A DNA stretch of 64,000 nt from Beijerinckiaceae bacterium (GTDB lineage: Bacteria > Pseudomonadota > Alphaproteobacteria > Rhizobiales > Beijerinckiaceae), in contig JBBIIT010000003.1 in assembly GCA_037446355.1 (NCBI GenBank), forward strand, positions 22,751 to 86,750, in the 5' to 3' direction. Position 1 is the stretch's first letter; every line of letters begins with the position of its first letter. The notes under the pieces are model-generated. The model made no database searches. It was not told the origin of the DNA and worked only from the letters and a program-made list of their open reading frames with translations. Below, piece after piece: positions 1 to 64,000 of this stretch. The translations under genes were made by a program, and so were the position numbers.

Positions 1-621
1 GGCCAGAGCGAACTCGTGGAGGCGCTTTCCGGCCAACGGCCGATACGCCTCGGGCAAATCCTGGTCAGTGACAAGAATTTCGAACCGGTGCGTGCGGATT
101 TCGATCGCTTCAAGGTGTTCGGTTTGCCGGAAGAGCCGCTGAAAAACGCCACTGTGCCTACGATGACGGTGTCAGAGAACATGGCCTTCCGCAAATTCGA
201 CAAGGCGCCGATCTCGAAGTTCGGCTTCTGGTTGTCGCCGGGTCCGATGCGCGCCAAGGCGCGCGATCTCATCGGCCGCTACAACGTCAAGACTCCCTCT
301 ACCGATACGCCCATTCGCGATCTTTCGGGGGGCAACGTCCAGCGCGCGGTGCTGGCGCGCGAACTCTCCGAGGACGTCGACGTTCTCGTCGTCGCCAATC
401 CGTGTTTCGGCCTCGATTTCGCTTCGGTGGCCGACATTCGCGCCCAGATCGTCGAACAGCGCAATCGCGGCGCGGCGGTGTTGCTAGTTTCCGAGGATCT
501 CGACGAGATTCTCGAAATTTCCGATCGCATCGCCGTCATGAGCGAGGGCAAGGTGGTCTATACGATCGACGCGGCGGCCGCGGACCGCACTACCATAGGT
601 CGACACATGGCGGGCCATTGA
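1..621 (+). CDS. Sugar/nucleoside-type ABC transporter ATP-binding protein, C-terminal half (5' end outside the window)
   Basis: The frame is open from base 1 ([11 protein letters not shown]...). It has the signature [15 protein letters not shown], a degenerate Walker B region ([12 protein letters not shown]) and the H-loop region [10 protein letters not shown] typical of the second domain of tandem ABC ATPases. Confidence 0.9.
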
Positions 622-623
622 CG

Positions 624-1286
624 ATGATCGAAGTGCCCGCCGAGCCGTTCGCTTTCGAGTTCACGCCGGAGCGGGCGGCCCTTGTCGTCATCGACATGCA
701 GCGCGATTTTCTCGAGCCAGGCGGCTTCGGGGAGACGCTCGGCAACGATCTGGCGCCGGTGCGCGAAATCGTGCCGACCGTCGCTACGCTGATCCGGCTC
801 TTTCGCGCGCGCCATTGGCCGGTTTTTCATACCCGCGAGGATCACCTGCCCGATCTTTCGGACTGTCCGCCCGCCAAGCGCTTGCGCGGCAAGCCGTCGC
901 TGCGCATCGGCGATCCCGGCCCAATGGGGCGCGTTCTGATCCGTGGCGAGCCTGGGGCCGGCATCGTGTCCGAATGCGCGCCGATCGCGGGCGAGACCGT
1001 GATCGACAAGCCGGGCAAGGGAATGTTCTACGCGACCGACGTCGAAGCGAAACTGAAAGCCTTGGGCGTCGCGCAGCTCGTTTTCGCCGGCGTCACCACG
1101 GAAGTCTGTGTCCAGACCTCTATGCGGGAGGCTAACGATCGCGGTTATGAATGTTTGTTGATCGAGGACGCGACGGCGAGCTACTTTCCCGAGTTCAAGC
1201 AAGCGACGTTGCGGATGATCCGCGCCCAAGGCGCGATCGTCGGTTGGACGACGACGCTGGCCCGGTTCGAGGAGGCATTGGGATGA
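624..1286 (+). CDS. trtA: Cysteine hydrolase (isochorismatase family), triuret hydrolase TrtA-like
   Basis: Catalytic triad motifs IDMQRDF, DKPGKG and TTEVCV are present. [21 protein letters not shown] and GAIVGW match the residues I recall as distinguishing TrtA from biuret hydrolase BiuH. ATG at 624, 2 nt after the ABC stop. Confidence 0.8.
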
Positions 1287-1468
1287 GCGGGGAATTCGAC
1301 CCTTATGCGCTAATGGAGGCGATGGCGCCGCTGCTCGGCTTCGATCTCGGGCTCGCAACGCGCGAACAAATCGCCGTGCATCTGCGCATCGCCGCCGAGC
1401 AAGCCGCCAAGCTCCTCAAAGAACCGCTCGACGACGCTGACGAACCGGGCCCGGTTTTCACGGCATGA
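1283..1468 (+). CDS. atzG: AtzG-like (DUF4089) small amidase partner protein
   Basis: 61 aa ending in EPGPVFTA, with ATGA overlaps at both ends. It lies directly upstream of an AtzE-type amidase, the usual position for this family. Confidence 0.7.
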
Positions 1469-2868
1469 GTGCGGAGCTGCTCGATCTCAGCGCGGTCGAA
1501 ATCGCGGCGATGGTGATCCGCGGAGAAACCAGCGCGCGCGAGGTGACGCTGGCCGCGCTCGTTCGCATCGAAGCGCGCGACGGCAAGCTCGGCGCCTTCA
1601 CCGACGTCACCGCCGAGCGCGCGCTCGCCAAAGCCGATTCGATTGATGCGCTCCGTGCGCGCGGGGCGCCGCTCGGGCCGCTCGCGGGAGCGCCGTTCGC
1701 GGTCAAGAACCTCTTCGACGTCGCGGGACTGCCGACCCGCGCGGGTTCGAAGATCAATCGCGATCTGCCGGCGGCGCGCGCCGACGCGACGCTCGTGCGC
1801 CGACTGGAGTCCGGCGGCGCCGTCCTGCTCGGCGCGCTCAACATGGGCGAATACGCCTACGATTTCACTGGCGAGAACGCGCACGACGGCCCCTCGCGCA
1901 ATCCGCACGATCTCGCGCATATGTCGGGCGGATCGTCCGGCGGTTCGGGCGCCGCGGTCGCCGGCGGCCTGGTTCCTATCGCGCTCGGTTCGGACACCAA
2001 CGGCTCGATCCGCGTGCCGAGCTCGTTCTGCGGTCTCTTCGGCCTCAAACCGACCTACGGGCGACTTTCGCGCCATGGAACGTTTCCCTTCGTCTCGAGC
2101 TTCGATCACCTCGGCCCGCTCGCGCGCGGCGTCGTCGACCTCGCGCTGAGTTACGACGCGATGCAAGGACGCGACCCCGACGACCCCGCGCAAGCGGACG
2201 TTCCTCCAGCGCCCGCGACGCCGACGCTCGACGAAGGCGTCCGGGGACTGCGCGTCGCCCGACTCGGCGGCTATTTCGCCCGTGGCGGCGATCCCGCGGC
2301 GTTCGAAGCGACCGACCGGGTCGCCAGGGCGCTCGGCGCGGACCGCGTCGTCGAACTCGACGAGGCCGAGCGCGCCCGCGCCGCCGCCTATCTCGTCACC
2401 ATGAGCGAGGGCGCGGCGCTGCACTTCAAACGCCTGCGGACGCGCGCGGGCGATTACGATCCAGACGTGCGTGATCGGCTCATCGCCGGGGCGATGCTGC
2501 CGGGCGCCTGGATCGTGCAGGCACAAAAATTCCGCCGCCGCTTCCGCGAGCAGGCGCTGGCGCTGTTCCGCGACGTCGATCTCCTCATCGCGCCAGCGAC
2601 GCCCTGTCGCGCGCCCAGGATCGGCCAAAAGACTTTCGTGCTGGACGGCAAAGAGGCGCTGGTGCGGCCCAACATCGGCGTCTTCACGCAACCGATTTCG
2701 TTCATCGGCCTGCCCGTTGTCGCCGCGCCGATCTGGAGCGCGGGCGAAGCGCTGCCGATTGGCGTTCAGATCATAGCGGCGCCCTGGCGCGAAGACCTTG
2801 CGTTGCGCGCTGCGCGAGCGCTCGAGCGCGAGGGCGTCGCGAGGGCGCCGATCGCTCGGCTGTCGTGA
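1465..2868 (+). CDS. atzE: AtzE-family amidohydrolase (amidase signature family; 1-carboxybiuret hydrolase-like)
   Basis: AVKNLFDVAG (catalytic Lys), GGSSGGS and GSDTNGSIRVPSSFCG; also LNMGEYAYDFTGEN, characteristic of AtzE. Flanked by atzG-like and atzH-like genes. Confidence 0.85.
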   Translation: MSAELLDLSAVEIAAMVIRGETSAREVTLAALVRIEARDGKLGAFTDVTAERALAKADSIDALRARGAPLGPLAGAPFAVKNLFDVAGLPTRAGSKINRDLPAARADATLVRRLESGGAVLLGALNMGEYAYDFTGENAHDGPSRNPHDLAHMSGGSSGGSGAAVAGGLVPIALGSDTNGSIRVPSSFCGLFGLKPTYGRLSRHGTFPFVSSFDHLGPLARGVVDLALSYDAMQGRDPDDPAQADVPPAPATPTLDEGVRGLRVARLGGYFARGGDPAAFEATDRVARALGADRVVELDEAERARAAAYLVTMSEGAALHFKRLRTRAGDYDPDVRDRLIAGAMLPGAWIVQAQKFRRRFREQALALFRDVDLLIAPATPCRAPRIGQKTFVLDGKEALVRPNIGVFTQPISFIGLPVVAAPIWSAGEALPIGVQIIAAPWREDLALRAARALEREGVARAPIARLS

Positions 2869-2886
2869 GCGGGAGGATCGAGTCGC

Positions 2887-3276
2887 GTGACCATTGACGA
2901 TCCCGCCGTGCTTGCCGAGGTCGAGGCCGCTTTCATCGATTACGAGCGCGCGCTCGTCAGCAACGACGTGGAGGCGCTCGATCGGTTCTTTTTCGCGAGC
3001 GAAGGCGCGGTCCGCTATGGCGTCGGCGAGAACCTCCACGGCTTCTCCGAGATCAAGGCGTTCCGGGCCGCGCGCTTGCCCGTCGGGCTCGCGCGCAGGT
3101 TGGAGAAGACGCGCATCGTGACCTACGGTCGCGATTGCGCGATCGCCGCGACATTGTTCCGCCGCGATTCGGCGCCCGGCAAGATCGGACGGCAGATGCA
3201 GACCTGGGTGCGATTTCCCGAGGGCTGGCGCATCGTCGCCGCGCACGTCAGCCTCATCGACGAGCCGCCGGCATGA
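2887..3276 (+). CDS. atzH: AtzH/HpxZ-like protein (DUF3225, NTF2-like fold)
   Basis: YERALVSNDVEALD, RYGVGENLHG and GRQMQTWVRFPEGWRIVAAHVS motifs. Confidence 0.8.
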   Translation: MTIDDPAVLAEVEAAFIDYERALVSNDVEALDRFFFASEGAVRYGVGENLHGFSEIKAFRAARLPVGLARRLEKTRIVTYGRDCAIAATLFRRDSAPGKIGRQMQTWVRFPEGWRIVAAHVSLIDEPPA

Positions 3277-3404
3277 GCGGAATTCTTTCGGGCGTCATTC
3301 TGTTGCCGCTTGATGGAGCGCCCGCGGGAGATCCCGTCGATATTGTCATTGAAGGAGGCCGTATCGCCGCAATCCTGAGCGCGCGGGTTGCAGCGGCCGT
3401 ATAG
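3273..3404 (+). pseudogene. N-terminal stub (43 aa) of a metal-dependent amidohydrolase
   Basis: ATGA-coupled to atzH. DIVIEGGRIAAI is the typical first beta-segment of amidohydrolase/deaminase proteins. The similarity is lost at about 3390 and the frame stops at 3404. Confidence 0.6.
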
Positions 3405-4134
3405 GCTTTCTGCGTGAAGCGCTGGATCCCGCGCGGGCCGGATATGAAAGAATCGTTCAATGTTGGGCTAGAGCTTTCGCGGGACGATCCCGAAATTGTC
3501 GCCGGCGCGCCGTTCCGCGCGCTCAACGGCTGGCCGGAGCTTCCCGGCTTCCGCGCGACATTGCTCGCCTATTTCGAGGCCTGCTCGGCGCTCGGCGCGA
3601 ACCTTCATCGCGCGTTCGCTCGTGACCTCGCTTTGCCCCTGGACTTTTTCGCCGATAAGTTCGAACGGCCGATGGCGACGCTTGCACTTCCCGGCTCGGC
3701 TCGGGGGCGAAAGGCCGGCGAGCGGCGCCGGCGCACACGCCGATTACGAAAACCAGACCCTGCTCGCGGTCGACCGAGTCGGCGGCCTGGAGGTGCGCAC
3801 GCGATCGGGCGAGTGGATTTCGGCGCCCGTCGTGCAGGGCGCTTTCGTGGTCAATATCGGCGACTGTCTGATGCGCTGGACCAACGACGCTTATGTCTCC
3901 AGCCCGCATCGCGTCGTCAACGACACCTCTCAGGAACGCTATTCCGTCGCGTTTTTCTACGATCCGGACCCCGGGGCGCTGGTCGCCGCTATCCCGTCCT
4001 GCGTACCCAAGGGCGCGGCGCCGCTTTACGCCCCGGTGCTCGCGGCGGAGCATCTGCGGCTCCGGCCGCAAGCGAGCCAGCCATCGGCGGGGACCGGAGT
4101 AGTTCGGATCATTGCTGTCGCGCCCCGGCGATAG
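3395..4134 (+). pseudogene. Isopenicillin N synthase-family 2OG-Fe(II) oxygenase remnant (5'-truncated, frameshifted)
   Basis: Fragments EALDP / PDMKESFNVG / WPELPGFRATLLAYF / RPMATL / LHFP / HADY / GGLEV / VVNIGDCLMRWTN / SSPHRVVN / RYSVAFF fall in different frames. Shifts occur near 3430 and 3680, and the N-terminal domain is absent. Confidence 0.8.
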
Positions 4135-4436
4135 CGAAGTCGAGCGCGAAGCCGTCGTCAAATTGCGTGCGCGCCACCTTCTGCGGCTACCGCACGAACT
4201 GCGGGCAATTCCGGGGATCCAGGACTTTAGGGCGACGGCGAGGTCGTCCGCTTTCGTGCGAGGTCCGCCGCGAGTTCCGGCCGCTCTATAAGAACGCAAC
4301 AAATTCAATCTCATGAGACGGCATTACGAATTCGTTAACACTGATTTACATTGGCCAACTAAATATGCTAGCGATGAGCGACAATGCAAAATGCAAACAA
4401 ATGCCGCGATGGCCAAGGGTCATTTGGGGGCCAGGG

Positions 4437-5756
4437 ATGCGTCGTTCGTCTAGGATTTTGGAAATCGCGGTGCTGGCGAGCGTCAGTTTCGGCGGAACAG
4501 TCGCGGTTCGCGCGCAGAATGCGAGCAATGCCGCGCCGGCCTTTGACTGGACCGGATTTTATATCGGCGGCCACATCGCGGAGGATTTCACCAGCACGCT
4601 TTATAAGCGTCCTTTAGATCCGTCGCTCGCCGACACGACGATCGGCTCGATTGGCGACAAGGCGGGCGTCGGCGCCTCCGTCGGATTTAACTACCAGTTT
4701 TCGCGATGGGGGGTCGTCGGCCTCGAAGCGACGGAAACGTGGATGGACGCGCCAGTGCGCGAACTCGGTTCTTCCAACGATTTTCTTGAACATATCGATT
4801 CTGTCGCGGCCGTGAGCGCGCGCGCGGGCCTGCTCGTTCGGCCGGACACGATGGTGTTCGGTTCGGTCGGGCCGGCTTGGATGCGGGTCAATGGCTTCAA
4901 GGGATTTGGCCAATCGATGAACGCCATCGTGCCCGGCGTTCAGCTCGGCGCGGGCTTCGAGACGTTTATCACTCGCAACGTCTCCCTGCGCGTCGAGGGT
5001 TCATATACCGGCGCCACTCAAGCGCTGGTGTTGAATAATTCCTTCGATCACTACTTGCCGTCGATCCTTCAAGTCCAGTTCGGCGCCGAATATAAGTTCG
5101 ATGCGCCGGGCGGCTGGGGTTTCAAAGACGTCGCCGTATCGGATGCTGTCGGCGCGCCGCCGAAATGGACGGGGTTCGAAGTCGGCGGGTTTGCTTCGGT
5201 GAACGGCAATCAAATGGGGTATTCGGACCTCAACCAGGGTGATTCCGGTCCCTATACCCGGTTCGGGATCGGCGGCGGCGCATTCGTCGGCGCAAACTAC
5301 CAGCTCAACGACCGCTTTGTCGTCGGCGCCGAACTCAGCGGAAACTACAATCATGCGCGCCTAGTGAACGCCGCCGGCACGAACGGCTATCTCGGCCCCC
5401 TCTTCGATTTCGCGACGATCGAGAATTTCATGGCCCTGACCGGACGGGTCGGCGCGCTTCTTTCGCCCGGCACGCTCATCTACGTCAAAGCCGGCGGCGC
5501 CTGGGTCCAGACGACGACCGATTTCGGTTACTGGAACAATGTCGCTCCGAACTCGACAGGTTCGCGGACCATGGGCGGCTATCAGGTCGGTTTGGGCGAT
5601 GAGACTTTTATCACGTCGAACGTGAGCTTGCGGTTCGAGACAATTTACACGCACCCCAGCGGCACGATCAGTTTGAACGGTAGCGTCTTTCCGAACCAAT
5701 TCGCGCTGCGTCCGGCCGTTCTTTCCGCGACCAGCGGCGTAGCCTATCATTTTTGA
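4437..5756 (+). CDS. Outer-membrane protein with two tandem Omp25/RopB-like beta-barrel domains
   Basis: Signal peptide ending AVRA-Q. Two similar halves begin DWTGFYIGG and KWTGFEVGG, each with GxxxGxNYQ, xRxGxL...TxxY and LRxE motifs; terminal YHF. ATG 4437 chosen over upstream in-frame starts. Confidence 0.8.
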   Translation: MRRSSRILEIAVLASVSFGGTVAVRAQNASNAAPAFDWTGFYIGGHIAEDFTSTLYKRPLDPSLADTTIGSIGDKAGVGASVGFNYQFSRWGVVGLEATETWMDAPVRELGSSNDFLEHIDSVAAVSARAGLLVRPDTMVFGSVGPAWMRVNGFKGFGQSMNAIVPGVQLGAGFETFITRNVSLRVEGSYTGATQALVLNNSFDHYLPSILQVQFGAEYKFDAPGGWGFKDVAVSDAVGAPPKWTGFEVGGFASVNGNQMGYSDLNQGDSGPYTRFGIGGGAFVGANYQLNDRFVVGAELSGNYNHARLVNAAGTNGYLGPLFDFATIENFMALTGRVGALLSPGTLIYVKAGGAWVQTTTDFGYWNNVAPNSTGSRTMGGYQVGLGDETFITSNVSLRFETIYTHPSGTISLNGSVFPNQFALRPAVLSATSGVAYHF

Positions 5757-5763
5757 CGGGGTC

Positions 5764-5800
5764 GGCCGAAGTCTGCGCCCGGGCGCTCTGGACTTTGGCC
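5764..5800 (+). terminator. GC-rich stem-loop after the OMP gene (possible terminator or mRNA-stabilising hairpin)
   Basis: GGCCGAAGTC pairs with GACTTTGGCC (one G-U pair) around an inner palindrome GCGCCCGGGCGC; the U-tract is weak. Confidence 0.35.
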
Positions 5801-5880
5801 GTCTTGTGTGCGTTTTCGTGTCGTGACTTTGGTCAATGAGCCGCGCCGCCGCGCACGAAAACTCCGGAGCGAGACTGCCC

Positions 5881-6198
5881 ATGGATAAGACGCCTGCGCC
5901 TTCGGACAGTTCCGCCGTTTCGTCGGATTCGTCGCGGTCCGCCTCCGTGCGTTGGAACGATTCGACGATGGCCACTCACTTCGCAAACGTGGTGAATGTG
6001 CAGAGCACGCGCGAGCAAGTGGACTTGTTTTTTGGCTTGAACCGAACCTGGAACTCCGGTGGCGACGCGCAAGTGACGGTCGATCTGGCGAATCGCATTA
6101 TCCTGACGCCGTTCGCGGCGAAGCGGCTTCTCAGCGTTCTCGGCGGCGTCCTGCGCGAATACGAAGGCCGCTACGGAGCGCTCGATCTCGATCGGTAA
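5881..6198 (+). CDS. DUF3467-family protein
   Basis: STMATHFANVVNVQSTREQVDLFFG and RIILTPFAAKRLLSVL match this family as I recall it; GGAG upstream of ATG 5881. Confidence 0.7.
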   Translation: MDKTPAPSDSSAVSSDSSRSASVRWNDSTMATHFANVVNVQSTREQVDLFFGLNRTWNSGGDAQVTVDLANRIILTPFAAKRLLSVLGGVLREYEGRYGALDLDR

Positions 6199-6204
6199 GC
6201 AGCG

Positions 6205-8070
6205 TTGAACGGCCCTTCGCACAACTGGTCCGAACTGGCGCGGACCGAAGACGCCGGCTCGGCGGCGGGGCGGGACGCCGGATTGTGGAAGCGCCTTGGC
6301 GAGGAAGCCGAACTCGCCGATATCGTCCAAGTCTGGCTGACGTTGCAATGCCAAATGATCGCCGGCGCCGCGCGGGGCGTAGTCTTGCTGCCGGGCGCGG
6401 CCGCGAACAGTTTCGATGTCGCCGCCATATGGCCGGAGGGTTCGGCGCGGTCCTCGACGCTGGCGGAGATCGCGGAACTCGCGCTGCGTGAAAAACGTGG
6501 CGTCGCGGGCGGCGAAGGCGGATCCGGGAGCGGGCAAGTTGCGTTCCCGATTCTGCTCGAGGGGGAGTTGAAGGGCGCGGTCGCCGTGGCGCTGCAAAAC
6601 GCCCGAGGCGACGACCCCAAGAACGCTCTGCGCCAATTGCAGTGGGGGGTCGCTTGGATCCGCGAGAAGCTGGAGCGCCGGCGCGTCGCCGGGTTGGACC
6701 GCCTGCTCGGCAAATCGCGCGCGGCGCTGGACCTGCTGGGCGACGCGCTTGGCCGCGAGGGTTTTGAAGCCGCGGCGATGGCGACGGTCACAGGCCTGGC
6801 GGTCCGCTGCCAATGTTCCCGGGTGAGTCTGGGCGTGCGACGCGGGCATTCGGTCGTAGTGAAGGCCATCTCGCATAGCGCGCAGTTCGGGCGTCGGATG
6901 ATGCTGGTCAGCGGGCTCGCAGCGGCGATGGACGAAGCGCTCGATCAGCGTTGCTTGATCCTTTATCCTGCTCCGGATGAACAGATGCTGGCGACGGCCG
7001 CCCATGCCGAGCTTTCGCGCGCACAGAACGACGGGCATGTCCTGACGATCCCGATGCTCGCCGCGGACAGCTTCGTCGGCGCAATGTCGTTCGAACGCCC
7101 CGCCGACGCGCCCTTCGATCAGAATACGATCGATCTGCTCGAACTCGCGGTGTCGATCGTCGGACCGATTCTGGAGGAGAAGCGTCGCAACGATCGCTGG
7201 CTGATCGCGAAGGCTGGAGAGAGTTTGCGCGTTCAGCTCGCGCGCCTGTTCGGTCCGGGCCATCTCGCGCGCAAGTTGGTCGCGATCGCCTCGATCGCGG
7301 CGGCCCTGTTCCTCTCGCTGGCGCGGTCCGAATACAAGGTCAACGCGGAATCACAGATCGAGGGCCTGATCCGTCGCGCTGTCGTGGCCCCCTATGACGG
7401 CTACATCAAGGACGCGCTGGCGCGCGCCGGCGACAGCGCGAAAGAGGGCGAGGTGCTCGCCGTTCTCGAGGACCGCGACTTGTTGCTCGAACGCCTGAAA
7501 TGGGTGACGGAGCGGCAGCAGCGCCTCTATGAATACGACAAGGCGCTCGCGGCCAGACAACCCGCCGTGGTCAATGTCATTCGAGCGCAAATCGATCAGG
7601 CGGACGCGCAGATCAAGCTGATTGACGAGCAAATCGCGCGCGTCAAACTGCGTTCGCCGATCGACGGTCAGATCGTCTCCGGCGACCTGAGCCAACTGAT
7701 CGGCACGGCGGTTCAGCGCGGACAGACATTGTTCGAGATCGCGCCGTTGGAAGTGTATCGTATCATTCTCGACGTCGACGAACGCGAAGTCGCGGAAATC
7801 GAGCCGGGTCAGCGCGGCCATCTCGTTGTTTCCGCTTTGCCGACGCGCCAGATGCCGTTTGTCGTCGACAAGGTGACGCCGATCGCCGAGGTGCGCGGCG
7901 GCAGAAATGTGTTCCGCGTCGAAGGACGGCTGACCGAAAATCCCCCTGAACTGCGCCCGGGCATGGAAGGCGTCGGAAAGATCGAAATTGGCGAGCGAAA
8001 CATCGCCTGGATCTGGCTGCATCAGTTGATGGACGGGCTGCGTCTGTGGTCGTGGCGCTGGTCGACGTGA
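6205..8070 (+). CDS. GAF-domain-containing HlyD/membrane-fusion protein
   Basis: Two GAF-like segments (VAFPILLEGELKGAVAV; LTIPMLAADSFVGAMSFER), a TM helix (LVAIASIAAALFLSL), a lipoyl half-motif (VVAPYDGYI...GDSAKEGEVL), a coiled coil and LRSPIDGQIVSGDL. TTG start. Confidence 0.85.
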   Translation: MNGPSHNWSELARTEDAGSAAGRDAGLWKRLGEEAELADIVQVWLTLQCQMIAGAARGVVLLPGAAANSFDVAAIWPEGSARSSTLAEIAELALREKRGVAGGEGGSGSGQVAFPILLEGELKGAVAVALQNARGDDPKNALRQLQWGVAWIREKLERRRVAGLDRLLGKSRAALDLLGDALGREGFEAAAMATVTGLAVRCQCSRVSLGVRRGHSVVVKAISHSAQFGRRMMLVSGLAAAMDEALDQRCLILYPAPDEQMLATAAHAELSRAQNDGHVLTIPMLAADSFVGAMSFERPADAPFDQNTIDLLELAVSIVGPILEEKRRNDRWLIAKAGESLRVQLARLFGPGHLARKLVAIASIAAALFLSLARSEYKVNAESQIEGLIRRAVVAPYDGYIKDALARAGDSAKEGEVLAVLEDRDLLLERLKWVTERQQRLYEYDKALAARQPAVVNVIRAQIDQADAQIKLIDEQIARVKLRSPIDGQIVSGDLSQLIGTAVQRGQTLFEIAPLEVYRIILDVDEREVAEIEPGQRGHLVVSALPTRQMPFVVDKVTPIAEVRGGRNVFRVEGRLTENPPELRPGMEGVGKIEIGERNIAWIWLHQLMDGLRLWSWRWST

Positions 8071-8077
8071 GCCCACG

Positions 8078-10225
8078 ATGAGCCGCTCGCTGTTCAGCAG
8101 TTCATGGTATCGCGTTTCCGGTCTGAAGCCGCGCGTACGTTCGCACACGATCATTCATCGCCAAGTGTTCCGCGGCAAGGTCTGGTATGTGCTTCAGGAT
8201 CCGCAGTCCGGCCGATTTCACTCGCTGTCCGAGCTTGCCAACCTGATGGTCTGCCTGATGGACGGGCGGCGAACCGTTCAGGACATCTGGGATGCGGCGG
8301 GGCGCCAGTCCAGCGACGATCCGCCGACGCAGGATGAGACCATTCAGCTCCTCGCCCAGCTTCATAACTCCGACCTGTTGCAAGGCGAGTTTCCGCCGGA
8401 TTTCGACGAGATGGCCCATCGCGCAGAGACGGCCAATCAGCGCCGACTGGTCCAGCAGCTGCGTAACCCGATGGCGGTGCGAGTGCCGTTGTTCGACCCT
8501 AATCGCTTTCTCGACAAAACGCTTCCGCTTGTACGTCCATTGTTCACGACGGCAGGATTTATCGCTTGGCTCGCACTTGTGCTGACAGGGGTCGTGCTCG
8601 CCGCTTTGCACTGGCCTGAACTCACGAGCGACGTTTCCGATCGCGTGCTGACTGCGGAGAACGTGGCGGTCATCATGGCCGTCTATCCGATCGTGAAGAG
8701 CCTGCACGAACTCGGTCACGCCTACGCGACCAAGATTTGGGGCGGCGAGGTCCATGAAGTCGGCTTTATGCTGCTCGTGTTCATACCAGTGCTCTATGTC
8801 GACGCTTCGGCGTCCGCGGCGTTTCGACAAAAGTCGCGGCGCATTGTGGTCGGCGCCGCGGGCATTTTGGTGGAAATGGCGCTGGCGGCCCTCGCGACCC
8901 TAATTTGGCTACAGGGGAGCCCCGGATTGGGTCGAACGGTTGCGTTCAACGTGATGCTAATCGGCGGCGTTTCGACGCTGCTGTTCAATGGCAATCCGCT
9001 GCTGCGCTTCGACGGCTACTACATATTCTCGGATCTGATAGAAATTCCCAACCTTGCCGGCCGCGCCAACGCCTATGTTTTCTACCTCCTCCAGCGTCAT
9101 CTGTTCAGGGTTGACGACGTCGAGACCCCGATCGTGACGCCGAGCGAACGCAAGTGGCTACTGGGTTACGCAGTGCTTTCGTTTGCATATCGAATGCTGG
9201 TTTCGCTGGCGATCGCCCTGTTTCTGGCCACGAAGCTTCCGGCGATCGGGCTTGTCATGGCGTTTTGGTCCCTGACCGCCATCGCGGTTCTGCCGGTGTT
9301 CAAGGGTGTCAAGTATCTCGCCTCGAATCCTAAGTTGAACGGTCAGCGCCGCCGCGCCGTTGGCGTCGTCGCGGGCCTGTCGGCTCTCGTCGCGATTGTG
9401 TTCTTCCTGATTCCGCTGCCCTATTCTACGATAGCCGAGGGAGTCGTCATCGTCCCCGATCAGTCGGAGGTGCGTGCGAAAGCCGACGGATTCGTCGACA
9501 CGGTCGCGGCGGCTGACGGAGAACGCGTCGAGCCAGGCCGAACGCTCGTGGTGCTGGAAGATCCGATTCTGAAAGCCAAGGTCGCCGTGATCGAGGCGCA
9601 ACTGGAAGAGACCCGCCAGCGTTTGGAGGCGGTTCGCGTGCTCGACCGCGTGCAAACGGAAATGTTCCAGGAGCAGGCTGCGAATTTGGCCGAACGGCTT
9701 TCCGTCGCGCGTAAGCAATTGGCCAATCTGGACGTCACGTCGGATCAAGCCGGACGGTTCGTCCCCGCGCATTCGAACGATATGACCGGCAGGTTCGCGC
9801 GGCGCGGCGAATTGCTCGGCTACGTCGTGTCGGATGCGAACCCGGTGGTCCGCGTCTTGGCGCCGCAATCCGACGTTGAGTTGATTGAAAATCCCGACAC
9901 AACGGTGGAAGCGCGCCTGGTCGAGGACGTCGCCCGCGCGCGCGCGGCGAAAATCATCCGGTCCGCGCCCGGCGCGCAGGTCGAAGTGCCGAGCCTCGCG
10001 CTGACGACTCGAGGCGGCGGCGCCATCGCGCTCGATCCGTCCCGCACGCAACGGCCGCAATCGCTGTTCAGCTATTTCCAGCTCGACGTCGAGTTGCTCG
10101 AGCCCAGCGACTCCGGCCGGTTGGGATCGCGCGTCTACGTTCGTTTCAAGCACGGCGACGAGGCTTTGGCCTGGCGCATGTTGCGCTCGGCGCGACAGTT
10201 TTTCCTCGGCCAGTTCCATGTCTGA
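8078..10225 (+). CDS. PqqD-like domain / M50 (site-2) zinc metallopeptidase / HlyD-like fusion membrane protein
   Basis: N-terminal LMDGRRTVQDIW...LLAQLHNSDLL (PqqD-like winged helix). HELGH at 8704-8718 and NPLLRFDGYY at about 8993 supply the M50 zinc ligands. Several TM helices; C-terminal VRAKADGFV lipoyl/hairpin region. Confidence 0.85.
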   Translation: MSRSLFSSSWYRVSGLKPRVRSHTIIHRQVFRGKVWYVLQDPQSGRFHSLSELANLMVCLMDGRRTVQDIWDAAGRQSSDDPPTQDETIQLLAQLHNSDLLQGEFPPDFDEMAHRAETANQRRLVQQLRNPMAVRVPLFDPNRFLDKTLPLVRPLFTTAGFIAWLALVLTGVVLAALHWPELTSDVSDRVLTAENVAVIMAVYPIVKSLHELGHAYATKIWGGEVHEVGFMLLVFIPVLYVDASASAAFRQKSRRIVVGAAGILVEMALAALATLIWLQGSPGLGRTVAFNVMLIGGVSTLLFNGNPLLRFDGYYIFSDLIEIPNLAGRANAYVFYLLQRHLFRVDDVETPIVTPSERKWLLGYAVLSFAYRMLVSLAIALFLATKLPAIGLVMAFWSLTAIAVLPVFKGVKYLASNPKLNGQRRRAVGVVAGLSALVAIVFFLIPLPYSTIAEGVVIVPDQSEVRAKADGFVDTVAAADGERVEPGRTLVVLEDPILKAKVAVIEAQLEETRQRLEAVRVLDRVQTEMFQEQAANLAERLSVARKQLANLDVTSDQAGRFVPAHSNDMTGRFARRGELLGYVVSDANPVVRVLAPQSDVELIENPDTTVEARLVEDVARARAAKIIRSAPGAQVEVPSLALTTRGGGAIALDPSRTQRPQSLFSYFQLDVELLEPSDSGRLGSRVYVRFKHGDEALAWRMLRSARQFFLGQFHV

Positions 10226-12224
10226 CGTGGCGCTGTCCGTACCGGAGCGGTTGTTGAATTTGCCCGCACAGCGGCTTTGCCCGGAAGCGCCGGAACGGAA
10301 GGAAACCAATCTCGAGGGACTAGCGGCGTCGCTCCATTCGCGAGCGGTCGCAGCGATGTCGAGGCGGCGCGCACGATCGCTGCGCCGCATCCTCCCGCTT
10401 GTGAACGCTCATGAGGCCGAGTTCGCGGCCCTCTCCGACTTCGAATTGTTGCCGCGCGCTCGGGAGATAGCAATCGACCTCCGACGCGAGGCCGATTTCT
10501 CCGACGCATTAACGGGGCGCGCGTTTTGCCTGATCCGCGAATTGTCGGCGCGCATTCTCGGCAAGCGGCACTTCGACGTCCAGATCATCGGCGCTTTCGC
10601 TATGGTCAAGGGTATGCTCGCCGAAATGGCGACCGGGGAAGGCAAGACGCTGACCGCGACCCTGGTGGCGGGAACCGCGGGGCTCGCGGGCATTCCCATT
10701 CATGTGGTGACGGTGAACGACTATCTCGCTAGACGCGACGCGGAACTCATGCAGCCCCTCTATCGGGCCTTGGGTTTGAGCGTCGGGATCGTCGTCAGCG
10801 GCCAAAGCTTGCACGAGCGGCAAGCTGCGTATGCATGTGACATCACCTATTGCACCAATAAGGAATTAACCTTCGATTACTTGCGCGATCGCATGTTGCT
10901 CGGCCAAACGGTCGGCGATCTCAAGCTTAAGCTGGAGACGCTTCACAGCGATGCGCCTCGCGCGCGCGAACTGCGAATGCGCGGGCTTCATTTCGCGCTG
11001 GTCGACGAAGCCGACAGCGTGCTGGTCGACGAGGCGCGCACGCCGCTGATCATCTCCGGAGGCGCTGGCGCCGCTATTGGCGAAGAGACCGTCGGCAGCG
11101 CGCTGAAACTCGCATCCGCGATGGAGGCGGGCGTCGATTTCATCGTCTCCACCGAGGATCGAAGGATTTTCCTGACCGTGGCCGGCCAGTCGCGCGTCGA
11201 GCAGTTCGCGAAATCGCGCGCCGGACATTGGCGCAGCGTCGTCAGTCGAGAAGAGCTGGCGCGCCAAGCGCTTGCCGCCCTTCACCTGTTCCACAAGGGC
11301 GAGCAATATGTCGTCGCCGATGGCAAGGTGCAGATCGTCGATGAATATACCGGCCGCATCATGCCGGACCGGCTGTGGAGCGACGGGTTGCACCAGATGA
11401 TCGAACTCAAGGAAGGCTGCGCACTATCGGCGCGGCGCGAAACGCTCGCGCGCATAACCTATCAGCGCTTCTTCCGCCGCTATCGCCGACTGGCCGGCAT
11501 GAGCGGCACGATGCAGCCCGTGGCGGCGGAACTCTGGCGCGTTTATCGGCGTCGCGTAGTGACGATCCCGACCGCGAAGCCGGTGTTGCGTATCCATCGC
11601 CCCGATGTGGTGCTTGCGACCCAGGATGAAAAGTGGCGACGCATCGTCGAGCGCGTGGCGGCCCTCAATGCCGTCGGCGCTCCCGTGCTTATCGGTACGC
11701 GATCCGTCACCGCCTCCGAGCGCGCGAGCGAGATGCTAACCGCGGCGGGCTTTCGACACGAGGTTCTCAATGCGCTGCAAGACAAGCGCGAGGCGGAGAT
11801 CATTGCCGAAGCAGGGCGAAGCGGCCGGATAACGATCGCGACCAACCTCGCGGGACGCGGCACCGACATTCATCTGGGCGAGGGTGTGGCCGCGCTCGGC
11901 GGGCTGCACGTCATCATGACCGAACGCCACGACGCGCGCCGCATCGATCTTCAGCTTGCGGGCCGCGCCGGAAGGCAGGGCGAGCCGGGGTCGTTCGAGG
12001 CGATCCTATCGCTGGAGGATGACTTGATGAACAATGAGAATGGCGTCGCCTTGTCCGGGCTGGCCAAGTGGCTGGCGCGCTATGCGGGCGCCTGGGCGGG
12101 GCGGGGCGCCGCCGAATATGCGCAGAAGCGCGCCGAACGGCTGCACGCGCGGATGCGCGCCGACTTGCTCCGCTCTGATCGATGGCGAAAGCAGACGCTC
12201 GCCTTCACCGGACGGCCCGAGTGA
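10218..12224 (+). CDS. SecA-like DEAD-motor ATPase paralogue, C-terminally truncated (668 aa)
   Basis: MATGEGKT (10626), VTVNDYLARRD, DEADSVLVDEARTPLIISG, IVDEYTGRIMPDRLWSDGLHQ, ATNLAGRGTDI and QLAGRAGRQGEPG. The protein ends shortly after the start of the helical scaffold and overlaps the M50 gene by 8 nt. Confidence 0.9.
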   Translation: MSDVALSVPERLLNLPAQRLCPEAPERKETNLEGLAASLHSRAVAAMSRRRARSLRRILPLVNAHEAEFAALSDFELLPRAREIAIDLRREADFSDALTGRAFCLIRELSARILGKRHFDVQIIGAFAMVKGMLAEMATGEGKTLTATLVAGTAGLAGIPIHVVTVNDYLARRDAELMQPLYRALGLSVGIVVSGQSLHERQAAYACDITYCTNKELTFDYLRDRMLLGQTVGDLKLKLETLHSDAPRARELRMRGLHFALVDEADSVLVDEARTPLIISGGAGAAIGEETVGSALKLASAMEAGVDFIVSTEDRRIFLTVAGQSRVEQFAKSRAGHWRSVVSREELARQALAALHLFHKGEQYVVADGKVQIVDEYTGRIMPDRLWSDGLHQMIELKEGCALSARRETLARITYQRFFRRYRRLAGMSGTMQPVAAELWRVYRRRVVTIPTAKPVLRIHRPDVVLATQDEKWRRIVERVAALNAVGAPVLIGTRSVTASERASEMLTAAGFRHEVLNALQDKREAEIIAEAGRSGRITIATNLAGRGTDIHLGEGVAALGGLHVIMTERHDARRIDLQLAGRAGRQGEPGSFEAILSLEDDLMNNENGVALSGLAKWLARYAGAWAGRGAAEYAQKRAERLHARMRADLLRSDRWRKQTLAFTGRPE

Positions 12225-12232
12225 AGGCGTCA

Positions 12233-13051
12233 TCAGGTCTTGCTGAAAGCCGCGCAGAGATATGTCAAGTGGCCGTTGGCGTGCAGCCAGCGCAAGAGAT
12301 GGCCAGCCGACGGCCGGCGAGGAAACGTTCCCTCGTTTTGCGGCGCGGTGACACGATAGCTTGGCAGGGTCGCCCGCGTCGCGTCGAGCCGCCGCTCGAG
12401 TCGGAGGCCTGCTCGGGCCGCCGCCGAAATTAGCTCCTCCGGTTCGATCCACAATTGCGGCCAGGGTCCAAATTCGCTGCGCAAGATCGCCTCGATGTCG
12501 GGGACGGGCGTCGGAGCTTCGGCCCCGGGCGCGCGCAGCAGGATGTCGGACACCGCAAGCCGGCCGCCCGGACGCAGCACGCGCGCGACTTGATGGAGAA
12601 ACGCCTCGCGAGATCGAAAATGAAACATCGCCTCGATACAGATCGCGCGGTCGAAGCTCGCGGCTTGCAATGGCAACGCGCAGGCGTCGGCCTCGATCAG
12701 AGCGAGCGATCCGTCCCGCATCGGCAATGAACGGCAAATATCGAGTTGGCGCGGGTCGATATTGACCCCGGTGCGCCGCATTTCGCGCCATTGCCCGATC
12801 GCCTCCAGCGCACCGCCGAAGCCGCAACCGACGTCGAGGACATCCTGTTGGTCGCGAAGCGCCGCGAGCTCGATCAGCAAGTCCGTAAGTCGCGCCTGCG
12901 CGTCTTCGAATTCCTGCGCCGAGCAGGGCGTCGAAAGCGGCGGCGGGTCGTCCCAATATCCAAGATGCACGTCGCGCCCGGCATGGCCGCGCCGAAAACC
13001 TTCGATCAGGCCGTCGAAATAGGACGGAACGCGCGGCAATGTCAGCCCCAT
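12233..13051 (-). CDS. Class I SAM-dependent methyltransferase (VHLGYW type, RebM/sterol-MT-like)
   Basis: DVHLGYWD, motif I VLDVGCGFGG, ADACALP, FDRAICIEAMFHF and LRPGGRLAVSD. Start overlaps the stop of the upstream oxygenase gene. Confidence 0.85.
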   Translation of the reverse strand: MGLTLPRVPSYFDGLIEGFRRGHAGRDVHLGYWDDPPPLSTPCSAQEFEDAQARLTDLLIELAALRDQQDVLDVGCGFGGALEAIGQWREMRRTGVNIDPRQLDICRSLPMRDGSLALIEADACALPLQAASFDRAICIEAMFHFRSREAFLHQVARVLRPGGRLAVSDILLRAPGAEAPTPVPDIEAILRSEFGPWPQLWIEPEELISAAARAGLRLERRLDATRATLPSYRVTAPQNEGTFPRRPSAGHLLRWLHANGHLTYLCAAFSKT

Positions 13052-13860
13052 CCGTAAACGCCGAAACCGTCGCTTCGCTCCGCCATGAAACTGCAAGCGG
13101 TCCAGCGCGTCGTCGCGCCGATCACGGGCGTGACGCGGTGCAGGTGATGGCCGGAGTTGAATACGATGAGGTCGCCGGGATCGAGCGTGAACGCGACCTT
13201 CTCCGCGGCGTCAAGGTCCGCGCGGACCGCGTTGCGGTTACTGTCCACGATGCGTTGGCCCGGCGCTTCGGGGTGAATGTTGAAAACCTCCAGCGATCCG
13301 CCCGAGTCGGCCTTCGAAAAGGCGATCACGAACGAGAACAATCGTGGACGGATCATAGGCGTAAGCAGCCGATAGCTTGGCCGCGCCGCCTGCTCGTCGT
13401 CGAAATGGGCGGGAATGTATCCGCCCGGCAAATGGGCGCGGATCGTTGTGAACATATATTGGGATCCCGGCGTTGGCCCCGGCGGCGCGGAATAGGGACG
13501 CCCCTCGTCGAGCGAGGACAGCAGCGCGGTCACGCGCGGCTCCAGCGCGAGCCGCCCGCCCGCCAACCGCGCGAGGCCGTCGCGAAATCCCGGCGTCGCC
13601 GCGAAATAGTCGCGCAGGTCCGGATGGGCCAGATTGAGGTTCGCGCCATAGAAGAAGGCGGCGAACTTGGCGGGAAACTCGGTCTTGATAAGCCCGTGCC
13701 GCTCCGCCGCAAGTTCCGCGCAGATAGTGTCGCAAAGTTCGCGCTCGATCACCCGCTTGACCACGACGCCGTCGATCGCGCGCGCGCGCAAGCGCGACAG
13801 AACGTCCGCGTGCTGGGGCGCCTGACTAGCGTCGAAGGAGACCGTGCGAAAAAATGTCAT
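13042..13860 (-). CDS. 2OG-Fe(II) oxygenase
   Basis: HxD (IPAHFDDE), GGSLEVF, PGDLIVFNSG, HLHRVTPV and RWT: the facial triad plus the 2OG-binding Arg. Confidence 0.8.
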   Translation of the reverse strand: MTFFRTVSFDASQAPQHADVLSRLRARAIDGVVVKRVIERELCDTICAELAAERHGLIKTEFPAKFAAFFYGANLNLAHPDLRDYFAATPGFRDGLARLAGGRLALEPRVTALLSSLDEGRPYSAPPGPTPGSQYMFTTIRAHLPGGYIPAHFDDEQAARPSYRLLTPMIRPRLFSFVIAFSKADSGGSLEVFNIHPEAPGQRIVDSNRNAVRADLDAAEKVAFTLDPGDLIVFNSGHHLHRVTPVIGATTRWTACSFMAERSDGFGVYGWG

Positions 13861-13874
13861 GCGTTGCGTCCGCC

Positions 13875-15212
13875 CTACCTCGCCCCCGGCGGGGGAAACA
13901 CCCAGAAAAACTCGCCCGATCGTCCGCCGACTCGCGCCGCCTCGTCCGTGAGGAACGCGGCCTCTCGCTCGATCGCCCCGCGCGGCCAGCCGAGGCACGA
14001 GCGCATCTTGAGCGATGTCGGATCGTAGTCCAGCAGGTGCTGCGGCGGCGAGCGAACCATCAGCGCCGAGGGCAGTACGACGCAATGATAGACGCGCAGC
14101 GCACACGGCATGCGACGCGCGCGCTCGAAATTGCGACGAAAGCCTTCGGCGTTATCGCCGGGAAGCCCCATGATGATCTCGACCGCCAGCGTCGCGACCT
14201 CGCCGAGTTCGCGCACGTTGTTGTCGAATTTCGCTTCGTCGTATTTGCGGTCGACGTTGGCGAGAACGTCATTGTCGAAGGATTGCAGGCCGATGCCAAC
14301 ATAGGCGTTGCCGACGCTGGCGAGAAAGTCGATATGCTCGCGCCGCACTTTGGCGGGATAGACTTCGCAGATCAGACCACGATCGTTCAGAAATCCGGTT
14401 CGCTGTTGAGCCGCGCGCAGGTTCTGGAACGCGGCCTGATTGAGGTTGAGCCCGGCGTCCGCCAACAGCGCGCCTGTTAGGCCCATCCGTACCATGGAGT
14501 CGAATTCAACTTCCAGGCTCTCTCTCGTGCGCACGCGTTTGGGCGATTCCATCGTGCCCCATTCGCAAAACGAACAGGTGAACGGACAGCCGCGATAGGT
14601 CTGCAACACACCCAGCCCGCCGCGCGGCACCAGGTTCATTTCATAGGGCGACGCGAGAAGGTTGAGATCGCCGAGCGGACGGGCTCGTGTCTCTTTCCAT
14701 GCGCCGTCGACACGGAAGGCCACGCCGGAAATCTGCGCGAGTCCCGCCGGCGCGCGGTCCCGCAATTCGACGATCTCGACAAACGTGTCCTCCCCTTCGT
14801 TGATGACGAGGAGATCGACGGCGGCGCCCTTAGCCCTGTGCGGCTCGTGGTCGAGCATCACGGGGCGAGCAGAAGGCCCGCCAAATACAATCAGGCGCGA
14901 GGGATCGGCTTTCTTCAACAGACCGACCACGTCGAGGAAGAATGGAAACGACCAGAAGAAGGCTGAAATTCCAACAATGTCGGGGTCGAAACGGGCGACC
15001 TCGCCCGCGACCAGCTCGCTCGACTTGTCCCCTGGCGTCAGGTCCCACACCCGCACGTCGAGGCCGGGAAGGGCCGCGCGGCGGATCGCGGCTTCGACCA
15101 TGTAAAGACCAAGATTCGGGATGAACTGCGGCATCGCGGGGTCGCGGTCGGGATAGCGCGCTAGCAACGCGACCCGGCGCCCCGCGCGCGGCGTCTGGCG
15201 CGGAAGGCTCAC
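13875..15212 (-). CDS. Cobalamin-binding radical SAM protein (paralogue 1)
   Basis: B12-binding domain (FDPDIVGISAFFWS, LIVFGGPSAR, LLVINEGE), CPFTCSFC and IIMGLPGD. GTG start at 15212 forms a GTGA overlap with the upstream paralogue. Confidence 0.85.
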   Translation of the reverse strand: MSLPRQTPRAGRRVALLARYPDRDPAMPQFIPNLGLYMVEAAIRRAALPGLDVRVWDLTPGDKSSELVAGEVARFDPDIVGISAFFWSFPFFLDVVGLLKKADPSRLIVFGGPSARPVMLDHEPHRAKGAAVDLLVINEGEDTFVEIVELRDRAPAGLAQISGVAFRVDGAWKETRARPLGDLNLLASPYEMNLVPRGGLGVLQTYRGCPFTCSFCEWGTMESPKRVRTRESLEVEFDSMVRMGLTGALLADAGLNLNQAAFQNLRAAQQRTGFLNDRGLICEVYPAKVRREHIDFLASVGNAYVGIGLQSFDNDVLANVDRKYDEAKFDNNVRELGEVATLAVEIIMGLPGDNAEGFRRNFERARRMPCALRVYHCVVLPSALMVRSPPQHLLDYDPTSLKMRSCLGWPRGAIEREAAFLTDEAARVGGRSGEFFWVFPPPGAR

Positions 15213-16549
15213 GCCGGAACCGCCGTCACGCCCGGGCCGAGGCTGCGTGGAAACGACCACCAGAACCGACCGGAATTGCCGCCTGCTCGGCGTGCCGCGC
15301 GATCGAGTTCCTCGCGCATCGCGCCGATCGCGTCCGCGCTCCAGCCAAGGCACGATTTCATAGCGAGATCGACGGGATGAAATTCGACATTCCACTCCGG
15401 GAGCGCGCGCGTCATCAGCGCATCGGGCAGCACGAGGCAATGATAGACGCGCACGCTCGCGGGAAGGCTTAGCGCATAGCCAAGCGTGCGGCGAAATCCT
15501 TCGGGCGTGTCGCCGGGCAAGCCGAATATGATCTGCAATTCGATGTTGGTTATAGCGGCAAGCTCGCGCACGATGCGTTCGAATCGCGGCGAGTCCGAGG
15601 GCCGTTGATGCAGCCTCAGCACTTCCGGGTCCATCGACTGCATACCGACGCCGAGATAGGCGGGCCCGATCTCGCCGAGGAATTCGAAATGTTCGTCGCG
15701 CACGACGGAGGGATAGATTTCGGCCCAAAACAGCGCCTCACTCAGCGCGCCGGTGCGACGATTGGCTTCGCGCAAATTGCGGAAGGCCTGGAGATTGAGA
15801 TTGAGGCCGGCGTCGAGCAGGAATACCGCCGGCGGCCGCAAGGCTTGAAAGGCCTGCAATTCCCGGGTGAGGTAGTCGACGGAGAAAGTCGACTTGAACT
15901 TGTCGCTCGCGCCCCATTCGCAAAAGCGACACGATAGCGGACATCCGCGATAACTCTCGACGTAGGCGACCTCATTGGGCGCGCATAGACCTATCTGAAA
16001 CGGCGAGGGGATTTGGTTGAGGTCCGCGGCGGCGACGCGGTTGGGAATTTTTCGCCATCCGGCCGCGGCGCGCACGGTGGCGCCGGGCACAGTGGCGAGG
16101 GTTTCGCGCGTGAGTTCGGGCAGGTCCGCCATTTCGCGGAATATGGCTTCGCCGTCGCCCTCGACGATCGCATCGAGATAGCGCGCGGGGTCGCGATAGG
16201 CGTCCAGGTCGAACAGCGCGCGCCGTGCCGAAGGACCGCCGAAAACGATGAGGCAACCGGGTCGCCTGCGTCGTATCTCGCGCGCCACGTCGATGAGACA
16301 GGCGGTCGACCAGACATAAATGGAGAAGCCGACAATCTCGGGTTCGAAGGCCAGAATTTCGCGCGCGTAGCCCGCGACGTCATCTCGTCCGAGATCGATC
16401 AGCTCGACAATATGCGCCGGGCGTTCCGGGTCGCCGACAACGGCCGCCTGAATTCGGCGCACCCCGTAGCTCGGCAGTTCCAGGCGCCCAAGTTCTTCGC
16501 CATCGGGGCGCGGCGTCAGGCAGGCCAAGACTATCCGTCGCGACGCCAC
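15209..16549 (-). CDS. Cobalamin-binding radical SAM protein (paralogue 2)
   Basis: FEPEIVGFSIYVWS, LIVFGGPSAR, IVEGDGE, CPLSCRFC and IIFGLPGD; GGGAG RBS before the GTG. Confidence 0.85.
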   Translation of the reverse strand: MASRRIVLACLTPRPDGEELGRLELPSYGVRRIQAAVVGDPERPAHIVELIDLGRDDVAGYAREILAFEPEIVGFSIYVWSTACLIDVAREIRRRRPGCLIVFGGPSARRALFDLDAYRDPARYLDAIVEGDGEAIFREMADLPELTRETLATVPGATVRAAAGWRKIPNRVAAADLNQIPSPFQIGLCAPNEVAYVESYRGCPLSCRFCEWGASDKFKSTFSVDYLTRELQAFQALRPPAVFLLDAGLNLNLQAFRNLREANRRTGALSEALFWAEIYPSVVRDEHFEFLGEIGPAYLGVGMQSMDPEVLRLHQRPSDSPRFERIVRELAAITNIELQIIFGLPGDTPEGFRRTLGYALSLPASVRVYHCLVLPDALMTRALPEWNVEFHPVDLAMKSCLGWSADAIGAMREELDRAARRAGGNSGRFWWSFPRSLGPGVTAVPA

Positions 16550-16707
16550 TTAATCTCCCGATCCATGCGGATGCCGGCGAGGGTAAGGCGAAGGCTCGGC
16601 CCGCGCAAGGCGCCGACCGCCGCCATCGGGTTTTGCATCGCTCCAGGCCGTGCTAATCACAACCCAGTCGCCGCGGCGCGGCGGATGGACCCAACGAGAC
16701 CCAGCGA

Positions 16708-17571
16708 ATGCTCCCTATTTCGACGCCGCGAAGCCTGCGAGGCTTTTACGTCCTGTCGGCCCTGGCGGCGGCGCCGGGAATGGCGCTAGCCGCACCGGGA
16801 GCATTCGATTGCGTCATGGAGGCCTCGCTGATCGTGAAAGTCGGATCCCCAGTCGCAAGCATCGTCGACGATGTTCAAGTAGATCGCGGAGCGGTGGTCA
16901 AAAGAGGGGACGTGATCGCGCACATCGCCTCTAAGGTCGAGGAATCGGCGGTTGCATACAACAAATTGCGGTCCGAGAGCACGGCGGAAATCGAGGCCAA
17001 GGCGGCGATCCTCGTACAAAAATCCGGAGTGCTCCGCCGAAAGCTTGGTTTGGCCAAGGAGCATGTCGGCGCTTCGCAGGACGTCGAGAACGCGACAGCG
17101 GAGTTCAACGTCGCGAGTCAGGAGCTGGAACTCGCCAAGCTCAATCATCACATGGCCGAAATAGAGTACGAGCGGTCCAAAGCCGAGATGGAGCTGCGCA
17201 CCATCCGAAGCCCCATCGACGGCATCGTGACCCAGCGTTCGATCGGGCCGGGCGAATATTTCCATCAAGAATCGTCGATCGCCACCATCGCTAGGGTCGA
17301 TCCTCTTTACGTCGAAACCTTTCTGCCGGTCAGCCTCTACCAACAGGTGAAGATCGGCGACGTCGCGCTGGTCCATCCCGCCGAGCCGATCGGAGGCGAG
17401 CGCGAAGCGAAAGTCACGGTCGTCGACCAGGTGTTCGACGCGGCGAGCGGCACCTTCGGGGTGCGTTTGGCGCTGCCTAACGCGGACGACGGGCTTCCTG
17501 CGGGACTACGGTGCAAAGTGACTTTCGGCGAAACAAGTGCGGCGCAAGCCTCGACGACGCCGAAACCCTAA
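16708..17571 (+). CDS. Membrane-fusion (RND/HlyD periplasmic adaptor) protein
   Basis: Hydrophobic N-terminus, FDCVMEASLIVKVGSPVASIV, VDRGAVVKRGDVIA, coiled coil, IRSPIDGIVTQR and VFDAASGTFGVRL. Confidence 0.85.
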   Translation: MLPISTPRSLRGFYVLSALAAAPGMALAAPGAFDCVMEASLIVKVGSPVASIVDDVQVDRGAVVKRGDVIAHIASKVEESAVAYNKLRSESTAEIEAKAAILVQKSGVLRRKLGLAKEHVGASQDVENATAEFNVASQELELAKLNHHMAEIEYERSKAEMELRTIRSPIDGIVTQRSIGPGEYFHQESSIATIARVDPLYVETFLPVSLYQQVKIGDVALVHPAEPIGGEREAKVTVVDQVFDAASGTFGVRLALPNADDGLPAGLRCKVTFGETSAAQASTTPKP

Positions 17572-17577
17572 TTCGAG

Positions 17578-18606
17578 ATGAGCAGTCGCGACTATCTCCG
17601 CGTTAACGCCTACTTGACCACGGAGATGGACGCACGCGCGATCCGCAGCGCGCTCGATCTTGGAGTCATCGACACGCTCGCCGAACTTGGGCCCAGCGCG
17701 ATCGACGCGCTCGCGCGGTCGCATCGAATCCATCCGACGGGACTGAAGCTGCTCGCCCAGATGCTTGCGGCGAATGGGGTGGTCCGCTTCGAGGGCGGGA
17801 GCATGGAATTGACGCCGGCGTTCCTGAGCGCGCTGCGGTTTCGCGATCTCCTGGAGTCCCGAATCGCCTTTGCGGACCTAGTTTGGCCAGACATCCACAC
17901 GCTATTCACGCCGCTATTGAACGACTTGCCGCAATTCATGGCGCGCTCAAAAGTGTTCGACCTGTTTCGCTACGATCGCTGCTTCGATCTGACCCCGGAG
18001 AACATCGAGGCGACGCAGAGCTGGACGAAATTCACGACCTGCCTGACCAAGTACGAGGCGGGGCCCGCGTTGGACGAAGTGGGACTCGACGGCGTCGACG
18101 ATCTCATTGACATGGGCGGCAATACCGGCGAATTCGCGTTTCGCGCCTGCCAGCGCAGATCGACGCTGCAAGCGACCGTGGTCGATCTTCCCGTTGTTTG
18201 CGAACTGGGCCGTCGGCGCCTAGCGGGCAGCGACGAGGCGCGGCGCATCGGCTTCTTCCCGACCGACATGCGCGGCGGCGCATTGCCCGCGCCCGCGGAC
18301 CTCGTCTCCTTCAAGTCGGTGCTGCACGACTGGCCCGACGCCGAAGCGCGCCACTTGTTGACGCGCGCCGCGGATCTGGTGCGTCCGGGCGGGCGGCTGT
18401 TGATCTTCGAGCGGGCGCCGATTGACGTCAGCAAGGGTCGTATTCCCTATGCGATGGCGCCCGACCTGGTATTCCTGCATTTTCTGCGTCCTGCGGACCT
18501 CTACTTGCGGACATTGCGCGAGCTTGGGTTTGCGATCGTCACGCATAAGCGCATGGCGCTCGACATGGACTTTCACCTTATCGTCGCGGCGAGACCGCAG
18601 CGCTAG
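17578..18606 (+). CDS. O-methyltransferase family protein (dimerisation domain plus SAM domain)
   Basis: N-terminal AIRSALDLGVIDTL dimerisation helix-turn-helix; DMGGNTG, VVDLP, FKSVLHDWPD and PGGRLLIFE. Confidence 0.85.
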   Translation: MSSRDYLRVNAYLTTEMDARAIRSALDLGVIDTLAELGPSAIDALARSHRIHPTGLKLLAQMLAANGVVRFEGGSMELTPAFLSALRFRDLLESRIAFADLVWPDIHTLFTPLLNDLPQFMARSKVFDLFRYDRCFDLTPENIEATQSWTKFTTCLTKYEAGPALDEVGLDGVDDLIDMGGNTGEFAFRACQRRSTLQATVVDLPVVCELGRRRLAGSDEARRIGFFPTDMRGGALPAPADLVSFKSVLHDWPDAEARHLLTRAADLVRPGGRLLIFERAPIDVSKGRIPYAMAPDLVFLHFLRPADLYLRTLRELGFAIVTHKRMALDMDFHLIVAARPQR

Positions 18607-18639
18607 CGCGCGCGACGATCTCAATCAGAGGGCTGATCG

Positions 18640-20166
18640 ATGTCCGACTTCCGGGGGCAGGCACAAGCGATCGAGCGGGTCGTGATCGTCGGCGGCGGCA
18701 CGGCCGGATGGATGTCCGCGATCTATCTCAATCGCTTCCTGAAGCCGTTGAAGGTCAAAGTGACTTTGGTTGAGTCGCCGACCGTCGGTTCCATCGGCGT
18801 CGGCGAAGCGACGATTCCCTCGCTGGTTGAATTCGTGCGCACCCTCAATCTCGATGAAAAGGAATTCATGCGCCGCTGTTCGGCCACTTTCAAGCTGGCG
18901 ATCAAGTTCGAAGGTTGGGGCGGCGAAGGCTCGAGCTATTGGCACGCTTTCGGGCCTTGCGGCGGGCAATTAAACGGGCTGGACCTTTTTCATTTCTGGA
19001 ATCGGCGACGGATCGAGACGGCGAGCGAACTCAAATACGCGGACTATTCGTTGCAGGCCCTGCTCTGCGAACAATCGAAAGCGCCTTGGCCGATCGAAGG
19101 CGCTTCGCCAATTTCGCAAATGGGGACTTACGCCTACCATCTCGACGCCTCAGCGCTCGCCGAATATCTGCGCGAACGCGCGACCGCCGAAGGCGTGCAT
19201 CACCTGTTCGGCCATGTCCAGGAGGTCCAATTCGGGGCGCGCGGCGACATAGAGAGCCTTGATATCGGCGGCGACCGAACCTTGCAGGGCGATCTCTTCC
19301 TGGATGCGACGGGGTTCTCGGGACGCCTGATCGAGCAGGAGCTTGGCGATCCCTGGATCGATTGGTCGAAATATCTGCTTTGCGACGGCGCGATCGCGAT
19401 GCCGTTGCCGCGCAGCGCCGAATTCCCGCCTTACACGCTATCGAAGGCGGCGGATTCGGGCTGGATGTGGACGATTCCGCTCAACAATCGGGTGGGAAAT
19501 GGTTACGTCTTTTCCCGTGCGCATATTTCCGAGGACGAAGCGACCGCCGCGCTGATCGCCCGATCGGGTTTGCGCCGGGAGCGCGCCGCCGATCCGCGCT
19601 CACTGAAGATCAGGGTCGGGCGCCGCTCAAAATTCTGGGTGCGAAATTGCGTGTCGGTCGGCTTGGCGTCCGGATTCGTCGAACCGCTGGAGTCGACGGG
19701 AATTCACTTCATTTTCAAGACTGCGAAGCAGCTCGTCAAGTTTTGGCCCGACAGCCCGACGCCCGACGCGCTTCGTGACGCCTTCAACGAAGAAATGTCC
19801 GAGCTTTACGACGAGGTTCGTGACTTTATTGTTTTGCACTATTGGCTGGCGCGGCGCGAGGGACCGTTCTGGCGCGACGCGCGAAACGTTCCCCTTAGCT
19901 CCAGCCTCAAGGACCGCATCGCCCGGTTCGACGAGACAGGCCGGATCGAATCCAACCACAAAGCGTTGTTCGCCGACGCCAGTCACTTTTTCATTTATTC
20001 GGGCAACGGCCGCCAACCCCGGCGCATGATCGTCGAAGCGGAATTGGCCAATCGCAACGAAGTGTGGCACGTGCTCGATCGTATCCGCGCCGACAATAGA
20101 GAGTTCGCGCATCGGATGCCCGAGCATAAGGTCTATCTCGAACGGCTGCATCGGACGCCCGTTTGA
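18640..20166 (+). CDS. Flavin-dependent halogenase, tryptophan halogenase family
   Basis: GGGTAG (18691), IGVGEATIP, ATFKLAIKF (catalytic Lys), WMWTIP (WxWxIP at 19462) and GFVEPLESTG. Confidence 0.9.
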   Translation: MSDFRGQAQAIERVVIVGGGTAGWMSAIYLNRFLKPLKVKVTLVESPTVGSIGVGEATIPSLVEFVRTLNLDEKEFMRRCSATFKLAIKFEGWGGEGSSYWHAFGPCGGQLNGLDLFHFWNRRRIETASELKYADYSLQALLCEQSKAPWPIEGASPISQMGTYAYHLDASALAEYLRERATAEGVHHLFGHVQEVQFGARGDIESLDIGGDRTLQGDLFLDATGFSGRLIEQELGDPWIDWSKYLLCDGAIAMPLPRSAEFPPYTLSKAADSGWMWTIPLNNRVGNGYVFSRAHISEDEATAALIARSGLRRERAADPRSLKIRVGRRSKFWVRNCVSVGLASGFVEPLESTGIHFIFKTAKQLVKFWPDSPTPDALRDAFNEEMSELYDEVRDFIVLHYWLARREGPFWRDARNVPLSSSLKDRIARFDETGRIESNHKALFADASHFFIYSGNGRQPRRMIVEAELANRNEVWHVLDRIRADNREFAHRMPEHKVYLERLHRTPV

Positions 20167-20957
20167 TGTCCGGCGCCGATTTGATCGAACTGGTGAAGGC
20201 GCTCAGGGCGCCCTACGGCTTGGAGCGATCCGTCAAGATCGAGTCCGGCGTGTTGTTCGACGACCGTTTTCTGATCAGCGTCCATCGCGATGCGTTGGGC
20301 GTCGATCCTCTCGGAAAGCTCGGGGCGATCGTCGCCGCTCAGGGCGCCCCGCGAGCGGTTGTGCGCGCTTTGGCGCAAGCGCTGCAAGGCGCCGATGTCA
20401 TTCATTTCGGACACGAGACGGACGCCCTCGGCGCTGTCCGCAAGATTTATTTCGAATATGCGGCGGCGGCTCGGCGATCGATGGCGCAAGATCGGCCGGC
20501 GCTGGTTCATTTCGCCTACAAGTGGAAGCCCGGCCGCGAACATGGATTCGCGCAAACGCGATATACTTGGGCGCCGGCGCCGACGCGGCGGGAACTTGAG
20601 GGTCGCGTGAACGCCTTGCTGCCGGTCGGATCGGCGCCGAGGGGCCGCAAAACGGCGCTCGCTTTGCTGGAACTGGCTTGCCGCGCGGCGGAAGCTCGCG
20701 AAATATTGCTGATGGAGGTCGACGAGCCCGGCAATGCCAGGCGTTCTCTCGATATCAACCTGTATGAGGCCGAGCTGCGTCTGCGCGATGTCGGAGATCT
20801 CGTCGCGACGATAGCGAAAGATTTCGCAATTCCCGGAGAACGACGCCAGGCGGTGTTCGCCGATCGCGGCGATCTCCTGCTCGGCCATCTCTCGGCCGGC
20901 GTCGGGCGTGATGGACAGGAATTCGTGACACTATATTATGGAATTGAAGCGCATTGA
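20166..20957 (+). CDS. Hypothetical protein, possible cyanobactin F-family (PagF/LynF-like) prenyltransferase homologue
   Basis: GLERSVKIESGVLFDDRFL resembles the PagF segment I recall as SLEASCKIESDKLIASRFL; C-terminal VTLYY; five beta-hairpin-like segments separated by helices. TGATG coupling to the halogenase. Confidence 0.5.
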   Translation: MSGADLIELVKALRAPYGLERSVKIESGVLFDDRFLISVHRDALGVDPLGKLGAIVAAQGAPRAVVRALAQALQGADVIHFGHETDALGAVRKIYFEYAAAARRSMAQDRPALVHFAYKWKPGREHGFAQTRYTWAPAPTRRELEGRVNALLPVGSAPRGRKTALALLELACRAAEAREILLMEVDEPGNARRSLDINLYEAELRLRDVGDLVATIAKDFAIPGERRQAVFADRGDLLLGHLSAGVGRDGQEFVTLYYGIEAH

Positions 20958-20967
20958 CGAGGCCGCG

Positions 20968-21840
20968 ATGAACATTGAGTCGAGGCCGCTGGAGCGAACC
21001 GGCCCGCACGAGAAGTTCGCGGACTACTGTCTTTGGGACTATCCGCCGCCCTCGCCGCCGGCGGGAAAGCTGCGCTCGTCGAACTTGCTTTGGAGCGCCA
21101 TCGCCAGCATTGGAGGCGCGCCGCATCTGGTGGCCGCTTGCGAAGCCATCCGTGCCGGATTGGGGCCGTTTCGGACGGTCTACGGCGTCAAGCAGAAAGA
21201 TGGGCTGACCAGCTTCGAGTTCTATTTCTACGATTACGAACGACTCGAACGCCGCGTTTCGATTTCGCGCGTGCTCGAGATCCTGAAGCCGTGGGTCGCC
21301 TGCTCTTTGCCGCCGCTGGAAGGGCGACCATACTTCATGTTCTCGATTGATCTCGACGAAGCGACGTCGAGCGGACGTAAACCGCTCGATACGATTAATA
21401 TGTATATTGGCAATCCCGGCAGCTCAGTGTCGTCGGGCATTTGCTATGAGCAATCGGCCGCCGGCCTGCGTCTAGCGAATTTCTATTTCTTTTTCGATCG
21501 CCGGCGAGAAATGGACGACATCGTCGCCAAAGTCGCCTGTTCCGCGCACCATGATTTGCGCACGTTCGATCCCTCCTCGGTGCTGCGGCCGGAGTTGTTG
21601 AATTGCGAGGTCGTCGTCGTCGCCAACAAGAAGTTCAACGACGGCGTCTATTTCTCGCGATTGCCGATCGATCCCCTTATCGGCTTCCTGAAACGGGAAG
21701 CATTCCACCCCGATATCATCGCTTTCGCGGAGCGGCATCGCGACGAACTCGATCATATGCTATATGACGTCGGCGTCGACTATATTGTCGAGGGCCGATC
21801 CGTCAAAGTCACTAAGAGCGCCTTCTACGGCCTCCTCTAG
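20968..21840 (+). CDS. Hypothetical protein with alternating helices and aromatic beta-hairpins
   Basis: Clean ORF with host-like codon use inside the operon; ACGAGG RBS before ATG 20968 (alternative start 20938). No family recognised. Confidence 0.75.
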   Translation: MNIESRPLERTGPHEKFADYCLWDYPPPSPPAGKLRSSNLLWSAIASIGGAPHLVAACEAIRAGLGPFRTVYGVKQKDGLTSFEFYFYDYERLERRVSISRVLEILKPWVACSLPPLEGRPYFMFSIDLDEATSSGRKPLDTINMYIGNPGSSVSSGICYEQSAAGLRLANFYFFFDRRREMDDIVAKVACSAHHDLRTFDPSSVLRPELLNCEVVVVANKKFNDGVYFSRLPIDPLIGFLKREAFHPDIIAFAERHRDELDHMLYDVGVDYIVEGRSVKVTKSAFYGLL

Positions 21841-21867
21841 GCCGGGCGCAAACCATCGGAGTCATGC

Positions 21868-22836
21868 TTGTCGATCGCGGAGCGGACTTACGCATCGGAC
21901 TGGGCGGCGCTGCACCGATTCGATAATCGCGATTACGTCTCGATGACGATGGAGTTCCGCTGCAATTTGAAATGCGCTCACTGCATGATCGAAGGCACGA
22001 TGGACCGGTTGGAGCCGGAATCCTCGGACCGATTCGAAGAATTGCTGGCACAGAACCGAAGCGGTCGCCGCTGGAAGGGCCTCATCCTGACCGGGTCCGA
22101 AATTACTTTGCGCAAGGACTTGCCTGATCTGGCTCGCCGAGCGCGCGGCGCGGGCTTCGAACACGTCCGTATTCAGACCCACGGAATGCACCTGGCGCAG
22201 GCGGCCTATTGCGACACCCTCATTTCGGCGGGAGTCGACGAATATTTCGTCAGCGTGGCCGGATCCGACGCCGCCACGCACGACGCGATCACCACCGTAG
22301 CCGGCTCGTTCGAGAAAACCATGCGCGGAATGGATATTCTGGACGGTCGGGAGGGCGTCGCCCTTATGACCAATTCGGTCGTTACGCGCCGCAGCTATCG
22401 CCTGCTGCCTCAAATCGTCGAGCGGCTCGCGCATTTGCGGCGCCTAGTCCAAATGGAGTTCTGGGTCTATTGGCCGATGAGCGAGACGGACGAGAAAGAC
22501 CTCGTCGCCGCACATGCCGAGATCGCGCCATATCTACGCGAGGCCATCGTCAGGGCGCGGGCGCTGGGCCGGGGCGTAGAGGTCAAGAACTTTCCCGAAT
22601 GCCTTTTGGGGAGTGAACGCTCGGCGCTGGTGAATACGCAACCGCAACTTTTCATCGACCCGGCGTTTTGGCCCGAGTTCATGCGAAACGGGTTTTATCA
22701 ATGTGTTTACAGGGATCAGTGTGCATCGACCGAGTGTCTCGGTCTGAGCACGGCTTACATCTCGAAATTCGGCTACGACGAGAAAATCTTGCGTCCCTTG
22801 TCTCCTCCGGGAACCGGCTCGGAAATTCCGCGTTGA
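21868..22836 (+). CDS. Radical SAM protein with C-terminal Cys cluster (possible twitch/SPASM-like auxiliary cluster)
   Basis: CNLKCAHC at 21961-21984, ILTGSEIT, RIQTHG, KNFPECLL and QCVYRDQCASTECLGL; GGAG RBS with TTG start. Confidence 0.85.
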   Translation: MSIAERTYASDWAALHRFDNRDYVSMTMEFRCNLKCAHCMIEGTMDRLEPESSDRFEELLAQNRSGRRWKGLILTGSEITLRKDLPDLARRARGAGFEHVRIQTHGMHLAQAAYCDTLISAGVDEYFVSVAGSDAATHDAITTVAGSFEKTMRGMDILDGREGVALMTNSVVTRRSYRLLPQIVERLAHLRRLVQMEFWVYWPMSETDEKDLVAAHAEIAPYLREAIVRARALGRGVEVKNFPECLLGSERSALVNTQPQLFIDPAFWPEFMRNGFYQCVYRDQCASTECLGLSTAYISKFGYDEKILRPLSPPGTGSEIPR

Positions 22837-23055
22837 AGGTTTTTGAAAAGCGACCCCCTGCGGCTGTTGAAATATAGCGCGGCGAATCGACGTGAGTCGT
22901 CTTTATTCAAACTGCTGAATTAAGAAGACAATGGGTCAAGCGCGCCGGGAGTTATTATAGGACTGCGATAAGATTAGCTACAAATTGCTTTTCCATATCC
23001 GTGTTGCTTGTGCCGATGATCGCCGCGAAATTTCGATCCGATCAAATTCTGTCAA

Positions 23056-23070
23056 GGCAAATAAATTGCT
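23056..23070 (+). promoter_or_regulatory. Candidate sigma-54 (-24/-12) promoter upstream of sapC and the giant gene
   Basis: GGCAAATAAATTGCT has exact GG-N10-GC spacing with TTGC, inside an unusually AT-rich 380 bp intergenic region. Confidence 0.5.
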
Positions 23071-23217
23071 TATTCACCCCTTGAAGCTGTAAGCGGTCTC
23101 CGATAGCTTTGTCTAACAATTGTGATTGAGGGTTGATTTGGGGTTGCGCGGCGGCGTCGCCGTTGGGGTCACGCCGAAGCGAACGCGACCGGATTCTTAG
23201 GGCGGGAACAAGTGTAA

Positions 23218-23982
23218 ATGACAAAACAACTGCTGATTTACGAGCGCGCGACCGGGGTGAATGCGCGCGATCATAGAGACGTTTCGATAAAGACGAGCAA
23301 CGATTTCAGCTTCGCGAGGGACGTGAACTCGGTGCCGCTGATGGCGGTCGAATTCGAACTTGCGAGTTCGGAATATGCGATCGTGTTTTCGGGCGAATCG
23401 TCAGCGGTCATGCCCGCTGCGTTGCTCGGAATTCGCGACAACGAGAATCTATATGTCGACGAGCATGGGGTCTGGAACGCGAAATATGTTCCGGCCTTCG
23501 TTCGTCGCTACCCCTTTGTCTTCTCGTCGGCGGACGGAGCGACATTCACGCTTTGTCTGGACGAGGAGTTCCATGGCGTGAACCGTCGCGGTCTCGGCGA
23601 ACGGCTGTTCGACGCCGAGGGGCAGCGAACGCAATATCTGCAAAGCGTTCTGAACTTTCTCCAGGCGTATCAGGCTCAGTTCGAGGCGACCCGGGCGTTC
23701 ACCGCGCGATTGGTCGAACTCGATCTTCTCGAAGCGATGCAGGCTCAGTTCACACTGCGATCCGGCCAGAAAATCACGCTTGGCGGTTTCACGGCGGTCA
23801 GTCGGACCCGCCTCCGCGCGCTCTCGGGCGACGCCCTCGCGCGTCTAGCCGCCAACGGCGATCTCGATCTGATCTACGCGCACTTGCATTCGCTGCGCAA
23901 TTTCACGCCGACAGCGGAACGTGTGCTGCGGGTGCTCGAACCCACCGCCGCGACATCGTCGCCTGCGTTGTCGGACGCCTGA
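23218..23982 (+). CDS. sapC: SapC family protein
   Basis: FSFARDVNSVPLMAVEF, PAALLGIRDNENLYV, YVPAFVRRYPFVF and LDLIYAHLHSL. Confidence 0.85.
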   Translation: MTKQLLIYERATGVNARDHRDVSIKTSNDFSFARDVNSVPLMAVEFELASSEYAIVFSGESSAVMPAALLGIRDNENLYVDEHGVWNAKYVPAFVRRYPFVFSSADGATFTLCLDEEFHGVNRRGLGERLFDAEGQRTQYLQSVLNFLQAYQAQFEATRAFTARLVELDLLEAMQAQFTLRSGQKITLGGFTAVSRTRLRALSGDALARLAANGDLDLIYAHLHSLRNFTPTAERVLRVLEPTAATSSPALSDA

Positions 23983-24097
23983 GCCCGACGACAACAAGAA
24001 GAGGCTGGAAACGGCCCGGAAGCTGCATCCGAAAGAGTCGCTCATAAGACTTCTTGTGGGCGTTCAGACGTTTTGACGATCTGAAGAGGATTGATTC

Positions 24098-27000
24098 ATG
24101 GCTTTTCCGTTTCAGTCCGAGGGTTTGTTTGGACGCCCCAAGCGACCGACTCCAAGGAAGCCACGCAGCCGCTGGACGCCTCTGCACTGGTTCTGGCGCG
24201 ATGGACCGCGCGCCGCCCGCGCGCGCGCGAGTCGCGGCCGCCTAGCTTTCACGCCTCTCGAACCGCGTTTGCTGCTCAACGCGGACGTGCTCGCCATCAA
24301 TCTGACGCACGATCTAGGCGCGCCGCCGGTCGACCACTCGTTGATCGTTCAGTTGGTGCACGAGACCGAAAAGGTCAACAACCAAGCCGTCAACGTCCAG
24401 CGTGTCCAGATCGTCGACCAGAACAACGGCGCAGTGCTCGCCTTTGGCGATCTTGCCGCGATTTCCGCGGTTTCCATACACGACTCCGGCGCTGGCGCGG
24501 ATACGCTGACGATTGACGCGAATTCGTTCAAAGGTCTGGCGGCGCCGAAAATCTCGTTCGACGGCGGTTCGGGCCAAAGCCACATCGTCTTCGACAACTC
24601 GAGTCAAACGGATTGGACGCTGACCGGCGCCAATGCGGGCGTCGTCAGCGGCGACGGCGTGAGCCTGGCGTTCCAGGGCGCCGCCAATTTGACGGGCGGC
24701 GTCAACAACGCCGACATCCTGACCATAGACAAGGGCGGGACGTTGTCGGGGATCTTCGACGGCGGCGCGGGCGGCCACAATTCGCTCGTATTCGACAATG
24801 GGCCGCACACGACAGTCGCTTCGTCGGTCGGCCCGACCGGGCGGACGATCACGCTCGACGGTCAGTCACTCACTTATCTGAACGTCGATTCGACCAACGT
24901 TGGCGATCCCGCACTGCTCGACCTCAGCGCGAGCACGAATCTGAATCTCGAAGTGGCGCAGAGCGGCGCCAATCTGCATGTTTTCGGCGTCAATGGGTCC
25001 ACCTATGACATGACGCTGGCCCCCACGGCGGGTCAGGCGTTCGAGCTCAAGCTCGGTTCCGGCGATACGCTCAAGGTCGATGCGATCGATTTCGGCTCCA
25101 TCGCCTCAGGGACCGCGTTCAACATCGACGGCGCGGGCGCATCGATCGAGTTCGCGGGAAATTTGACCGACAATTCGGGCGTATCCGCTTCGGTCAGCGC
25201 TTCCGACACCAGCTCCATTACGACCGATATCGCCAGCGAAAGCCTGGCCCCTTCGGCCCAGAACGCTTCGATCACCCTCGATCAGGGCTACACGATCAGC
25301 GCCAGCACGATTTCGCTGAGCGCAAATTCGTCGGCGAGCGAGACGATTTCGAACATCAATTTGACGTCGCATCTCGTCACGAGCGCGACGATCAGCACGA
25401 CCAACAGCGCCCAGATCACTATCAACGGAACGTTGAGTTCAACGGGCGCCGTGTCTCTCGTCTCCAATGTCAATGTCAACGATTCCATAGCGAACAGCAG
25501 CGGCACGCTGATCCACTCGACGACGATCACGGCCAAAAACACTTCGTCGGTGACATTCGGATCCGCCTCCGTCGTGTCAGCGGGCACGCTCGATGCGGAA
25601 GCCAACACCAACGTGTCGGCGTCGATCAGCGTCCAGAGCATTGGCGCCGGGGTCATCCCCGGCTTCGTCCCCGCCTCGCTCCTCGGCGTCGCCGTTCAAG
25701 TCTCCATCGGCATCACCAATCAAACCACCGTCACGTTGGCCCCTGGCGGCGCCATCACGGTCGGTTCAGGGTCGATTTCGACCGCCAAACCGGTTGCAGC
25801 CTATATCGCCGCCACCGATGTCACCAACCTTTCGACCACGCTCTCTCTCGACGATCCCGCGTCGTTGCCGGTCGTCGGCAATGTCCTGGTGTTCAGCGCC
25901 CTCGATAGCGCGGACACGCTTTCGCGTACGACTGCGGTCGACGTCGGAAATCTGAGCGCCACCGCCGCGCCGTTATCGTCGGCGACTGCGGCGCTTTCGT
26001 CGTCCGGCGGCGATTTCTCGCTCGACACCACCAACAGCGGCGCGGTCGTGAATAATGAAACGTCCACGGGTCTGGGAACCGTGGAGATCAATGCGCCCGC
26101 GGACTCTGCGACAGTCGAAGTCTCCGGCGTCAATGTGAACGCCGGCGGTCTATCGGAGACGTCTCTCAGCAACACCAGCTACTCCGAGCTTGGCCATCTG
26201 GCGGCCATTTCGGTCGGCGGCCAAACGGAGGCGATCCTTCAATATGACGGCGTCACCGTCGGCGCCGACGGACTGGTCGTCTCCACCGAAGACGATTCCT
26301 CGATGACCGCGTCGTCGGTAGCGCCGAGTTTCGATCCGAACACGACGACCGAATCGGGCTCGTCGACCTCGGGCACGCAGATCGCGGTCAATCGAACCAC
26401 TTCCGTGATCTCCTACAATAAGGACACGGTCGCGATCATCCTGGGTTCCACGGTCAATTCGGGCGGCTCCGTTCGGGTTCAGGCCGTCGACAATGTCTCC
26501 ATTTCTTCGGACGCCGTGATGGCGGCGAACGCGACCTCGAGCGGCAGCGCGTCGGTCTCGGGAGGCGGCGCGCTTGCGGCCAATCTAATCAACGGGGCTA
26601 TCTCCGCCTCGATCGAGAGTTCCTCGGTCACGACGACTGGGACCGGCGACGTTCGGGTCTTGGCAGGCGATTCATCGACGATCGCGTCACGCGCGGAGAC
26701 GAGCGCGTCCGCGACCGGAACCTCGACCGCCGCGGGCGTCGCGGGAACCGTATCGCTTAACGCAGTCGGCTGGACCTTCGGGACCGGCGCCGCGGACCTG
26801 CTCGGCGCGGCTCTCGGCACAGTGCTCGGCACAAACAGTTTCTGGACCGACAACGCTCCGACCGACATCACCGCGGCGGGCAACAAGGCGAACGTTGTCG
26901 CCAAGATCACCGATTCGACCGTCGCCGCCGCCGGCGCTCTGCTCGTTCAGGCCGTGGCCGCGAGCGCGATCAACTCCACGATCACCAATGTTTCGCAGGC

Positions 27001-30000
27001 CACGGCTACCGCGAGCGGCAACGGCGTCGCCGTCGCGGTCGGCGGCGTCGCAGCGTCCAATCGGGTCAGTCGCGCCGCCACCGCGTTTCTCAAGAACGTA
27101 ACTCCGACATCCATCGGCGGCTCAATAGCAAGCGGCGCGATCTCGGTGTCCGCGCAGAACAATTCCTCGGTCACGTCGAATTCTTCGCTGGTTACCTCGG
27201 CGGTGGCGACGACCGCAGGCGCCAAGACCACATACGTATCCACGGACAAGCCAGGCAACGCCAGCAGTTCGACGACAGCGTTGCAGCCGACGACTACGCT
27301 CAATTTCGGGGACACCGTTCTTTACAAGGCGACTTATTCCACCGCAAATCTGTTCGGAACGAGCGTTCCGAAGAAGGAGACCGTCAATCCCGGGGACAGC
27401 GTCTTCATTGCGCCAGGCTATCCCAGCGCCAAAGGCGTGGCCGATCAAGTCTATGTGTATATCGGGTCGAAACCGGAAACCATCGATCTGGAACAAGAGG
27501 ACTACACCGTCACCACGAACTGGAAGCCGGTGTCCGTCGTCAATGGCGCGGTTTACAAGTTCATGGGGCCCGCCAACACCAACGTCGCCCTTTCGACCGG
27601 GGATCTGTTTGACAGTACCGGCAAAGCGATTTCGACGATCACGCCCGATTACTACGACCTCGGTTATTGGCAGAAAGTTCCAAAAGCCGAGCTGACACCG
27701 AGCACCGATGACAAAGGCCACACAACCAGCGGCTCGGCGAGTGGCGCGGCCGTCGGCGGTATCGTCGTACTCAATGAAGTTCATGGCGGCGCCTACGCGA
27801 TCGTGACAAATTCGACCGTCACCGGCGGCTCGCTCGCCGTTTCGGCGATCGACAACGAAACGATCAACGCGACGATCGACGCGACCGCCACCGCGAGCGG
27901 CGGCTCGTCTTTCAATAAGACCGGCGGCGGCAGCTCGGGAACCACGCTCGCCATTAACGGCTCGGTCGCGATCAACGAAATTCTCGGCAATGCCGACGCG
28001 CATGTTCTCGACAGCGCGGTTACGACGAATTCCGGCGACGACAGCATCACGGCGACCAACGAGTCCGACATCACGGCTTCGACCGCGAGCGCGGTGTCGG
28101 CAAGTTCCTCGGGCGGAACCACCGTGGCCGTCGGCGTGATCATGGCCGACAATACGATCGGTGCGGCGTTCCAGAACTTGCTGGCCTCGACGGTCGATAC
28201 GATCGCCGGCGGCGGCGTACTGGGGTCGCAGGCGCCGACCGTCACCACGGCCTATCTCCAGGACTCGTCGGTCTCCGCTACCCACGGCGGGCTGAACGTC
28301 GCCGCGAGTTCGACGGAAAACGTCAACGCGACAGTGACCAACGCGACGACCGCTGACGTGGAGCCGGCCGACGGCAGCAAGAGTTTCGGCGCCGCCGCGG
28401 TGTTCACCGACAACCAAATTCTGACGGGCGTCACCGCCTACATCGATCTGGCCGCGGCCGCGGTCGGCGCGCAGGTGGCGGTGGACGGGGCGCTGGCCGT
28501 CGGGGCGACGGACAACGCGACGATCACCACCGCGTCGACGATGACCGCGCTCGGAACTCAGGCCGCGAGCGGTCCCGCGAACGACTATGCCACCCTCGCC
28601 AAGAGCAGCTACAAGTTCACCAATCTTTCGGGCTCACAGACGCTTAATTTTGGCGATCAGGTCGCTGTCCAGCAGGCCGACGGAACGATCATCGTCTATC
28701 GCTATATGGGCGTCACCGCGACGGGCGTCGATCTTGGCAGCCTCACCACCGATACGACGGCCAAGCACTACACGGACCTTGAATACTGGAAGCCGCTTTC
28801 CGCCGATCAACTCAAGCAGGAGGCTGAAGCCAAGTCCGCCAATCCGACCACGGGAACCGCGCCAGGCGAGAGCGTCAGCCACGACAGCAACAATACCGAG
28901 TTCGGCTCCGCCAGTCTTTATGTGCTGTTCGATTACAACAACGTGGCAAGTTCGACGACCGCCTACATCAACAAGGCGACGGTGACAGGCGGTTCCGTGG
29001 CGGTGAACGCCAGCGACACGGCCACGATTTCAGCGACCGACGGCAGCGTGGTGACCACGGGCGCGGGCGGTTTTGGCGCCGGCGGCGTCGTCGCGACCAA
29101 CCATGTCACGGGTTCGTCGACGGCCTATATCGAAGCCTCCACTGTTGCGGCGACGGCGGGCGCGGTGGCGCTCGACGCCGAGAACACCTCGACCATCACC
29201 GCGACCGAAACGACCGCGCTCACCGCGGACGGCAGCGCCGTCACGGTGGAAGCCGCCTTCAACGTCATCGGATGGAGCGGCGACAATTTCGGCTCGCTCG
29301 CGCTGTCGACTTTGATCGGAACCGACAGCCTTCTCGGCACGGCGTCCCCCGACAACACGCAAGCCTATATCGACGGCGCTTCGGGCGTGACCGCTTCGGG
29401 CGACGTCACGGTCGTCGCCAACGGCAAGGCGACGATCAACTCCACCGTGGGCGACCAAGCCGCGGCGGGCAATGGCGACGCGACGTCCACGCTCAACGTC
29501 GGCGGCGTGCTGGCGACCAACAAGATCAATACGGCGACGCAGGCCTATATCGGCACGGCGCCGAGCGCGCTGGCGACGGCGACGACGCTCGATACGTCCT
29601 CGGCCACGGCGACCGGCGGAACCGTAAAGGTCGCTGCGACGGACAGCCCTACGCTCACCGCGACGTCCACCATCACCCTCAGTGCGACAGCCTCCACCGG
29701 CGGCGTCGCCGCCGCGCTGTCGGGCGATTACAAATATACCGACAAGTCGGGCACGCAGACCGTCAAGAAGGACGATCAGGTCTACACTTACGACTCGGCC
29801 ACGAGTACGGCGACGGTTTACACTTACGTCGGCAATTCAAGCACCCCGAGCGCGGGCGATTCCGTCGACCTGGGCGCGACAAGTTATACCAGCTCCCTGT
29901 GGAAGAAGTCGGGCTCCGGCGCGCCCGCGGCCGACGCCTCGAAGGCGGAAGCCAAGGCGGTCGGCGCGGTCTTCGTTCTCAACGACGTGCGCGGACTTGC

Positions 30001-33000
30001 GGACGCGACGATCGCGGTGGCGCCGGGCGCCGCCAGCGGTAGCGGCCTCGTCACCGGCGGGACTGGGATCAGCGTCACCGCCAACGAGGCGGCGTCGATC
30101 ACCGCCGACACCGAGAGCAACCTGACTTCAACGGGCGGCGGCAATGGGACCGCCACCACCACCGCCAATCAGACGACGCAACCGGCGGAGCCGACCGGCA
30201 ACCCGAGCACCACCACCCAGCCCGGGGGCGGTCTGGCGCTCGGCGGCGCGATCGACACTAATCTCGTGCTCGGGAACGCGCAGGCCTCGATCCAAGGCGC
30301 CACGCTGAGCGCGGGCGCGAGCGGAGTCATCGTCAACGCGCAGGACACCGCGCAACTCGACGCCACCACTCTCGTAGCTTCTTCCACTGGCGGCGCGGGC
30401 TCCCAGGGCGCCTACGATCTCTCGATCGCGTTCAACTCAATCGGTTACGCGCCCGAGAACTTCTTGTTCAACGCGGTCGATGCTCTGGTCGGCGGCGCCT
30501 ATCTGGCGTCCGCGACGCCCGACAACGCGACCGCCTATCTCAAGGGCGTGACCGTCACCAGTGACTCGGGCGCGCTCAGCGTGACCGCGCAGAGTAACGA
30601 ACAGGTCAACGCGACAGTCAGCAACGCCGCGGGCGCGACGACATCGGCCCTTTCCGAAGCCTCAAGCACCGGCTTTGGCGGAGTATTCGCGTCAAACAAA
30701 GTCGATGGCAGCGCGATCGCCTATATCGACGAAACCGGCGTCAGCAAGCCGATCGCGGCGACCGGCGCCCTCGTTGTATCGGCGACCGACGGCTCCGGCG
30801 TCTTTTCGAACGTCAAGCTGGTCTCCAGCGCCATCGTCACCCCGGACGGCGGCACGGGCGCGCTCGACGCCAAGCTGAACGGCTCGAATGGCGCCTCGTT
30901 CAACACCGCGCCGACCGGCGGCGGCGTCAATAACAACCAGAACCTCGTGTTCGGCGCGACGGTGCTGGTCGGGGCGGGTTACGACACGCCGGACTATACA
31001 ATCGGCGCGCCCGGCGTCGGCACGGTCACGCTGAAGACCGGCGACGTCGTCGCCGACGGAGCGGTGTTCTATCGCTACACCGGCACGGGCAAGTCCGAGA
31101 ATCTCGCCACCGATCCAGGCCTCGCGACCGATCCCGATTTTTCGGTGATCGGCGGGCAGGAAGGCGCGACCTACCAATACATGGGACCGCCGGCCTCGAC
31201 CGGCTACACCGGCAAGACCTACGATCTCAACAACACCGACTACACCGATCTTGCGTTCTGGAAGCTTGTGCCGCTGACGAACGTCGTGCCCAGCGGATTG
31301 AAGACCCCGGCCCCCGGCTCGACGACGACCGCCGCGACCGGCGGCGCCGAGAAGGACGGAACGGCCTCCAACGATTCCAGCGGCAACGCCAAGCCGTCGC
31401 AGGCGACGGCGGTCGGCGGAATCCTCGTCTTGAACGACGTTCGTTCCGCGACTCAGGCCTACATCCTGAACGCGACCATCAGCGCTGATTCCGCGACGGT
31501 GAGCGCGCTCGATCAGGCGACGATCACCGCGACCAACGACAGCACTGTCGTGGCGCAGACCAGCACGCTCGGAAGCGGGTCCAATCTCGCCCTCAACGGC
31601 ATCATCGCGACAAATCTGATCCAGAACTCCGCCGATGCGCATGTCGAGACCAGCAGTCTGACGGCGAGCAACCCGGCGACGCCCGTGGCGGGAAGCCCCA
31701 ATGCTCCGGTAGAGTTGACGATCAACGCGGAGAACGACGCCAGCATCAACGCGATCAACGACGCGCAGACTTCCGGCGGCGGCAAGGCGGCGGGCATCGT
31801 GCTCGCGTTCAACACCATCGGTTATCAGTCGAGCAATTTCCTGTTCAACGCGGTCGACGGGCTGCTGGGTAGCAACATCCTCGCGTTCGGCAAGAGCCCG
31901 CTTTCCAACGTGACGGCCTATGCCGACGCCTCGACCCTCGATGCGACCCATGGCGGCGTCTCGGTCACCGCGAGCCTGACCGCCAAGATCAATGCGTTGA
32001 CGACCAATCTGACATCGTCGCTCGGCGCCGCGCTCGAGAACGCCAGCAGCGTCGCGGTCGGCGGCATCATCGCCACCAACGAGACGAATACATCCGCCAA
32101 CGCCTACATTAGCGGGGGCTCGGCGACGGCGGGCGGCGATATCACGATCAACGGGTCGGATCGTTCGCGCATTATCGCCAACGACCAGCAGGTCGTCTCG
32201 TCGACGCTCCAGGATACGGGAACATCGAACAGCAATGTGCTCAGCAATTACGCGAGCCAGATCAAGCAGGGCTACCAGTACACCGCGCAGTCCGGGGTGC
32301 AGTCGATCGCCCCCGGCACGATCGTCTACGACAATCACAACCAGAAATATTATGTATTCCTGGGGTCGGTGACCAACACGACGCAGGCGCCGGAATCCGT
32401 CGATCTCGGGACCACCGACTACACGAACTCCAACCCGGCCGCGCACGGAAATGTGCCGCTGTGGGCCGAGTTCACCAATTCGGTGCTGCTCACCGCGCTG
32501 CCCGATTTCACGACCGTCAAACAGGCGGGCGATCAAGGCACTGGCTCCTCCTCGACCGCCGTCGGCGCGATCTTCGTGCTGAACGCGATCACCAGCGTGG
32601 TCAACGCCTACGAGGACAGCGCCGTTCTGACGAGTGGTTCGGGCGCAGCCGCCGGGGCTTTCGGCGGTCAGATCGCGATCGGGGCATCCAATTCCAGCGC
32701 CGTCAACGCGACCAATTCGAGCACGACGACCGCCTCGAATGGCAAGTCGGGCCCGACGACCACTTCGCCCGGTTCAGGGTTGGCGATCAACGGCATCATC
32801 GCGACCAACAATATCCTCGGCGGCACGGTCGCTTATGCGCACAAGGGATCCGTGACGGCGAGCGGCACGGGCGGATCGGTCAATGTCTCGGCGACCTCCA
32901 ACGCCGCGATCGACGCCGAGAACACAGCCTCCACTGACGCCAAGACCGATTCTGTCGGGGTCGTGCTCGCGTTCAACACCATCGGCATTGCGATGCCAGT

Positions 33001-36000
33001 GGCGGGCTTCCTCGAGAACACGGTCGACGCGTTGTTCGGAACCAGCCTCGCCGGCGAGCAGCCCGACCTGGTTCACGCCTATATCGACAGCGTCCCTGTC
33101 GTGGCCTCCGCGGGGGTCGCCGTTCAGTCGAACGAGACTTCGAGCATAACGGCGAAGATCAACAACGCCGAGACGGGCCTGTTCACCTCGGGGGTCAGCG
33201 TCGGCGCGACCGTCACGCTCAACCGCATCGCGAACGATGTCGGCGCGTGGATCACCGGCGGCAGCATTCACGCCAGCAAGGGCGACATCGACGTCGGGTC
33301 GCAGGACCAGGCTACGATCGCGTCGACGGTGCTGACGCCCATCGTCAAGCTCGCGGCGAGTTTCAGCAAAAGTTCGACAAACACGAATGCCACGACTGTC
33401 GGCGTCAGCATCGCGCGCAACATCATCGAAAACACGGTGTCCGCGGCAGCGGGCACAGCGGCCGGCGGCACGACCCTCACGGCCGACGACGGCAACATAG
33501 CGATCACCGCCAATCAGATGGCCTCGATCACAGCGACTTCCGCCTCCGCGGCGGTGAGCCTCGGCGTCACCACGAGCGGCAATTCGGGCGCCTTCGCAGG
33601 CGGCGGCGCCGTCGCCATAAATACGATACTCGGCGGCGTCACCGCGTCCTCCTTGAATTCCGCCCTCACCGCGACGACTGTCGATCCGAGCACGGGCGCG
33701 ATAACGGTTTCCGCGACCTATGGCGGGAGCATAACGTCGATCGTCGCCGCCTTGGCCGTCGCGCTCAGCGTTAGCGACGGCGCGGCCGATGCGGTCGCGA
33801 TCGGCGCCGCGGTTTCGCTTAATCTGATTGGTTGGCGCGGCACCGTTGCGGACGAAACGCAAGATTCTCATAACCCGATCACGCTCTCGGCCGACGTCAA
33901 TGGCGGCTCGCTGACATCTGGCGCCGCCGCCACCGTCGCCTCAACTTCCAGCGCCACCATTCAGGCCACGACTCTGGCCGCGGCGGTCGCGATCAGCGCC
34001 TCGACCAGCGGCGGCTCCAACAGTGGGCAGGAAAGCACCGCCGGCAATAGCCCGACCGACGCCAACACCGAAGGCAAGGGCTCGGTCACGAACGCTTCCG
34101 GCGGCAAGTCGGCGACGGATCTTGGCAGCGCCAACGGCACGACGGTCAACGAAGGTTCCGATGTCGCGGGCGGCGCCGAAACCAATCAGGGCGAAAAGGG
34201 CGGCGCCGCGGCGGGCCAGGCGGGGAACACTGCCAGTTCTGAGTCCGGCGCGAGCAAGGGCAGTTCCACCAGCCTCGCGACGGGCCTGGGCGCCGGCGGT
34301 GGCATTCTGGTGGGATTGGGAGGCGTCGTTTCTTCCGCCAAATCTGGCGGTTCCGCGCCCGGGCCGACCTTCACGACGACCGACGCGACTTTGCCGACCG
34401 ACGTGCAGTCCGTGAGCAACGGCAACACGGTCCAGCTATCTTCCAGTTACGATACCGCCAAGTTCAGCGTCGGCACGGATACCTCGCCGAAGAATGGCAG
34501 CGGCAACAGCACTGGCGGACAAGGCAGCAACACCAATTCGACCGTGAATCCCGGCGACGTGGTCGACGACAGCGGAACTTTATACCGCTACGTCGGTCCG
34601 ACAGCGTTGACGGGCGTCGATTTCGAAGTGGGCGCGACGCCGCCTGATTTCACTTCGACGACGAATGGCGTTGCGAATTGGGTCAAAATCGGCGGCACGA
34701 CCGGCCATACCTATCAATATATTGGCGCCACGAACGGCTCGCTCGACCTCAACAATCAGGATTACACCGACGCGACGCTCTGGAGCGACATCACCGGCGG
34801 CAACAGCGCGGGCGGCTCCGGCACGACCAGCGCGCCTTCGGGTGCGACGCCCTCACTCGGCTCGGGCCTCGGATTCCTCAGCGGCGGCTCGGGCGCCACC
34901 AGCACGCCGCAGACGCCGGCCGGAGCGACCAATCCCTCGTCGGAATCCAACCCGTCGGAACCGGCGACCAGCACGACCTCGACCGAAGATCAATCGACCC
35001 AAAGCAAGGAGAGCAAGAACTCCTCCTCGCTGAGCTTCACGGGCGCCGGCGTCTATACCGAGAACAAGATCGCCACGACGATTTCGTCGACGATCGAGAA
35101 CACGACCAAGATCACAACGGGCTCGGGCGCCAAAGCCGGTCTCAGCGTCACCGCGGCGGATAGTGCGCACATCACCTCGCTCGATGGAGCGGCGGCGATC
35201 TCCGCCAACTTCTCATCGAGTTCCAACAGCAACACGATTTCGATTGGCATCGGCATCGCGCGCAACACGATTCAGGACTCCGTCACCGCCAGCGTCACCA
35301 GCGCCGGGTCGATCGTCGCTCCGAATGCCCCGATCACGATTTCGGCGACGCAGAGCGCCGACATCGAGGCGACTTCGGTCGCCGCTTCGCTGGCGATCAG
35401 CGCCAGCACGAAGGACGCGACCTCCGTCGCCGGCGGCGGCTCGCTCGCGGACAATCTGATCGGCGTCAAGACCGACGCGAGCCTCGACAGCACCGCGGTC
35501 GGCGCCGCCGGAAATTCCACCGGGGCGCTCGACGTCACCGCAAGCGACACGTCGACGATCCACGCCATCGTCGCGGCCGCGTCGGCGGCGGTTTCATTCT
35601 CGAGCCAGAATGCGAACGCCGTCGGCATCGGCGCTTCGCTCGCACACAACCGCATCGGCGACGGCGCTGATACGGGTGGCGGCGAAGTCCTGGCCTCGAT
35701 CACGAATTCGCCCGTCCACAGCGGCGCGATCGATGTCAACGCGACTTCGCACCAGTCGATCGAAGCGCAGGTCATCGGCGCCGCGGTGGCGGTCTCCGGC
35801 GCCAGCGACGAGGCGACGGGTTTCACAGGCGCCGGCGCGTTCGCTTTCAACGAAATCGCCGTCACCGTCGGCGCCAAGATCGACGGCGGCGCCGCGAACA
35901 CGACCAACGTCGTCGATTCGGCGGGCGTGACGGTCGAGGCCTACGACACCTCCTCGATCAACGCGACCGTGTTCGCGGGCTCGGTCGCGGGCGCGTTCTC

Positions 36001-39000
36001 GAGTGAAAACGCGACCGCGGTCGCCATCGGCGTCTCGTTCGCGCGCAATTCCATCACCGATCCAGTCACGGCCGACATCGCCAATATTCCCGCGTTGACG
36101 ACCGGCGGCGGCGACGTGACCGTGACGGCCAAAGAGAACGCGACCATCGACGCCATCACGGCGGCGGTCGCCATCGGCGCGAGCATCAGCGGCCAGAATG
36201 GAACCGCGGTCGCGGGCGGCGGTTCGCTCGCCGCGAACATGATCGACGCGACGACGCAGGCCAATATCACCGCTTCGACGCTTGGCGACGCGACGCACAA
36301 TGTTGGCAAGGTGACAGTCACCGCGGAAGACAGCTCACAAATCAACGCCACTCTTGCCGCCATCGCCGTCGCCGCCGGCATCGGCGGCCAGGACGGCACC
36401 GCCGTCGCGATCGGTCTCGGTCTCGCTTACAACGAAATCGGCGATGCGACCGGCTTCGGCGCGGGCGCGGTCTCCGCTTACATATCGGGAACGACGACTT
36501 CGGCTTCCGGCCTCGTCGACGTTGAGGCGAAGAACGACGGTCTCATCCACGCCACCACTGTGGCGGTCAGCGCCGCGCTTTCGGGCGGCGGCACGACGGG
36601 CGTTGGCGTCGCCGCCGGGGGCGTCGCGGTGTTCAACACGGTCTCGGTGCCGGTCAGCGCCTATGTCGATGGTGGCGGAACCCATTCGCTCGCCTCCGGC
36701 GGCGTAACGGTGGCCGCGTCCGACACGGCGGACATCAAATCGCTCTCGGTCGGCGCGGCGGTCGCGCTCAGCCTCGCCGGCACGACCGGCGTCGCCGCGG
36801 CGATCGGCTTGTCCATCGCCGGCAACATCATCACGGACCCCGTCACCGCGTATATCTCCGGCGAGACTTCGCTCACGGCCTCGAATAATGCGGTCAGCGT
36901 AACCGCTAAGGAAAACGCCGCCATAAACGCCAAGTCCTACGCCGCCGCGATCGCAGGCTCGTTCGGCGGCACGACGGGAGTTTCGATCGCCGGAGGCGGC
37001 GCGACGGCGGAAAACCTGATCGACGCCACGACGACGGCCTATATCAGCAGCTCAACGCTTACGTCCGTCGGCGCGGTCAGCGTCGCCGCGACCGACAATT
37101 CGACGATCGACGCGGAAGTCGCGGCGGCAGCGGTCAGCCTTTCGGTCGGCGGCACCACGGGCGTCGCGGTCGGCATCGGCGTCGCCTATGCGCACAATCG
37201 CATCAGCGACGGCAGCGAATCGGGCGCCGGCGCGGTCAAGGCGTACGTCAGCGGTTCCTCGATCACCGGATCGGGCCTCCTCGACATCGAGGCCAACGCG
37301 AGCGAAACCATCACGGCCATGACGGACGCGGCTGCGGTTACGCTGGCCGGCGGTGGAACGACCGGCGTCGCGGTTTCCGGTGCGGGCGTCGGCGACGTCA
37401 ACCAAAGCAATGTCGCGATTTCGGCCTATGTCGATGGCGGTTCGATTAGCACGGGCTCGGTCAAGGTCTACGCGTCCGACGCCTCGCAGATCCTCGCTTT
37501 CGCGGGCGCTGCGGCGTTGTCGGGCGCTGTCGGCGGGACGGGCGGCGTCGCCGTATCCGTCGGCGTTTCGGTCGCGCTGAATTCGATAATGGACCCCGTT
37601 ACCGCTTATCTGAGCGGCCTTTCCTCGTTGACGACGGCCGTCAGTGGCGACATCAACGTCAACGCGTTCGAGGACGCGAAGATTCAGGCGATGTCGGTCG
37701 CGGCCTCCGCAGCGATTTCCGGCGGTGGTACGGCCGGGGTGTCCGTCGCCGCGGCCGGCGCGACAGCGCTCAACTTCATCGGGGCGCAAACGAAGGCGTA
37801 CATTACCGGTCTTACGACTTCCAACATCGGCGGCGGCGTCATCGTCACCGCGAAAGATAATTCCGAGATCGACGCCATCGTCGGCGCCGTCGCGGTCGCG
37901 GCGGCGGTCGGCGGCACCGCCGGCGTCGGCGTCGCGCTCGGCGTCGCGGTCGCCTTCAACGACATCACCGACGGCAATCCGGGCGGCGTCGGTTTCGTCG
38001 ACGCGCATATCGACACTTCGAGCGTCACCTCCACTGGCGTCGTCGACGTCGAAGCCACCGGACAGGAGACCATCAATGCGCTCACCGCCGCCGGATCGGC
38101 GGCGATCGGCGGTGGCGGCGCGGCGGGCGTCGGCGTCGCGGGAGCGGGCGCGGCGGGCGTCAACGCGATCACGGTCAACATCAAGGGATACGTCGGCGGC
38201 GGCTCTATCAGTTCGGGCGGCGTGACGGTTCTCGCCGAGGACACCTCGATTATTCGCTCCGAGGTCGACGCGGCCTCGCTGGCGGCGGGCGTCGGCGGCG
38301 CGGCGGGCGTCGCCGTCGCGGTCGGGATTTCCGTCGCGCTCAACAACATCAACGACAGCGTCGTCGCCGACGTCGCCGGAGTGGGTTCCCTCTCTACCGG
38401 CGGCGGGGCCGTCTCGGTCAACGCGCAAAACAGCGCGCAGATCACGACTCAGGCGGCCAGCGCGTCGGTGTCCCTGAGCGTCGGCGGCGCCGCGGGCGTC
38501 TCGGTCGCCGGCGGCGGCGCCGTCGCCAACAACGTGATCGGCATCGACACCGAAGCTTACATTTCCGGCTCGACGCTAACCTCAGTCAGCGCCGTCACGG
38601 TCGGAGCGACCGAAGGCGGAAAGATCGAGGCGCTCATCGTCGCCGTATCGGCGGCTGTCGCGGGCGGCGGCGCCGCGGGCGTCGGCGTCGCGATCGGCAT
38701 TTCGTTCGCGCACAACAACATTTCGTCGGGCGGCCTCGTGGGCGGCGGCGCCGGCAAAGTCGAAGCCTATGTGACGGGATCGTCGATCACCGGAACCGGC
38801 GCGGTCTCTGTTAACGCAACTTCGTCGGAAGCCATCGACGCGCTCGTCGCCGCCGGCGCCGCGGCTTTGACCGCCGGCGGCGCGGCCGGTGTCGGCGTAT
38901 CGTTCGCGGGCGCGTTCGGGTTCAACGAAATCTCGATTTCCACCCGCGCCTGGGTCGACGGCGGCGGGACGCAGACGATCTCGACAACCGGGCTGAATGT

Positions 39001-42000
39001 TTCGGCGACGGACACCGTCCACATCACGGCCGATGTCGGCGCGGCGTCGCTGGCGCTGTCCTTCGGCGGCGCGGCGGGCGTATCGGTCACAATCGGACTT
39101 TCGATCGCGCGTAACACGATCGCCAACGACGAGCAGGCCTACATCACTGGCGTCAATTCGCTGGCGGTCGGGACGGGCGCGCTCAGCGCCGAGGCGACCG
39201 AGAACGCGAAAATCCATGCCGGCGTGTTCGCAGCGTCCGTCGCCGTTGGCGGCGCTTTCGTGGGCGTAGCGGTCGCCGGCGCGGCGACCACCGCCGAAAA
39301 TCTGATCAAGGCCGACGTCGAAGGCTACATCGCCAACAGCACCATCGTCAGCGCGGGCGACGTGACCGTGTTCGCGAAGGACACTTCGGAGATTCTTGCT
39401 TACACCGACGCCGCCTCGGCGGCGTTCGGCGCCGGGTTCGTCGGCGTCGGCGCCGCGGTTGGCATTTCGCTCGCCCATAACGCCATCGGCGACGGCACGA
39501 CTGCCGAAACTTCGCCGGGCGTCGTCACCGCCTATATCAGCAATACCGGTGTAAGCGCTTCGGGCGCCCTTTCGGTGGAAGCCGACGCGAACGAACACAT
39601 CGAGGCGCAGATCGGCTCCGTCGCCGCCGCCGCTTCGGGCGGCTTCGTCGGCGTGTCCGCAGCCGGCGCCGCCGGTTCCGCGCTGAACGATATCAAGGTC
39701 GACACGTCGAGCTACATCAGCGGCGACTCGGCGGGCGGAACGGCGCCGAAGGGCGTTTCGGCCGCGAGCGTCAGCGTCACTGGAAACGACACATCGTCGA
39801 TTCTTGCTGACGTCGAGGCCGCCGCCATCACCGCCGCCGTCGGCGCGGTCGGCGTCGCGATTTCCGTCGCGGTTTCGCAAGGCACGAACCAGATCAACAA
39901 CGACCTGGAATCTTACATTCTCAACGCGGGCGTCACAGCGACGGGATCTTCGATCGCCGTTTCCTCGACCGACAATTCGACCATCACGGCTAACGCGGCG
40001 GCGGCGGCGGTCGCCTTCAGCGGCGGAGTGGTGGGCGTTTCCGCCTCGGGCGGCGGCGCCGAAGCGACCAACGTCATTCTCACCAAGTCGAATGCGTATT
40101 TCTCCGGCAGTTCGCTCACCGCAGCGCAGGACGTCACTGCCACCGCCAATTCGGCGCCCACCATAAACGCCAATGTCATCGCGGCCTCGGCGGCGGCGGT
40201 CGCGGCTTTTGCCGGCGGTTCGATTTCGCTCGGAGCCTCGGCGGCCTTCAATTACATCGGCTACACGCTCGGCGGTACGATTCAGCCGAATCAGGTTGAG
40301 GCCACCTCGACCGGATCGAGCGTCAAAGCCGGCGGCGCGTTCAACGAAACAGCGACCGACAATGCGACGATTGGCGCGAACGTCGCCGCGATTTCCGCAG
40401 CGGTCACGGCGGCGATCGGCGGCAGTCTCTCGGGCGCCGGCGCCGGCGTCAGCAACGATATTGCGGTTGACACCTACGCCACGGTTGACGGCAGCGGCGC
40501 CAACGGCATCCACGCGGCTTCGATTGATCTCAGCGCATCCGACACATCAACCATCACCGCGCTGGTGGCTTCCGCTTCGGTCGCCGCCACTCTGGTCGGC
40601 GATTCGTTCTCGATCGCGCAGTCGGTCGCCAGCAACACGATCTCGAACCAAACTGAAGCCTGGATCAACAATGCGCCCGACGTGCTTTCGACAGGGGCGA
40701 CCCAGATCGATGCGACCGAAAGCGCGAACATCACGTCCACCGCCTACGCGGCGGCGCTGGCCATCGCCGGCGGCGGGCTTTCGGTCAGCGGCGGCGCCGC
40801 GGTGGCGCTGAACACCATCGGCACGACGACGGAAGCCTTCGTTCAATCGAGCACGGTCAATTCCGGCAGCCTCGATGTCGAAGCGCTGGATACGTCCATC
40901 GCGAGCGCGACGACGGGTCAGATTTCGGTGGCGGGGGGCATCATCTCCATCGCCGGCGGCGGATCGGCGGCAACCGACACCGTCACCAACGGCGTTTCCG
41001 CTTATGTCGACAGTTCGGCCGTGACCGCGAGCGGCGCGGTCACCGTGCAGGCGACTGCGCGGCCCGAAGCCTACGCGGAGGCCGATGGCATCACCGGCGG
41101 CACGCTCGGCATCGGCGCCTCGGTGGCGCTGGCGACGGTCTCGCCGACCGTCAAAGCGACCCTCGGCGGCAACATCAACGCCGGCTCGGTATCGGTCATC
41201 GCCAACGCCAGCCTGCCGACGGACGGCAAGCAGTCGGCCTATGCGAAGGCGACCGGTTCGGTCGGCGGAACGCTTGCCGGCATCGTGGCCAGCGACGGCG
41301 AGGCCTACAACAACGCCAATGTGACGGCGAGCATCGGGCAATTTCTCAGCCCGGCCAACGCGGCGGGAACCGTGCTCGCCGTGTCCGGCGCTCTGCTCGT
41401 GGTCGCCAATAGCAATACGCAACAGTACGCCCTGGGTTCCAACCAAGCGTTCGGCCTGATCGCGGTGGGCATCGCGAAGTCGAAGGCCCAAGCGAACAAC
41501 ACGACGCTCGCCACCATTGGCGCGGGCGCTCAGATCACTGCGGCTACGGCCGCCGTCAATGCCGGCGGCAACGATGACAATCAGGCCCGAGCCGAAGCCG
41601 GCAGCGGCGGAGTCGTCGGCGTCGCGGCGGTCACGCCGACGACCGTGGACAACGCCACGACGACGGCGACAGTCGGACAAGGGGCGATCGTCGCGACGAC
41701 CGGCGGCAATTCCGGGTCAGCGTTCGAGATCTCGGCCAACCATGTCGCGACCGTCAACGCGACAGTCAGCGCCAGTTCCTATGGCGTTCTGTCGGGGGCG
41801 GGCGCCGTTGCCGAGAACGATATCAATTCGACCGTCACCGATTCCATCGACGGCATCATTTCCGGACTGGCGATCACCGGAACGGCGAACAACACATTCA
41901 ACAAGCCCATGCTCGGCGGGGTCGGCGACAACGTGACCGGCGACACCGGCGGCCTAGCGAGCGCCGCCGGCGGTTCGGATACAACCAACATCGCTTTCAC

Positions 42001-45000
42001 CACCCTGATCGACGTAGGCTCGCAAGCGGTTCTGACCGTGAATGGAAGCCAGGCGAACGCCGGCGCGCTGTCCCTCAAAGCCTACAACAGCTTCCAGGGC
42101 TATGATCAAATGACGTTCAAGACCGGCGGCGCCATTTCCGGCGCGGCCGCGACGTCGACGATTCAAACCACGACCGACATCGCCAAGGTCTATATCGAGA
42201 ATGGCGCGGCTTTGACCTCGGTCGGCCAGATTAATCTCGCCGCGCAAGGCGGCGGCAATGTCACGACCCAGGTCTATACCGACACCTACGGCGCGGTCAC
42301 GGCCGCGATCGCCAACAGCAACGTATATCTGACGCCGGACAACAGCATCGTTATCGGCTCCGCCAACGCCCCTGTCGGGACGACGCTCACCGCCGCGCGC
42401 GATATAAATATCACCGCTGGCGAAGATCCCAATTTCGCGGAGGACTTTTACACGGTCAACGCGTACACCGACGCTTACGCGGGAGCCCTGATCCCTCTTA
42501 GCTCGGTCGACGCGCACGCTTATGTCACTCAGACGAACGCGATCACCATCAACTCCCGTTCGACATTGTACAGCGGCGGCAGCGTCAGCCTGCTGACAAA
42601 CTATCATGTTCCTTCGCACGCCTTCGCGCAGGCGAAGTCATCGAGCTGGGCGACCGACGTCGCGAACGCTATCAATTCGCTGACGGGCGGCGATCCGTCG
42701 AAGGAATTCAACGGTACGGGAAGTTCAACCGAATCAGGCACGGTCGAAGTCGACGGCGCCGTGCACACCGGCATTTCGCGCAACATCACCATCAATTTCA
42801 CCTATTCCAGTTCGGCGACTTCGGCGAACCCGGTCATCGTCTCCAGCAATCCGAATATCTCTTTCACCAGTCCGGTCGAGACGGAATCGTCCGGTCTGGT
42901 GACCTCCTATAATGCCATTCGCAATCAACTGGCGGACTATCAGGCGCAGCAGAGTCAGCTGGCGAAAGCCGGCACGAGCGATGCGACGATTAATCAGCAG
43001 ATCGCTTTCGATCAGCAAGAGCTGTCGTCGATCCAGACGCAATTGATCGCGCAGGGGCTCGGACAATTCGACTCCAACGGCAGCTTTGTCGTCACAGAAC
43101 GCATCGTGCAGGTGATCGATCTGGCGGCGTTTACCGCGCAGGCCGGGCAGATCTATTTGTTCGGCAATCAGGTGCAGGGGTCTGGTGTGCTCGACGCTCC
43201 AATCGGCGTCAATGTCAACATCACCGACAACACCCGCGCCTCGTTGCAGATCGAGGGCATCACGGTTCCGCAGAATATCGGCGGCATCTATCTCGATGGC
43301 GCGTTGCTAACAGCCGCGAGCGTGGCCGCCGACAACACTTTGATCAACAACCAGAATGCGACGAGCTCCGGCGCCGCTTTCAGTAGCATCACGCTCGCGA
43401 AGCCCCCGGCGCCGCCCTCTCCCAATCAGGCGCCGAGCGCCTATGTCAACATCACCGCCCTTGCCCAACCTCTTTCGGCGAGCGACATCGCCGCTGGCGT
43501 CGTTCAACCCAGCATCATCATCAACGGCAAGATCGACGCTTTGTTCGCGGCGCTGAGCGTCATTTCTCCCAACGACATCAACGTGACTTCGACGGGCGGC
43601 TACGACGCATATTCTGTGAATTTCCTGTCGAAGAACAACATCACGATCAACGAAGTGCAGTTCTTCGCTTCGGGCGACCCCGCGGCGCAACTTCTGGGCA
43701 CCCCGGCTGTGGGCGAAAACGCCATTGCCGGCGGCGCGACCTATGTCAGCCAATATCAGAACACACCGCAATCGACGCAATTCAATTCGCAGACGCTCGA
43801 GATTCAATCCGAATACATCGATCTCAACGGCAACATCACCGCCGGCCAGGCCAGTCAGACGTTGACCATCAACCCGAGCGACGTCGCCGCGCAAATTCAG
43901 ACGATCATCGCGGAGAAGGCCGGTTCTCCTCAGCTACTCACGCTGCCCGCGGCCGATAATCCGAACGGCGACTTCACGGTCTTCTTCGACCCGTCAAACA
44001 ATAGCCTGCTGGTTGAGCCGGTCTCGGCGGCGGGCGGCCTAATCATCGTCAAAGGCCACGTCGCCAGCACTTCGACCGCCACGCTATATTCGTTCGGCTA
44101 TTACGGAAACGTCACGATCAATAACAACACCGGGTACACGCTTGCCGTGAACTCGATTGACGTGTCGCAACACGGCGCGGGAATCGTCGACATCACCGAC
44201 CTCAATCAAGTTCAATCGGGCACGAACAACGTGCTCGAAATGAAGTACCTGTCGACGCAAGGCGGCGGCATGACGGTGTCCTCGAATTACGTCGATCCCG
44301 TCACCGGCGTGCCGGCCGGCGCCGGCAGCGTGTCGTCGAGCGCGTCGAACAGTACACAGTTCCAACCGGAGGTGGGGCTGCGGTATAATTTCGCGGTCGT
44401 TTACGGCACCGAGACGGTGACGAGTTCCACCTATTACGAGAGCGACTGGATCGGCGTCTTCAATCTCGGTAGCGGCACTCTGACCGCTCCGCCCGTGACG
44501 ACGGTCATCCAGCAGCCGCAAGTGCTGGCGTCGAGCCTGTACTTCTATGTCGATACGGCGAGCGTCAACAAGTCGTACATATTCACTTCGACGTCGCACA
44601 CGCTGACCGATTCGGGCCAGGTGGCCGGCGCCAACTGGTCCACCAGCACCTGGTATGGCAAGAAGACCTATTACCAGTCGTACACGGATACCGTTAAGAC
44701 GGAGACTATCGCCGACCATTCGATCAAGGCGGACTTGCCGATCAACATCGTGTTCACCGGCAGCGCCACGTCCGGCATAGCGATCAATTCACCGAACAGC
44801 AGCGTCATCCTTTACGGCAATCTCGCCAATCTTACGGGCGCCACGTCGATAAGCGCAGGGGGGTCGATCACCGCGCCGAGGCCAAATACGACCATTGAAG
44901 GCGTTCAAGTCTCCCTGTCAGCGGGCGGCGCCATTGGCGTAAATGGGCAACCGATAAATGTCATCTTCGCGGGAACGTCGGGCCAGAGCCTGACGGCTTC

Positions 45001-48000
45001 GACAACGAACGGCGCGATCTATATCGCGACGCCGTCGGGGTCGATGCCTATCAACTCGGTGTCCGCCGGCGGCGATCAGGCGGTCAGCCTGAATTCGCAC
45101 GGTGACATTCTGGTGGCGAGCGGCGGCGCCGGATCGGTCGCGGGCGGCAACGTGACGATCATCTCGGGCGGTGCCGTCGGCGCGCTCGGCGCTCCGATTA
45201 AGCTGATGGTCGGCCAGCAGGCGGCCGATCAACTGAACCTTAGCGCGCTCAACGACGTTTATGTCGAACAAACGTCGGGCAATCTCGCGCTGTTCGCTCT
45301 GACGTCGACCAACGGCAACGCGTATGTCACGGTCGACAATGGCAATCTCATCAACGTCAATACGAATGTGCAGGTCGATCCGCGTACGACTGCCGAATTG
45401 CTGGCCGGTTCGTGGACCGCCCTGCAACTGACGGCCGGCACCGGCGCCGCCGACAAGATCAACTCGACCCTCACCGAATACCAAGTCGCCCAGGACGCGC
45501 AGTATAAGACTTACTGGCAGGATCGGAACGCGCTGGTCGGCGGCCAAGTTCAGCTCTCGACCCAACAGATCAGCGATTACACTGCGGCCTATACGGCGCA
45601 GGGTCAGGCCAAGGGACTTTCGGGGGCCTCGCTGACGAGTTTCGTCGCCAATGCGATCGCCACGATCCAACTGTCGATGACGCAGCAATACTATAATCTG
45701 GCGACGATCTTTGGTCCGGGCGGTTCCTACAGCCCCGGCGTCAACAATGTCTACGACGCCAACACCAAGACGACCTATTCGTCGCCTGTGGCCTACGATC
45801 CGAACACTTACGACGAGAACTTCCAATATCTGCTCACGCAGAATGAAGTGAAGTCGTTGACCGGCAGCATAAAGGTCTGGACTCAATCCGAATTGCTGGC
45901 GGGGATCAGCGCCGGCCTCCTGCAGACCTCGCCGACGACGCTAACCGACAAGTCGGACCCGAACATCGCCGCGAAAAACATCGTCATTCGCGCCAATAAC
46001 GGGAATATCGGATCGCTCGTCAATCCAGTCACGAATTTCAACGCCTCCGCGGACGTGGTGGGCTTCGTCACGGGCACGTCCATCGACGGCACGCCCGTTC
46101 AACTCGCTTTCGCCGCGGCGCAGCTCTCCGACCTAAATTTCCTCGCCGCGACGCCGTTGGCGGAGAACGTCAATTTCGTCGGCAACACGATGACGCTGAC
46201 GAACGGCGCTACATGGGCGAGCCTTGGATTGAATATCCAGGACGGAAGCTCGATTTACATTGGCGGCAGCACGCTGAACGCGACGCGGAACGGTTCCTAT
46301 CTCACCGTCGCAGCCGGCGGCGTCAACGGTTCGACGATCACCTTCACGAACTCTGTCTTTACGCAGAACAGCCAGAATATTCTGGTCGCGCCTGTTGTGA
46401 CCAATATGCAGACGACCGATCAGAGCACCGCCGGCGCTCTCACTAACGCGACCGTGAATTTCGGCAATGACGGCAACAGCGGCACGATCACGCTGACCTC
46501 GGGAACATGGGGGCCGAGCTACACGAAGGGCGGCGGAATCTACATCCAGTCGGCGACTGATCAGAACGCCAACGGCGCCGGCGCTTTTGTGCCAACCGGG
46601 TCGAACCCCTATTACACGATTTCGGCGATCAGCGCGGACGACAAGACGCTCACCCTGAACTGGGGCCAGACCCTGGTTGCTGAGGGCGCCGTGAGCGTTG
46701 GTGTCGCGCCCGTGGCGATCAACGTCGTCAGCGGCGCCCTGAACGTGAAATACGTACTCGTGTCGCAAAGCCGCGATGTCGCGATCGCCCCGGACCCCTT
46801 GAGCGGCACGATCAACGCGTCCGCGCAAGGGTTCATTTACCTGGCCTCGCAGGCCAATCTCAACCTAGGAAATGTTGTATCGACGGGCGGCGGCGACGTG
46901 CGCGTGCGCACGCAAGGCTTCCTACAAAACGACGCATCGAGCGGCGTCAACGTTCAAGGCGCGAACCTCGTCCTGGAAGCGGGCGCGAGCTATATCGGCA
47001 CGAGCGCGACGCCGGTGACCATCCAGGTCGACACAAACGGCAGCCTGACGGCGCGCGCGCAAAACGACATATACATCGACGCGCCGAATGGCGACATTCC
47101 GGTTGGCGCCATCTTCGCCGATGGCGGCGTTTCGCTCGACGCCAGCGGCTCCATCTACGATGCGATCGCGTCGAACTTCGACAAGTTACAGGCGAGCTGG
47201 CTTGAGTTGCAGGCAGGCGGGTCTATCGGCAAAGGCGCTTTCGGGACTGGCGACTTCTCCCTCGCCCAGTCGATCGCACTCGGTGCGCTGCATGTGGACA
47301 TCGTCAGCTCGGCGCCCTTCGACGGCTCCAGCACGGCGGGCGCTTTGCGCGCATGGGCGCAGGGCTCGATCGACGTTATGCAGACCACGGGCGATCTCAA
47401 CGTGCTCGACGCTTATGCGGCGACCGGAGACGTCATGCTCGAGGCGCAAGGGAATATTTATGGCGGCAGCCTCGTCGATCCCACCAATTTGAATTCGGCC
47501 CCCTCGGGCAACGATCTCAACGCGTCTGTATTCGGCAACAATGTGTTCCTATACGCCGGCATTACCGCGAACGGCGTCAACGGCTTTGGCGCGATCGGCA
47601 GTGGACAGGCCGCTTTCAATATCGTCAGTTCATTCAGCGGCGGCGCCGACAGCGGCGCCGTGTCGGCGCTCTCGGGCGGCAATTACGTCTATCTCGATGA
47701 GGTTCTGACGACGCTCGCAACCACCAGCAATGGCGATCTGCGCCTGGAATCCGTGAGCGCGGGTTCGGCGGCGACCGCATTCGTCACTGACCCGGTCGGC
47801 AATATCCTCAACGCGCGCGGCGACAACGGCGCGATCGTCGTTTCCGGCAAGGCCGATCTCATCGCGTCGGGCAACGTCGGCGACGGCGCGCTGCGGACCA
47901 ACGGGTTCACCGGCCGAATCGTCAGCACGGCCGGGAATATCGAAGCGATCTCCGACACCGGGAACATCTATCTGTGGAACATCGGCGCGCTGATTGTCGG

Positions 48001-51000
48001 CGGGGTCGTCAGTCCGGCCGTGGATCCCTATGCGCTCTATGCGCCCAAAGGATCGATCGATATCCAGACTTCGAGCCCGCTCGAAATCAGCCAGGATGTG
48101 CTGGCGTACGGGTCGATCATCAAAGCGGCCGGCAACGCGACCGATACCGGATCCAGCGTAACCGACTCGAACCTGACGGTCGACGCGGGCGTGACCGTTA
48201 GCTCGCAGACATCTTCCGTGGAGCTTGATGCGCGCAACAACATCACTTTGGCCGGCAGCATGTTGGTCAATGGCGTCCTGATCGCCGGCGCCCAAATCGT
48301 GGCGGCGACCGGCGTTACGCTCGATGCCGGCTATCTGAACACCACGGCGGCGCCTACCGGCGATCAGTACGACAGCGTTTTCATCCGCGCCGGCGCAAAA
48401 GTGCGTGCAGGCGCTGCGATCCGCATCGAAGCTGGCAACAACATAACGATCGACGGGGCCTCGGCGGTTGACGGGCCCCCGCAGCTGATCGCCGCGACCA
48501 CGATCGATCTTATGGGCGGCTATCTTTCGGCGTTGTCGGGATATGACGGCAATGCGTCGACATTGAAGTTGAGCGGATCTTTCCAGGCGCAAACTTTCAA
48601 CATTACAACCGGTTCGGGCAACGACGACATCGAGTTCAGCCCTACGGCTATGGCGATCGCGGGGGCCACCAATATCTCCTCGGGCGGCGGAGACGACCTC
48701 ATCCACGTATTCAATTTACCGAACATGACGACGAACGCACAGATCGCGGCTAACGCGGGCCAGATCAACGACGTCATCAATCTCGATGGCCAGAACGGCG
48801 CCGACACCTATGTTGTCGATGCGACCGCGAGCACCGATTACGTCATCAACGTCAACGACACCGGGGCGCTCGACAGTGGCCTCAACACTCTGATAATCAA
48901 CGGCGCGACGACGACTTCGGGCCAGACATTCCTATTGCGCGACACGTTCGTCGCCATCCTCAAATCCGACGGACAACAAGTCTATCAAAGGATCAACTAC
49001 AACAATTCGATCACTAATCGCCTCGAAATCAACGGCGGCGCGGTCACCGGCGCCCTGGTCGACGCGAACAATCTTCCGAACAGCACCGGCGACAGCTATT
49101 ATCTGGACGGCAATTCCGCGCTGACGACCATCAACGCCGGCAACGGCAACGACTTCTTCCAGGTCGGCCAGGTTTACGATCCTGCCGGTTTCGGATCGTC
49201 CGCGGGCCAGGTCGGCGCCGGCATCGGCGATGGCCTGTCGTTCACGGGCATCACCCTCGGCGGCAAGAACGAGAATCTGTCCTACGGCGTCGAGCGTTCG
49301 ACGGTGCTTTACGGCGGTTCGGGAACCGATACGTTCGAAGTCTATTCGAACAAGGCCGATCTTTCGATGATTGGCGGCAGCGGCAATGATACGTTCATCG
49401 TCCGCGCGTTCCTGGTCGCGGCCGGAACGCATCTGAACGTCAAGGGCGGCACTGGTAACGATACGATCGAATACAACATCAACGCGCCGCTCGACATCGA
49501 GGGCGGCACGGGCTTCAACACGCTAGTGCTTCTGGGCACCGAAGCGAACGATACCTTCGTCGTCACCAAGGACGGCGTGTACGGCGCCGGGCTCAACGTC
49601 GCCTACACCAACATACAGGCGGTCACGATCGACACGCTCGAAGGCAACGACACAATCTACGTCGAAAGCACGCCGCAGAATGTCGTGACCACGATCAACG
49701 GCGGCGCGGGCGGCGACACGTTCATCGTTGGCGGCGACGTGACGAACGCTGTCGTCTCGGCCAGCACAAAGGGAGCGTCAAGCGTGACCGACAATTCGGT
49801 CGTCAGCAACGATCCCGCCTATAACAAGATCTTCGTCCCCGGGCTCAGCGTTACGGTCGCCGGCGCCGGCGGCGCGATCATCACACCGCCGAGCCAGGCG
49901 GTCGTCCACGTCAACGATCCCGCCTCGATCACGAGCTTCACGGTTTCCGCGCCGTCCGCGCTTTTGGCGGGCAATGTCGCCTATGTGAATATTTCACCCT
50001 CGCTCCCCTCCGCCGAATGGGCCGCGATGGGCGCGGCGGTGCTACAGGTGTCGGTCGACGGCGGAACGACCTGGAATTCGACCGGACAGGTCAAGTTTGT
50101 CGGCGGCGTGACCGGACCGCAAACGGTCCTGCTGCGCGCGGCGCCGATTCCGGCAAATGACACTTACTATCGAGACGAAACCATCGTCGTGGCGGCCAAT
50201 GTCGTCAGCACGGATCAGCCAACGCTGGACTCCCTGGTGACGCCAAGCGTCAAGGTCACCGTCAAGGCGAGCGCGACCGGGTTGATCATCGACCAAAGCC
50301 TGGCGTCAACCACGATCACCGCCGGCCCCAGCGCTGCGAATCAGACCAGCTACACCTATAATCTGTCGCTAAATCAACAACTGACCGGCAGCCAGACCGT
50401 AACCGTAAATCTGGTCGATCCCACAGCCGCCACTGACGGCGTCGTGCTCACGCAAAACGGCGCCCCGGTGACGTCGGTCACCTTCAACGCCACAAATTGG
50501 AACACGCCGCAGCAGATCACGGTGATGTCGACGCTATCAGGCCTGCATGGCGAGACGCCGGTCACCATCCAGAACGTCATCAACAATGTCGACGCCGGCG
50601 ACGTGAACCTCAAGATCGCCGCGACCAACACTCCTGGCGTGTTGTTGTTGACGCCGCAGGGCGCCGCCGTCACTTCCAACGCCCCCAACGGCGCCTACAG
50701 TTATCAGATGGTTCTCACCCAGGCGCCGACGGCCGACGTCACGGTCAATCTGCTGGGCGACGGCCAGACCGTCGCCAGCAGCGCCGCAACCGGATTCAAC
50801 GCGAACAATCAAACGCTGACGTTCACCTCGGCGAACTGGAATGTGCCGGTCACGATCACGCTGACGCCGAACGCGAACTACACGCCGCCCGCGTCCAGCG
50901 GTTCGGGTAACGCCGCGAACACGTTGCTGCCATTCCCGAATGGTCCGCACACGCTCGCGCAAATCAATGGGCCCCTGATCATCGACGGCGGCACGCAGCC

Positions 51001-54000
51001 GGGGCAGCCGACGCTGATCTCAGCCGTGACGCTACCCTACGAGACTCAAAATATTCCGGTAGTCGAACCTGCGAATGTCGTGGGCCAGGGAGTCGGCGCT
51101 CACGTGGCCGACGTGTTGCAGGTCTATGCGGACGGCAATACGGCGAACCTCACGGGCGCGCTGACGACCATCACGGCCGGCAGTCTGTTCGGCGGCGTCG
51201 GCGACAATATCAGCGGTCTGGGAATGCCGACCAGCAACCAGACAATTACGTTCCACAACCCGACGACAGGGGTGACGACGCAATACGAAGGCGGAATCAA
51301 TTTCGTCAACCTCGACGCGATCCAGATTCTCATGGGCACGGGGAACGACACTTTCACGATCGACACCACCGCGCCGACGATCAATGTCGACAACAACAAC
51401 ATCCAGACGATGATGGTCATCGAAGGCGGCGGCGGCTCGAACACGATCAACGTCGTGGCGAGCAGCGACCCGCTGGTGCTCTACGGCAACGAGTCCGCGA
51501 CTGGTTACGAGTTCAATTCCGCGCCCGGAGCGATCACCGGCAACGGCTATCAGTTCACCAACTTCGGCTCCGACACCATCAACGCCTCGGGCGCGACAGG
51601 AACGGTCGTGATCGTCGGCGGGCCCAACAACGATGTGCTGACAGGCGGAACGGGCGTCAATTGGATCTTCGGCGGTCTGGGCAGCGACACCATTTCGGCG
51701 GCGGGTGCGCAAAACTACATATTTGGCGACTCCAGCGCGACCGTCGGCGAATTCGACCCGGCGCCGATCCAGCCGGCGCTGAATCCCAACGCGATGACCA
51801 ACAATCTGTGGAGTCGCTTGCTGACTATCGACAATACGGGAACGACGGCGGGCGACAACACCATCACCGTGACGGGGTCTGGAAGCAGCGACGTCATCGG
51901 CGCTTACGGCGTTATCGATATCGTTGGCCAGTCTGCCGGCGTGGTCGACCCGTTCGCGAGCCTTGGCGCCGAATCGATCACAAAGATCGCCTCGGTCAAC
52001 ACCGCGATCGGCGGCGACAATATAATTACGGTCGCAAATAATGACGTGGTCATCGGCGGGGCGGGGAACAACCAAATTGTGGTCGGCGCGGTCGGCGCCG
52101 ACGTCATTTTCGGCGCCAACGGTGAGGCCGACTATTCCAATGGCGTTCTGGTGAGCGTCAGGAGCCTCGATCCGCTCCATGGCGGCAACGATACGATTTC
52201 CGGTCCCGTGGTGAATGGCGCTCTTACCGCGGGCGGCTCTGGCGGGAGCGTCGTGATCGGCGGCGTCGGCAGCGACACCATCTACATGGGCGGCTCCGGC
52301 AATACGATTGTCGGCCATGACGGGTGGGCGACGTTCACCTCGATCGGCGCGATCTCGACGATCACGACGCTCGATCCGAGCTATGGTGCGCCCAACTCGA
52401 TCACGGTCTCTGGCGGCGGCAATACCGTCTTCGGCGGCACGGGCTCCTCGCTCATCACCTTGGGCGGCGGCGGCAACGTCGTCGTCGGCGACAACGGCAA
52501 CGCCAACTTCCAGGCGGGCATTCTCACCTTCATCATGACGACCGATCAAACGGTCCGCGGCAACAATACGATCCTCGTGAATGGCAGCGGCGGCAACGTC
52601 ATCTTTGGCGGCTCGGGCGCGGATGCGATCACGGTCAACGGCAGCGGCGCCAATGTGATCTTTGGCGACAACGGCGCCGCGACGTTCGTCAATGGCGTGC
52701 TGACGCACATCGAGTCGATAGCGCAGACCGCGGCGGCCACCGGAGGGTTGCCGAGTACGCAATCGAATTCGTCGGGGACCGTCTACGGCGGAGACGACAC
52801 GATCAAGGTCGGCGACGGCGCCAACGTGATCGTCGGGGGGCTGGGGGCGAACAACATCTCCACCGGCAATGGCGCCAATATCGTATTGGGCGATAGCGGC
52901 GCGGCCATATTCACCCTCGCGGGCGTGCTGACCGCGATCTATTCGACCTTCGGCGGCGCCGCCGCGGGAGGCACTGTCAGCACCGGCACGTCCAATAACG
53001 ACACGATCACGCTCGGCAACGGCAACAACGTCGTGATCGGCGGCGCGGGGTCGGACAGCATCGTGCTGGGGACAGGTTCGGATGTGGTGATCGGCAACGA
53101 TGGCGAGGCGCTATTCACGAATGGCGCGCTCACCTACATCACGTCCACCGATGGGCTTCTCGGCTACGGCGGCGCCGACACGATAACGGGCCCCAACGGA
53201 ACGCCCGGCGGTTCGGGTGGCAGCACGATTATCGGCGGCATCGGCGACAATACGATATCGATCGGCGGCAATCACAACACGATCATCGGCCACGACGGAA
53301 AAGTGCTGTTCAACGCCGCCGGGCAGTTGTTGTGGGCGATGACGTCGGATCCAAGCGTCGGCGGCGATGATTCCATCAACGTCGTCGGCGACGGCAACGT
53401 GATATTCGGAGGCACGGGGAACGATACGATCACGGTTTCGTCGATTCCCGGCTCCATTCCCAACGGCAACATCATTGTCGGCGACAACGGCGCCGCGTAC
53501 TTCGTCAACGCCATCCTTACGCAGATATTCTCGACCGATCCGACCTACGGCGGCAACAACACCATCACCGCGGGCGATGGTAATAACATCGTCATCGGCG
53601 GCTCCGGCTCGGACCGCATCACGCTCGGCAATGGCTCTAATATTGTCCTTGGCGACAATGGCGAGATCGACTTCACCAACGCCGGAGTGATCACCGCGAT
53701 AAAGACCACCTACGCCGCCATCGGCGGCCAGGACACCATCTTCATCGGCGCCGCGAATACGGTCACGAAAGGCCAGAATGTCGTCATGGGCGGCGCCGGC
53801 GCCGATACCATCACGATCAACGGCTCGGGCGCCAATATCGTGCTCGGGGACAATGGCGAGGCGGACTTCGCGAACGGCTTCCTCACTTCGGTTTACAGCA
53901 CGTTCGTCACCATCGGCGGCGACGACACGATCGCGATCAACGGCGACGGCGCGAACATCGTCATCGGCGGGATCGGCGCCGACAACATCGCGATTTCGGG

Positions 54001-57000
54001 CGTTGGCGCGAATTTCGTGATCGGCGATAGTGGCCACGTCGACTTCAGCGCGGGATTCGTGACGCAAGTCTACACGATCGCGGCGACAGCCATCGGCGGC
54101 GGAACCGTCGGGACGGGAACCAGCAGCGACGACACGATCAAAGTCGGCGACGGCGCCAACTTGATCTTCGGCGGCTCCGGCGCCGACACAATCACCGCCG
54201 GAAACGGCAACAATGTCATCGTCGGCGACAACGGTGAGGCGATCTATGCGCTCGGCGTGCTCGCGAGCGTCACCTCCACGGACACCTCCGTCGGCGGCGA
54301 CGACGTGATCAGGGCCGGCAACGGCAATAACATCGTGTTCGGCGGCGCCGGCGCCAACAACATCACCCTCGGCGACGGGCAAAACGCCGTGGCCGGCGGC
54401 AACGGCTTCGCGCAATTCTCGAGCGCGGGCGTCCTGCAGGCGATCTATTCCATCGCGCCGGATGCGACGTTCGGCGGCACGCCCGACAGTGGGTCGTCCA
54501 ACAACAACACCATTTCCGTCGGCAACGGCAATGACGTCGTCATCGGCGGGTCCGGCTCCAATCGGATCACGGCGGGCAATGGCAACAACTACATCCTCGG
54601 CGCGAACGGGGAAGTTCAGTATGTCGTCGTCGGCGGCGTGAACCTGGTCAGTCGTGCGCAGTCGACCTGGCAGCTCTGGGCCGGATCGAACACGATCGTC
54701 GCAGGCGACGGCAGCAACTCGATCATCGGCGGCAGTTTCTCCAACACGATCACCTCGGGTAATGGCGTCGGCAATATCATCCTCGGCCACAATGGCGAGA
54801 TCGTGCAGGCGTTCGGCGCGAGCGGCGCTCCCGTCAAGAATTCGGATGGCGCGTTCCACCGCGACATCGTGCTCGAAGAGATTGCGACGATCACCGGCGT
54901 GGTTGCTCTAGATAGCGCCGGCGCGGCGTCCGTGGCGGAATCGGCCGCGCTGACCAGCGCCGATCTCGTGTTGCTCGCCGGCGCGTTCAACGCCGACGGT
55001 TCGCGCGCGATGCTGCCGGTCTCCGCGAACAGGCCGGTCAGCGCCTGGGAGGTGCAGGCGCTCCTGCTCACCCTGATGGCCGCCGCCAACGACACGATCA
55101 CCACCGGCAGCGGCAATGACGCCGTCGTCATAGGCCAGGGTGGGAACAATACGATCACGGCCAAGGGCGGCAACGACTTCCTGTTCGGCAATTGGGCGTC
55201 GAACACGCTTCCGTTCGCCACCGACTTGCCCTCGATCGTCAACGCGATTGTCATCGTGGCCGCTCCCGGGGACGCGGCCATCGCCGCGCAACTGCCGGTC
55301 GGCGGCGCGATCGTCGTTCCGAACGTAAACTTGCAGCCGTCGGCGCTCACGAACATGGCGCCTCAACTCGAGACGCCGCCGAGCGGATTCGGGACGCTGA
55401 ACTCCCTCGCGGAGGGCGGACCGCTCTCGCTCGGCGGCGGGCAGAGCCTGCAGATTTACGCCTCCGTCGTGCCGTCGGCGCTCCACGGCTCGCCGGCCCT
55501 GCCGGGGTCGAACACCATCAACGGCGGGTCCGGCAATGATGTGATCTTCGGAAACTTCGGCCAGCTCGGCGCGCTTACCAGCACCGGTGTCGCCGCGATC
55601 GACGCGCAACTTCAGGGTCTGTCGGTTTCCATGCTTGGGATGCTGAAGGAATATTCGGCGTTGTCCGTGGCGCAGTACACGTTGGACGCGGCGAATTCCC
55701 AGGCCGCTCCGGCCGCGATCATCGCCACTGAAAACAATACGATCAACGTCGGCGCCGGCAACAATTTGGTGTTCGGCAATGCCGGCTATTACCTGATGCC
55801 GGGGATTTCCGTCGGGGGTAGCGCCTCTGGTTCGCTGGCGGCCGACGCGTTGGCGTTCGACACTTATCTCCTGAACATGCAGGAGGTGATGGCCGACATG
55901 TCGTTCGTCGCGCACGAGGCGGGCCAGAGCGTCATCGCCAGTTTCGCGACCAGCCCCGCCGCCGCAGCGGCGGGCTTCACCGGTGTGTTCAATCCGGCCG
56001 CGCCGCTTCGGCCCTCCCTCGCCAAGTTGGAGCTAGGCAACGACACGATCACCGTCAACGGCGGCGGTCGCAATGTCATCATAGGCGACAGCGGTTTCGT
56101 CATCATGCCGAGCGTCAACGTGACGATCTCGAACTGGGCGGCCGGTCAGACCCAGGCCACGCTCACGTCCGTGGCGACGAGCCTCGCGGCGCTGGAATCC
56201 TCGTACGGCGCATCGCTGAAATCGCAATTCGCCGCGGATCATCCTTTTGCGGCTGACAACAGCGCGGCTTCGCAGTTCCTCTTCGCCGGCGGCTTTGGCA
56301 TCCAGATCGACATCGGCAACGACACGATTTCGGGCGGCGGCGGCAACAGCGTCCTCATCGGTGATAACGCGCTCATGCTCGATCCAATCATCGGGCCCGG
56401 CGCGACAGGGCAGGCCAATTCGCCGGCGATGCAAGCGATCATGGACACGGCCGTGGACCGACTTTTCCTCGGCCCGGTTTCGGTCGGGCCGGCCACCGCG
56501 GAATCGTGGGGCGTCACGGCGCTTCTCTCGGTCAGCGGCGCGGCGGACTGGTCGTCTTCGGGCGGCTATGTCTTCAATGGGGCGAAGAACAGCGTGACAC
56601 TCGGCAGCGATACGATCAGCACCGGCGCCGGGTCGGATCTGGTCTATGGCGATCTCGGAGTCATTCTGCCGAATCTCGGAGCGAATTCGGGGCTCGCGTC
56701 GAGCTTCTTTGTCTATGCTTCCGGCGAACCCGGCGGCACCTCGACTGCGAACTTCAACTATGTCTACGGCTTCGGCGTGTTCGGTTCACTGCACCATTGG
56801 CAGAGCGCCCCGGGAACGCCTTCGACGTTCAACGTCGACGCCGACTTCATAACCGGCGGATCGGGCAATAGCGTTATTTTCGGCCAGCTCGGCGACGACA
56901 CGATTATCGGCGGTTCAGGCAACCAGCAGATCTCAGGGGGCTGGGGCTTCAACACCATCACGGTCGGCACGGGCGTCAATTATATCGCGTTCAACCGCGC

Positions 57001-57796
57001 GACGGACACGGTGATCATGACCCCCGGCGGCACGGACATTGCGCGCTCTTCTCTTAATATCGGCGCAGGCAGCTCGATCGTGGCTTATCCCTGGATTCAA
57101 TCGAACTCCCCAGAGCTTCGCGACATGATCGCCGCCGGCATGATCGCGTCGCCGCCCGCAGTAAATTCGCAAGTGGCGACGCTCGTCGCCCAATTGCCGC
57201 CGATACTGGAATATCTGCCGCCGGCCCCGCCGAGCGCGACGGGCGCGCAGAGTTCGTATTATCAATCCGGCCTGTTCCCGCCGCTCGATCCGGTCGCGCC
57301 GATCGTCGTGGCGGGCCCCACGATCGTGAATGTCGGCGGCGCGACTGCGCTGCTCACTGTGGCGGGTTCGGGCGTCGCCGTTCGGCTGGCGTCGCTGGAC
57401 GACGAAGACACGGCGGCGCAAACGACGAGCGCAGACGCCCCTGCAAGTCAGTCGTCGTTCGACTCGTCCGACATTATCGCGACTCAAGCCGGAGTTGGGG
57501 TGTCGAGCGCTGACGAAATCATTCGCGCATTCCGCGACAGCGAGATCATCGTCAAGGTCGAGGCGCCTGACGGCGCTGCGGCGGACGACCCACTGACCTG
57601 GGTGTTTGACGACGCCCGGGGAGAGTTTGTCGGCCGCAAAGCCGAGCGTTGGACCTTGACGCTTGACGAATCGCTCGACGCCACGGCGGTTGCGGCGACG
57701 CTCGCAGCCGAGCCCGCGCCGCTCGTCGACGATGTTTCATGGCTGGATACGCTGAAGCACGTCGGTCGCGCCGCGGCGCGCTGGTTCGACGCTTGA
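24098..57796 (+). CDS. Giant (11,232 aa) LEPRxLL-leader surface/secreted protein with beta-helix-like repeats, Ig-like domains and RTX Ca-binding repeats
   Basis: Uninterrupted 33,699 nt ORF with GAGGA RBS; FTPLEPRLLL at aa 51-60; G/A/S/T/V/N-rich repeats; many GGxGxDT nonapeptides from about 48600 onward. Confidence 0.95.
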   Translation: MAFPFQSEGLFGRPKRPTPRKPRSRWTPLHWFWRDGPRAARARASRGRLAFTPLEPRLLLNADVLAINLTHDLGAPPVDHSLIVQLVHETEKVNNQAVNVQRVQIVDQNNGAVLAFGDLAAISAVSIHDSGAGADTLTIDANSFKGLAAPKISFDGGSGQSHIVFDNSSQTDWTLTGANAGVVSGDGVSLAFQGAANLTGGVNNADILTIDKGGTLSGIFDGGAGGHNSLVFDNGPHTTVASSVGPTGRTITLDGQSLTYLNVDSTNVGDPALLDLSASTNLNLEVAQSGANLHVFGVNGSTYDMTLAPTAGQAFELKLGSGDTLKVDAIDFGSIASGTAFNIDGAGASIEFAGNLTDNSGVSASVSASDTSSITTDIASESLAPSAQNASITLDQGYTISASTISLSANSSASETISNINLTSHLVTSATISTTNSAQITINGTLSSTGAVSLVSNVNVNDSIANSSGTLIHSTTITAKNTSSVTFGSASVVSAGTLDAEANTNVSASISVQSIGAGVIPGFVPASLLGVAVQVSIGITNQTTVTLAPGGAITVGSGSISTAKPVAAYIAATDVTNLSTTLSLDDPASLPVVGNVLVFSALDSADTLSRTTAVDVGNLSATAAPLSSATAALSSSGGDFSLDTTNSGAVVNNETSTGLGTVEINAPADSATVEVSGVNVNAGGLSETSLSNTSYSELGHLAAISVGGQTEAILQYDGVTVGADGLVVSTEDDSSMTASSVAPSFDPNTTTESGSSTSGTQIAVNRTTSVISYNKDTVAIILGSTVNSGGSVRVQAVDNVSISSDAVMAANATSSGSASVSGGGALAANLINGAISASIESSSVTTTGTGDVRVLAGDSSTIASRAETSASATGTSTAAGVAGTVSLNAVGWTFGTGAADLLGAALGTVLGTNSFWTDNAPTDITAAGNKANVVAKITDSTVAAAGALLVQAVAASAINSTITNVSQATATASGNGVAVAVGGVAASNRVSRAATAFLKNVTPTSIGGSIASGAISVSAQNNSSVTSNSSLVTSAVATTAGAKTTYVSTDKPGNASSSTTALQPTTTLNFGDTVLYKATYSTANLFGTSVPKKETVNPGDSVFIAPGYPSAKGVADQVYVYIGSKPETIDLEQEDYTVTTNWKPVSVVNGAVYKFMGPANTNVALSTGDLFDSTGKAISTITPDYYDLGYWQKVPKAELTPSTDDKGHTTSGSASGAAVGGIVVLNEVHGGAYAIVTNSTVTGGSLAVSAIDNETINATIDATATASGGSSFNKTGGGSSGTTLAINGSVAINEILGNADAHVLDSAVTTNSGDDSITATNESDITASTASAVSASSSGGTTVAVGVIMADNTIGAAFQNLLASTVDTIAGGGVLGSQAPTVTTAYLQDSSVSATHGGLNVAASSTENVNATVTNATTADVEPADGSKSFGAAAVFTDNQILTGVTAYIDLAAAAVGAQVAVDGALAVGATDNATITTASTMTALGTQAASGPANDYATLAKSSYKFTNLSGSQTLNFGDQVAVQQADGTIIVYRYMGVTATGVDLGSLTTDTTAKHYTDLEYWKPLSADQLKQEAEAKSANPTTGTAPGESVSHDSNNTEFGSASLYVLFDYNNVASSTTAYINKATVTGGSVAVNASDTATISATDGSVVTTGAGGFGAGGVVATNHVTGSSTAYIEASTVAATAGAVALDAENTSTITATETTALTADGSAVTVEAAFNVIGWSGDNFGSLALSTLIGTDSLLGTASPDNTQAYIDGASGVTASGDVTVVANGKATINSTVGDQAAAGNGDATSTLNVGGVLATNKINTATQAYIGTAPSALATATTLDTSSATATGGTVKVAATDSPTLTATSTITLSATASTGGVAAALSGDYKYTDKSGTQTVKKDDQVYTYDSATSTATVYTYVGNSSTPSAGDSVDLGATSYTSSLWKKSGSGAPAADASKAEAKAVGAVFVLNDVRGLADATIAVAPGAASGSGLVTGGTGISVTANEAASITADTESNLTSTGGGNGTATTTANQTTQPAEPTGNPSTTTQPGGGLALGGAIDTNLVLGNAQASIQGATLSAGASGVIVNAQDTAQLDATTLVASSTGGAGSQGAYDLSIAFNSIGYAPENFLFNAVDALVGGAYLASATPDNATAYLKGVTVTSDSGALSVTAQSNEQVNATVSNAAGATTSALSEASSTGFGGVFASNKVDGSAIAYIDETGVSKPIAATGALVVSATDGSGVFSNVKLVSSAIVTPDGGTGALDAKLNGSNGASFNTAPTGGGVNNNQNLVFGATVLVGAGYDTPDYTIGAPGVGTVTLKTGDVVADGAVFYRYTGTGKSENLATDPGLATDPDFSVIGGQEGATYQYMGPPASTGYTGKTYDLNNTDYTDLAFWKLVPLTNVVPSGLKTPAPGSTTTAATGGAEKDGTASNDSSGNAKPSQATAVGGILVLNDVRSATQAYILNATISADSATVSALDQATITATNDSTVVAQTSTLGSGSNLALNGIIATNLIQNSADAHVETSSLTASNPATPVAGSPNAPVELTINAENDASINAINDAQTSGGGKAAGIVLAFNTIGYQSSNFLFNAVDGLLGSNILAFGKSPLSNVTAYADASTLDATHGGVSVTASLTAKINALTTNLTSSLGAALENASSVAVGGIIATNETNTSANAYISGGSATAGGDITINGSDRSRIIANDQQVVSSTLQDTGTSNSNVLSNYASQIKQGYQYTAQSGVQSIAPGTIVYDNHNQKYYVFLGSVTNTTQAPESVDLGTTDYTNSNPAAHGNVPLWAEFTNSVLLTALPDFTTVKQAGDQGTGSSSTAVGAIFVLNAITSVVNAYEDSAVLTSGSGAAAGAFGGQIAIGASNSSAVNATNSSTTTASNGKSGPTTTSPGSGLAINGIIATNNILGGTVAYAHKGSVTASGTGGSVNVSATSNAAIDAENTASTDAKTDSVGVVLAFNTIGIAMPVAGFLENTVDALFGTSLAGEQPDLVHAYIDSVPVVASAGVAVQSNETSSITAKINNAETGLFTSGVSVGATVTLNRIANDVGAWITGGSIHASKGDIDVGSQDQATIASTVLTPIVKLAASFSKSSTNTNATTVGVSIARNIIENTVSAAAGTAAGGTTLTADDGNIAITANQMASITATSASAAVSLGVTTSGNSGAFAGGGAVAINTILGGVTASSLNSALTATTVDPSTGAITVSATYGGSITSIVAALAVALSVSDGAADAVAIGAAVSLNLIGWRGTVADETQDSHNPITLSADVNGGSLTSGAAATVASTSSATIQATTLAAAVAISASTSGGSNSGQESTAGNSPTDANTEGKGSVTNASGGKSATDLGSANGTTVNEGSDVAGGAETNQGEKGGAAAGQAGNTASSESGASKGSSTSLATGLGAGGGILVGLGGVVSSAKSGGSAPGPTFTTTDATLPTDVQSVSNGNTVQLSSSYDTAKFSVGTDTSPKNGSGNSTGGQGSNTNSTVNPGDVVDDSGTLYRYVGPTALTGVDFEVGATPPDFTSTTNGVANWVKIGGTTGHTYQYIGATNGSLDLNNQDYTDATLWSDITGGNSAGGSGTTSAPSGATPSLGSGLGFLSGGSGATSTPQTPAGATNPSSESNPSEPATSTTSTEDQSTQSKESKNSSSLSFTGAGVYTENKIATTISSTIENTTKITTGSGAKAGLSVTAADSAHITSLDGAAAISANFSSSSNSNTISIGIGIARNTIQDSVTASVTSAGSIVAPNAPITISATQSADIEATSVAASLAISASTKDATSVAGGGSLADNLIGVKTDASLDSTAVGAAGNSTGALDVTASDTSTIHAIVAAASAAVSFSSQNANAVGIGASLAHNRIGDGADTGGGEVLASITNSPVHSGAIDVNATSHQSIEAQVIGAAVAVSGASDEATGFTGAGAFAFNEIAVTVGAKIDGGAANTTNVVDSAGVTVEAYDTSSINATVFAGSVAGAFSSENATAVAIGVSFARNSITDPVTADIANIPALTTGGGDVTVTAKENATIDAITAAVAIGASISGQNGTAVAGGGSLAANMIDATTQANITASTLGDATHNVGKVTVTAEDSSQINATLAAIAVAAGIGGQDGTAVAIGLGLAYNEIGDATGFGAGAVSAYISGTTTSASGLVDVEAKNDGLIHATTVAVSAALSGGGTTGVGVAAGGVAVFNTVSVPVSAYVDGGGTHSLASGGVTVAASDTADIKSLSVGAAVALSLAGTTGVAAAIGLSIAGNIITDPVTAYISGETSLTASNNAVSVTAKENAAINAKSYAAAIAGSFGGTTGVSIAGGGATAENLIDATTTAYISSSTLTSVGAVSVAATDNSTIDAEVAAAAVSLSVGGTTGVAVGIGVAYAHNRISDGSESGAGAVKAYVSGSSITGSGLLDIEANASETITAMTDAAAVTLAGGGTTGVAVSGAGVGDVNQSNVAISAYVDGGSISTGSVKVYASDASQILAFAGAAALSGAVGGTGGVAVSVGVSVALNSIMDPVTAYLSGLSSLTTAVSGDINVNAFEDAKIQAMSVAASAAISGGGTAGVSVAAAGATALNFIGAQTKAYITGLTTSNIGGGVIVTAKDNSEIDAIVGAVAVAAAVGGTAGVGVALGVAVAFNDITDGNPGGVGFVDAHIDTSSVTSTGVVDVEATGQETINALTAAGSAAIGGGGAAGVGVAGAGAAGVNAITVNIKGYVGGGSISSGGVTVLAEDTSIIRSEVDAASLAAGVGGAAGVAVAVGISVALNNINDSVVADVAGVGSLSTGGGAVSVNAQNSAQITTQAASASVSLSVGGAAGVSVAGGGAVANNVIGIDTEAYISGSTLTSVSAVTVGATEGGKIEALIVAVSAAVAGGGAAGVGVAIGISFAHNNISSGGLVGGGAGKVEAYVTGSSITGTGAVSVNATSSEAIDALVAAGAAALTAGGAAGVGVSFAGAFGFNEISISTRAWVDGGGTQTISTTGLNVSATDTVHITADVGAASLALSFGGAAGVSVTIGLSIARNTIANDEQAYITGVNSLAVGTGALSAEATENAKIHAGVFAASVAVGGAFVGVAVAGAATTAENLIKADVEGYIANSTIVSAGDVTVFAKDTSEILAYTDAASAAFGAGFVGVGAAVGISLAHNAIGDGTTAETSPGVVTAYISNTGVSASGALSVEADANEHIEAQIGSVAAAASGGFVGVSAAGAAGSALNDIKVDTSSYISGDSAGGTAPKGVSAASVSVTGNDTSSILADVEAAAITAAVGAVGVAISVAVSQGTNQINNDLESYILNAGVTATGSSIAVSSTDNSTITANAAAAAVAFSGGVVGVSASGGGAEATNVILTKSNAYFSGSSLTAAQDVTATANSAPTINANVIAASAAAVAAFAGGSISLGASAAFNYIGYTLGGTIQPNQVEATSTGSSVKAGGAFNETATDNATIGANVAAISAAVTAAIGGSLSGAGAGVSNDIAVDTYATVDGSGANGIHAASIDLSASDTSTITALVASASVAATLVGDSFSIAQSVASNTISNQTEAWINNAPDVLSTGATQIDATESANITSTAYAAALAIAGGGLSVSGGAAVALNTIGTTTEAFVQSSTVNSGSLDVEALDTSIASATTGQISVAGGIISIAGGGSAATDTVTNGVSAYVDSSAVTASGAVTVQATARPEAYAEADGITGGTLGIGASVALATVSPTVKATLGGNINAGSVSVIANASLPTDGKQSAYAKATGSVGGTLAGIVASDGEAYNNANVTASIGQFLSPANAAGTVLAVSGALLVVANSNTQQYALGSNQAFGLIAVGIAKSKAQANNTTLATIGAGAQITAATAAVNAGGNDDNQARAEAGSGGVVGVAAVTPTTVDNATTTATVGQGAIVATTGGNSGSAFEISANHVATVNATVSASSYGVLSGAGAVAENDINSTVTDSIDGIISGLAITGTANNTFNKPMLGGVGDNVTGDTGGLASAAGGSDTTNIAFTTLIDVGSQAVLTVNGSQANAGALSLKAYNSFQGYDQMTFKTGGAISGAAATSTIQTTTDIAKVYIENGAALTSVGQINLAAQGGGNVTTQVYTDTYGAVTAAIANSNVYLTPDNSIVIGSANAPVGTTLTAARDINITAGEDPNFAEDFYTVNAYTDAYAGALIPLSSVDAHAYVTQTNAITINSRSTLYSGGSVSLLTNYHVPSHAFAQAKSSSWATDVANAINSLTGGDPSKEFNGTGSSTESGTVEVDGAVHTGISRNITINFTYSSSATSANPVIVSSNPNISFTSPVETESSGLVTSYNAIRNQLADYQAQQSQLAKAGTSDATINQQIAFDQQELSSIQTQLIAQGLGQFDSNGSFVVTERIVQVIDLAAFTAQAGQIYLFGNQVQGSGVLDAPIGVNVNITDNTRASLQIEGITVPQNIGGIYLDGALLTAASVAADNTLINNQNATSSGAAFSSITLAKPPAPPSPNQAPSAYVNITALAQPLSASDIAAGVVQPSIIINGKIDALFAALSVISPNDINVTSTGGYDAYSVNFLSKNNITINEVQFFASGDPAAQLLGTPAVGENAIAGGATYVSQYQNTPQSTQFNSQTLEIQSEYIDLNGNITAGQASQTLTINPSDVAAQIQTIIAEKAGSPQLLTLPAADNPNGDFTVFFDPSNNSLLVEPVSAAGGLIIVKGHVASTSTATLYSFGYYGNVTINNNTGYTLAVNSIDVSQHGAGIVDITDLNQVQSGTNNVLEMKYLSTQGGGMTVSSNYVDPVTGVPAGAGSVSSSASNSTQFQPEVGLRYNFAVVYGTETVTSSTYYESDWIGVFNLGSGTLTAPPVTTVIQQPQVLASSLYFYVDTASVNKSYIFTSTSHTLTDSGQVAGANWSTSTWYGKKTYYQSYTDTVKTETIADHSIKADLPINIVFTGSATSGIAINSPNSSVILYGNLANLTGATSISAGGSITAPRPNTTIEGVQVSLSAGGAIGVNGQPINVIFAGTSGQSLTASTTNGAIYIATPSGSMPINSVSAGGDQAVSLNSHGDILVASGGAGSVAGGNVTIISGGAVGALGAPIKLMVGQQAADQLNLSALNDVYVEQTSGNLALFALTSTNGNAYVTVDNGNLINVNTNVQVDPRTTAELLAGSWTALQLTAGTGAADKINSTLTEYQVAQDAQYKTYWQDRNALVGGQVQLSTQQISDYTAAYTAQGQAKGLSGASLTSFVANAIATIQLSMTQQYYNLATIFGPGGSYSPGVNNVYDANTKTTYSSPVAYDPNTYDENFQYLLTQNEVKSLTGSIKVWTQSELLAGISAGLLQTSPTTLTDKSDPNIAAKNIVIRANNGNIGSLVNPVTNFNASADVVGFVTGTSIDGTPVQLAFAAAQLSDLNFLAATPLAENVNFVGNTMTLTNGATWASLGLNIQDGSSIYIGGSTLNATRNGSYLTVAAGGVNGSTITFTNSVFTQNSQNILVAPVVTNMQTTDQSTAGALTNATVNFGNDGNSGTITLTSGTWGPSYTKGGGIYIQSATDQNANGAGAFVPTGSNPYYTISAISADDKTLTLNWGQTLVAEGAVSVGVAPVAINVVSGALNVKYVLVSQSRDVAIAPDPLSGTINASAQGFIYLASQANLNLGNVVSTGGGDVRVRTQGFLQNDASSGVNVQGANLVLEAGASYIGTSATPVTIQVDTNGSLTARAQNDIYIDAPNGDIPVGAIFADGGVSLDASGSIYDAIASNFDKLQASWLELQAGGSIGKGAFGTGDFSLAQSIALGALHVDIVSSAPFDGSSTAGALRAWAQGSIDVMQTTGDLNVLDAYAATGDVMLEAQGNIYGGSLVDPTNLNSAPSGNDLNASVFGNNVFLYAGITANGVNGFGAIGSGQAAFNIVSSFSGGADSGAVSALSGGNYVYLDEVLTTLATTSNGDLRLESVSAGSAATAFVTDPVGNILNARGDNGAIVVSGKADLIASGNVGDGALRTNGFTGRIVSTAGNIEAISDTGNIYLWNIGALIVGGVVSPAVDPYALYAPKGSIDIQTSSPLEISQDVLAYGSIIKAAGNATDTGSSVTDSNLTVDAGVTVSSQTSSVELDARNNITLAGSMLVNGVLIAGAQIVAATGVTLDAGYLNTTAAPTGDQYDSVFIRAGAKVRAGAAIRIEAGNNITIDGASAVDGPPQLIAATTIDLMGGYLSALSGYDGNASTLKLSGSFQAQTFNITTGSGNDDIEFSPTAMAIAGATNISSGGGDDLIHVFNLPNMTTNAQIAANAGQINDVINLDGQNGADTYVVDATASTDYVINVNDTGALDSGLNTLIINGATTTSGQTFLLRDTFVAILKSDGQQVYQRINYNNSITNRLEINGGAVTGALVDANNLPNSTGDSYYLDGNSALTTINAGNGNDFFQVGQVYDPAGFGSSAGQVGAGIGDGLSFTGITLGGKNENLSYGVERSTVLYGGSGTDTFEVYSNKADLSMIGGSGNDTFIVRAFLVAAGTHLNVKGGTGNDTIEYNINAPLDIEGGTGFNTLVLLGTEANDTFVVTKDGVYGAGLNVAYTNIQAVTIDTLEGNDTIYVESTPQNVVTTINGGAGGDTFIVGGDVTNAVVSASTKGASSVTDNSVVSNDPAYNKIFVPGLSVTVAGAGGAIITPPSQAVVHVNDPASITSFTVSAPSALLAGNVAYVNISPSLPSAEWAAMGAAVLQVSVDGGTTWNSTGQVKFVGGVTGPQTVLLRAAPIPANDTYYRDETIVVAANVVSTDQPTLDSLVTPSVKVTVKASATGLIIDQSLASTTITAGPSAANQTSYTYNLSLNQQLTGSQTVTVNLVDPTAATDGVVLTQNGAPVTSVTFNATNWNTPQQITVMSTLSGLHGETPVTIQNVINNVDAGDVNLKIAATNTPGVLLLTPQGAAVTSNAPNGAYSYQMVLTQAPTADVTVNLLGDGQTVASSAATGFNANNQTLTFTSANWNVPVTITLTPNANYTPPASSGSGNAANTLLPFPNGPHTLAQINGPLIIDGGTQPGQPTLISAVTLPYETQNIPVVEPANVVGQGVGAHVADVLQVYADGNTANLTGALTTITAGSLFGGVGDNISGLGMPTSNQTITFHNPTTGVTTQYEGGINFVNLDAIQILMGTGNDTFTIDTTAPTINVDNNNIQTMMVIEGGGGSNTINVVASSDPLVLYGNESATGYEFNSAPGAITGNGYQFTNFGSDTINASGATGTVVIVGGPNNDVLTGGTGVNWIFGGLGSDTISAAGAQNYIFGDSSATVGEFDPAPIQPALNPNAMTNNLWSRLLTIDNTGTTAGDNTITVTGSGSSDVIGAYGVIDIVGQSAGVVDPFASLGAESITKIASVNTAIGGDNIITVANNDVVIGGAGNNQIVVGAVGADVIFGANGEADYSNGVLVSVRSLDPLHGGNDTISGPVVNGALTAGGSGGSVVIGGVGSDTIYMGGSGNTIVGHDGWATFTSIGAISTITTLDPSYGAPNSITVSGGGNTVFGGTGSSLITLGGGGNVVVGDNGNANFQAGILTFIMTTDQTVRGNNTILVNGSGGNVIFGGSGADAITVNGSGANVIFGDNGAATFVNGVLTHIESIAQTAAATGGLPSTQSNSSGTVYGGDDTIKVGDGANVIVGGLGANNISTGNGANIVLGDSGAAIFTLAGVLTAIYSTFGGAAAGGTVSTGTSNNDTITLGNGNNVVIGGAGSDSIVLGTGSDVVIGNDGEALFTNGALTYITSTDGLLGYGGADTITGPNGTPGGSGGSTIIGGIGDNTISIGGNHNTIIGHDGKVLFNAAGQLLWAMTSDPSVGGDDSINVVGDGNVIFGGTGNDTITVSSIPGSIPNGNIIVGDNGAAYFVNAILTQIFSTDPTYGGNNTITAGDGNNIVIGGSGSDRITLGNGSNIVLGDNGEIDFTNAGVITAIKTTYAAIGGQDTIFIGAANTVTKGQNVVMGGAGADTITINGSGANIVLGDNGEADFANGFLTSVYSTFVTIGGDDTIAINGDGANIVIGGIGADNIAISGVGANFVIGDSGHVDFSAGFVTQVYTIAATAIGGGTVGTGTSSDDTIKVGDGANLIFGGSGADTITAGNGNNVIVGDNGEAIYALGVLASVTSTDTSVGGDDVIRAGNGNNIVFGGAGANNITLGDGQNAVAGGNGFAQFSSAGVLQAIYSIAPDATFGGTPDSGSSNNNTISVGNGNDVVIGGSGSNRITAGNGNNYILGANGEVQYVVVGGVNLVSRAQSTWQLWAGSNTIVAGDGSNSIIGGSFSNTITSGNGVGNIILGHNGEIVQAFGASGAPVKNSDGAFHRDIVLEEIATITGVVALDSAGAASVAESAALTSADLVLLAGAFNADGSRAMLPVSANRPVSAWEVQALLLTLMAAANDTITTGSGNDAVVIGQGGNNTITAKGGNDFLFGNWASNTLPFATDLPSIVNAIVIVAAPGDAAIAAQLPVGGAIVVPNVNLQPSALTNMAPQLETPPSGFGTLNSLAEGGPLSLGGGQSLQIYASVVPSALHGSPALPGSNTINGGSGNDVIFGNFGQLGALTSTGVAAIDAQLQGLSVSMLGMLKEYSALSVAQYTLDAANSQAAPAAIIATENNTINVGAGNNLVFGNAGYYLMPGISVGGSASGSLAADALAFDTYLLNMQEVMADMSFVAHEAGQSVIASFATSPAAAAAGFTGVFNPAAPLRPSLAKLELGNDTITVNGGGRNVIIGDSGFVIMPSVNVTISNWAAGQTQATLTSVATSLAALESSYGASLKSQFAADHPFAADNSAASQFLFAGGFGIQIDIGNDTISGGGGNSVLIGDNALMLDPIIGPGATGQANSPAMQAIMDTAVDRLFLGPVSVGPATAESWGVTALLSVSGAADWSSSGGYVFNGAKNSVTLGSDTISTGAGSDLVYGDLGVILPNLGANSGLASSFFVYASGEPGGTSTANFNYVYGFGVFGSLHHWQSAPGTPSTFNVDADFITGGSGNSVIFGQLGDDTIIGGSGNQQISGGWGFNTITVGTGVNYIAFNRATDTVIMTPGGTDIARSSLNIGAGSSIVAYPWIQSNSPELRDMIAAGMIASPPAVNSQVATLVAQLPPILEYLPPAPPSATGAQSSYYQSGLFPPLDPVAPIVVAGPTIVNVGGATALLTVAGSGVAVRLASLDDEDTAAQTTSADAPASQSSFDSSDIIATQAGVGVSSADEIIRAFRDSEIIVKVEAPDGAAADDPLTWVFDDARGEFVGRKAERWTLTLDESLDATAVAATLAAEPAPLVDDVSWLDTLKHVGRAAARWFDA
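26750..34800 (+). repeat. About 370-460 aa super-repeat in the giant protein, with alternating helical and aromatic inserts
   Basis: The motif (A/S)(F/L/D)N.IG recurs at about 26755, 28142, 29255, 30428, 31805, 32969 and 33815, alternating with YxYxG...DL...DY...W modules. Confidence 0.75.
35640..40420 (+). repeat. About 255 aa (about 765 nt) higher-order repeat made of four roughly 63 aa units
   Basis: A(H/Y/F)NxI landmarks at about 35641, 36425, 37190, 37952, 38707, 39472 and 40243. Confidence 0.8.
48600..49740 (+). repeat. First RTX-like nonapeptide block
   Basis: TGSGNDDI, SGGGDDLI, AGNGNDFF, GGSGTDTF, GGSGNDTF, GGTGNDTI and GGAGGDTF. Confidence 0.8.
49860..50880 (+). other. Three Ig/Calx-beta/cadherin-like domains in the giant protein
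   Basis: YNLSLNQQLTGSQTVTVNL...VTFNATNWNTPQQITV and YQMVLTQAPTADVTVNL...LTFTSANWNVPVTITL, plus a divergent copy upstream. Confidence 0.65.
51300..56980 (+). repeat. Long RTX-like block with GDNG-containing units
   Basis: Recurring NxxxGGxGxDxIxxGxGxNxxxGDNGxAxF...GGDDTI units. Confidence 0.85.
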
Positions 57797-57814
57797 TCCC
57801 GCGAGCGACGAACG

Positions 57815-57845
57815 CGTCGTCGCCGGAACGGCGACGACGTTATTT
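57815..57845 (+). terminator. Intrinsic terminator-like hairpin after the giant gene
   Basis: Perfect 11 bp stem CGTCGTCGCCG-GAA-CGGCGACGACG followed by TTATTT. Confidence 0.65.
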
Positions 57846-57857
57846 CGGGCCTGGTTG

Positions 57858-58508
57858 ATGGGCGACGCGAAGACGCGCTCCCTGCGCAAATACGAGGCGC
57901 CCGCGACGTTTGTGAGCGCCGATGCGGATCTGGGGCTGATGTCGCCGTTCGGCCCCTACATCGGCAAGGCCTCGCTGGAGGCGGAACTGGTCGCGCGGCT
58001 CAATCGATATTGTGACCGCCAGATTCGCCCCGGCGCCGGAGCTGAATTCCTGCTGCCCAGAGAGGTCGTGTTCGAACCGGGCGAAGCTTCGCTCGGTCAT
58101 CGGCTGGAAGCCCTGATCCGCAGCTATGTTCTAGGCGTCGACGGGGTTCCGGCCGGTAAGATCAGCATCGACGTCGTCTGGGTCGTCAGCCAGTACCAAG
58201 GCTCGTCGAGCCCCGTGCATTTTCACACCGGCGACATATCCGGGGTGCTTTATCTCAAGACGCCGAGCATCGCCAGCGAGCAGGACGAGGAGCGCAAGAC
58301 CTATATTTCGGGCCGGCAGGCGGGCTATATCAATTTCTTGATTGGCGGCAAGCAGAGGTTCTCCAAAAGCCTCATCAGCTTCAGGCCGAAGGTTGGCGAC
58401 TTCTATGTATTTCCGGGATGGTTGTTGCATGGCGCCGAACCCTTTCGCGGCGAGGGCGAGCGCCGGTCGCTCGCTTTCAATGCGTTCGTCGAAGCCGGCG
58501 AGGCCTGA
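57858..58508 (+). CDS. Putative 2OG-Fe(II) oxygenase (TIGR02466/PF13759-like)
   Basis: HFHTGDISGVLYLK, PKVGDFYVFPGWLLH and RRSLAFN. Confidence 0.8.
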   Translation: MGDAKTRSLRKYEAPATFVSADADLGLMSPFGPYIGKASLEAELVARLNRYCDRQIRPGAGAEFLLPREVVFEPGEASLGHRLEALIRSYVLGVDGVPAGKISIDVVWVVSQYQGSSSPVHFHTGDISGVLYLKTPSIASEQDEERKTYISGRQAGYINFLIGGKQRFSKSLISFRPKVGDFYVFPGWLLHGAEPFRGEGERRSLAFNAFVEAGEA

Positions 58509-58541
58509 CTTGTCGGCTTCACACCGCATTGGGGCCGGGCG

Positions 58542-59132
58542 ATGAGCGCGGGAGCGTTGGTGCTGGCCCTGGCCGGACCGCCCGGCGCGGGCAAGTCGAC
58601 GCTGATGGATGAAATGCAAAGGCGTCACGCCGGTTCGCGTCTGGTGCATTACGACAAGCACCAGCCGCTGACGAAGCTCGACCCGAAGGAGGTGCAAGCC
58701 TGGTTCGCGCGCGGGGGCGATCCCAACGAGGTCGATCACGGCGAACTTGTCGTGGATCTTCGTCGCGAGATTTCGCGCGCAGCTAACGAATCGCTCGTGC
58801 TGTTCGAAACGCCGTTCGGCCGGCTTCATCGCGATTCCGGCGCTTTCATCGATTTTCTGGTTTGGATCGACACGCCGCTCGACGTCGCGCTTTCGCGCGC
58901 GATGCTAGCCTCCACCAAGACCGCACTAAGCGAGAACGGATCCCAGGCCCTGCGCGGATTCGTCGAATGGCAGTCGCAGTATCTTGCTCACTATCCCGCC
59001 GCGCGCCGAATGTATCAGGCGCAGCGTGAGCGGATCGCGCCCGGCGCCGATCTCGTTCTCGACGGGGCGGATTCGCCATCGGCTTGGGCGACGGCGATCG
59101 AGGACGCGCTCGGCGCGCAAAAGGCGAGGTGA
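58542..59132 (+). CDS. P-loop kinase (uridine/adenylate kinase-like fold)
   Basis: LAGPPGAGKST, VLFETPFG and WIDTPLDVALSR. Confidence 0.75.
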   Translation: MSAGALVLALAGPPGAGKSTLMDEMQRRHAGSRLVHYDKHQPLTKLDPKEVQAWFARGGDPNEVDHGELVVDLRREISRAANESLVLFETPFGRLHRDSGAFIDFLVWIDTPLDVALSRAMLASTKTALSENGSQALRGFVEWQSQYLAHYPAARRMYQAQRERIAPGADLVLDGADSPSAWATAIEDALGAQKAR

Positions 59133-59157
59133 TCCGCGCTCGCAAGGCCGATCTGGG

Positions 59158-59187
59158 CTTGACGCTCCGATGCCATAACAACTACGT
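59158..59187 (+). promoter_or_regulatory. Possible sigma-70 promoter of the beta-helix gene
   Basis: CTTGAC-N18-CTACGT resembles the alphaproteobacterial CTTGAC...CTATAT consensus; imperfect match. Confidence 0.3.
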
Positions 59188-59266
59188 TTGTTCTGTTCCC
59201 TTCGTACGTTTCCGCGACATTCGTTTCGAATAGCCAAGAAGAGTCGTCGACCCTCTGGAGATCGCC

Positions 59267-60241
59267 ATGCGCAAGAAGCCGTTTTTGATGTTGTCGATAC
59301 TGACGGTCGCGCTGGCGGGAGTATCCGCGTCGGCGAGCGCAACCGGTCTCACCAAAGCTTGGGTGTCGAGCGCCGGCGCCAACGGTTCCGGCTGCGGACC
59401 GATCGCGACGCCCTGCCGAACGATCGCCGGCGCGCTCGCCATCCTCGCGCCGGGAGGAGAGATCGACATCCACGATCCTGGCGCCTATGGTCCCGGTCCG
59501 ATCGTCATCAATCAGGCGGTCAGCATCGTCAACGATGGAGTCGGCGTCGCCGGCGTGCAGGCGGGGTCCGGCAACAACGCCTTCACGATCAGCGTCGGCG
59601 CGGCGGACACGGTCGTGATCCGCGGCCTCACAATCGATGGCGGCGGCGTCGGCAGCAACGGCATCGAGTTTGACGGCGGCGGCGGGCTTACCGTCGCCAA
59701 TTGCGTGATCCGACATTTCGCCAATACCGGTTCGAACAACGGCAACGGCATATTGTTGGCGCCGACGGTCGGGACAACCTCGGTGCTGGTGTCGAATGCG
59801 ATGATCGCCGATAATGGGCTCGCGGGCGTATATTATGATGCGCCCTCGGGGAGCAACACCTTGAACGCCGCGTTCGATCGCGTGATCGTTCAGAACAACA
59901 ACAACGGATTGGCGTTCGAGACGGCGGGCGGCGTCGCCGCGTTCAACGCGTCCGTTTCCGAAAGCATCGTGCGAAACAACAGCGGCTTCGGTCTGTTTCA
60001 GGACACCAACCCAAGCGCGATTTCGCAGGTCGTCGTGGACAGTTCTTATTTCCTGGGCAACCAGACCGCGGGCATTCAGGTGCAGGGGCAGACTTTGTGG
60101 CTGGGCCGATCTGTTGTGCAGCAAAACGGGATCGTCGGCGTTCGCAATCTGGGCGGCACGATAAATTCCTACCAAGACAACAAGATCAACGGCAACGGCA
60201 CGGACACCGTCGGAACGATCAGCACGGCGAGCAATCACTAG
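59267..60241 (+). CDS. Secreted right-handed parallel beta-helix protein
   Basis: Signal peptide; WVSSAG...GCGPIATPCRTIAGA, VVIRGLTIDG and repeated NNxxG turns; GGAG RBS. Confidence 0.8.
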   Translation: MRKKPFLMLSILTVALAGVSASASATGLTKAWVSSAGANGSGCGPIATPCRTIAGALAILAPGGEIDIHDPGAYGPGPIVINQAVSIVNDGVGVAGVQAGSGNNAFTISVGAADTVVIRGLTIDGGGVGSNGIEFDGGGGLTVANCVIRHFANTGSNNGNGILLAPTVGTTSVLVSNAMIADNGLAGVYYDAPSGSNTLNAAFDRVIVQNNNNGLAFETAGGVAAFNASVSESIVRNNSGFGLFQDTNPSAISQVVVDSSYFLGNQTAGIQVQGQTLWLGRSVVQQNGIVGVRNLGGTINSYQDNKINGNGTDTVGTISTASNH

Positions 60242-60315
60242 TCCCCGGAATTCGCTACCGATCCGCAGGCCCGCGGCTTGGCGGCGCGATCGCGGGGATG
60301 GGACGCTCGGGCACG

Positions 60316-61443
60316 CTATTGTCGTTTGGCCATAACGGTAGAGCAGAAATCGTCGAAATCCGCGGAGATCCGGCTGATATCGAATCGGTCGCGAACGCGC
60401 GCGGCCCCCTTGAACGCGAGCCGGCGGCGCAAAGTCTCTTCGCTGATCAATACTTGTAGCGATTCGGCGATCGCGGCCGCGGATACTTCGGGCAGGAACA
60501 GCGCCGCCTCACCGCTGATTTCGCGCAATCCGCCGGACCCGGACGAAATGACCGCGGCGCCGCCCGCGTGCGCTTCGAGGCAAGTGCGGCCAAAGGGTTC
60601 GCGCCATTTCGACGGCACGAGAGCGATCGCGGCCCGTTCGTTCAACAATTTGACGTCCGCGAAGGGGCGATTGACGAGCAGTCGCGCGCGATCGCCGAGC
60701 GGCGAAAGCGCGGCTCGCAGCGCGGCGAAATAGCGGGGATCGCGATCGGGCTCCGAAACAACCAAGGTCGCGGACCAGTCTGGTGACCTCGGCAAGACTG
60801 CGTTCAAAGCCTGGGCGGCGTCAACCAAGCCCTTTTCCTCGGTTGCGCGCCCGACTATCAGAATGAGATTCGCCCGCTGGGCCGCGGGCGTCCATTCGCG
60901 AAAGTCGACGCCGTTGGGCACAATGCGACGCGCGATTTCGACGTCCGGCCAGTCGCGCTCGAACTGGGTCATCACCGCGGAACTCACGAAGGTCATGCCG
61001 GCGAGCGTATTCATTTGCCGCTCGCGCCGGGCGGCCGAGATCGCCCCGAGCCAATTCGAGCGATTCGGGGTTCGCATGTAATTGTGCCGCTGGAGAACGA
61101 CGGGGCATCCCAGACGGCGAGCCACATCAGCGGCGGATGGCAAATGCTGTTGCACGACGACGAGAGCGGGCGATCGGCTCCGGGCCAAATCGGCGATCCA
61201 GCGTGAACGGCGCAAGGAATTGGCGATCCCATAGCGCGGCAATTGGTGGATATGTTCGGCAGCCAACGGCGACGCGCTCGCCTCCGCGACGACTTCGACC
61301 CTGAACCGGCTATGCGCGGCCACTTCGCTGACGAACAGATCGATCGAGGTCGCGGAGGCGACGTCATATCGCATCCCGCGCGGCAGAACGTGAAAAACGG
61401 TCGGTCGTTCGGTCCGCGTTTTTGCGGTTTGGGGATCGTTCAC
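60316..61443 (-). CDS. Glycosyltransferase family 4
   Basis: VPNGVD, ILIVGRATEEKG and EPFGRTCLEAHAGGAAVISSGSGGLRE (ExFGxxxLEA). Start uncertain (GTG 61443 or TTG 61488). Confidence 0.85.
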   Translation of the reverse strand: MNDPQTAKTRTERPTVFHVLPRGMRYDVASATSIDLFVSEVAAHSRFRVEVVAEASASPLAAEHIHQLPRYGIANSLRRSRWIADLARSRSPALVVVQQHLPSAADVARRLGCPVVLQRHNYMRTPNRSNWLGAISAARRERQMNTLAGMTFVSSAVMTQFERDWPDVEIARRIVPNGVDFREWTPAAQRANLILIVGRATEEKGLVDAAQALNAVLPRSPDWSATLVVSEPDRDPRYFAALRAALSPLGDRARLLVNRPFADVKLLNERAAIALVPSKWREPFGRTCLEAHAGGAAVISSGSGGLREISGEAALFLPEVSAAAIAESLQVLISEETLRRRLAFKGAARVRDRFDISRISADFDDFCSTVMAKRQ

Positions 61444-61737
61444 GCTTCGACCTGGTTTCGCGGAAGGTTCTGGGTTATTGAATTGCAAGACGCGGCGATT
61501 GCGGCAACAAGAAACTATCTGGCGCGGCGTGAACCGCGGCGCAACGGCAAATCGCCAGGGGGGCGCTCGCCCACCTCTCCGACGTGATTCGGTAGGGTTG
61601 GGTCTATTCCCTTCGCGCGGCGCCCGCGCGATATTCGACGAAATTCAACCCGGACCTTGGTTGCGCCGCGGTCGCAACGAGTCCTTTCCGCATCGCGAGC
61701 GATTCGACAAAATGGAACCGGCTCCTTGACCGATCCG

Positions 61738-62562
61738 ATGGCCCGAAAGGCGAAGCGGCTTTACGTCGGCCGATCGCTGCTGGCGCCGTTGGTGTCGTGG
61801 CGTTGGAATCGGTACGTTCGCGATTTCCATCGAGGGTGTCACGCCAGCGAACCCGTCGCGCGGGTTCTGCTGAAGCCGTTGCGAAGCTACGTTGATCGCC
61901 AATACCGACCACGACGACGTCTCGCATTGCTGCTGGAACATTACGATTGGTTCAAGCGAACTTTCTCCCCGAGTTTCCTCAAGTCGTTTTGCTCCAACGA
62001 AGAACTGGAAATCGTCGAGTTCGTCGGTCGAAAGGGCGCCACCTATAAATTATATCTCGCGGCCTCGGTTGTAGCGACGATGCAGCGCGAAGGCGAGATC
62101 TCCATTTACCTGGCCAAATCGCCACACGACACGAAGCTTTGTCGCTCCTCGGTGTGCTATTCGCGCGTACAGGGACGCGATGCGTTGGTTCTCGGCGGTC
62201 TCCAAGGGCCGCTCACGGCATACAAGCGCGAAGTTATCGACGCCACGCGCGATTTGAACGGCCTCAGGCCCAAAGATGCGGTGCTGCTGGCGGTTCGCGC
62301 TTTCGGTCAAGCGCTTGGCGTCGAAAGCCTGCACGCAGTCTGCGACGCTCATCACGTTCTCAACCGGCTACAGGACAAGAGCAAGCACGCGAATTACGAT
62401 TCCTACTGGCTCGAGCGCGGAGGCAAGCCGTGCGGGCCGTTCGGATTCGAGTTCGGGTCGCTCGCGCCGCTCGCATCGACTCTCGACAAGCGCGAAGCCC
62501 GCAAGATCGCTCTCATCAAAGGCGTCAACGCGTTCGTGAACAAATGGCGGCGCGTTGGCTGA
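61738..62562 (+). CDS. VirK/YbjX (DUF535) family protein
   Basis: LVLGGLQGP, ATRDLNGLRPK and NYDSYWLERGG. Confidence 0.75.
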   Translation: MARKAKRLYVGRSLLAPLVSWRWNRYVRDFHRGCHASEPVARVLLKPLRSYVDRQYRPRRRLALLLEHYDWFKRTFSPSFLKSFCSNEELEIVEFVGRKGATYKLYLAASVVATMQREGEISIYLAKSPHDTKLCRSSVCYSRVQGRDALVLGGLQGPLTAYKREVIDATRDLNGLRPKDAVLLAVRAFGQALGVESLHAVCDAHHVLNRLQDKSKHANYDSYWLERGGKPCGPFGFEFGSLAPLASTLDKREARKIALIKGVNAFVNKWRRVG

Positions 62563-62595
62563 ACCGCGCGCGCCGGTCGCGTGGTGCCGCCGCTC

Positions 62596-64000
62596 TTACA
62601 CGCCTCTGTCCTTCAGGGCCGACGCGATGTCGTCGAGCGCCGCGGGATCGTCGATCGTCGCCGGCATCGCCCAAGCGTCGTGATCTGCGATTTTTTTCAT
62701 CGTTCCGCGCAGGATCTTGCCCGAACGAGTCTTGGGGAGCCGCGGCACTACGAGCGCGAGTTTGAAGGCGGCGACGGGGCCGATTTTTTCGCGAACCAGC
62801 GCCACCACTTCCTTCTCGATCTCGGCGTGCGGACGATTGACGCCCGCCTTGAGAACAATAAATCCGCAAGGCTGCTCGCCCTTGATCTCGTCTTTCACGC
62901 CAAGCACCGCGCATTCGGCCACGTCGGGGTGACCCGCGACCACTTCCTCCATCCCGCCCGTTGACAGCCGATGCCCCGCGACATTGATGATGTCGTCGGT
63001 GCGGCCGAGGATAGTCAGATAACCGTCCTCGTCCTTGAAACCGGCGTCGGCGGTTTTGTAGTAGCCGGGAAATTCCTTGAGATAGCTCTCGCGCATACGC
63101 TCGTCCTGCCGATAGAGCGTCGGCAGGCAGCCCGGCGGCAACGGCAGTTTCACGACGATGGAGCCCATCGTTCCCGTGGGAACGGGATGGCAGGCCTCGT
63201 CGACGATGTCGACGATATAGCCCGGCATCGGCACGGTGGGCGAACCCCGTTTGATCGGCAGGAGCCCGAGGCCGACCGGATTGGCGACAATCGCCCAACC
63301 GGTCTCCGTCTGCCACCAATGATCGACGACGGGCAGTTTGAGCACGTCTTCCGCCCAGGCGACGGTATCGGGATCGGCGCGCTCGCCGGCCAGAAAAAGC
63401 GTCCGCAGACTGGCGAGGGAATAGGCTTTCAGCAGCGACGCCTGCGGGTCCTCCTTGCGAACGGCGCGCAGCGCAGTCGGCGCGGTAAAAAACGCCGCGA
63501 CTTTATATTCCTCGATCACCCGCCAGAAGGCGCCGGCGTCCGGCGTGCCGATCGGCTTGCCCTCGTAGAGGACGGTCGCGCAGCCGTGCAACAAGGGGCC
63601 ATAGACGATGTAGGAATGGCCGACGACCCAGCCGATGTCGGAGGCCGCCCAATAGGTCTCGCCCGGTCGAACTCCATAGAGGTTGGACATCGACCATTTC
63701 AACGCGACCAGATAGCCGCCGATGTCGCGCACCACGCCTTTGGGCACGCCGGTGGTACCGGAAGTGTAAAGAATATAGAGCGGATCGGTCGCCGCGAGTT
63801 CGCGGCAAGCGGATTGTTTGCCGGCGGTTTTCGCGGCGGCTGTCAATGTCGACCAATCGTAGTCACGTCCCGCGACCAGGCGGGCTTGAACCTGCGGTCG
63901 TTGTAGAACAAGACAGGCCTGCGGTTTGTGTTTGGAAAGCCCGATCGCCAGATCGAGCAGGGGCTTGTATTCGACGATCCGGCCGGGCTCGATGCCGCAG
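62596..64000 (-). CDS. prpE: Propionyl-CoA synthetase (5' end outside the window)
   Basis: CGIEPGRIVEYKPLLD, YILYTSGTTGVPKGVVRD, WAASDIGWVVGHSYIVYGPL, DHWWQTETGW, GRTDDIINVAGHRLS and PKTRSGKILR. Confidence 0.9.
   Translation of the reverse strand, partial: CGIEPGRIVEYKPLLDLAIGLSKHKPQACLVLQRPQVQARLVAGRDYDWSTLTAAAKTAGKQSACRELAATDPLYILYTSGTTGVPKGVVRDIGGYLVALKWSMSNLYGVRPGETYWAASDIGWVVGHSYIVYGPLLHGCATVLYEGKPIGTPDAGAFWRVIEEYKVAAFFTAPTALRAVRKEDPQASLLKAYSLASLRTLFLAGERADPDTVAWAEDVLKLPVVDHWWQTETGWAIVANPVGLGLLPIKRGSPTVPMPGYIVDIVDEACHPVPTGTMGSIVVKLPLPPGCLPTLYRQDERMRESYLKEFPGYYKTADAGFKDEDGYLTILGRTDDIINVAGHRLSTGGMEEVVAGHPDVAECAVLGVKDEIKGEQPCGFIVLKAGVNRPHAEIEKEVVALVREKIGPVAAFKLALVVPRLPKTRSGKILRGTMKKIADHDAWAMPATIDDPAALDDIASALKDRGV

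Follow-up and report, generated by a model that had tools for sequence, protein, structure and literature searches.

The first ~63 residues of an 11,232-residue surface-type protein from a Beijerinckiaceae bacterium (GCA_037446355.1) are a LEPR-XLL tag, a known but unexplained N-terminal element that here replaces a normal signal peptide. Genome comparisons show that the tag almost always travels with, and usually sits beside, one membrane protease-adaptor export gene set, so it is most likely the address label of that machine. The partner that stays constant is a PqqD(RRE)-M50-HlyD fusion protein and not the short SecA encoded next to it. Coupling of the giant cargo to this machine is very likely, whereas binding and cleavage of the tag are inferred. 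The DNA analysed, referred to as the window, is a stretch of 64,000 nucleotides carrying both the giant gene and the cassette (Table 1). Genomes of the comparison set are given by G numbers and contigs of the source genome by C numbers.

The leader of the giant protein

A preliminary description of the window, made from the letters alone, had reported a strongly basic, Arg/Trp/Pro-rich leader that ends in LEPRLLL, lacks a hydrophobic core and is followed by an acidic, small-residue-rich region. This observation holds. Residues 1-53 contain 11 Arg, 2 Lys, 1 Asp and 1 Glu, giving a net charge of +11, and Arg makes up 20.8% of this stretch against 0.9% of the whole protein, Pro 15.1% against 2.8% and Trp 5.7% against 0.5%. 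The WTPLHWFW patch spans aa 26-33, although it is not conserved even in a same-family genome (G230), LEPRLLL is aa 54-60 and FTPLEPRLLLNAD covers aa 51-63. Residues 61-260 then turn acidic, with 6 R/K against 19 D/E and with G, A, V, D, L, S, T and N dominant. Is the motif more than a chance match? The stretch matches the NCBIfam model NF012209 (LEPR-XLL) at 22.9 bits against a curated cut-off of 17 (E 4.3e-5), and in a six-frame search of the whole 3.6-Mb genome it is the only real hit (25.2 bits, E 7.3e-5). A second hit, on contig C29, lies 190 residues inside a non-coding-looking frame and was rejected as spurious. The match is at the extreme N-terminus of a very large protein, as for the family, but the window's tag is a weak, divergent member: only model positions 5-21 are matched (aa 53-69), with Thr instead of Glu at -2 and Asn instead of Ser at +7. 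The assigned start is consistent with the Shine-Dalgarno-like sequence before the ATG, and a stop two codons upstream means that no signal peptide is hidden further up; the orthologue in G230 begins with MAFPFKSEG.

Could the leader be an atypical Sec or Tat signal, with a genomic linkage to the cassette that has no functional meaning? It does have a positively charged N-region followed by a short hydrophobic patch, LLLNADVLAINL (aa 58-69). This patch is the most hydrophobic 12-residue window in aa 1-80 (Kyte-Doolittle 1.73), but it is interrupted by Asn and Asp, no h-region precedes the motif and the 15-residue maximum is 0.93. By contrast, the neighbouring OmpA-like protein, used as a control, has a normal h-region (2.19 over 12 residues and 2.01 over 15). 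There is no uninterrupted hydrophobic run of 7-15 residues and no AxA site, and direct reading of aa 1-70 shows no twin-arginine S/T-R-R-x-F-L-K motif; a dedicated signal-peptide predictor was not applied. This reading is very unlikely, as it would also leave unexplained the tight adjacency and subtype co-variation across three phyla described below. The tag instead behaves as a portable linear signal. Only about 17 residues are conserved, at 10-100 residues from the first ATG (an approximate start), and they precede unrelated first domains. AlphaFold leaves aa 1-80 without secondary structure, but the alignment was shallow and heterogeneous (mean pLDDT 49.8), so that disorder is only suggested.

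Table 1. Features of the leader, its cargo and the neighbouring export cassette (positions in the window)
Position	Strand	Feature	Remarks
24085..24090	+	Shine-Dalgarno-like AGAGGA	7 nt before the ATG
24098..24256	+	Basic, Arg/Pro/Trp-rich N-region of the leader (aa 1-53)	Its last six residues, RLAFTP, occupy the place of the family's alternating h-x-h-E pre-motif
24257..24286	+	LEPR-XLL core LEPRLLLNAD (aa 54-63)	E55 and R57 invariant and L60 nearly invariant among 18 aligned leaders
24287..24337	+	Linker up to the first predicted folded element	That element begins near aa 81; pLDDT 40-57 for aa 1-80
24098..57796	+	Giant cargo ORF, 11,232 aa (24098-24290 encodes aa 1-64)	The only Pfam domains found are RTX repeats near the C-terminus
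52982..54220	+	Start of the RTX (HemolysinCabind) calcium-binding repeat region	Best stretches at aa 9629-9664 and aa 10006-10041, further repeats downstream
8078..10225	+	PqqD(RRE)-M50 protease-HlyD adaptor fusion	Proposed reader and trimmer of the tag; HExxH (H210, E211, H214) and N304/P307/D312 invariant in 19 homologues
10218..12224	+	Short SecA paralogue (668 aa)	DEAD motor and preprotein-binding domain; proposed motor of class A cassettes
6205..8070	+	GAF-HlyD adaptor
16708..17571	+	Third HlyD-type adaptor
23218..23982	+	SapC-family gene	Directly upstream of the giant gene; a recurrent neighbour of LEPR giants
4365..5756	+	OmpA-like beta-barrel protein at the head of the cassette	Kept only in the closest relatives; role in export unknown

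Association of the tag with the export cassette

The preliminary description had proposed that LEPRxLL is the recognition and cleavage signal of a PqqD-M50/SecA machine, analogous to RiPP leader motifs. This interpretation is partly supported. It had also named in advance what would count against it, namely LEPRxLL proteins being common in genomes without the exporter, and this is not what the genomes show. At a LEPR threshold of E<=1e-3, 45 of 48 genomes from three phyla also encode a PqqD(RRE)-M50-HlyD fusion, against 17% of all 703 genomes sampled. In the 401 genomes of the window's phylum, 41 of 42 with a LEPR hit at this threshold encode the fusion, against 97 of 401 overall, and all 38 genomes with a close (class A) fusion have a LEPR hit at E<0.1. 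In Nitrospirota, the 3 of 151 genomes with a LEPR hit are exactly the 3 with a class A fusion, and in Desulfobacterota 3 of 5 LEPR genomes have a fusion, against 12 of 151 overall. There are exceptions in both directions: three LEPR-positive draft genomes (G354, G679 and G702) showed no fusion even with a profile search, and two class A fusion genomes (G664 and G697) showed no LEPR hit. The 'tag-negative' fusion genomes examined carry divergent tags such as LEQRMMFDAAGA beside the fusion. The two genes are also physically close. Of 58 strong LEPR hits, 30 share a contig with a fusion gene, and in 27 of these the gap to the giant ORF is at most 20 kb (median 2.8 kb). The same holds in G402 and G589 (2.4 kb) and in named genomes from Nitrospira, Thiodiazotropha, Marinobacter and others.

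Two tag types track two machine classes. Tags of the form ..E-x-LEPRxLLSAD (type 1) sit beside class A cassettes, which usually hold a short SecA, while tags of the form ..LA-LEPRxMFDGAA (type 2) sit beside class B cassettes, which are SecA-less and TolC-linked. We read 23 pairs of LLSAD-type tags next to class A fusions and 24 pairs of MFDGAA-type tags next to class B fusions, with no crossed pair, even in two genomes that carry both systems (G230 and G386), where each tag lies beside its own class. Related genomes are not independent, however, and the tag types were defined after seeing the data. What, then, of the SecA partner? The short SecA is not constant: the whole of class B lacks it, five complete class B genomes hold only canonical SecA, and some class-A-like cassettes with LLSAD-type tags lack it too (G280 and Marinobacter suaedae G404).

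The proposed reader and protease

The RiPP analogy has a sequence basis. The only PqqD/RRE domain in the window is on the M50 fusion, where PF05402 matches aa 37-101 at 27.1 bits against a cut-off of 23.4. The first ~400 residues of the fusion (RRE plus M50) align with the daptide leader-protease model NF041824 over nearly its full length at E 2e-44, although the score is far below that family's cut-off (152 against 300 bits). The AlphaFold model (pLDDT 81.5) shows three strands plus three helices at the N-terminus and a MacA/MexA-like C-terminal part. A fold search with this model returned only the MFP part (MacA/MexA/AcrA) and adds nothing on leader binding, as it was not restricted to the RRE. 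Membrane topology by hydropathy gave an ambiguous helix count, so the cytoplasmic position of the RRE rests on homology with RiPP proteases and on the periplasmic nature of HlyD domains. Between classes the RRE is the most diverged module relative to its within-class conservation (18% between classes against 40% within class A), but this is weak evidence because the class B rows were truncated alignment fragments.

Another reading inspired by RiPPs is that the tag recruits neighbouring radical SAM, halogenase, methyltransferase and prenyltransferase-like enzymes to modify the giant protein, with export being secondary. Two B12-radical SAM genes, another radical SAM, a Trp-halogenase, a WelO5-like oxygenase and two methyltransferases are indeed packed between the cassette and the giant gene, and close relatives keep several of them. 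However, these enzymes are missing from most LEPR loci, whereas the adaptors and the M50 fusion are constant, and none of them shows a PqqD/RRE domain, which makes this reading very unlikely.

Models of export

The explanation we favour, with moderate confidence, is that the stretch is the N-terminal LEPR-XLL leader of a giant RTX-type surface or secreted protein and works as the address tag coupling it to the neighbouring ABC-less, type-I-like export cassette. In this view, the disordered basic leader would be captured in the cytoplasm by the RRE domain at the N-terminus of the M50-HlyD fusion, the strand-like pre-motif plus LEPRxLL(S/N)AD pairing with the RRE sheet as RiPP leaders do. In class A cassettes such as this one, the short SecA, which keeps its preprotein-binding domain, would thread the unfolded chain. 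The three HlyD-type adaptors would bridge to an outer-membrane channel, and the M50 zinc site would trim the leader at or just after the conserved block. What the analysis establishes is the anatomy of the tag, its co-occurrence, adjacency and subtype co-variation with the fusion protein, the intact protease motifs and an RRE-like and MFP-like predicted fold; direct binding, the direction of transport, cleavage and the cleavage site are inferences. That the RRE reads the tag is slightly more likely than not, and that M50 removes it is about as likely as not. No experiment shows binding, cleavage or export by this cassette, and no RRE-leader complex was modelled here. Moreover, an M50 protease is not known to form a protein-conducting channel and class B has no identified motor. 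Some outside support comes from tagged planctomycete proteins, which fractionate with the cell envelope (PMC8567305), and from the two LEPRxLL giants of Chlorobium chlorochromatii, which were localised outside the producer cell and are co-expressed with an acquired secA (bioRxiv 10.64898/2026.03.19.712371).

But why would a protein with an N-terminal address carry C-terminal RTX repeats, the hallmark of classical T1SS cargo that leaves C-terminus first? PF00353 matches at E 2.9e-29 in the last 1,332 aa and at E 1.8e-8 at aa 9629-9664, and 6 of 7 LEPR giants in five checked genomes also have RTX repeats near the C-terminus; a C-terminal secretion signal, for which there is no reliable sequence model, was not assessed. 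No full-length T1SS-type ABC exporter hit lies within the window. The only hit on its contig (C3) is a nucleotide-binding-domain match about 20 kb past the window's end, and the ORFs scanned around the giant gene (about 1.3-24 kb and 57.9-60.2 kb) show no ABC transporter. It would be tempting to conclude that the cassette must be the exporter because the genome has no classical T1SS, but this is ruled out: two complete HlyB/HlyD pairs lie on contigs C59 and C34, a TolC exists elsewhere, and all five other LEPR genomes checked also have T1SS-like ABC exporters. An alternative is tether and release, in which the giant leaves C-terminus first through this cassette or one of the classical HlyB/HlyD/TolC systems, and the N-terminal tag, the last part to leave, stays held as an anchor at the inner membrane by the RRE-M50-HlyD protein until M50 cleavage, perhaps gated by the GAF-HlyD sensor, releases it, analogous to LapA retention with LapG/LapD. 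The GAF sensor domain is a constant cassette member and the co-occurrence and co-variation data fit this reading equally well. However, the tag is about 60 residues predicted to be disordered rather than a folded retention module, no TAAG-type LapG site appears in aa 1-200, and the classical T1SS genes are unlinked to LEPR giants in every genome checked. The cassette also brings its own ATPase with a preprotein-binding domain and three TolC-docking adaptors, more than a release switch needs. This alternative is considered unlikely, though less so than the others.

Relation to known systems

That the function of LEPRxLL is unknown, as the preliminary description stated, understates the literature. 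NF012209 ('LEPR-8K', LEPR-XLL domain-containing protein) itself only names the motif, with no function or partner attached, but the planctomycete form RRLxxExLExRxLLA of Rhodopirellula baltica (Pfam PF07595, Planc_extracel) was proposed as an export signal in 2004 (Studholme et al. 2004, as cited in PMC8567305), without an assigned export machine. It has the same layout as the type 1 consensus found here, RR-h-x-h-E-x-LE-x-R-x-LL-S/A, yet the window's leader gives no PF07595 hit even at E<=10, and LEDR-type relatives reach only 11.4-15.9 bits against a gathering threshold of 25.5. The cassette was described as the 'secondary SecA_DEAD' conserved locus (Kamneva, Poudel & Ward 2015, PMC4452313), with the same gene set as in the window: GAF-HlyD, M50-like peptidase with HlyD, short SecA and HlyD. 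These authors predicted a type-I-like secretion role but named no cargo and no signal, and the SecA-less class B cassette with its own tag type is not described there. Literature searches, which did not cover subscription journals, found no paper linking the tag to the cassette.

Double-glycine leaders read by peptidase-containing ABC transporters (bacteriocin/NHLP export) are also N-terminal, non-Sec leaders removed by a protease domain built into an exporter that works with a HlyD adaptor. Here there is no GG/GA site in the conserved block and no C39 peptidase or ABC exporter among the ORFs scanned on either side of the giant gene; the protease is an intramembrane M50 fused to the adaptor, and the cargo is thousands of residues long rather than tens. 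RiPP systems with RRE-M50 leader proteases (NF041824 daptide, NF058609 YydH/LiaK) share the PqqD-like domain in a partner protein, but in the window the protease is fused to a periplasmic adaptor and the 'precursor' is a giant structural protein instead of a short peptide. With classical RTX type I secretion and LapA/LapG/LapD retention the locus shares a giant repeat protein with C-terminal RTX repeats, HlyD-type adaptors and a TolC-type outlet (the TolC-like gene is adjacent in class B), while its conserved signal is N-terminal rather than C-terminal.

Implications

How bacteria move proteins of 5,000-20,000 residues across two membranes is largely unknown outside classical RTX type I secretion. 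A curated N-terminal tag (NF012209/PF07595, 2004) and a computationally described SecA-like/M50/HlyD cassette (2015) have sat apart in the literature, and pairing them as signal and machine turns both into a testable system with a short peptide, a small soluble reader domain and clear point mutants. A broader view, which is possible but tentative, is that LEPR-XLL/Planc_extracel tags are the universal N-terminal address labels of a distinct, widespread, ABC-independent, TolC/MFP-type secretion route for giant proteins, in which an RRE-bearing site-2 protease fused to a membrane-fusion adaptor reads and removes the tag. This route would exist in at least two orthogonal tag-reader versions able to coexist in one cell: LLSAD tags, usually with a SecA-derived motor, and MFDGAA tags with an adjacent TolC-like gene and no dedicated ATPase. 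The presence of both classes in some genomes offers a natural specificity experiment. If the link holds, it would add an export route in which RiPP-style leader recognition is used for giant structural proteins, and it would also improve the annotation of thousands of giant 'hypothetical' proteins that signal-peptide predictors currently call cytoplasmic.

The leader and its family

The leader is the start of the longest ORF of the genome, which encodes 11,232 aa. The start of this ORF is sound: a stop lies two codons upstream of the ATG, an AGAGGA lies 7 nt before it, and a genome of the same family (G230) starts its orthologue with the same MAFPF-SEG residues, so no signal peptide is hidden upstream. 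The preliminary description had noted a strongly basic N-terminus without a hydrophobic h-region, ending in LEPRLLL and followed by a switch in composition, and this observation is confirmed. Residues 1-53 hold 13 Arg/Lys against 2 Asp/Glu, and Arg makes up 20.8% of this stretch compared with 0.9% of the whole protein. No hydrophobic core precedes the motif; the most hydrophobic 12-residue window in aa 1-80 is LLLNADVLAINL, which is broken by Asn and Asp, whereas the OmpA-like neighbour shows a normal h-region in the same test. After residue 60 the composition turns acidic and small. Residues 53-69 match NCBIfam NF012209 (LEPR-XLL) above its curated cut-off, and this is the only genuine match in the 3.6-Mb genome. 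Of note, the WTPLHWFW patch, also pointed out in the preliminary description, is not conserved even in the nearest relative, and the tag is a somewhat divergent member of its family. Coordinates of the features are collected in the table.

Features of the window and of loci in other genomes
Feature	Location	Strand
OmpA-like barrel	window 4365-5756	+
GAF-HlyD adaptor	window 6205-8070	+
PqqD-M50-HlyD fusion	window 8078-10225	+
SecA paralogue, 668 aa	window 10218-12224	+
Block of tailoring genes	window 12233-22836	
Third HlyD adaptor	window 16708-17571	+
SapC-family gene (PF07277)	window 23218-23982	+
Leader	window 24098-24290	+
Giant ORF, 11,232 aa	window 24098..57796	+
RTX (HemolysinCabind) repeats of the giant protein	window 52982-57796	+
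Three consecutive LEPR-tagged ORFs, Nitrospira MAG (G401)	C1:375346-409196	
Extra LEPR-tagged giant(s), genome G027	C1:2469530-2506279	
Extra LEPR-tagged giant(s), genome G006	C1:1442689	

What does the tag look like in other proteins? We read 67 such N-termini from other genomes. Only about 17 residues are conserved, and they lie 10-100 residues (median 38) after the first in-frame ATG, which is only an approximate start. Upstream of them lies a variable basic segment, and downstream a Pro/acidic or Ala-rich stretch and unrelated first domains. Two forms stand out. Type 1 is RR-h-x-h-E-x-LE(P/D/E)R-x-LL-S-(A/G)-(D/E), with Glu at -2 present in 34 of 35, and type 2 is x-(M/L)-(L/M)-A-LEPR-x-(L/M)-(F/L)-D-(A/G)-A-A. 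The window's RLAFTP-LEPRLLLNAD is a type 1 variant shared with its family (G230: LIFDP-LEPRVLLNSD). In an alignment of 18 type 1 N-termini, E55 and R57 are invariant and L60 nearly so. In several relatives (loci L007, L012, L013, L021, L023 and L027, alignment columns ~260-470, and the G230 locus L193) the tag is followed, after a Pro/acidic linker, by a shared domain of the DUF4347 type, for which PF14252 gives a weak hit in L193 (E 0.0017). The window's protein has a different first domain, so the tag is combined with different N-terminal modules. AlphaFold gives no secondary structure to aa 1-80 and starts the first beta element near aa 81, although the alignment is shallow and confidence is low. 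A short, portable, N-terminal linear motif in a disordered segment is what a targeting or processing leader looks like, not a folded domain.

The neighbouring cassette

Upstream of the giant gene, on the same strand, lie an OmpA-like barrel, a GAF-HlyD adaptor, a PqqD-M50-HlyD fusion, a SecA paralogue that keeps the motor and the preprotein-binding domain and, after a block of tailoring enzymes, a third HlyD adaptor, with a SapC gene directly before the giant gene. This is the locus described by Kamneva et al. 2015 (PMC4452313), who named no cargo. The block of tailoring genes comprises two B12-radical SAM genes, a WelO5-like oxygenase, methyltransferases, a Trp-halogenase, two unknown genes and a radical SAM gene; it is kept only in the closest relatives (loci L035, L112, L115 and L186) and is not a general feature of LEPR loci. 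The SapC-family gene, of unknown role, recurs next to LEPR giants or their cassette (loci L039, L040, L046, L048 and L049, and 10 of the 80 loci L112-L191). The fusion is the only protein in the window with a PqqD/RRE domain. Its first ~400 residues align with the daptide leader-protease model NF041824 at E 2e-44, below that family's cut-off, and HExxH and the N-x-x-P-x-x-x-x-D motif are invariant in 19 homologues. An AlphaFold model of the fusion (pLDDT 81.5) shows three strands plus three helices at the N-terminus, a helical membrane core with a beta hairpin, and a C-terminal part that matches MacA/MexA/AcrA adaptors.

Co-occurrence and adjacency of tag and fusion

Is the tag the recognition and cleavage signal of the neighbouring PqqD-M50/SecA machine, as the preliminary description inferred by analogy with RiPP leader motifs? 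Co-occurrence across genomes had been put forward there as a way to probe this inference, and we examined it in three phyla. In 401 genomes of the window's own phylum, a LEPR hit at E<=1e-3 occurs in 42, and 41 of these encode the fusion (E<=1e-20), compared with 97 of 401 overall; the exception is an 86%-complete draft. All 38 genomes with a close (class A, see below) fusion have a LEPR hit at E<0.1. In 151 Nitrospirota genomes, the three with a LEPR hit are exactly the three with a class A fusion. The picture is noisier in 151 Desulfobacterota genomes, in which three of five LEPR genomes have a fusion, compared with 12 of 151 overall, and two class A fusion genomes show no LEPR hit; all of these are multi-contig drafts. 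Pooled, 45 of 48 LEPR genomes at E<=1e-3 have the fusion, compared with 17% of all 703. Relatives are not independent, so the Fisher values obtained for these counts overstate the case, but the positives span at least 16 family labels in the window's phylum and three phyla in all.

The two genes are usually also neighbours. Of the 58 strongest LEPR hits, 30 share a contig with a fusion gene, and in 27 of these the gap between the giant ORF and the fusion gene is at most 20 kb (median 2.8 kb). Most of the others lie on contigs largely filled by the giant ORF. Among 80 class A loci from named genomes, a giant frame abuts the cassette in most, including Methylobacterium aquaticum, Labrenzia alba, Nitrospira, Desulfobulbus, Myxococcota, Methylomirabilia and Thiodiazotropha, and wherever the giant gene starts inside the fetched stretch, it begins with a type 1 tag. 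In the Nitrospira MAG G401, three consecutive LEPR-tagged ORFs (frames of 2948, 4548 and 1574 aa) lie directly upstream of a single class A cassette, which suggests that one machine can serve several cargoes. Some genomes (G027 and G006) carry extra LEPR-tagged giants 0.6-1.2 Mb away from any cassette, and these are orphan cargo genes.

Two tag types and two cassette classes

The fusions fall into two classes. Class A fusions (31-63% identical to the window's) sit in cassettes of GAF-HlyD, fusion, short SecA and HlyD, often with SapC. Class B fusions (24-31% identical) sit in cassettes of a TolC-like lipoprotein, HlyD, a GAF protein and the fusion, with no SecA (loci L050-L071, for example L054, L055, L056 and L064, and L193 and L194 on contigs G230:C4 and G386:C20). 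These class B cassettes lie beside large adhesin-like proteins that start with ..LA-LEPRxMFDGAA-type tags, and no ATPase is encoded in the loci. Five complete class-B-only genomes contain only canonical SecA, whereas class A genomes usually contain one short SecA per cassette.

Every adjacent pair we could read follows one rule: 23 type 1 tags sit next to class A fusions and 24 type 2 tags next to class B fusions, with none crossed. All 17 fusion-positive genomes without a LEPR hit are class B, and in the three where the start of the neighbouring giant gene was in the fetched stretch, it carries a divergent type 2 tag beside the fusion (LEQRMMFDAAGA, LEARMMFDGAVA or LEQRIAFDAAGA). G230 and G386, both relatives of the window's organism, carry both systems, each tag next to its own class. 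This fits cognate tag-reader recognition, though co-inheritance of linked genes would give the same pattern. The two tag types were defined after seeing the data, but position -2 was not used in the definition and still separates them.

The interpretation given in the preliminary description is partly supported. The coupling between the tag and the PqqD-M50 exporter is well supported, but the SecA part is not general: class B lacks it altogether, and some class-A-like cassettes with LLSAD-type tags also lack it, namely those of genome G280 and Marinobacter suaedae (G404), whose genomes hold only canonical SecA. Recognition and cleavage of the tag are still inferences. The constant partner, and hence the likelier reader, is the RRE-M50-HlyD fusion.

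RTX repeats and a possible tether-and-release role

By which route does the giant protein leave the cell? A complication is that its only recognisable Pfam domains are RTX calcium-binding repeats in its last ~1,600 residues. Of seven LEPR giants in five other genomes, six have RTX repeats, mostly towards the C-terminal end. RTX proteins normally leave C-terminus first through an ABC/HlyD/TolC system, and the window's genome also holds two complete classical type I secretion pairs, HlyB-type ABC plus HlyD, both above the NCBIfam cut-offs, and a TolC, on other contigs (C59, C34 and C72); none is linked to the giant gene. The other LEPR genomes checked also have unlinked T1SS-like ABC exporters. 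A tether-and-release role, in which the tag would be held by the RRE and cut by M50 to free the protein, therefore cannot be excluded, although we consider it unlikely. Against it stand the disordered nature of the tag, the absence of a LapG-type site, and a cassette that brings its own motor and three TolC-docking adaptors.

Relation to previous work and interpretation

The tag as a sequence feature is known (NF012209), and its planctomycete form, RRLxxExLExRxLLA (PF07595), was proposed as an export signal in 2004. In Tuwongella, 8 of the 10 longest proteins carry it, and 8 of the 20 tagged proteins that were detected occur only in the SDS (envelope) fraction (PMC8567305). The window's tag does not reach the PF07595 threshold. 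A 2026 preprint reports the two LEPRxLL giants of Chlorobium chlorochromatii as exported to the partner cell, 'lacking known signals', preceded by sapC (Cag_662) and co-expressed with an acquired secA. Our literature searches found no paper that joins the tag to the RRE-M50-HlyD cassette. The present analysis adds the two tag-reader classes, their within-genome separation, the dispensability of SecA, and the RTX/T1SS caveat.

Taken together, this is a real, divergent LEPR-XLL leader. Binding of the tag, the direction of transport and cleavage are inferred and were not tested, whereas coupling to the cassette is strongly supported by comparative genomics. With moderate confidence, the leader is most likely the address and processing tag for the adjacent RRE-M50-HlyD/short-SecA exporter.

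Follow-up and report, generated by a model that had tools for sequence, protein, structure and literature searches.

The LEPR-XLL / LktA-type giant exoproteins rank among the largest bacterial proteins, and we know of almost nothing that explains what they do. The window analysed here, a stretch of 64,000 nucleotides from a Beijerinckiaceae bacterium, encodes one of them. Its repetitive shaft is punctuated by short inserts rich in tyrosine and tryptophan, and genes for candidate tailoring enzymes lie directly upstream. A sequence-only reading took the inserts for nine copies of one module: small beta domains loosely like the CBM5/12 glycan binders, projecting from the shaft and offering the neighbouring enzymes their most plausible targets. 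We asked what these units are, how far they extend beyond this protein, and which of several roles fits them best.

The host giant and its locus

The genes concerned are:
24098..57796, + strand: host gene, giant exoprotein of 11,232 aa, a single intact ORF in the ORF list
17578..23982, + strand: context gene set directly 5' of the giant, assigned by Pfam

The giant opens with an M-A-F-P-F ... L-E-P-R-L-L-L leader, continues as a shaft of LktA_tand_53 repeats and ends in RTX repeats that match Pfam HemolysinCabind. It is a LEPR-XLL / LktA_tand_53 giant: NF012206 matches at E 1.6e-37 over aa 1-4000 and at E 1.2e-133 over aa 4001-6000, and the leader scores 18.3 bits with NF012209, whose cut-off is 17. 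These models cover the leader and the 53-residue shaft repeat; the aromatic module lies outside both. The upstream set comprises, in order, an O-methyltransferase, a member of the Trp-halogenase family, a prenyltransferase-like protein, a hypothetical protein, a radical SAM protein and SapC (Pfam), and the genes upstream of the Methylobacterium brachythecii giant stand in the identical order from O-methyltransferase to SapC. The giant also adjoins GAF-HlyD, PqqD-M50, SecA-like and HlyD genes, of the kind that make up the "secondary SecA_DEAD" export locus (Kamneva et al. 2015, PMC4452313), an account that mentions neither giants nor the aromatic module. In literature on LEPR-XLL, on DUF4347 giants and on SapC with halogenase, we found no account of the module.

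Nine aromatic units at six sites

Exactly nine units, grouped at six sites between aa 1065 and 3568, were recovered by regular expression, BLASTP and HMM, in agreement with the number first proposed. The pattern [YF]-x-[YF]-x-G has nine matches within aa 1119-3539, one in each unit; of five loose matches elsewhere in the protein, none is followed by the D-L / D-Y / W tail that completes the motif Y-x-[YF]-x-G ... D-L ... D-[YF] ... W. The full motif occurs seven times in the protein; in 500 shuffled versions it turned up 0.004 times on average and never more than once. The best BLASTP match of each unit is another unit, and an HMM built from the nine returned the same nine places from the whole 3.6-Mb genome (E 4e-23 to 6e-9) and no tenth. 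The sites are:

27290..27358, +: site 1, extra N-type half-unit, aa 1065-1087, containing L-N-F-G-D-T-V-L; weak HMM match at aa 1059-1084
27359..27541, +: unit 1a, full, aa 1088-1148; HMM domain E 2.7e-18
27530..27688, +: unit 1b, C-type half-unit, aa 1145-1197; HMM domain E 4.7e-14, model positions 22-61 only
28610..28807, +: unit 2, full, aa 1505-1570; HMM E 9e-25; the copy modelled with AF2, pLDDT 77
29729..29920, +: unit 3, full, aa 1878-1941; HMM E 2.6e-23
30938..31009, +: site 4, extra N-type half-unit, aa 2281-2304; by eye, aligned with site 1
31010..31153, +: unit 4a, no terminal Trp, aa 2305-2352; HMM E 5.1e-11, model positions 8-52
31130..31279, +: unit 4b, C-type half-unit, aa 2345-2394; HMM E 4.2e-17
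32273..32482, +: unit 5, full, aa 2726-2795; HMM E 1.7e-24
34403..34477, +: site 6, extra N-type half-unit, aa 3436-3460; by eye
34520..34699, +: unit 6a, aa 3475-3534; HMM E 3.4e-16
34679..34801, +: unit 6b, C-type half-unit, aa 3528-3568; HMM E 1.2e-12

The description as nine copies needs one amendment: there are nine units, but only six are full length, 1b, 4b and 6b being C-terminal half-units. A full unit of about 60 residues consists of an N-type sub-repeat, Y-x-[YF]-T-x-x-S-G-x-x-x-L-x-x-G-D-x-V-x-V, followed by a C-type sub-repeat, G-x-V-Y-x-Y-x-G ... [VIL]-[DN]-L-x-x-x-[DN]-[YF]-x-[DN]-x-x-x-W-x-x-[VIL]. The three double sites of the giant are built as N'-N-C-C, and across the wider family the patterns NC, NCC, NNCC and NNNCCC are found; the two sub-repeats can multiply independently. 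Unit 4a lacks the terminal Trp, as had been noticed, and ends instead in D-P-D-F-S-V-I-G. The copies are old, since no DNA-level repeat exists among them; at the protein level they are 24-37% identical to one another.

From aa 1065 to 3568 each shaft segment of about 300 residues gives way to a single unit or to an N'-N-C-C composite; none occurs in aa 3600-5800 of the same shaft. The picture of aromatic-rich inserts in an aromatic-poor shaft holds for aa 400-5800, where the modules contain 1.62% Trp and 7.7% Tyr and the shaft 0.14% and 1.4%, a 6- to 12-fold enrichment, but not for aa 6000-11232, which is not aromatic-poor. Counted over the whole protein, the modules hold 8 of 54 Trp and 38 of 254 Tyr, about 15% together.

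A widespread family of modules

A profile (A4) from an alignment started with the nine units, which themselves match it at E ~1e-11 to 1e-25, was used to define the family. Among 1.84 billion proteins it matched 968 cluster representatives at E<=1e-3, of which 407 reach E<=1e-10. Most are LEPR-XLL / LktA_tand_53 giants, the same type as the host here, and belong to Alpha- and Gammaproteobacteria and Planctomycetota; among the names of their sources are Gammaproteobacteria, Pirellulaceae and Litorivicinus. A protein carries 1 to 21 copies, with spacing peaks at 30-70 aa and 300-400 aa, and dense tandem arrays exist, such as one of 14 units in 974 aa. In 1,025 instances the Trp is present in 99%, and positions 36, 38 and 53 are aromatic in 98-99%. 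Four LktA_tand_53 giants of the same order lack the module altogether. We rejected the notion that modules are under stronger purifying selection than the shaft: between orthologues, identity is 34-44% in both alike.

The units are copies of a widespread beta-domain family that has no name in Pfam, NCBIfam or PDB sequences. Pfam yielded no family when applied to the first 8,000 aa of the giant, to the units, to 122 family members or to the dense-array relatives, and NCBIfam yielded none for the units of the latter; NCBIfam and PHROGs gave the 122 members only sub-threshold matches; a profile search of PDB by sequence returned nothing better than E 0.036, its partial matches at or above that value being to tectonin, CAP-Gly and ribosomal protein L24; and the 100 nearest protein-atlas clusters have no Pfam family in common. 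The definition given here supplies annotators with a new domain model.

Predicted fold

An AF2 model of unit 2, based on the 122-sequence alignment, gives five to six strands at pLDDT 77, in keeping with the small beta domain that had been proposed. The five models agree with one another, and their strands are those seen in an independent model of the super-repeat. The latter, of low confidence, places the units, much as first envisaged, between shaft segments, with a short helix and a low-complexity linker at their borders. A unit is thus predicted to be a small, autonomous, self-folding beta domain. Its invariant Tyr, Tyr, Tyr/Phe and Trp, with Leu14, Val20 and Leu48, would form its own hydrophobic core. 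In 81% of copies the residue on the alternate face of the Y-x-Y strand is charged or polar, and the Tyr face should therefore point inward; it is this sequence pattern that suggests burial of the aromatic residues. The conserved Asp/Asn triad might, at a guess from its residues, hold Ca2+, as is common in RTX-type exoproteins. A Foldseek search with the 371-residue super-repeat model was uninformative, returning beta-solenoid noise.

Relation to CBM5/12 and to other domains

The proposed likeness to CBM5/12 (chitin-binding type 3) has some basis in the order of motifs, since both are small beta domains with a G-D-x-V strand, then an aromatic strand and a C-terminal Trp, and both occur in extracellular proteins, often in several copies. 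A protein-language-model search also lists phage CBM5/12 clusters, at a score of 0.75 that is under the tool's reliability line, and Foldseek matches at E > 0.1 include a T4-type capsid protein and tail fibres. Kinship nevertheless failed in all three comparisons, by Pfam HMM, hhalign and Foldseek against PDB. PF02839 (gathering score 26.2 bits) had no match at E<=10 in the six unit-containing segments, none at E<=1 in the 122 family members and none at E<=1e-6 in six frames of the genome; the same model matches nine other genomes of the sample. Aligned by hhalign with 14 genuine genomic CBM5/12 domains, A4 reached a probability of 1.7% over seven columns, all in the G-D-x-V stretch. With the pLDDT-77 model the best Foldseek match in PDB had E 0.8, and no CBM5/12 structure was among the top 50, small domains being hard for this comparison. 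The module is moreover about 60 aa long, as against 44 for CBM5/12, in which its Y-x-Y-x-G strand and its D-L ... D-Y-x-D loop have no counterpart. That the module is a divergent but true homologue of CBM5/12 is very improbable.

The best structural likeness is to a phage model in BFVD, A0A8S5RTT7_1 (E 7e-3, TM 0.48, rmsd 1.8 over 55 columns, 27% identity), and NF040662, a TipJ-family tail / host-specificity protein, matches weakly in 8 of the 122 family members (E>=0.015). The small beta domains of phage tails and tail fibres do resemble the module in being knobs on fibrous proteins, but every score is below significance, and 50,697 phage records searched by tblastn with a consensus-like family member gave no match. 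The stretch G-D-x-V-x-V ... G-x-V-Y-x-Y-x-G aligns with the first half of CAP-Gly and with the KOW motif of L24, and dense-array proteins give weak summed matches to KOW4_SPT5; the similarity to these SH3-like barrels (CAP-Gly, KOW, Tudor) covers only about 30 residues at E 0.14 or worse, and there were no SH3-like structures among the Foldseek matches of the module model.

Are the modules substrates of the neighbouring enzymes?

A rival reading takes Tyr or Trp of the modules for acceptor sites, which the halogenase, the prenyltransferase-like enzyme and the O-methyltransferase would modify in the cytoplasm before export. Were that so, we would be looking at a RiPP-style tailoring system acting on a giant fibre, and at the reason for the tie of the prenyltransferase-like gene to module-bearing giants in two proteobacterial classes. 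In its favour, the six-gene set immediately precedes the giant in this genome as in M. brachythecii; all 30 evaluable prenyltransferase-like loci adjoin a module-bearing giant (29 alphaproteobacterial, and Billgrantia pellis); of 301 genomes in the order sample, 2 have the module, and it is these two that have the prenyltransferase-like gene, which is missing for the four module-less giants; and the modules hold Tyr and Trp at the enrichment over the nearby shaft given above. The 30 loci carry little weight, because they represent about two independent lineages.

The converse does not hold, in that modules occur without the enzymes. Two carriers, G511 and G817, have no match to PF04820, the Trp-halogenase family, and G511, the one in which it was sought, has none to the prenyltransferase-like protein either; at four other module-giant loci none of these genes lies in the 8-10 kb upstream, nor downstream at the two for which that stretch is shown. 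No residue is specific to enzyme-linked copies: between 134 enzyme-linked and 164 other instances the aromatic frequency of every column agrees to within 0.25, a comparison in which absence of the gene set was checked for 4 of the 18 comparison proteins. The invariant aromatics, moreover, resemble core residues, so that modifying them would disrupt the fold, the remaining 85% of the giant's Trp and Tyr lies outside the modules, and the clade with the gene set shares an aromatic N-terminus, M-A-[FY]-P-F-x-S-x-G, that is an equally good candidate. We see no specific evidence that halogenase, prenyltransferase-like enzyme or methyltransferase acts on the module, and the idea that the modules are the most plausible targets of these enzymes is left unsupported. 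That this secreted protein of 11,000 residues is halogenated, prenylated and O-methylated at the protein level, with the modules as docking or acceptor sites, is improbable; should the enzymes modify the giant, there are several candidate targets, and the modules, though among them, are not the obvious choice. As another target we considered a small precursor-peptide ORF between radical SAM and SapC, and found none convincing; the corresponding gap in M. brachythecii holds a 343-aa ORF, presumably an AraC-type regulator, which it resembles.

Accessory knob or structural joint

The module is optional, being missing from related giants and from the later shaft, its copy number ranges from 1 to 21, and it can be packed into dense tandem arrays, all of which makes an accessory knob the most likely reading. 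Such a self-folding knob would give the fibre putative multivalent binding sites for a surface ligand, and would be neither an obligatory structural element nor a dedicated substrate of the neighbouring enzymes. We put the probability of this reading at roughly one half. No significant match of the module to a lectin, a CBM or a solved structure was found. Two observations sit less easily with a knob: modules are no better conserved than shaft between orthologues, and their strict placement between shaft segments would equally suit a structural joint.

Such a joint or cap would end one beta segment of the shaft and start the next, as a folding nucleus or a Ca2+-rigidified hinge, with no ligand involved. 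It would account for units always lying between segments of about 300 residues, for the corresponding 300-400 aa peak in the family, for the helix and linker that flank the unit in the super-repeat model, and for invariant residues that look like a core with a possible metal site. It does not account for LktA_tand_53 giants that manage entirely without the unit, nor for aa 3600-5800 of this very shaft, and an array of 14 units in 974 aa is hard to explain as a series of joints. We consider a purely structural role possible but distinctly the less likely, at perhaps one chance in a few.

Whether knob or joint, the module is an optional addition, sharply conserved and easily counted, present in roughly a thousand protein clusters of several phyla. 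Being small and expressible, it offers a way to screen otherwise intractable giants for folding, Ca2+ and ligands. The shaft itself has a second recurrent aromatic motif, [FL]-N-x-[IV]-G-[WY], which appears about once per super-repeat.

Nine aromatic units recur along the shaft of the giant protein

The aromatic units all lie within one reading frame:

Window 24098-57796, + strand: giant ORF, uninterrupted, 11,232 aa, containing all units

Its product is rich in Ala, Gly, Thr, Ser and Val, with only 0.5% Trp and 2.3% Tyr. A search of it for [YF]-x-[YF]-x-G matched nine times from aa 1119 to aa 3539, once in each unit named in the sequence-only reading. D-[LF], [DS]-[YF] and Trp come after every match, in that order, except in unit 4a, which ends in Phe as that reading had stated. 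The full motif is found seven times, whereas 500 shuffles of the giant gave it 0.004 times on average; the best BLASTP matches of units are other units; and a profile of the nine, a check named beforehand, finds exactly those nine places (E 4e-23 to 6e-9) and no further match anywhere in the 3.6-Mb genome. The claim of nine copies thus stands as to places, but three of them (1b, 4b and 6b) are only C-terminal half-units, corresponding to the second (C-type) of the two sub-repeats of a full unit. Each double site has in addition a half-unit of the first, N-type, sub-repeat upstream (N'), so that double sites read N'-N-C-C. No DNA-level repeat was found among the units, and their protein identity is 24-37%, which argues that the copies are old and that selection on the protein has preserved them.

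The shaft consists of LktA_tand_53 repeats (NCBIfam NF012206) and the N-terminus carries an LEPR-XLL motif (NF012209); Pfam detects RTX repeats near the C-terminus of the giant and nothing more. From about aa 780 to 3100 the shaft is arranged in super-repeats of roughly 370-445 residues, in the order shaft segment (about 300 residues), module, linker, and beyond aa 3600 a different repeat takes over, without modules. Between aa 400 and 5800 the modules contain 1.62% Trp and 7.7% Tyr, against 0.14% and 1.4% in the shaft, and to this extent the picture of aromatic units in an aromatic-poor shaft was correct. The modules nevertheless account for only 8 of the 54 Trp and 38 of the 254 Tyr of the whole protein, and the shaft has an aromatic motif of its own, [FL]-N-x-[IV]-G-[WY], followed in the best copies by N-F-L-F-N-A-V-D-x-L-x-G:

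Window 26756-26845 (aa 887): second shaft aromatic element
Window 29258-29347 (aa 1721): the same
Window 30431-30520 (aa 2112): the same
Window 31808-31897 (aa 2571): the same
Window 33818-33907 (aa 3241): the same

It occurs about once per super-repeat and explains several of the few Trp outside modules; a degenerate copy without the aromatic (D-N-T-I-G-A, aa 1353-1370) is predicted by AF2 to be an amphipathic helix.

The module belongs to a family absent from domain libraries

Among 301 genomes sampled from the same order, the module was found in one other, that of Methylobacterium brachythecii DSM 24105 (G298), whose orthologous giant has eight units at similar positions in an open frame of 13,628 aa:

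NZ_JACIDN010000007.1, about 285,200-326,100, - strand: M. brachythecii ortholog of the window's giant

Four further genomes of the order (G120, G261, G294 and G101) encode LktA_tand_53 giants, in open frames of 5,399 to 9,292 aa, that lack the aromatic module, so the module is an optional accessory of this class of giant; the PqqD-M50 export gene is still present in G120 and G294 despite their module-less giants.

A 17-unit profile run against 1.84 billion cluster representatives matched 968 proteins at E<=1e-3; 407 of these pass E<=1e-10 and 89 pass E<=1e-30, and a single protein can contain as many as 21 matched stretches. Among the top 150, source names include a "DUF4347 domain-containing protein" from a gammaproteobacterium, a "LEPR-XLL domain-containing protein" from Litorivicinus and a hypothetical protein of Pirellulaceae, and LktA_tand_53 repeats are also present in seven of eight short or dense-array matches. 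Distances from one start to the next in the top 150 have two peaks, 30-70 aa for tandem copies and 300-400 aa where each shaft segment has one copy. The consensus of 1,025 instances is Y-x-[YF]-T-[TS]-x-S-G-x-x-x-L-x-x-G-D-x-V-x-[VL] in the N part, followed in the C part by G-x-V-Y-x-Y-x-G ... [VIL]-[DN]-L-x-x-[QE]-[DN]-[YF]-x-[DN]-x-x-x-W-x-x-[VIL]; Trp is conserved in 99%, positions 36, 38 and 53 are aromatic in 98-99%, Gly40 and Leu48 are each kept in 93% and Val20 in 92%. Separate N and C profiles of the top 150 gave the patterns NC (200), C (111), CC (39), NCC (38), NCNC (20), NNCC (18) and NNNCCC (14). Judged by these patterns, N-type and C-type halves multiply independently, which makes the true repeating elements about 25-30 residues long and the unit a composite.

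Pfam gave no match on the units at E<=10, nor on ten dense-array relatives or 122 family members. NCBIfam matches were all sub-threshold, the one recurrent among them being to a TipJ-family phage tail protein model (8 of 122 members, E at least 0.015); PHROGs gave nothing consistent; a PDB-sequence profile search returned only partial matches, to tectonin, CAP-Gly and the L24 KOW motif (E at least 0.036); and the 100 protein-atlas clusters nearest to a six-unit relative share no common Pfam family. The sequence-only reading had loosely likened the modules to CBM5/12 glycan binders. PF02839, the CBM5/12 model, has no match in this genome; used on other genomes it yielded 17 genuine domains, and hhalign of the module against the 14 of these without a stop codon gave a probability of 1.7%, aligning only G-D-x-V. 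A protein-language-model search placed phage CBM5/12 clusters at 0.75, below the tool's reliability line. With Pfam, hhalign and Foldseek (below) all negative, membership of CBM5/12 was rejected, and the resemblance is limited to the motif. By these sequence comparisons the module is a member of no known family; its kind is known—small accessory beta modules that recur within a giant fibrous exoprotein—but the family itself is undescribed in the domain libraries and literature searched.

The module is predicted to be a small beta domain

AF2 modelling of a 371-residue super-repeat, with only nine aligned sequences, reached pLDDT 64. In this model the shaft forms long, paired strands, and the module is poorly resolved and bordered by one short helix, another helix and some 25 residues of disordered linker. 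Modelled by itself on 122 sequences, the module reached pLDDT 77 (75-77 over five models; about 88 in the core), and the fold prediction named beforehand as a check does yield a small beta domain, of six predicted strands:

aa 1507-1508, 1513-1516, 1521-1525, 1531-1536, 1541-1545 and 1564-1567: predicted module strands

Four of the six (aa 1513-1516, 1521-1525, 1531-1536 and 1564-1567) are common to both models; strand 1541-1545 moves to 1549-1552 in the super-repeat model, where the first short strand is missing. Foldseek found no match to the module model in the PDB (best E 0.8). The best predicted viral structure was a siphovirus tail protein (E 7e-3, probability 1.00, TM 0.48, rmsd 1.8 over 55 columns), ahead of tail-fibre, baseplate and T4-type capsid proteins (E>0.05); this model-based resemblance is a lead rather than a match.

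The invariant aromatics would form the core of this mini-domain. In the strand V-Y-x-Y-[LVIM]-G both Tyr lie on one face, and in 81% of copies the residue on the opposite face is Arg, Glu, Gln or Lys, which suggests that the side with the Tyr is turned inward, where Leu14, Val20, Val/Leu22, Leu48, Tyr/Phe53 and Trp59 would complete a core as large as expected of a 60-residue domain. Three conserved Asp/Asn positions, which sit in a lower-confidence loop of the model, may bind Ca2+.

Accessory knob, structural joint or acceptor for tailoring enzymes

Upstream of the giant lie genes for GAF-HlyD, PqqD-M50, a SecA-like ATPase, two B12 radical SAM proteins (opposite strand) and HlyD, and then, nearer the giant, for an O-methyltransferase, a Trp-halogenase family protein, a 264-aa prenyltransferase-like protein, a hypothetical protein, a radical SAM protein and SapC; a PF13759 oxygenase gene follows downstream. 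The upstream order is the same in M. brachythecii, although the two B12 radical SAM genes have no match in 80 kb of its locus. Between its radical SAM and SapC genes there is a 343-aa ORF on the opposite strand that by eye looks like an AraC-type regulator.

That the tailoring genes stand directly upstream of the giant in both genomes fits the earlier proposal that the modules are the most plausible targets of the halogenase, prenyltransferase and methyltransferase. Within the order sample, module and prenyltransferase-like gene occur in the same two of 301 genomes, and the four other LktA_tand_53 giants have neither. The prenyltransferase-like protein, sought in one genome per species, gave 34 loci, and modules are present in the downstream giant at all 29 evaluable alphaproteobacterial ones (flank reaching more than about 1,100 residues into it). 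The most distant locus is gammaproteobacterial:

Billgrantia pellis (L078), Scaffold1_1, 641853-662593: prenyltransferase-like locus

Here an 8,719-aa giant that has a single module is directly followed by the gene (29% identity), and this in turn by GAF-HlyD, PqqD-M50, SecA-like and HlyD genes; the 20 kb seen contain no gene for a halogenase, methyltransferase, radical SAM protein or SapC. This one-way association carries little statistical weight, however, because the 30 loci come down to about two independent lineages, and modules occur without the genes: a Trp-halogenase family gene is missing from two module-bearing genomes, G511 (11 units; 89% complete) and G817 (14 units), a search of G511 gave no prenyltransferase-like match either, and four other module-bearing loci have none of these genes in 8-10 kb upstream, nor in the downstream stretch shown at two of them (two of the four have SapC, one the full export set). 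The aromatic profile, moreover, is the same column by column in 134 units linked to the gene set and 164 from other LEPR giants, and 85% of the giant's Trp and Tyr lie outside modules. A role as acceptors is thus improbable, and the proposal is not upheld. Divergence between orthologues, which proceeds at the same rate in modules and shaft, fits any of the three roles; the optional occurrence of the modules, their variable number (1 to 21) and their dense arrays rank a structural joint, a doubtful reading, above the acceptor and below an accessory knob, which would provide putative multivalent binding sites on the fibre and to which we give a probability of about 0.5.

The N-terminus of the giant and SapC

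An equally good candidate target for the enzymes is the aromatic N-terminus of the giant, which the gene-set clade shares and the other inspected LEPR-type giants with modules lack:

Window 24098-24140 (aa 1-14), and loci L045-L076: M-A-[FY]-P-F-x-S-x-G, conserved beside the prenyltransferase-like gene set

It could be where the neighbouring enzymes recognise or modify the giant. SapC has a different distribution, lying immediately upstream of module-bearing giants in the window and at two unrelated metagenomic loci:

Window 23218-23982: SapC gene
L079, 8026-8790: SapC gene
L080, 8269-9132: SapC gene

At L079 and L080 it is present without halogenase, methyltransferase or prenyltransferase-like genes, and so appears to be linked with the giant or with its export, not with the tailoring genes.
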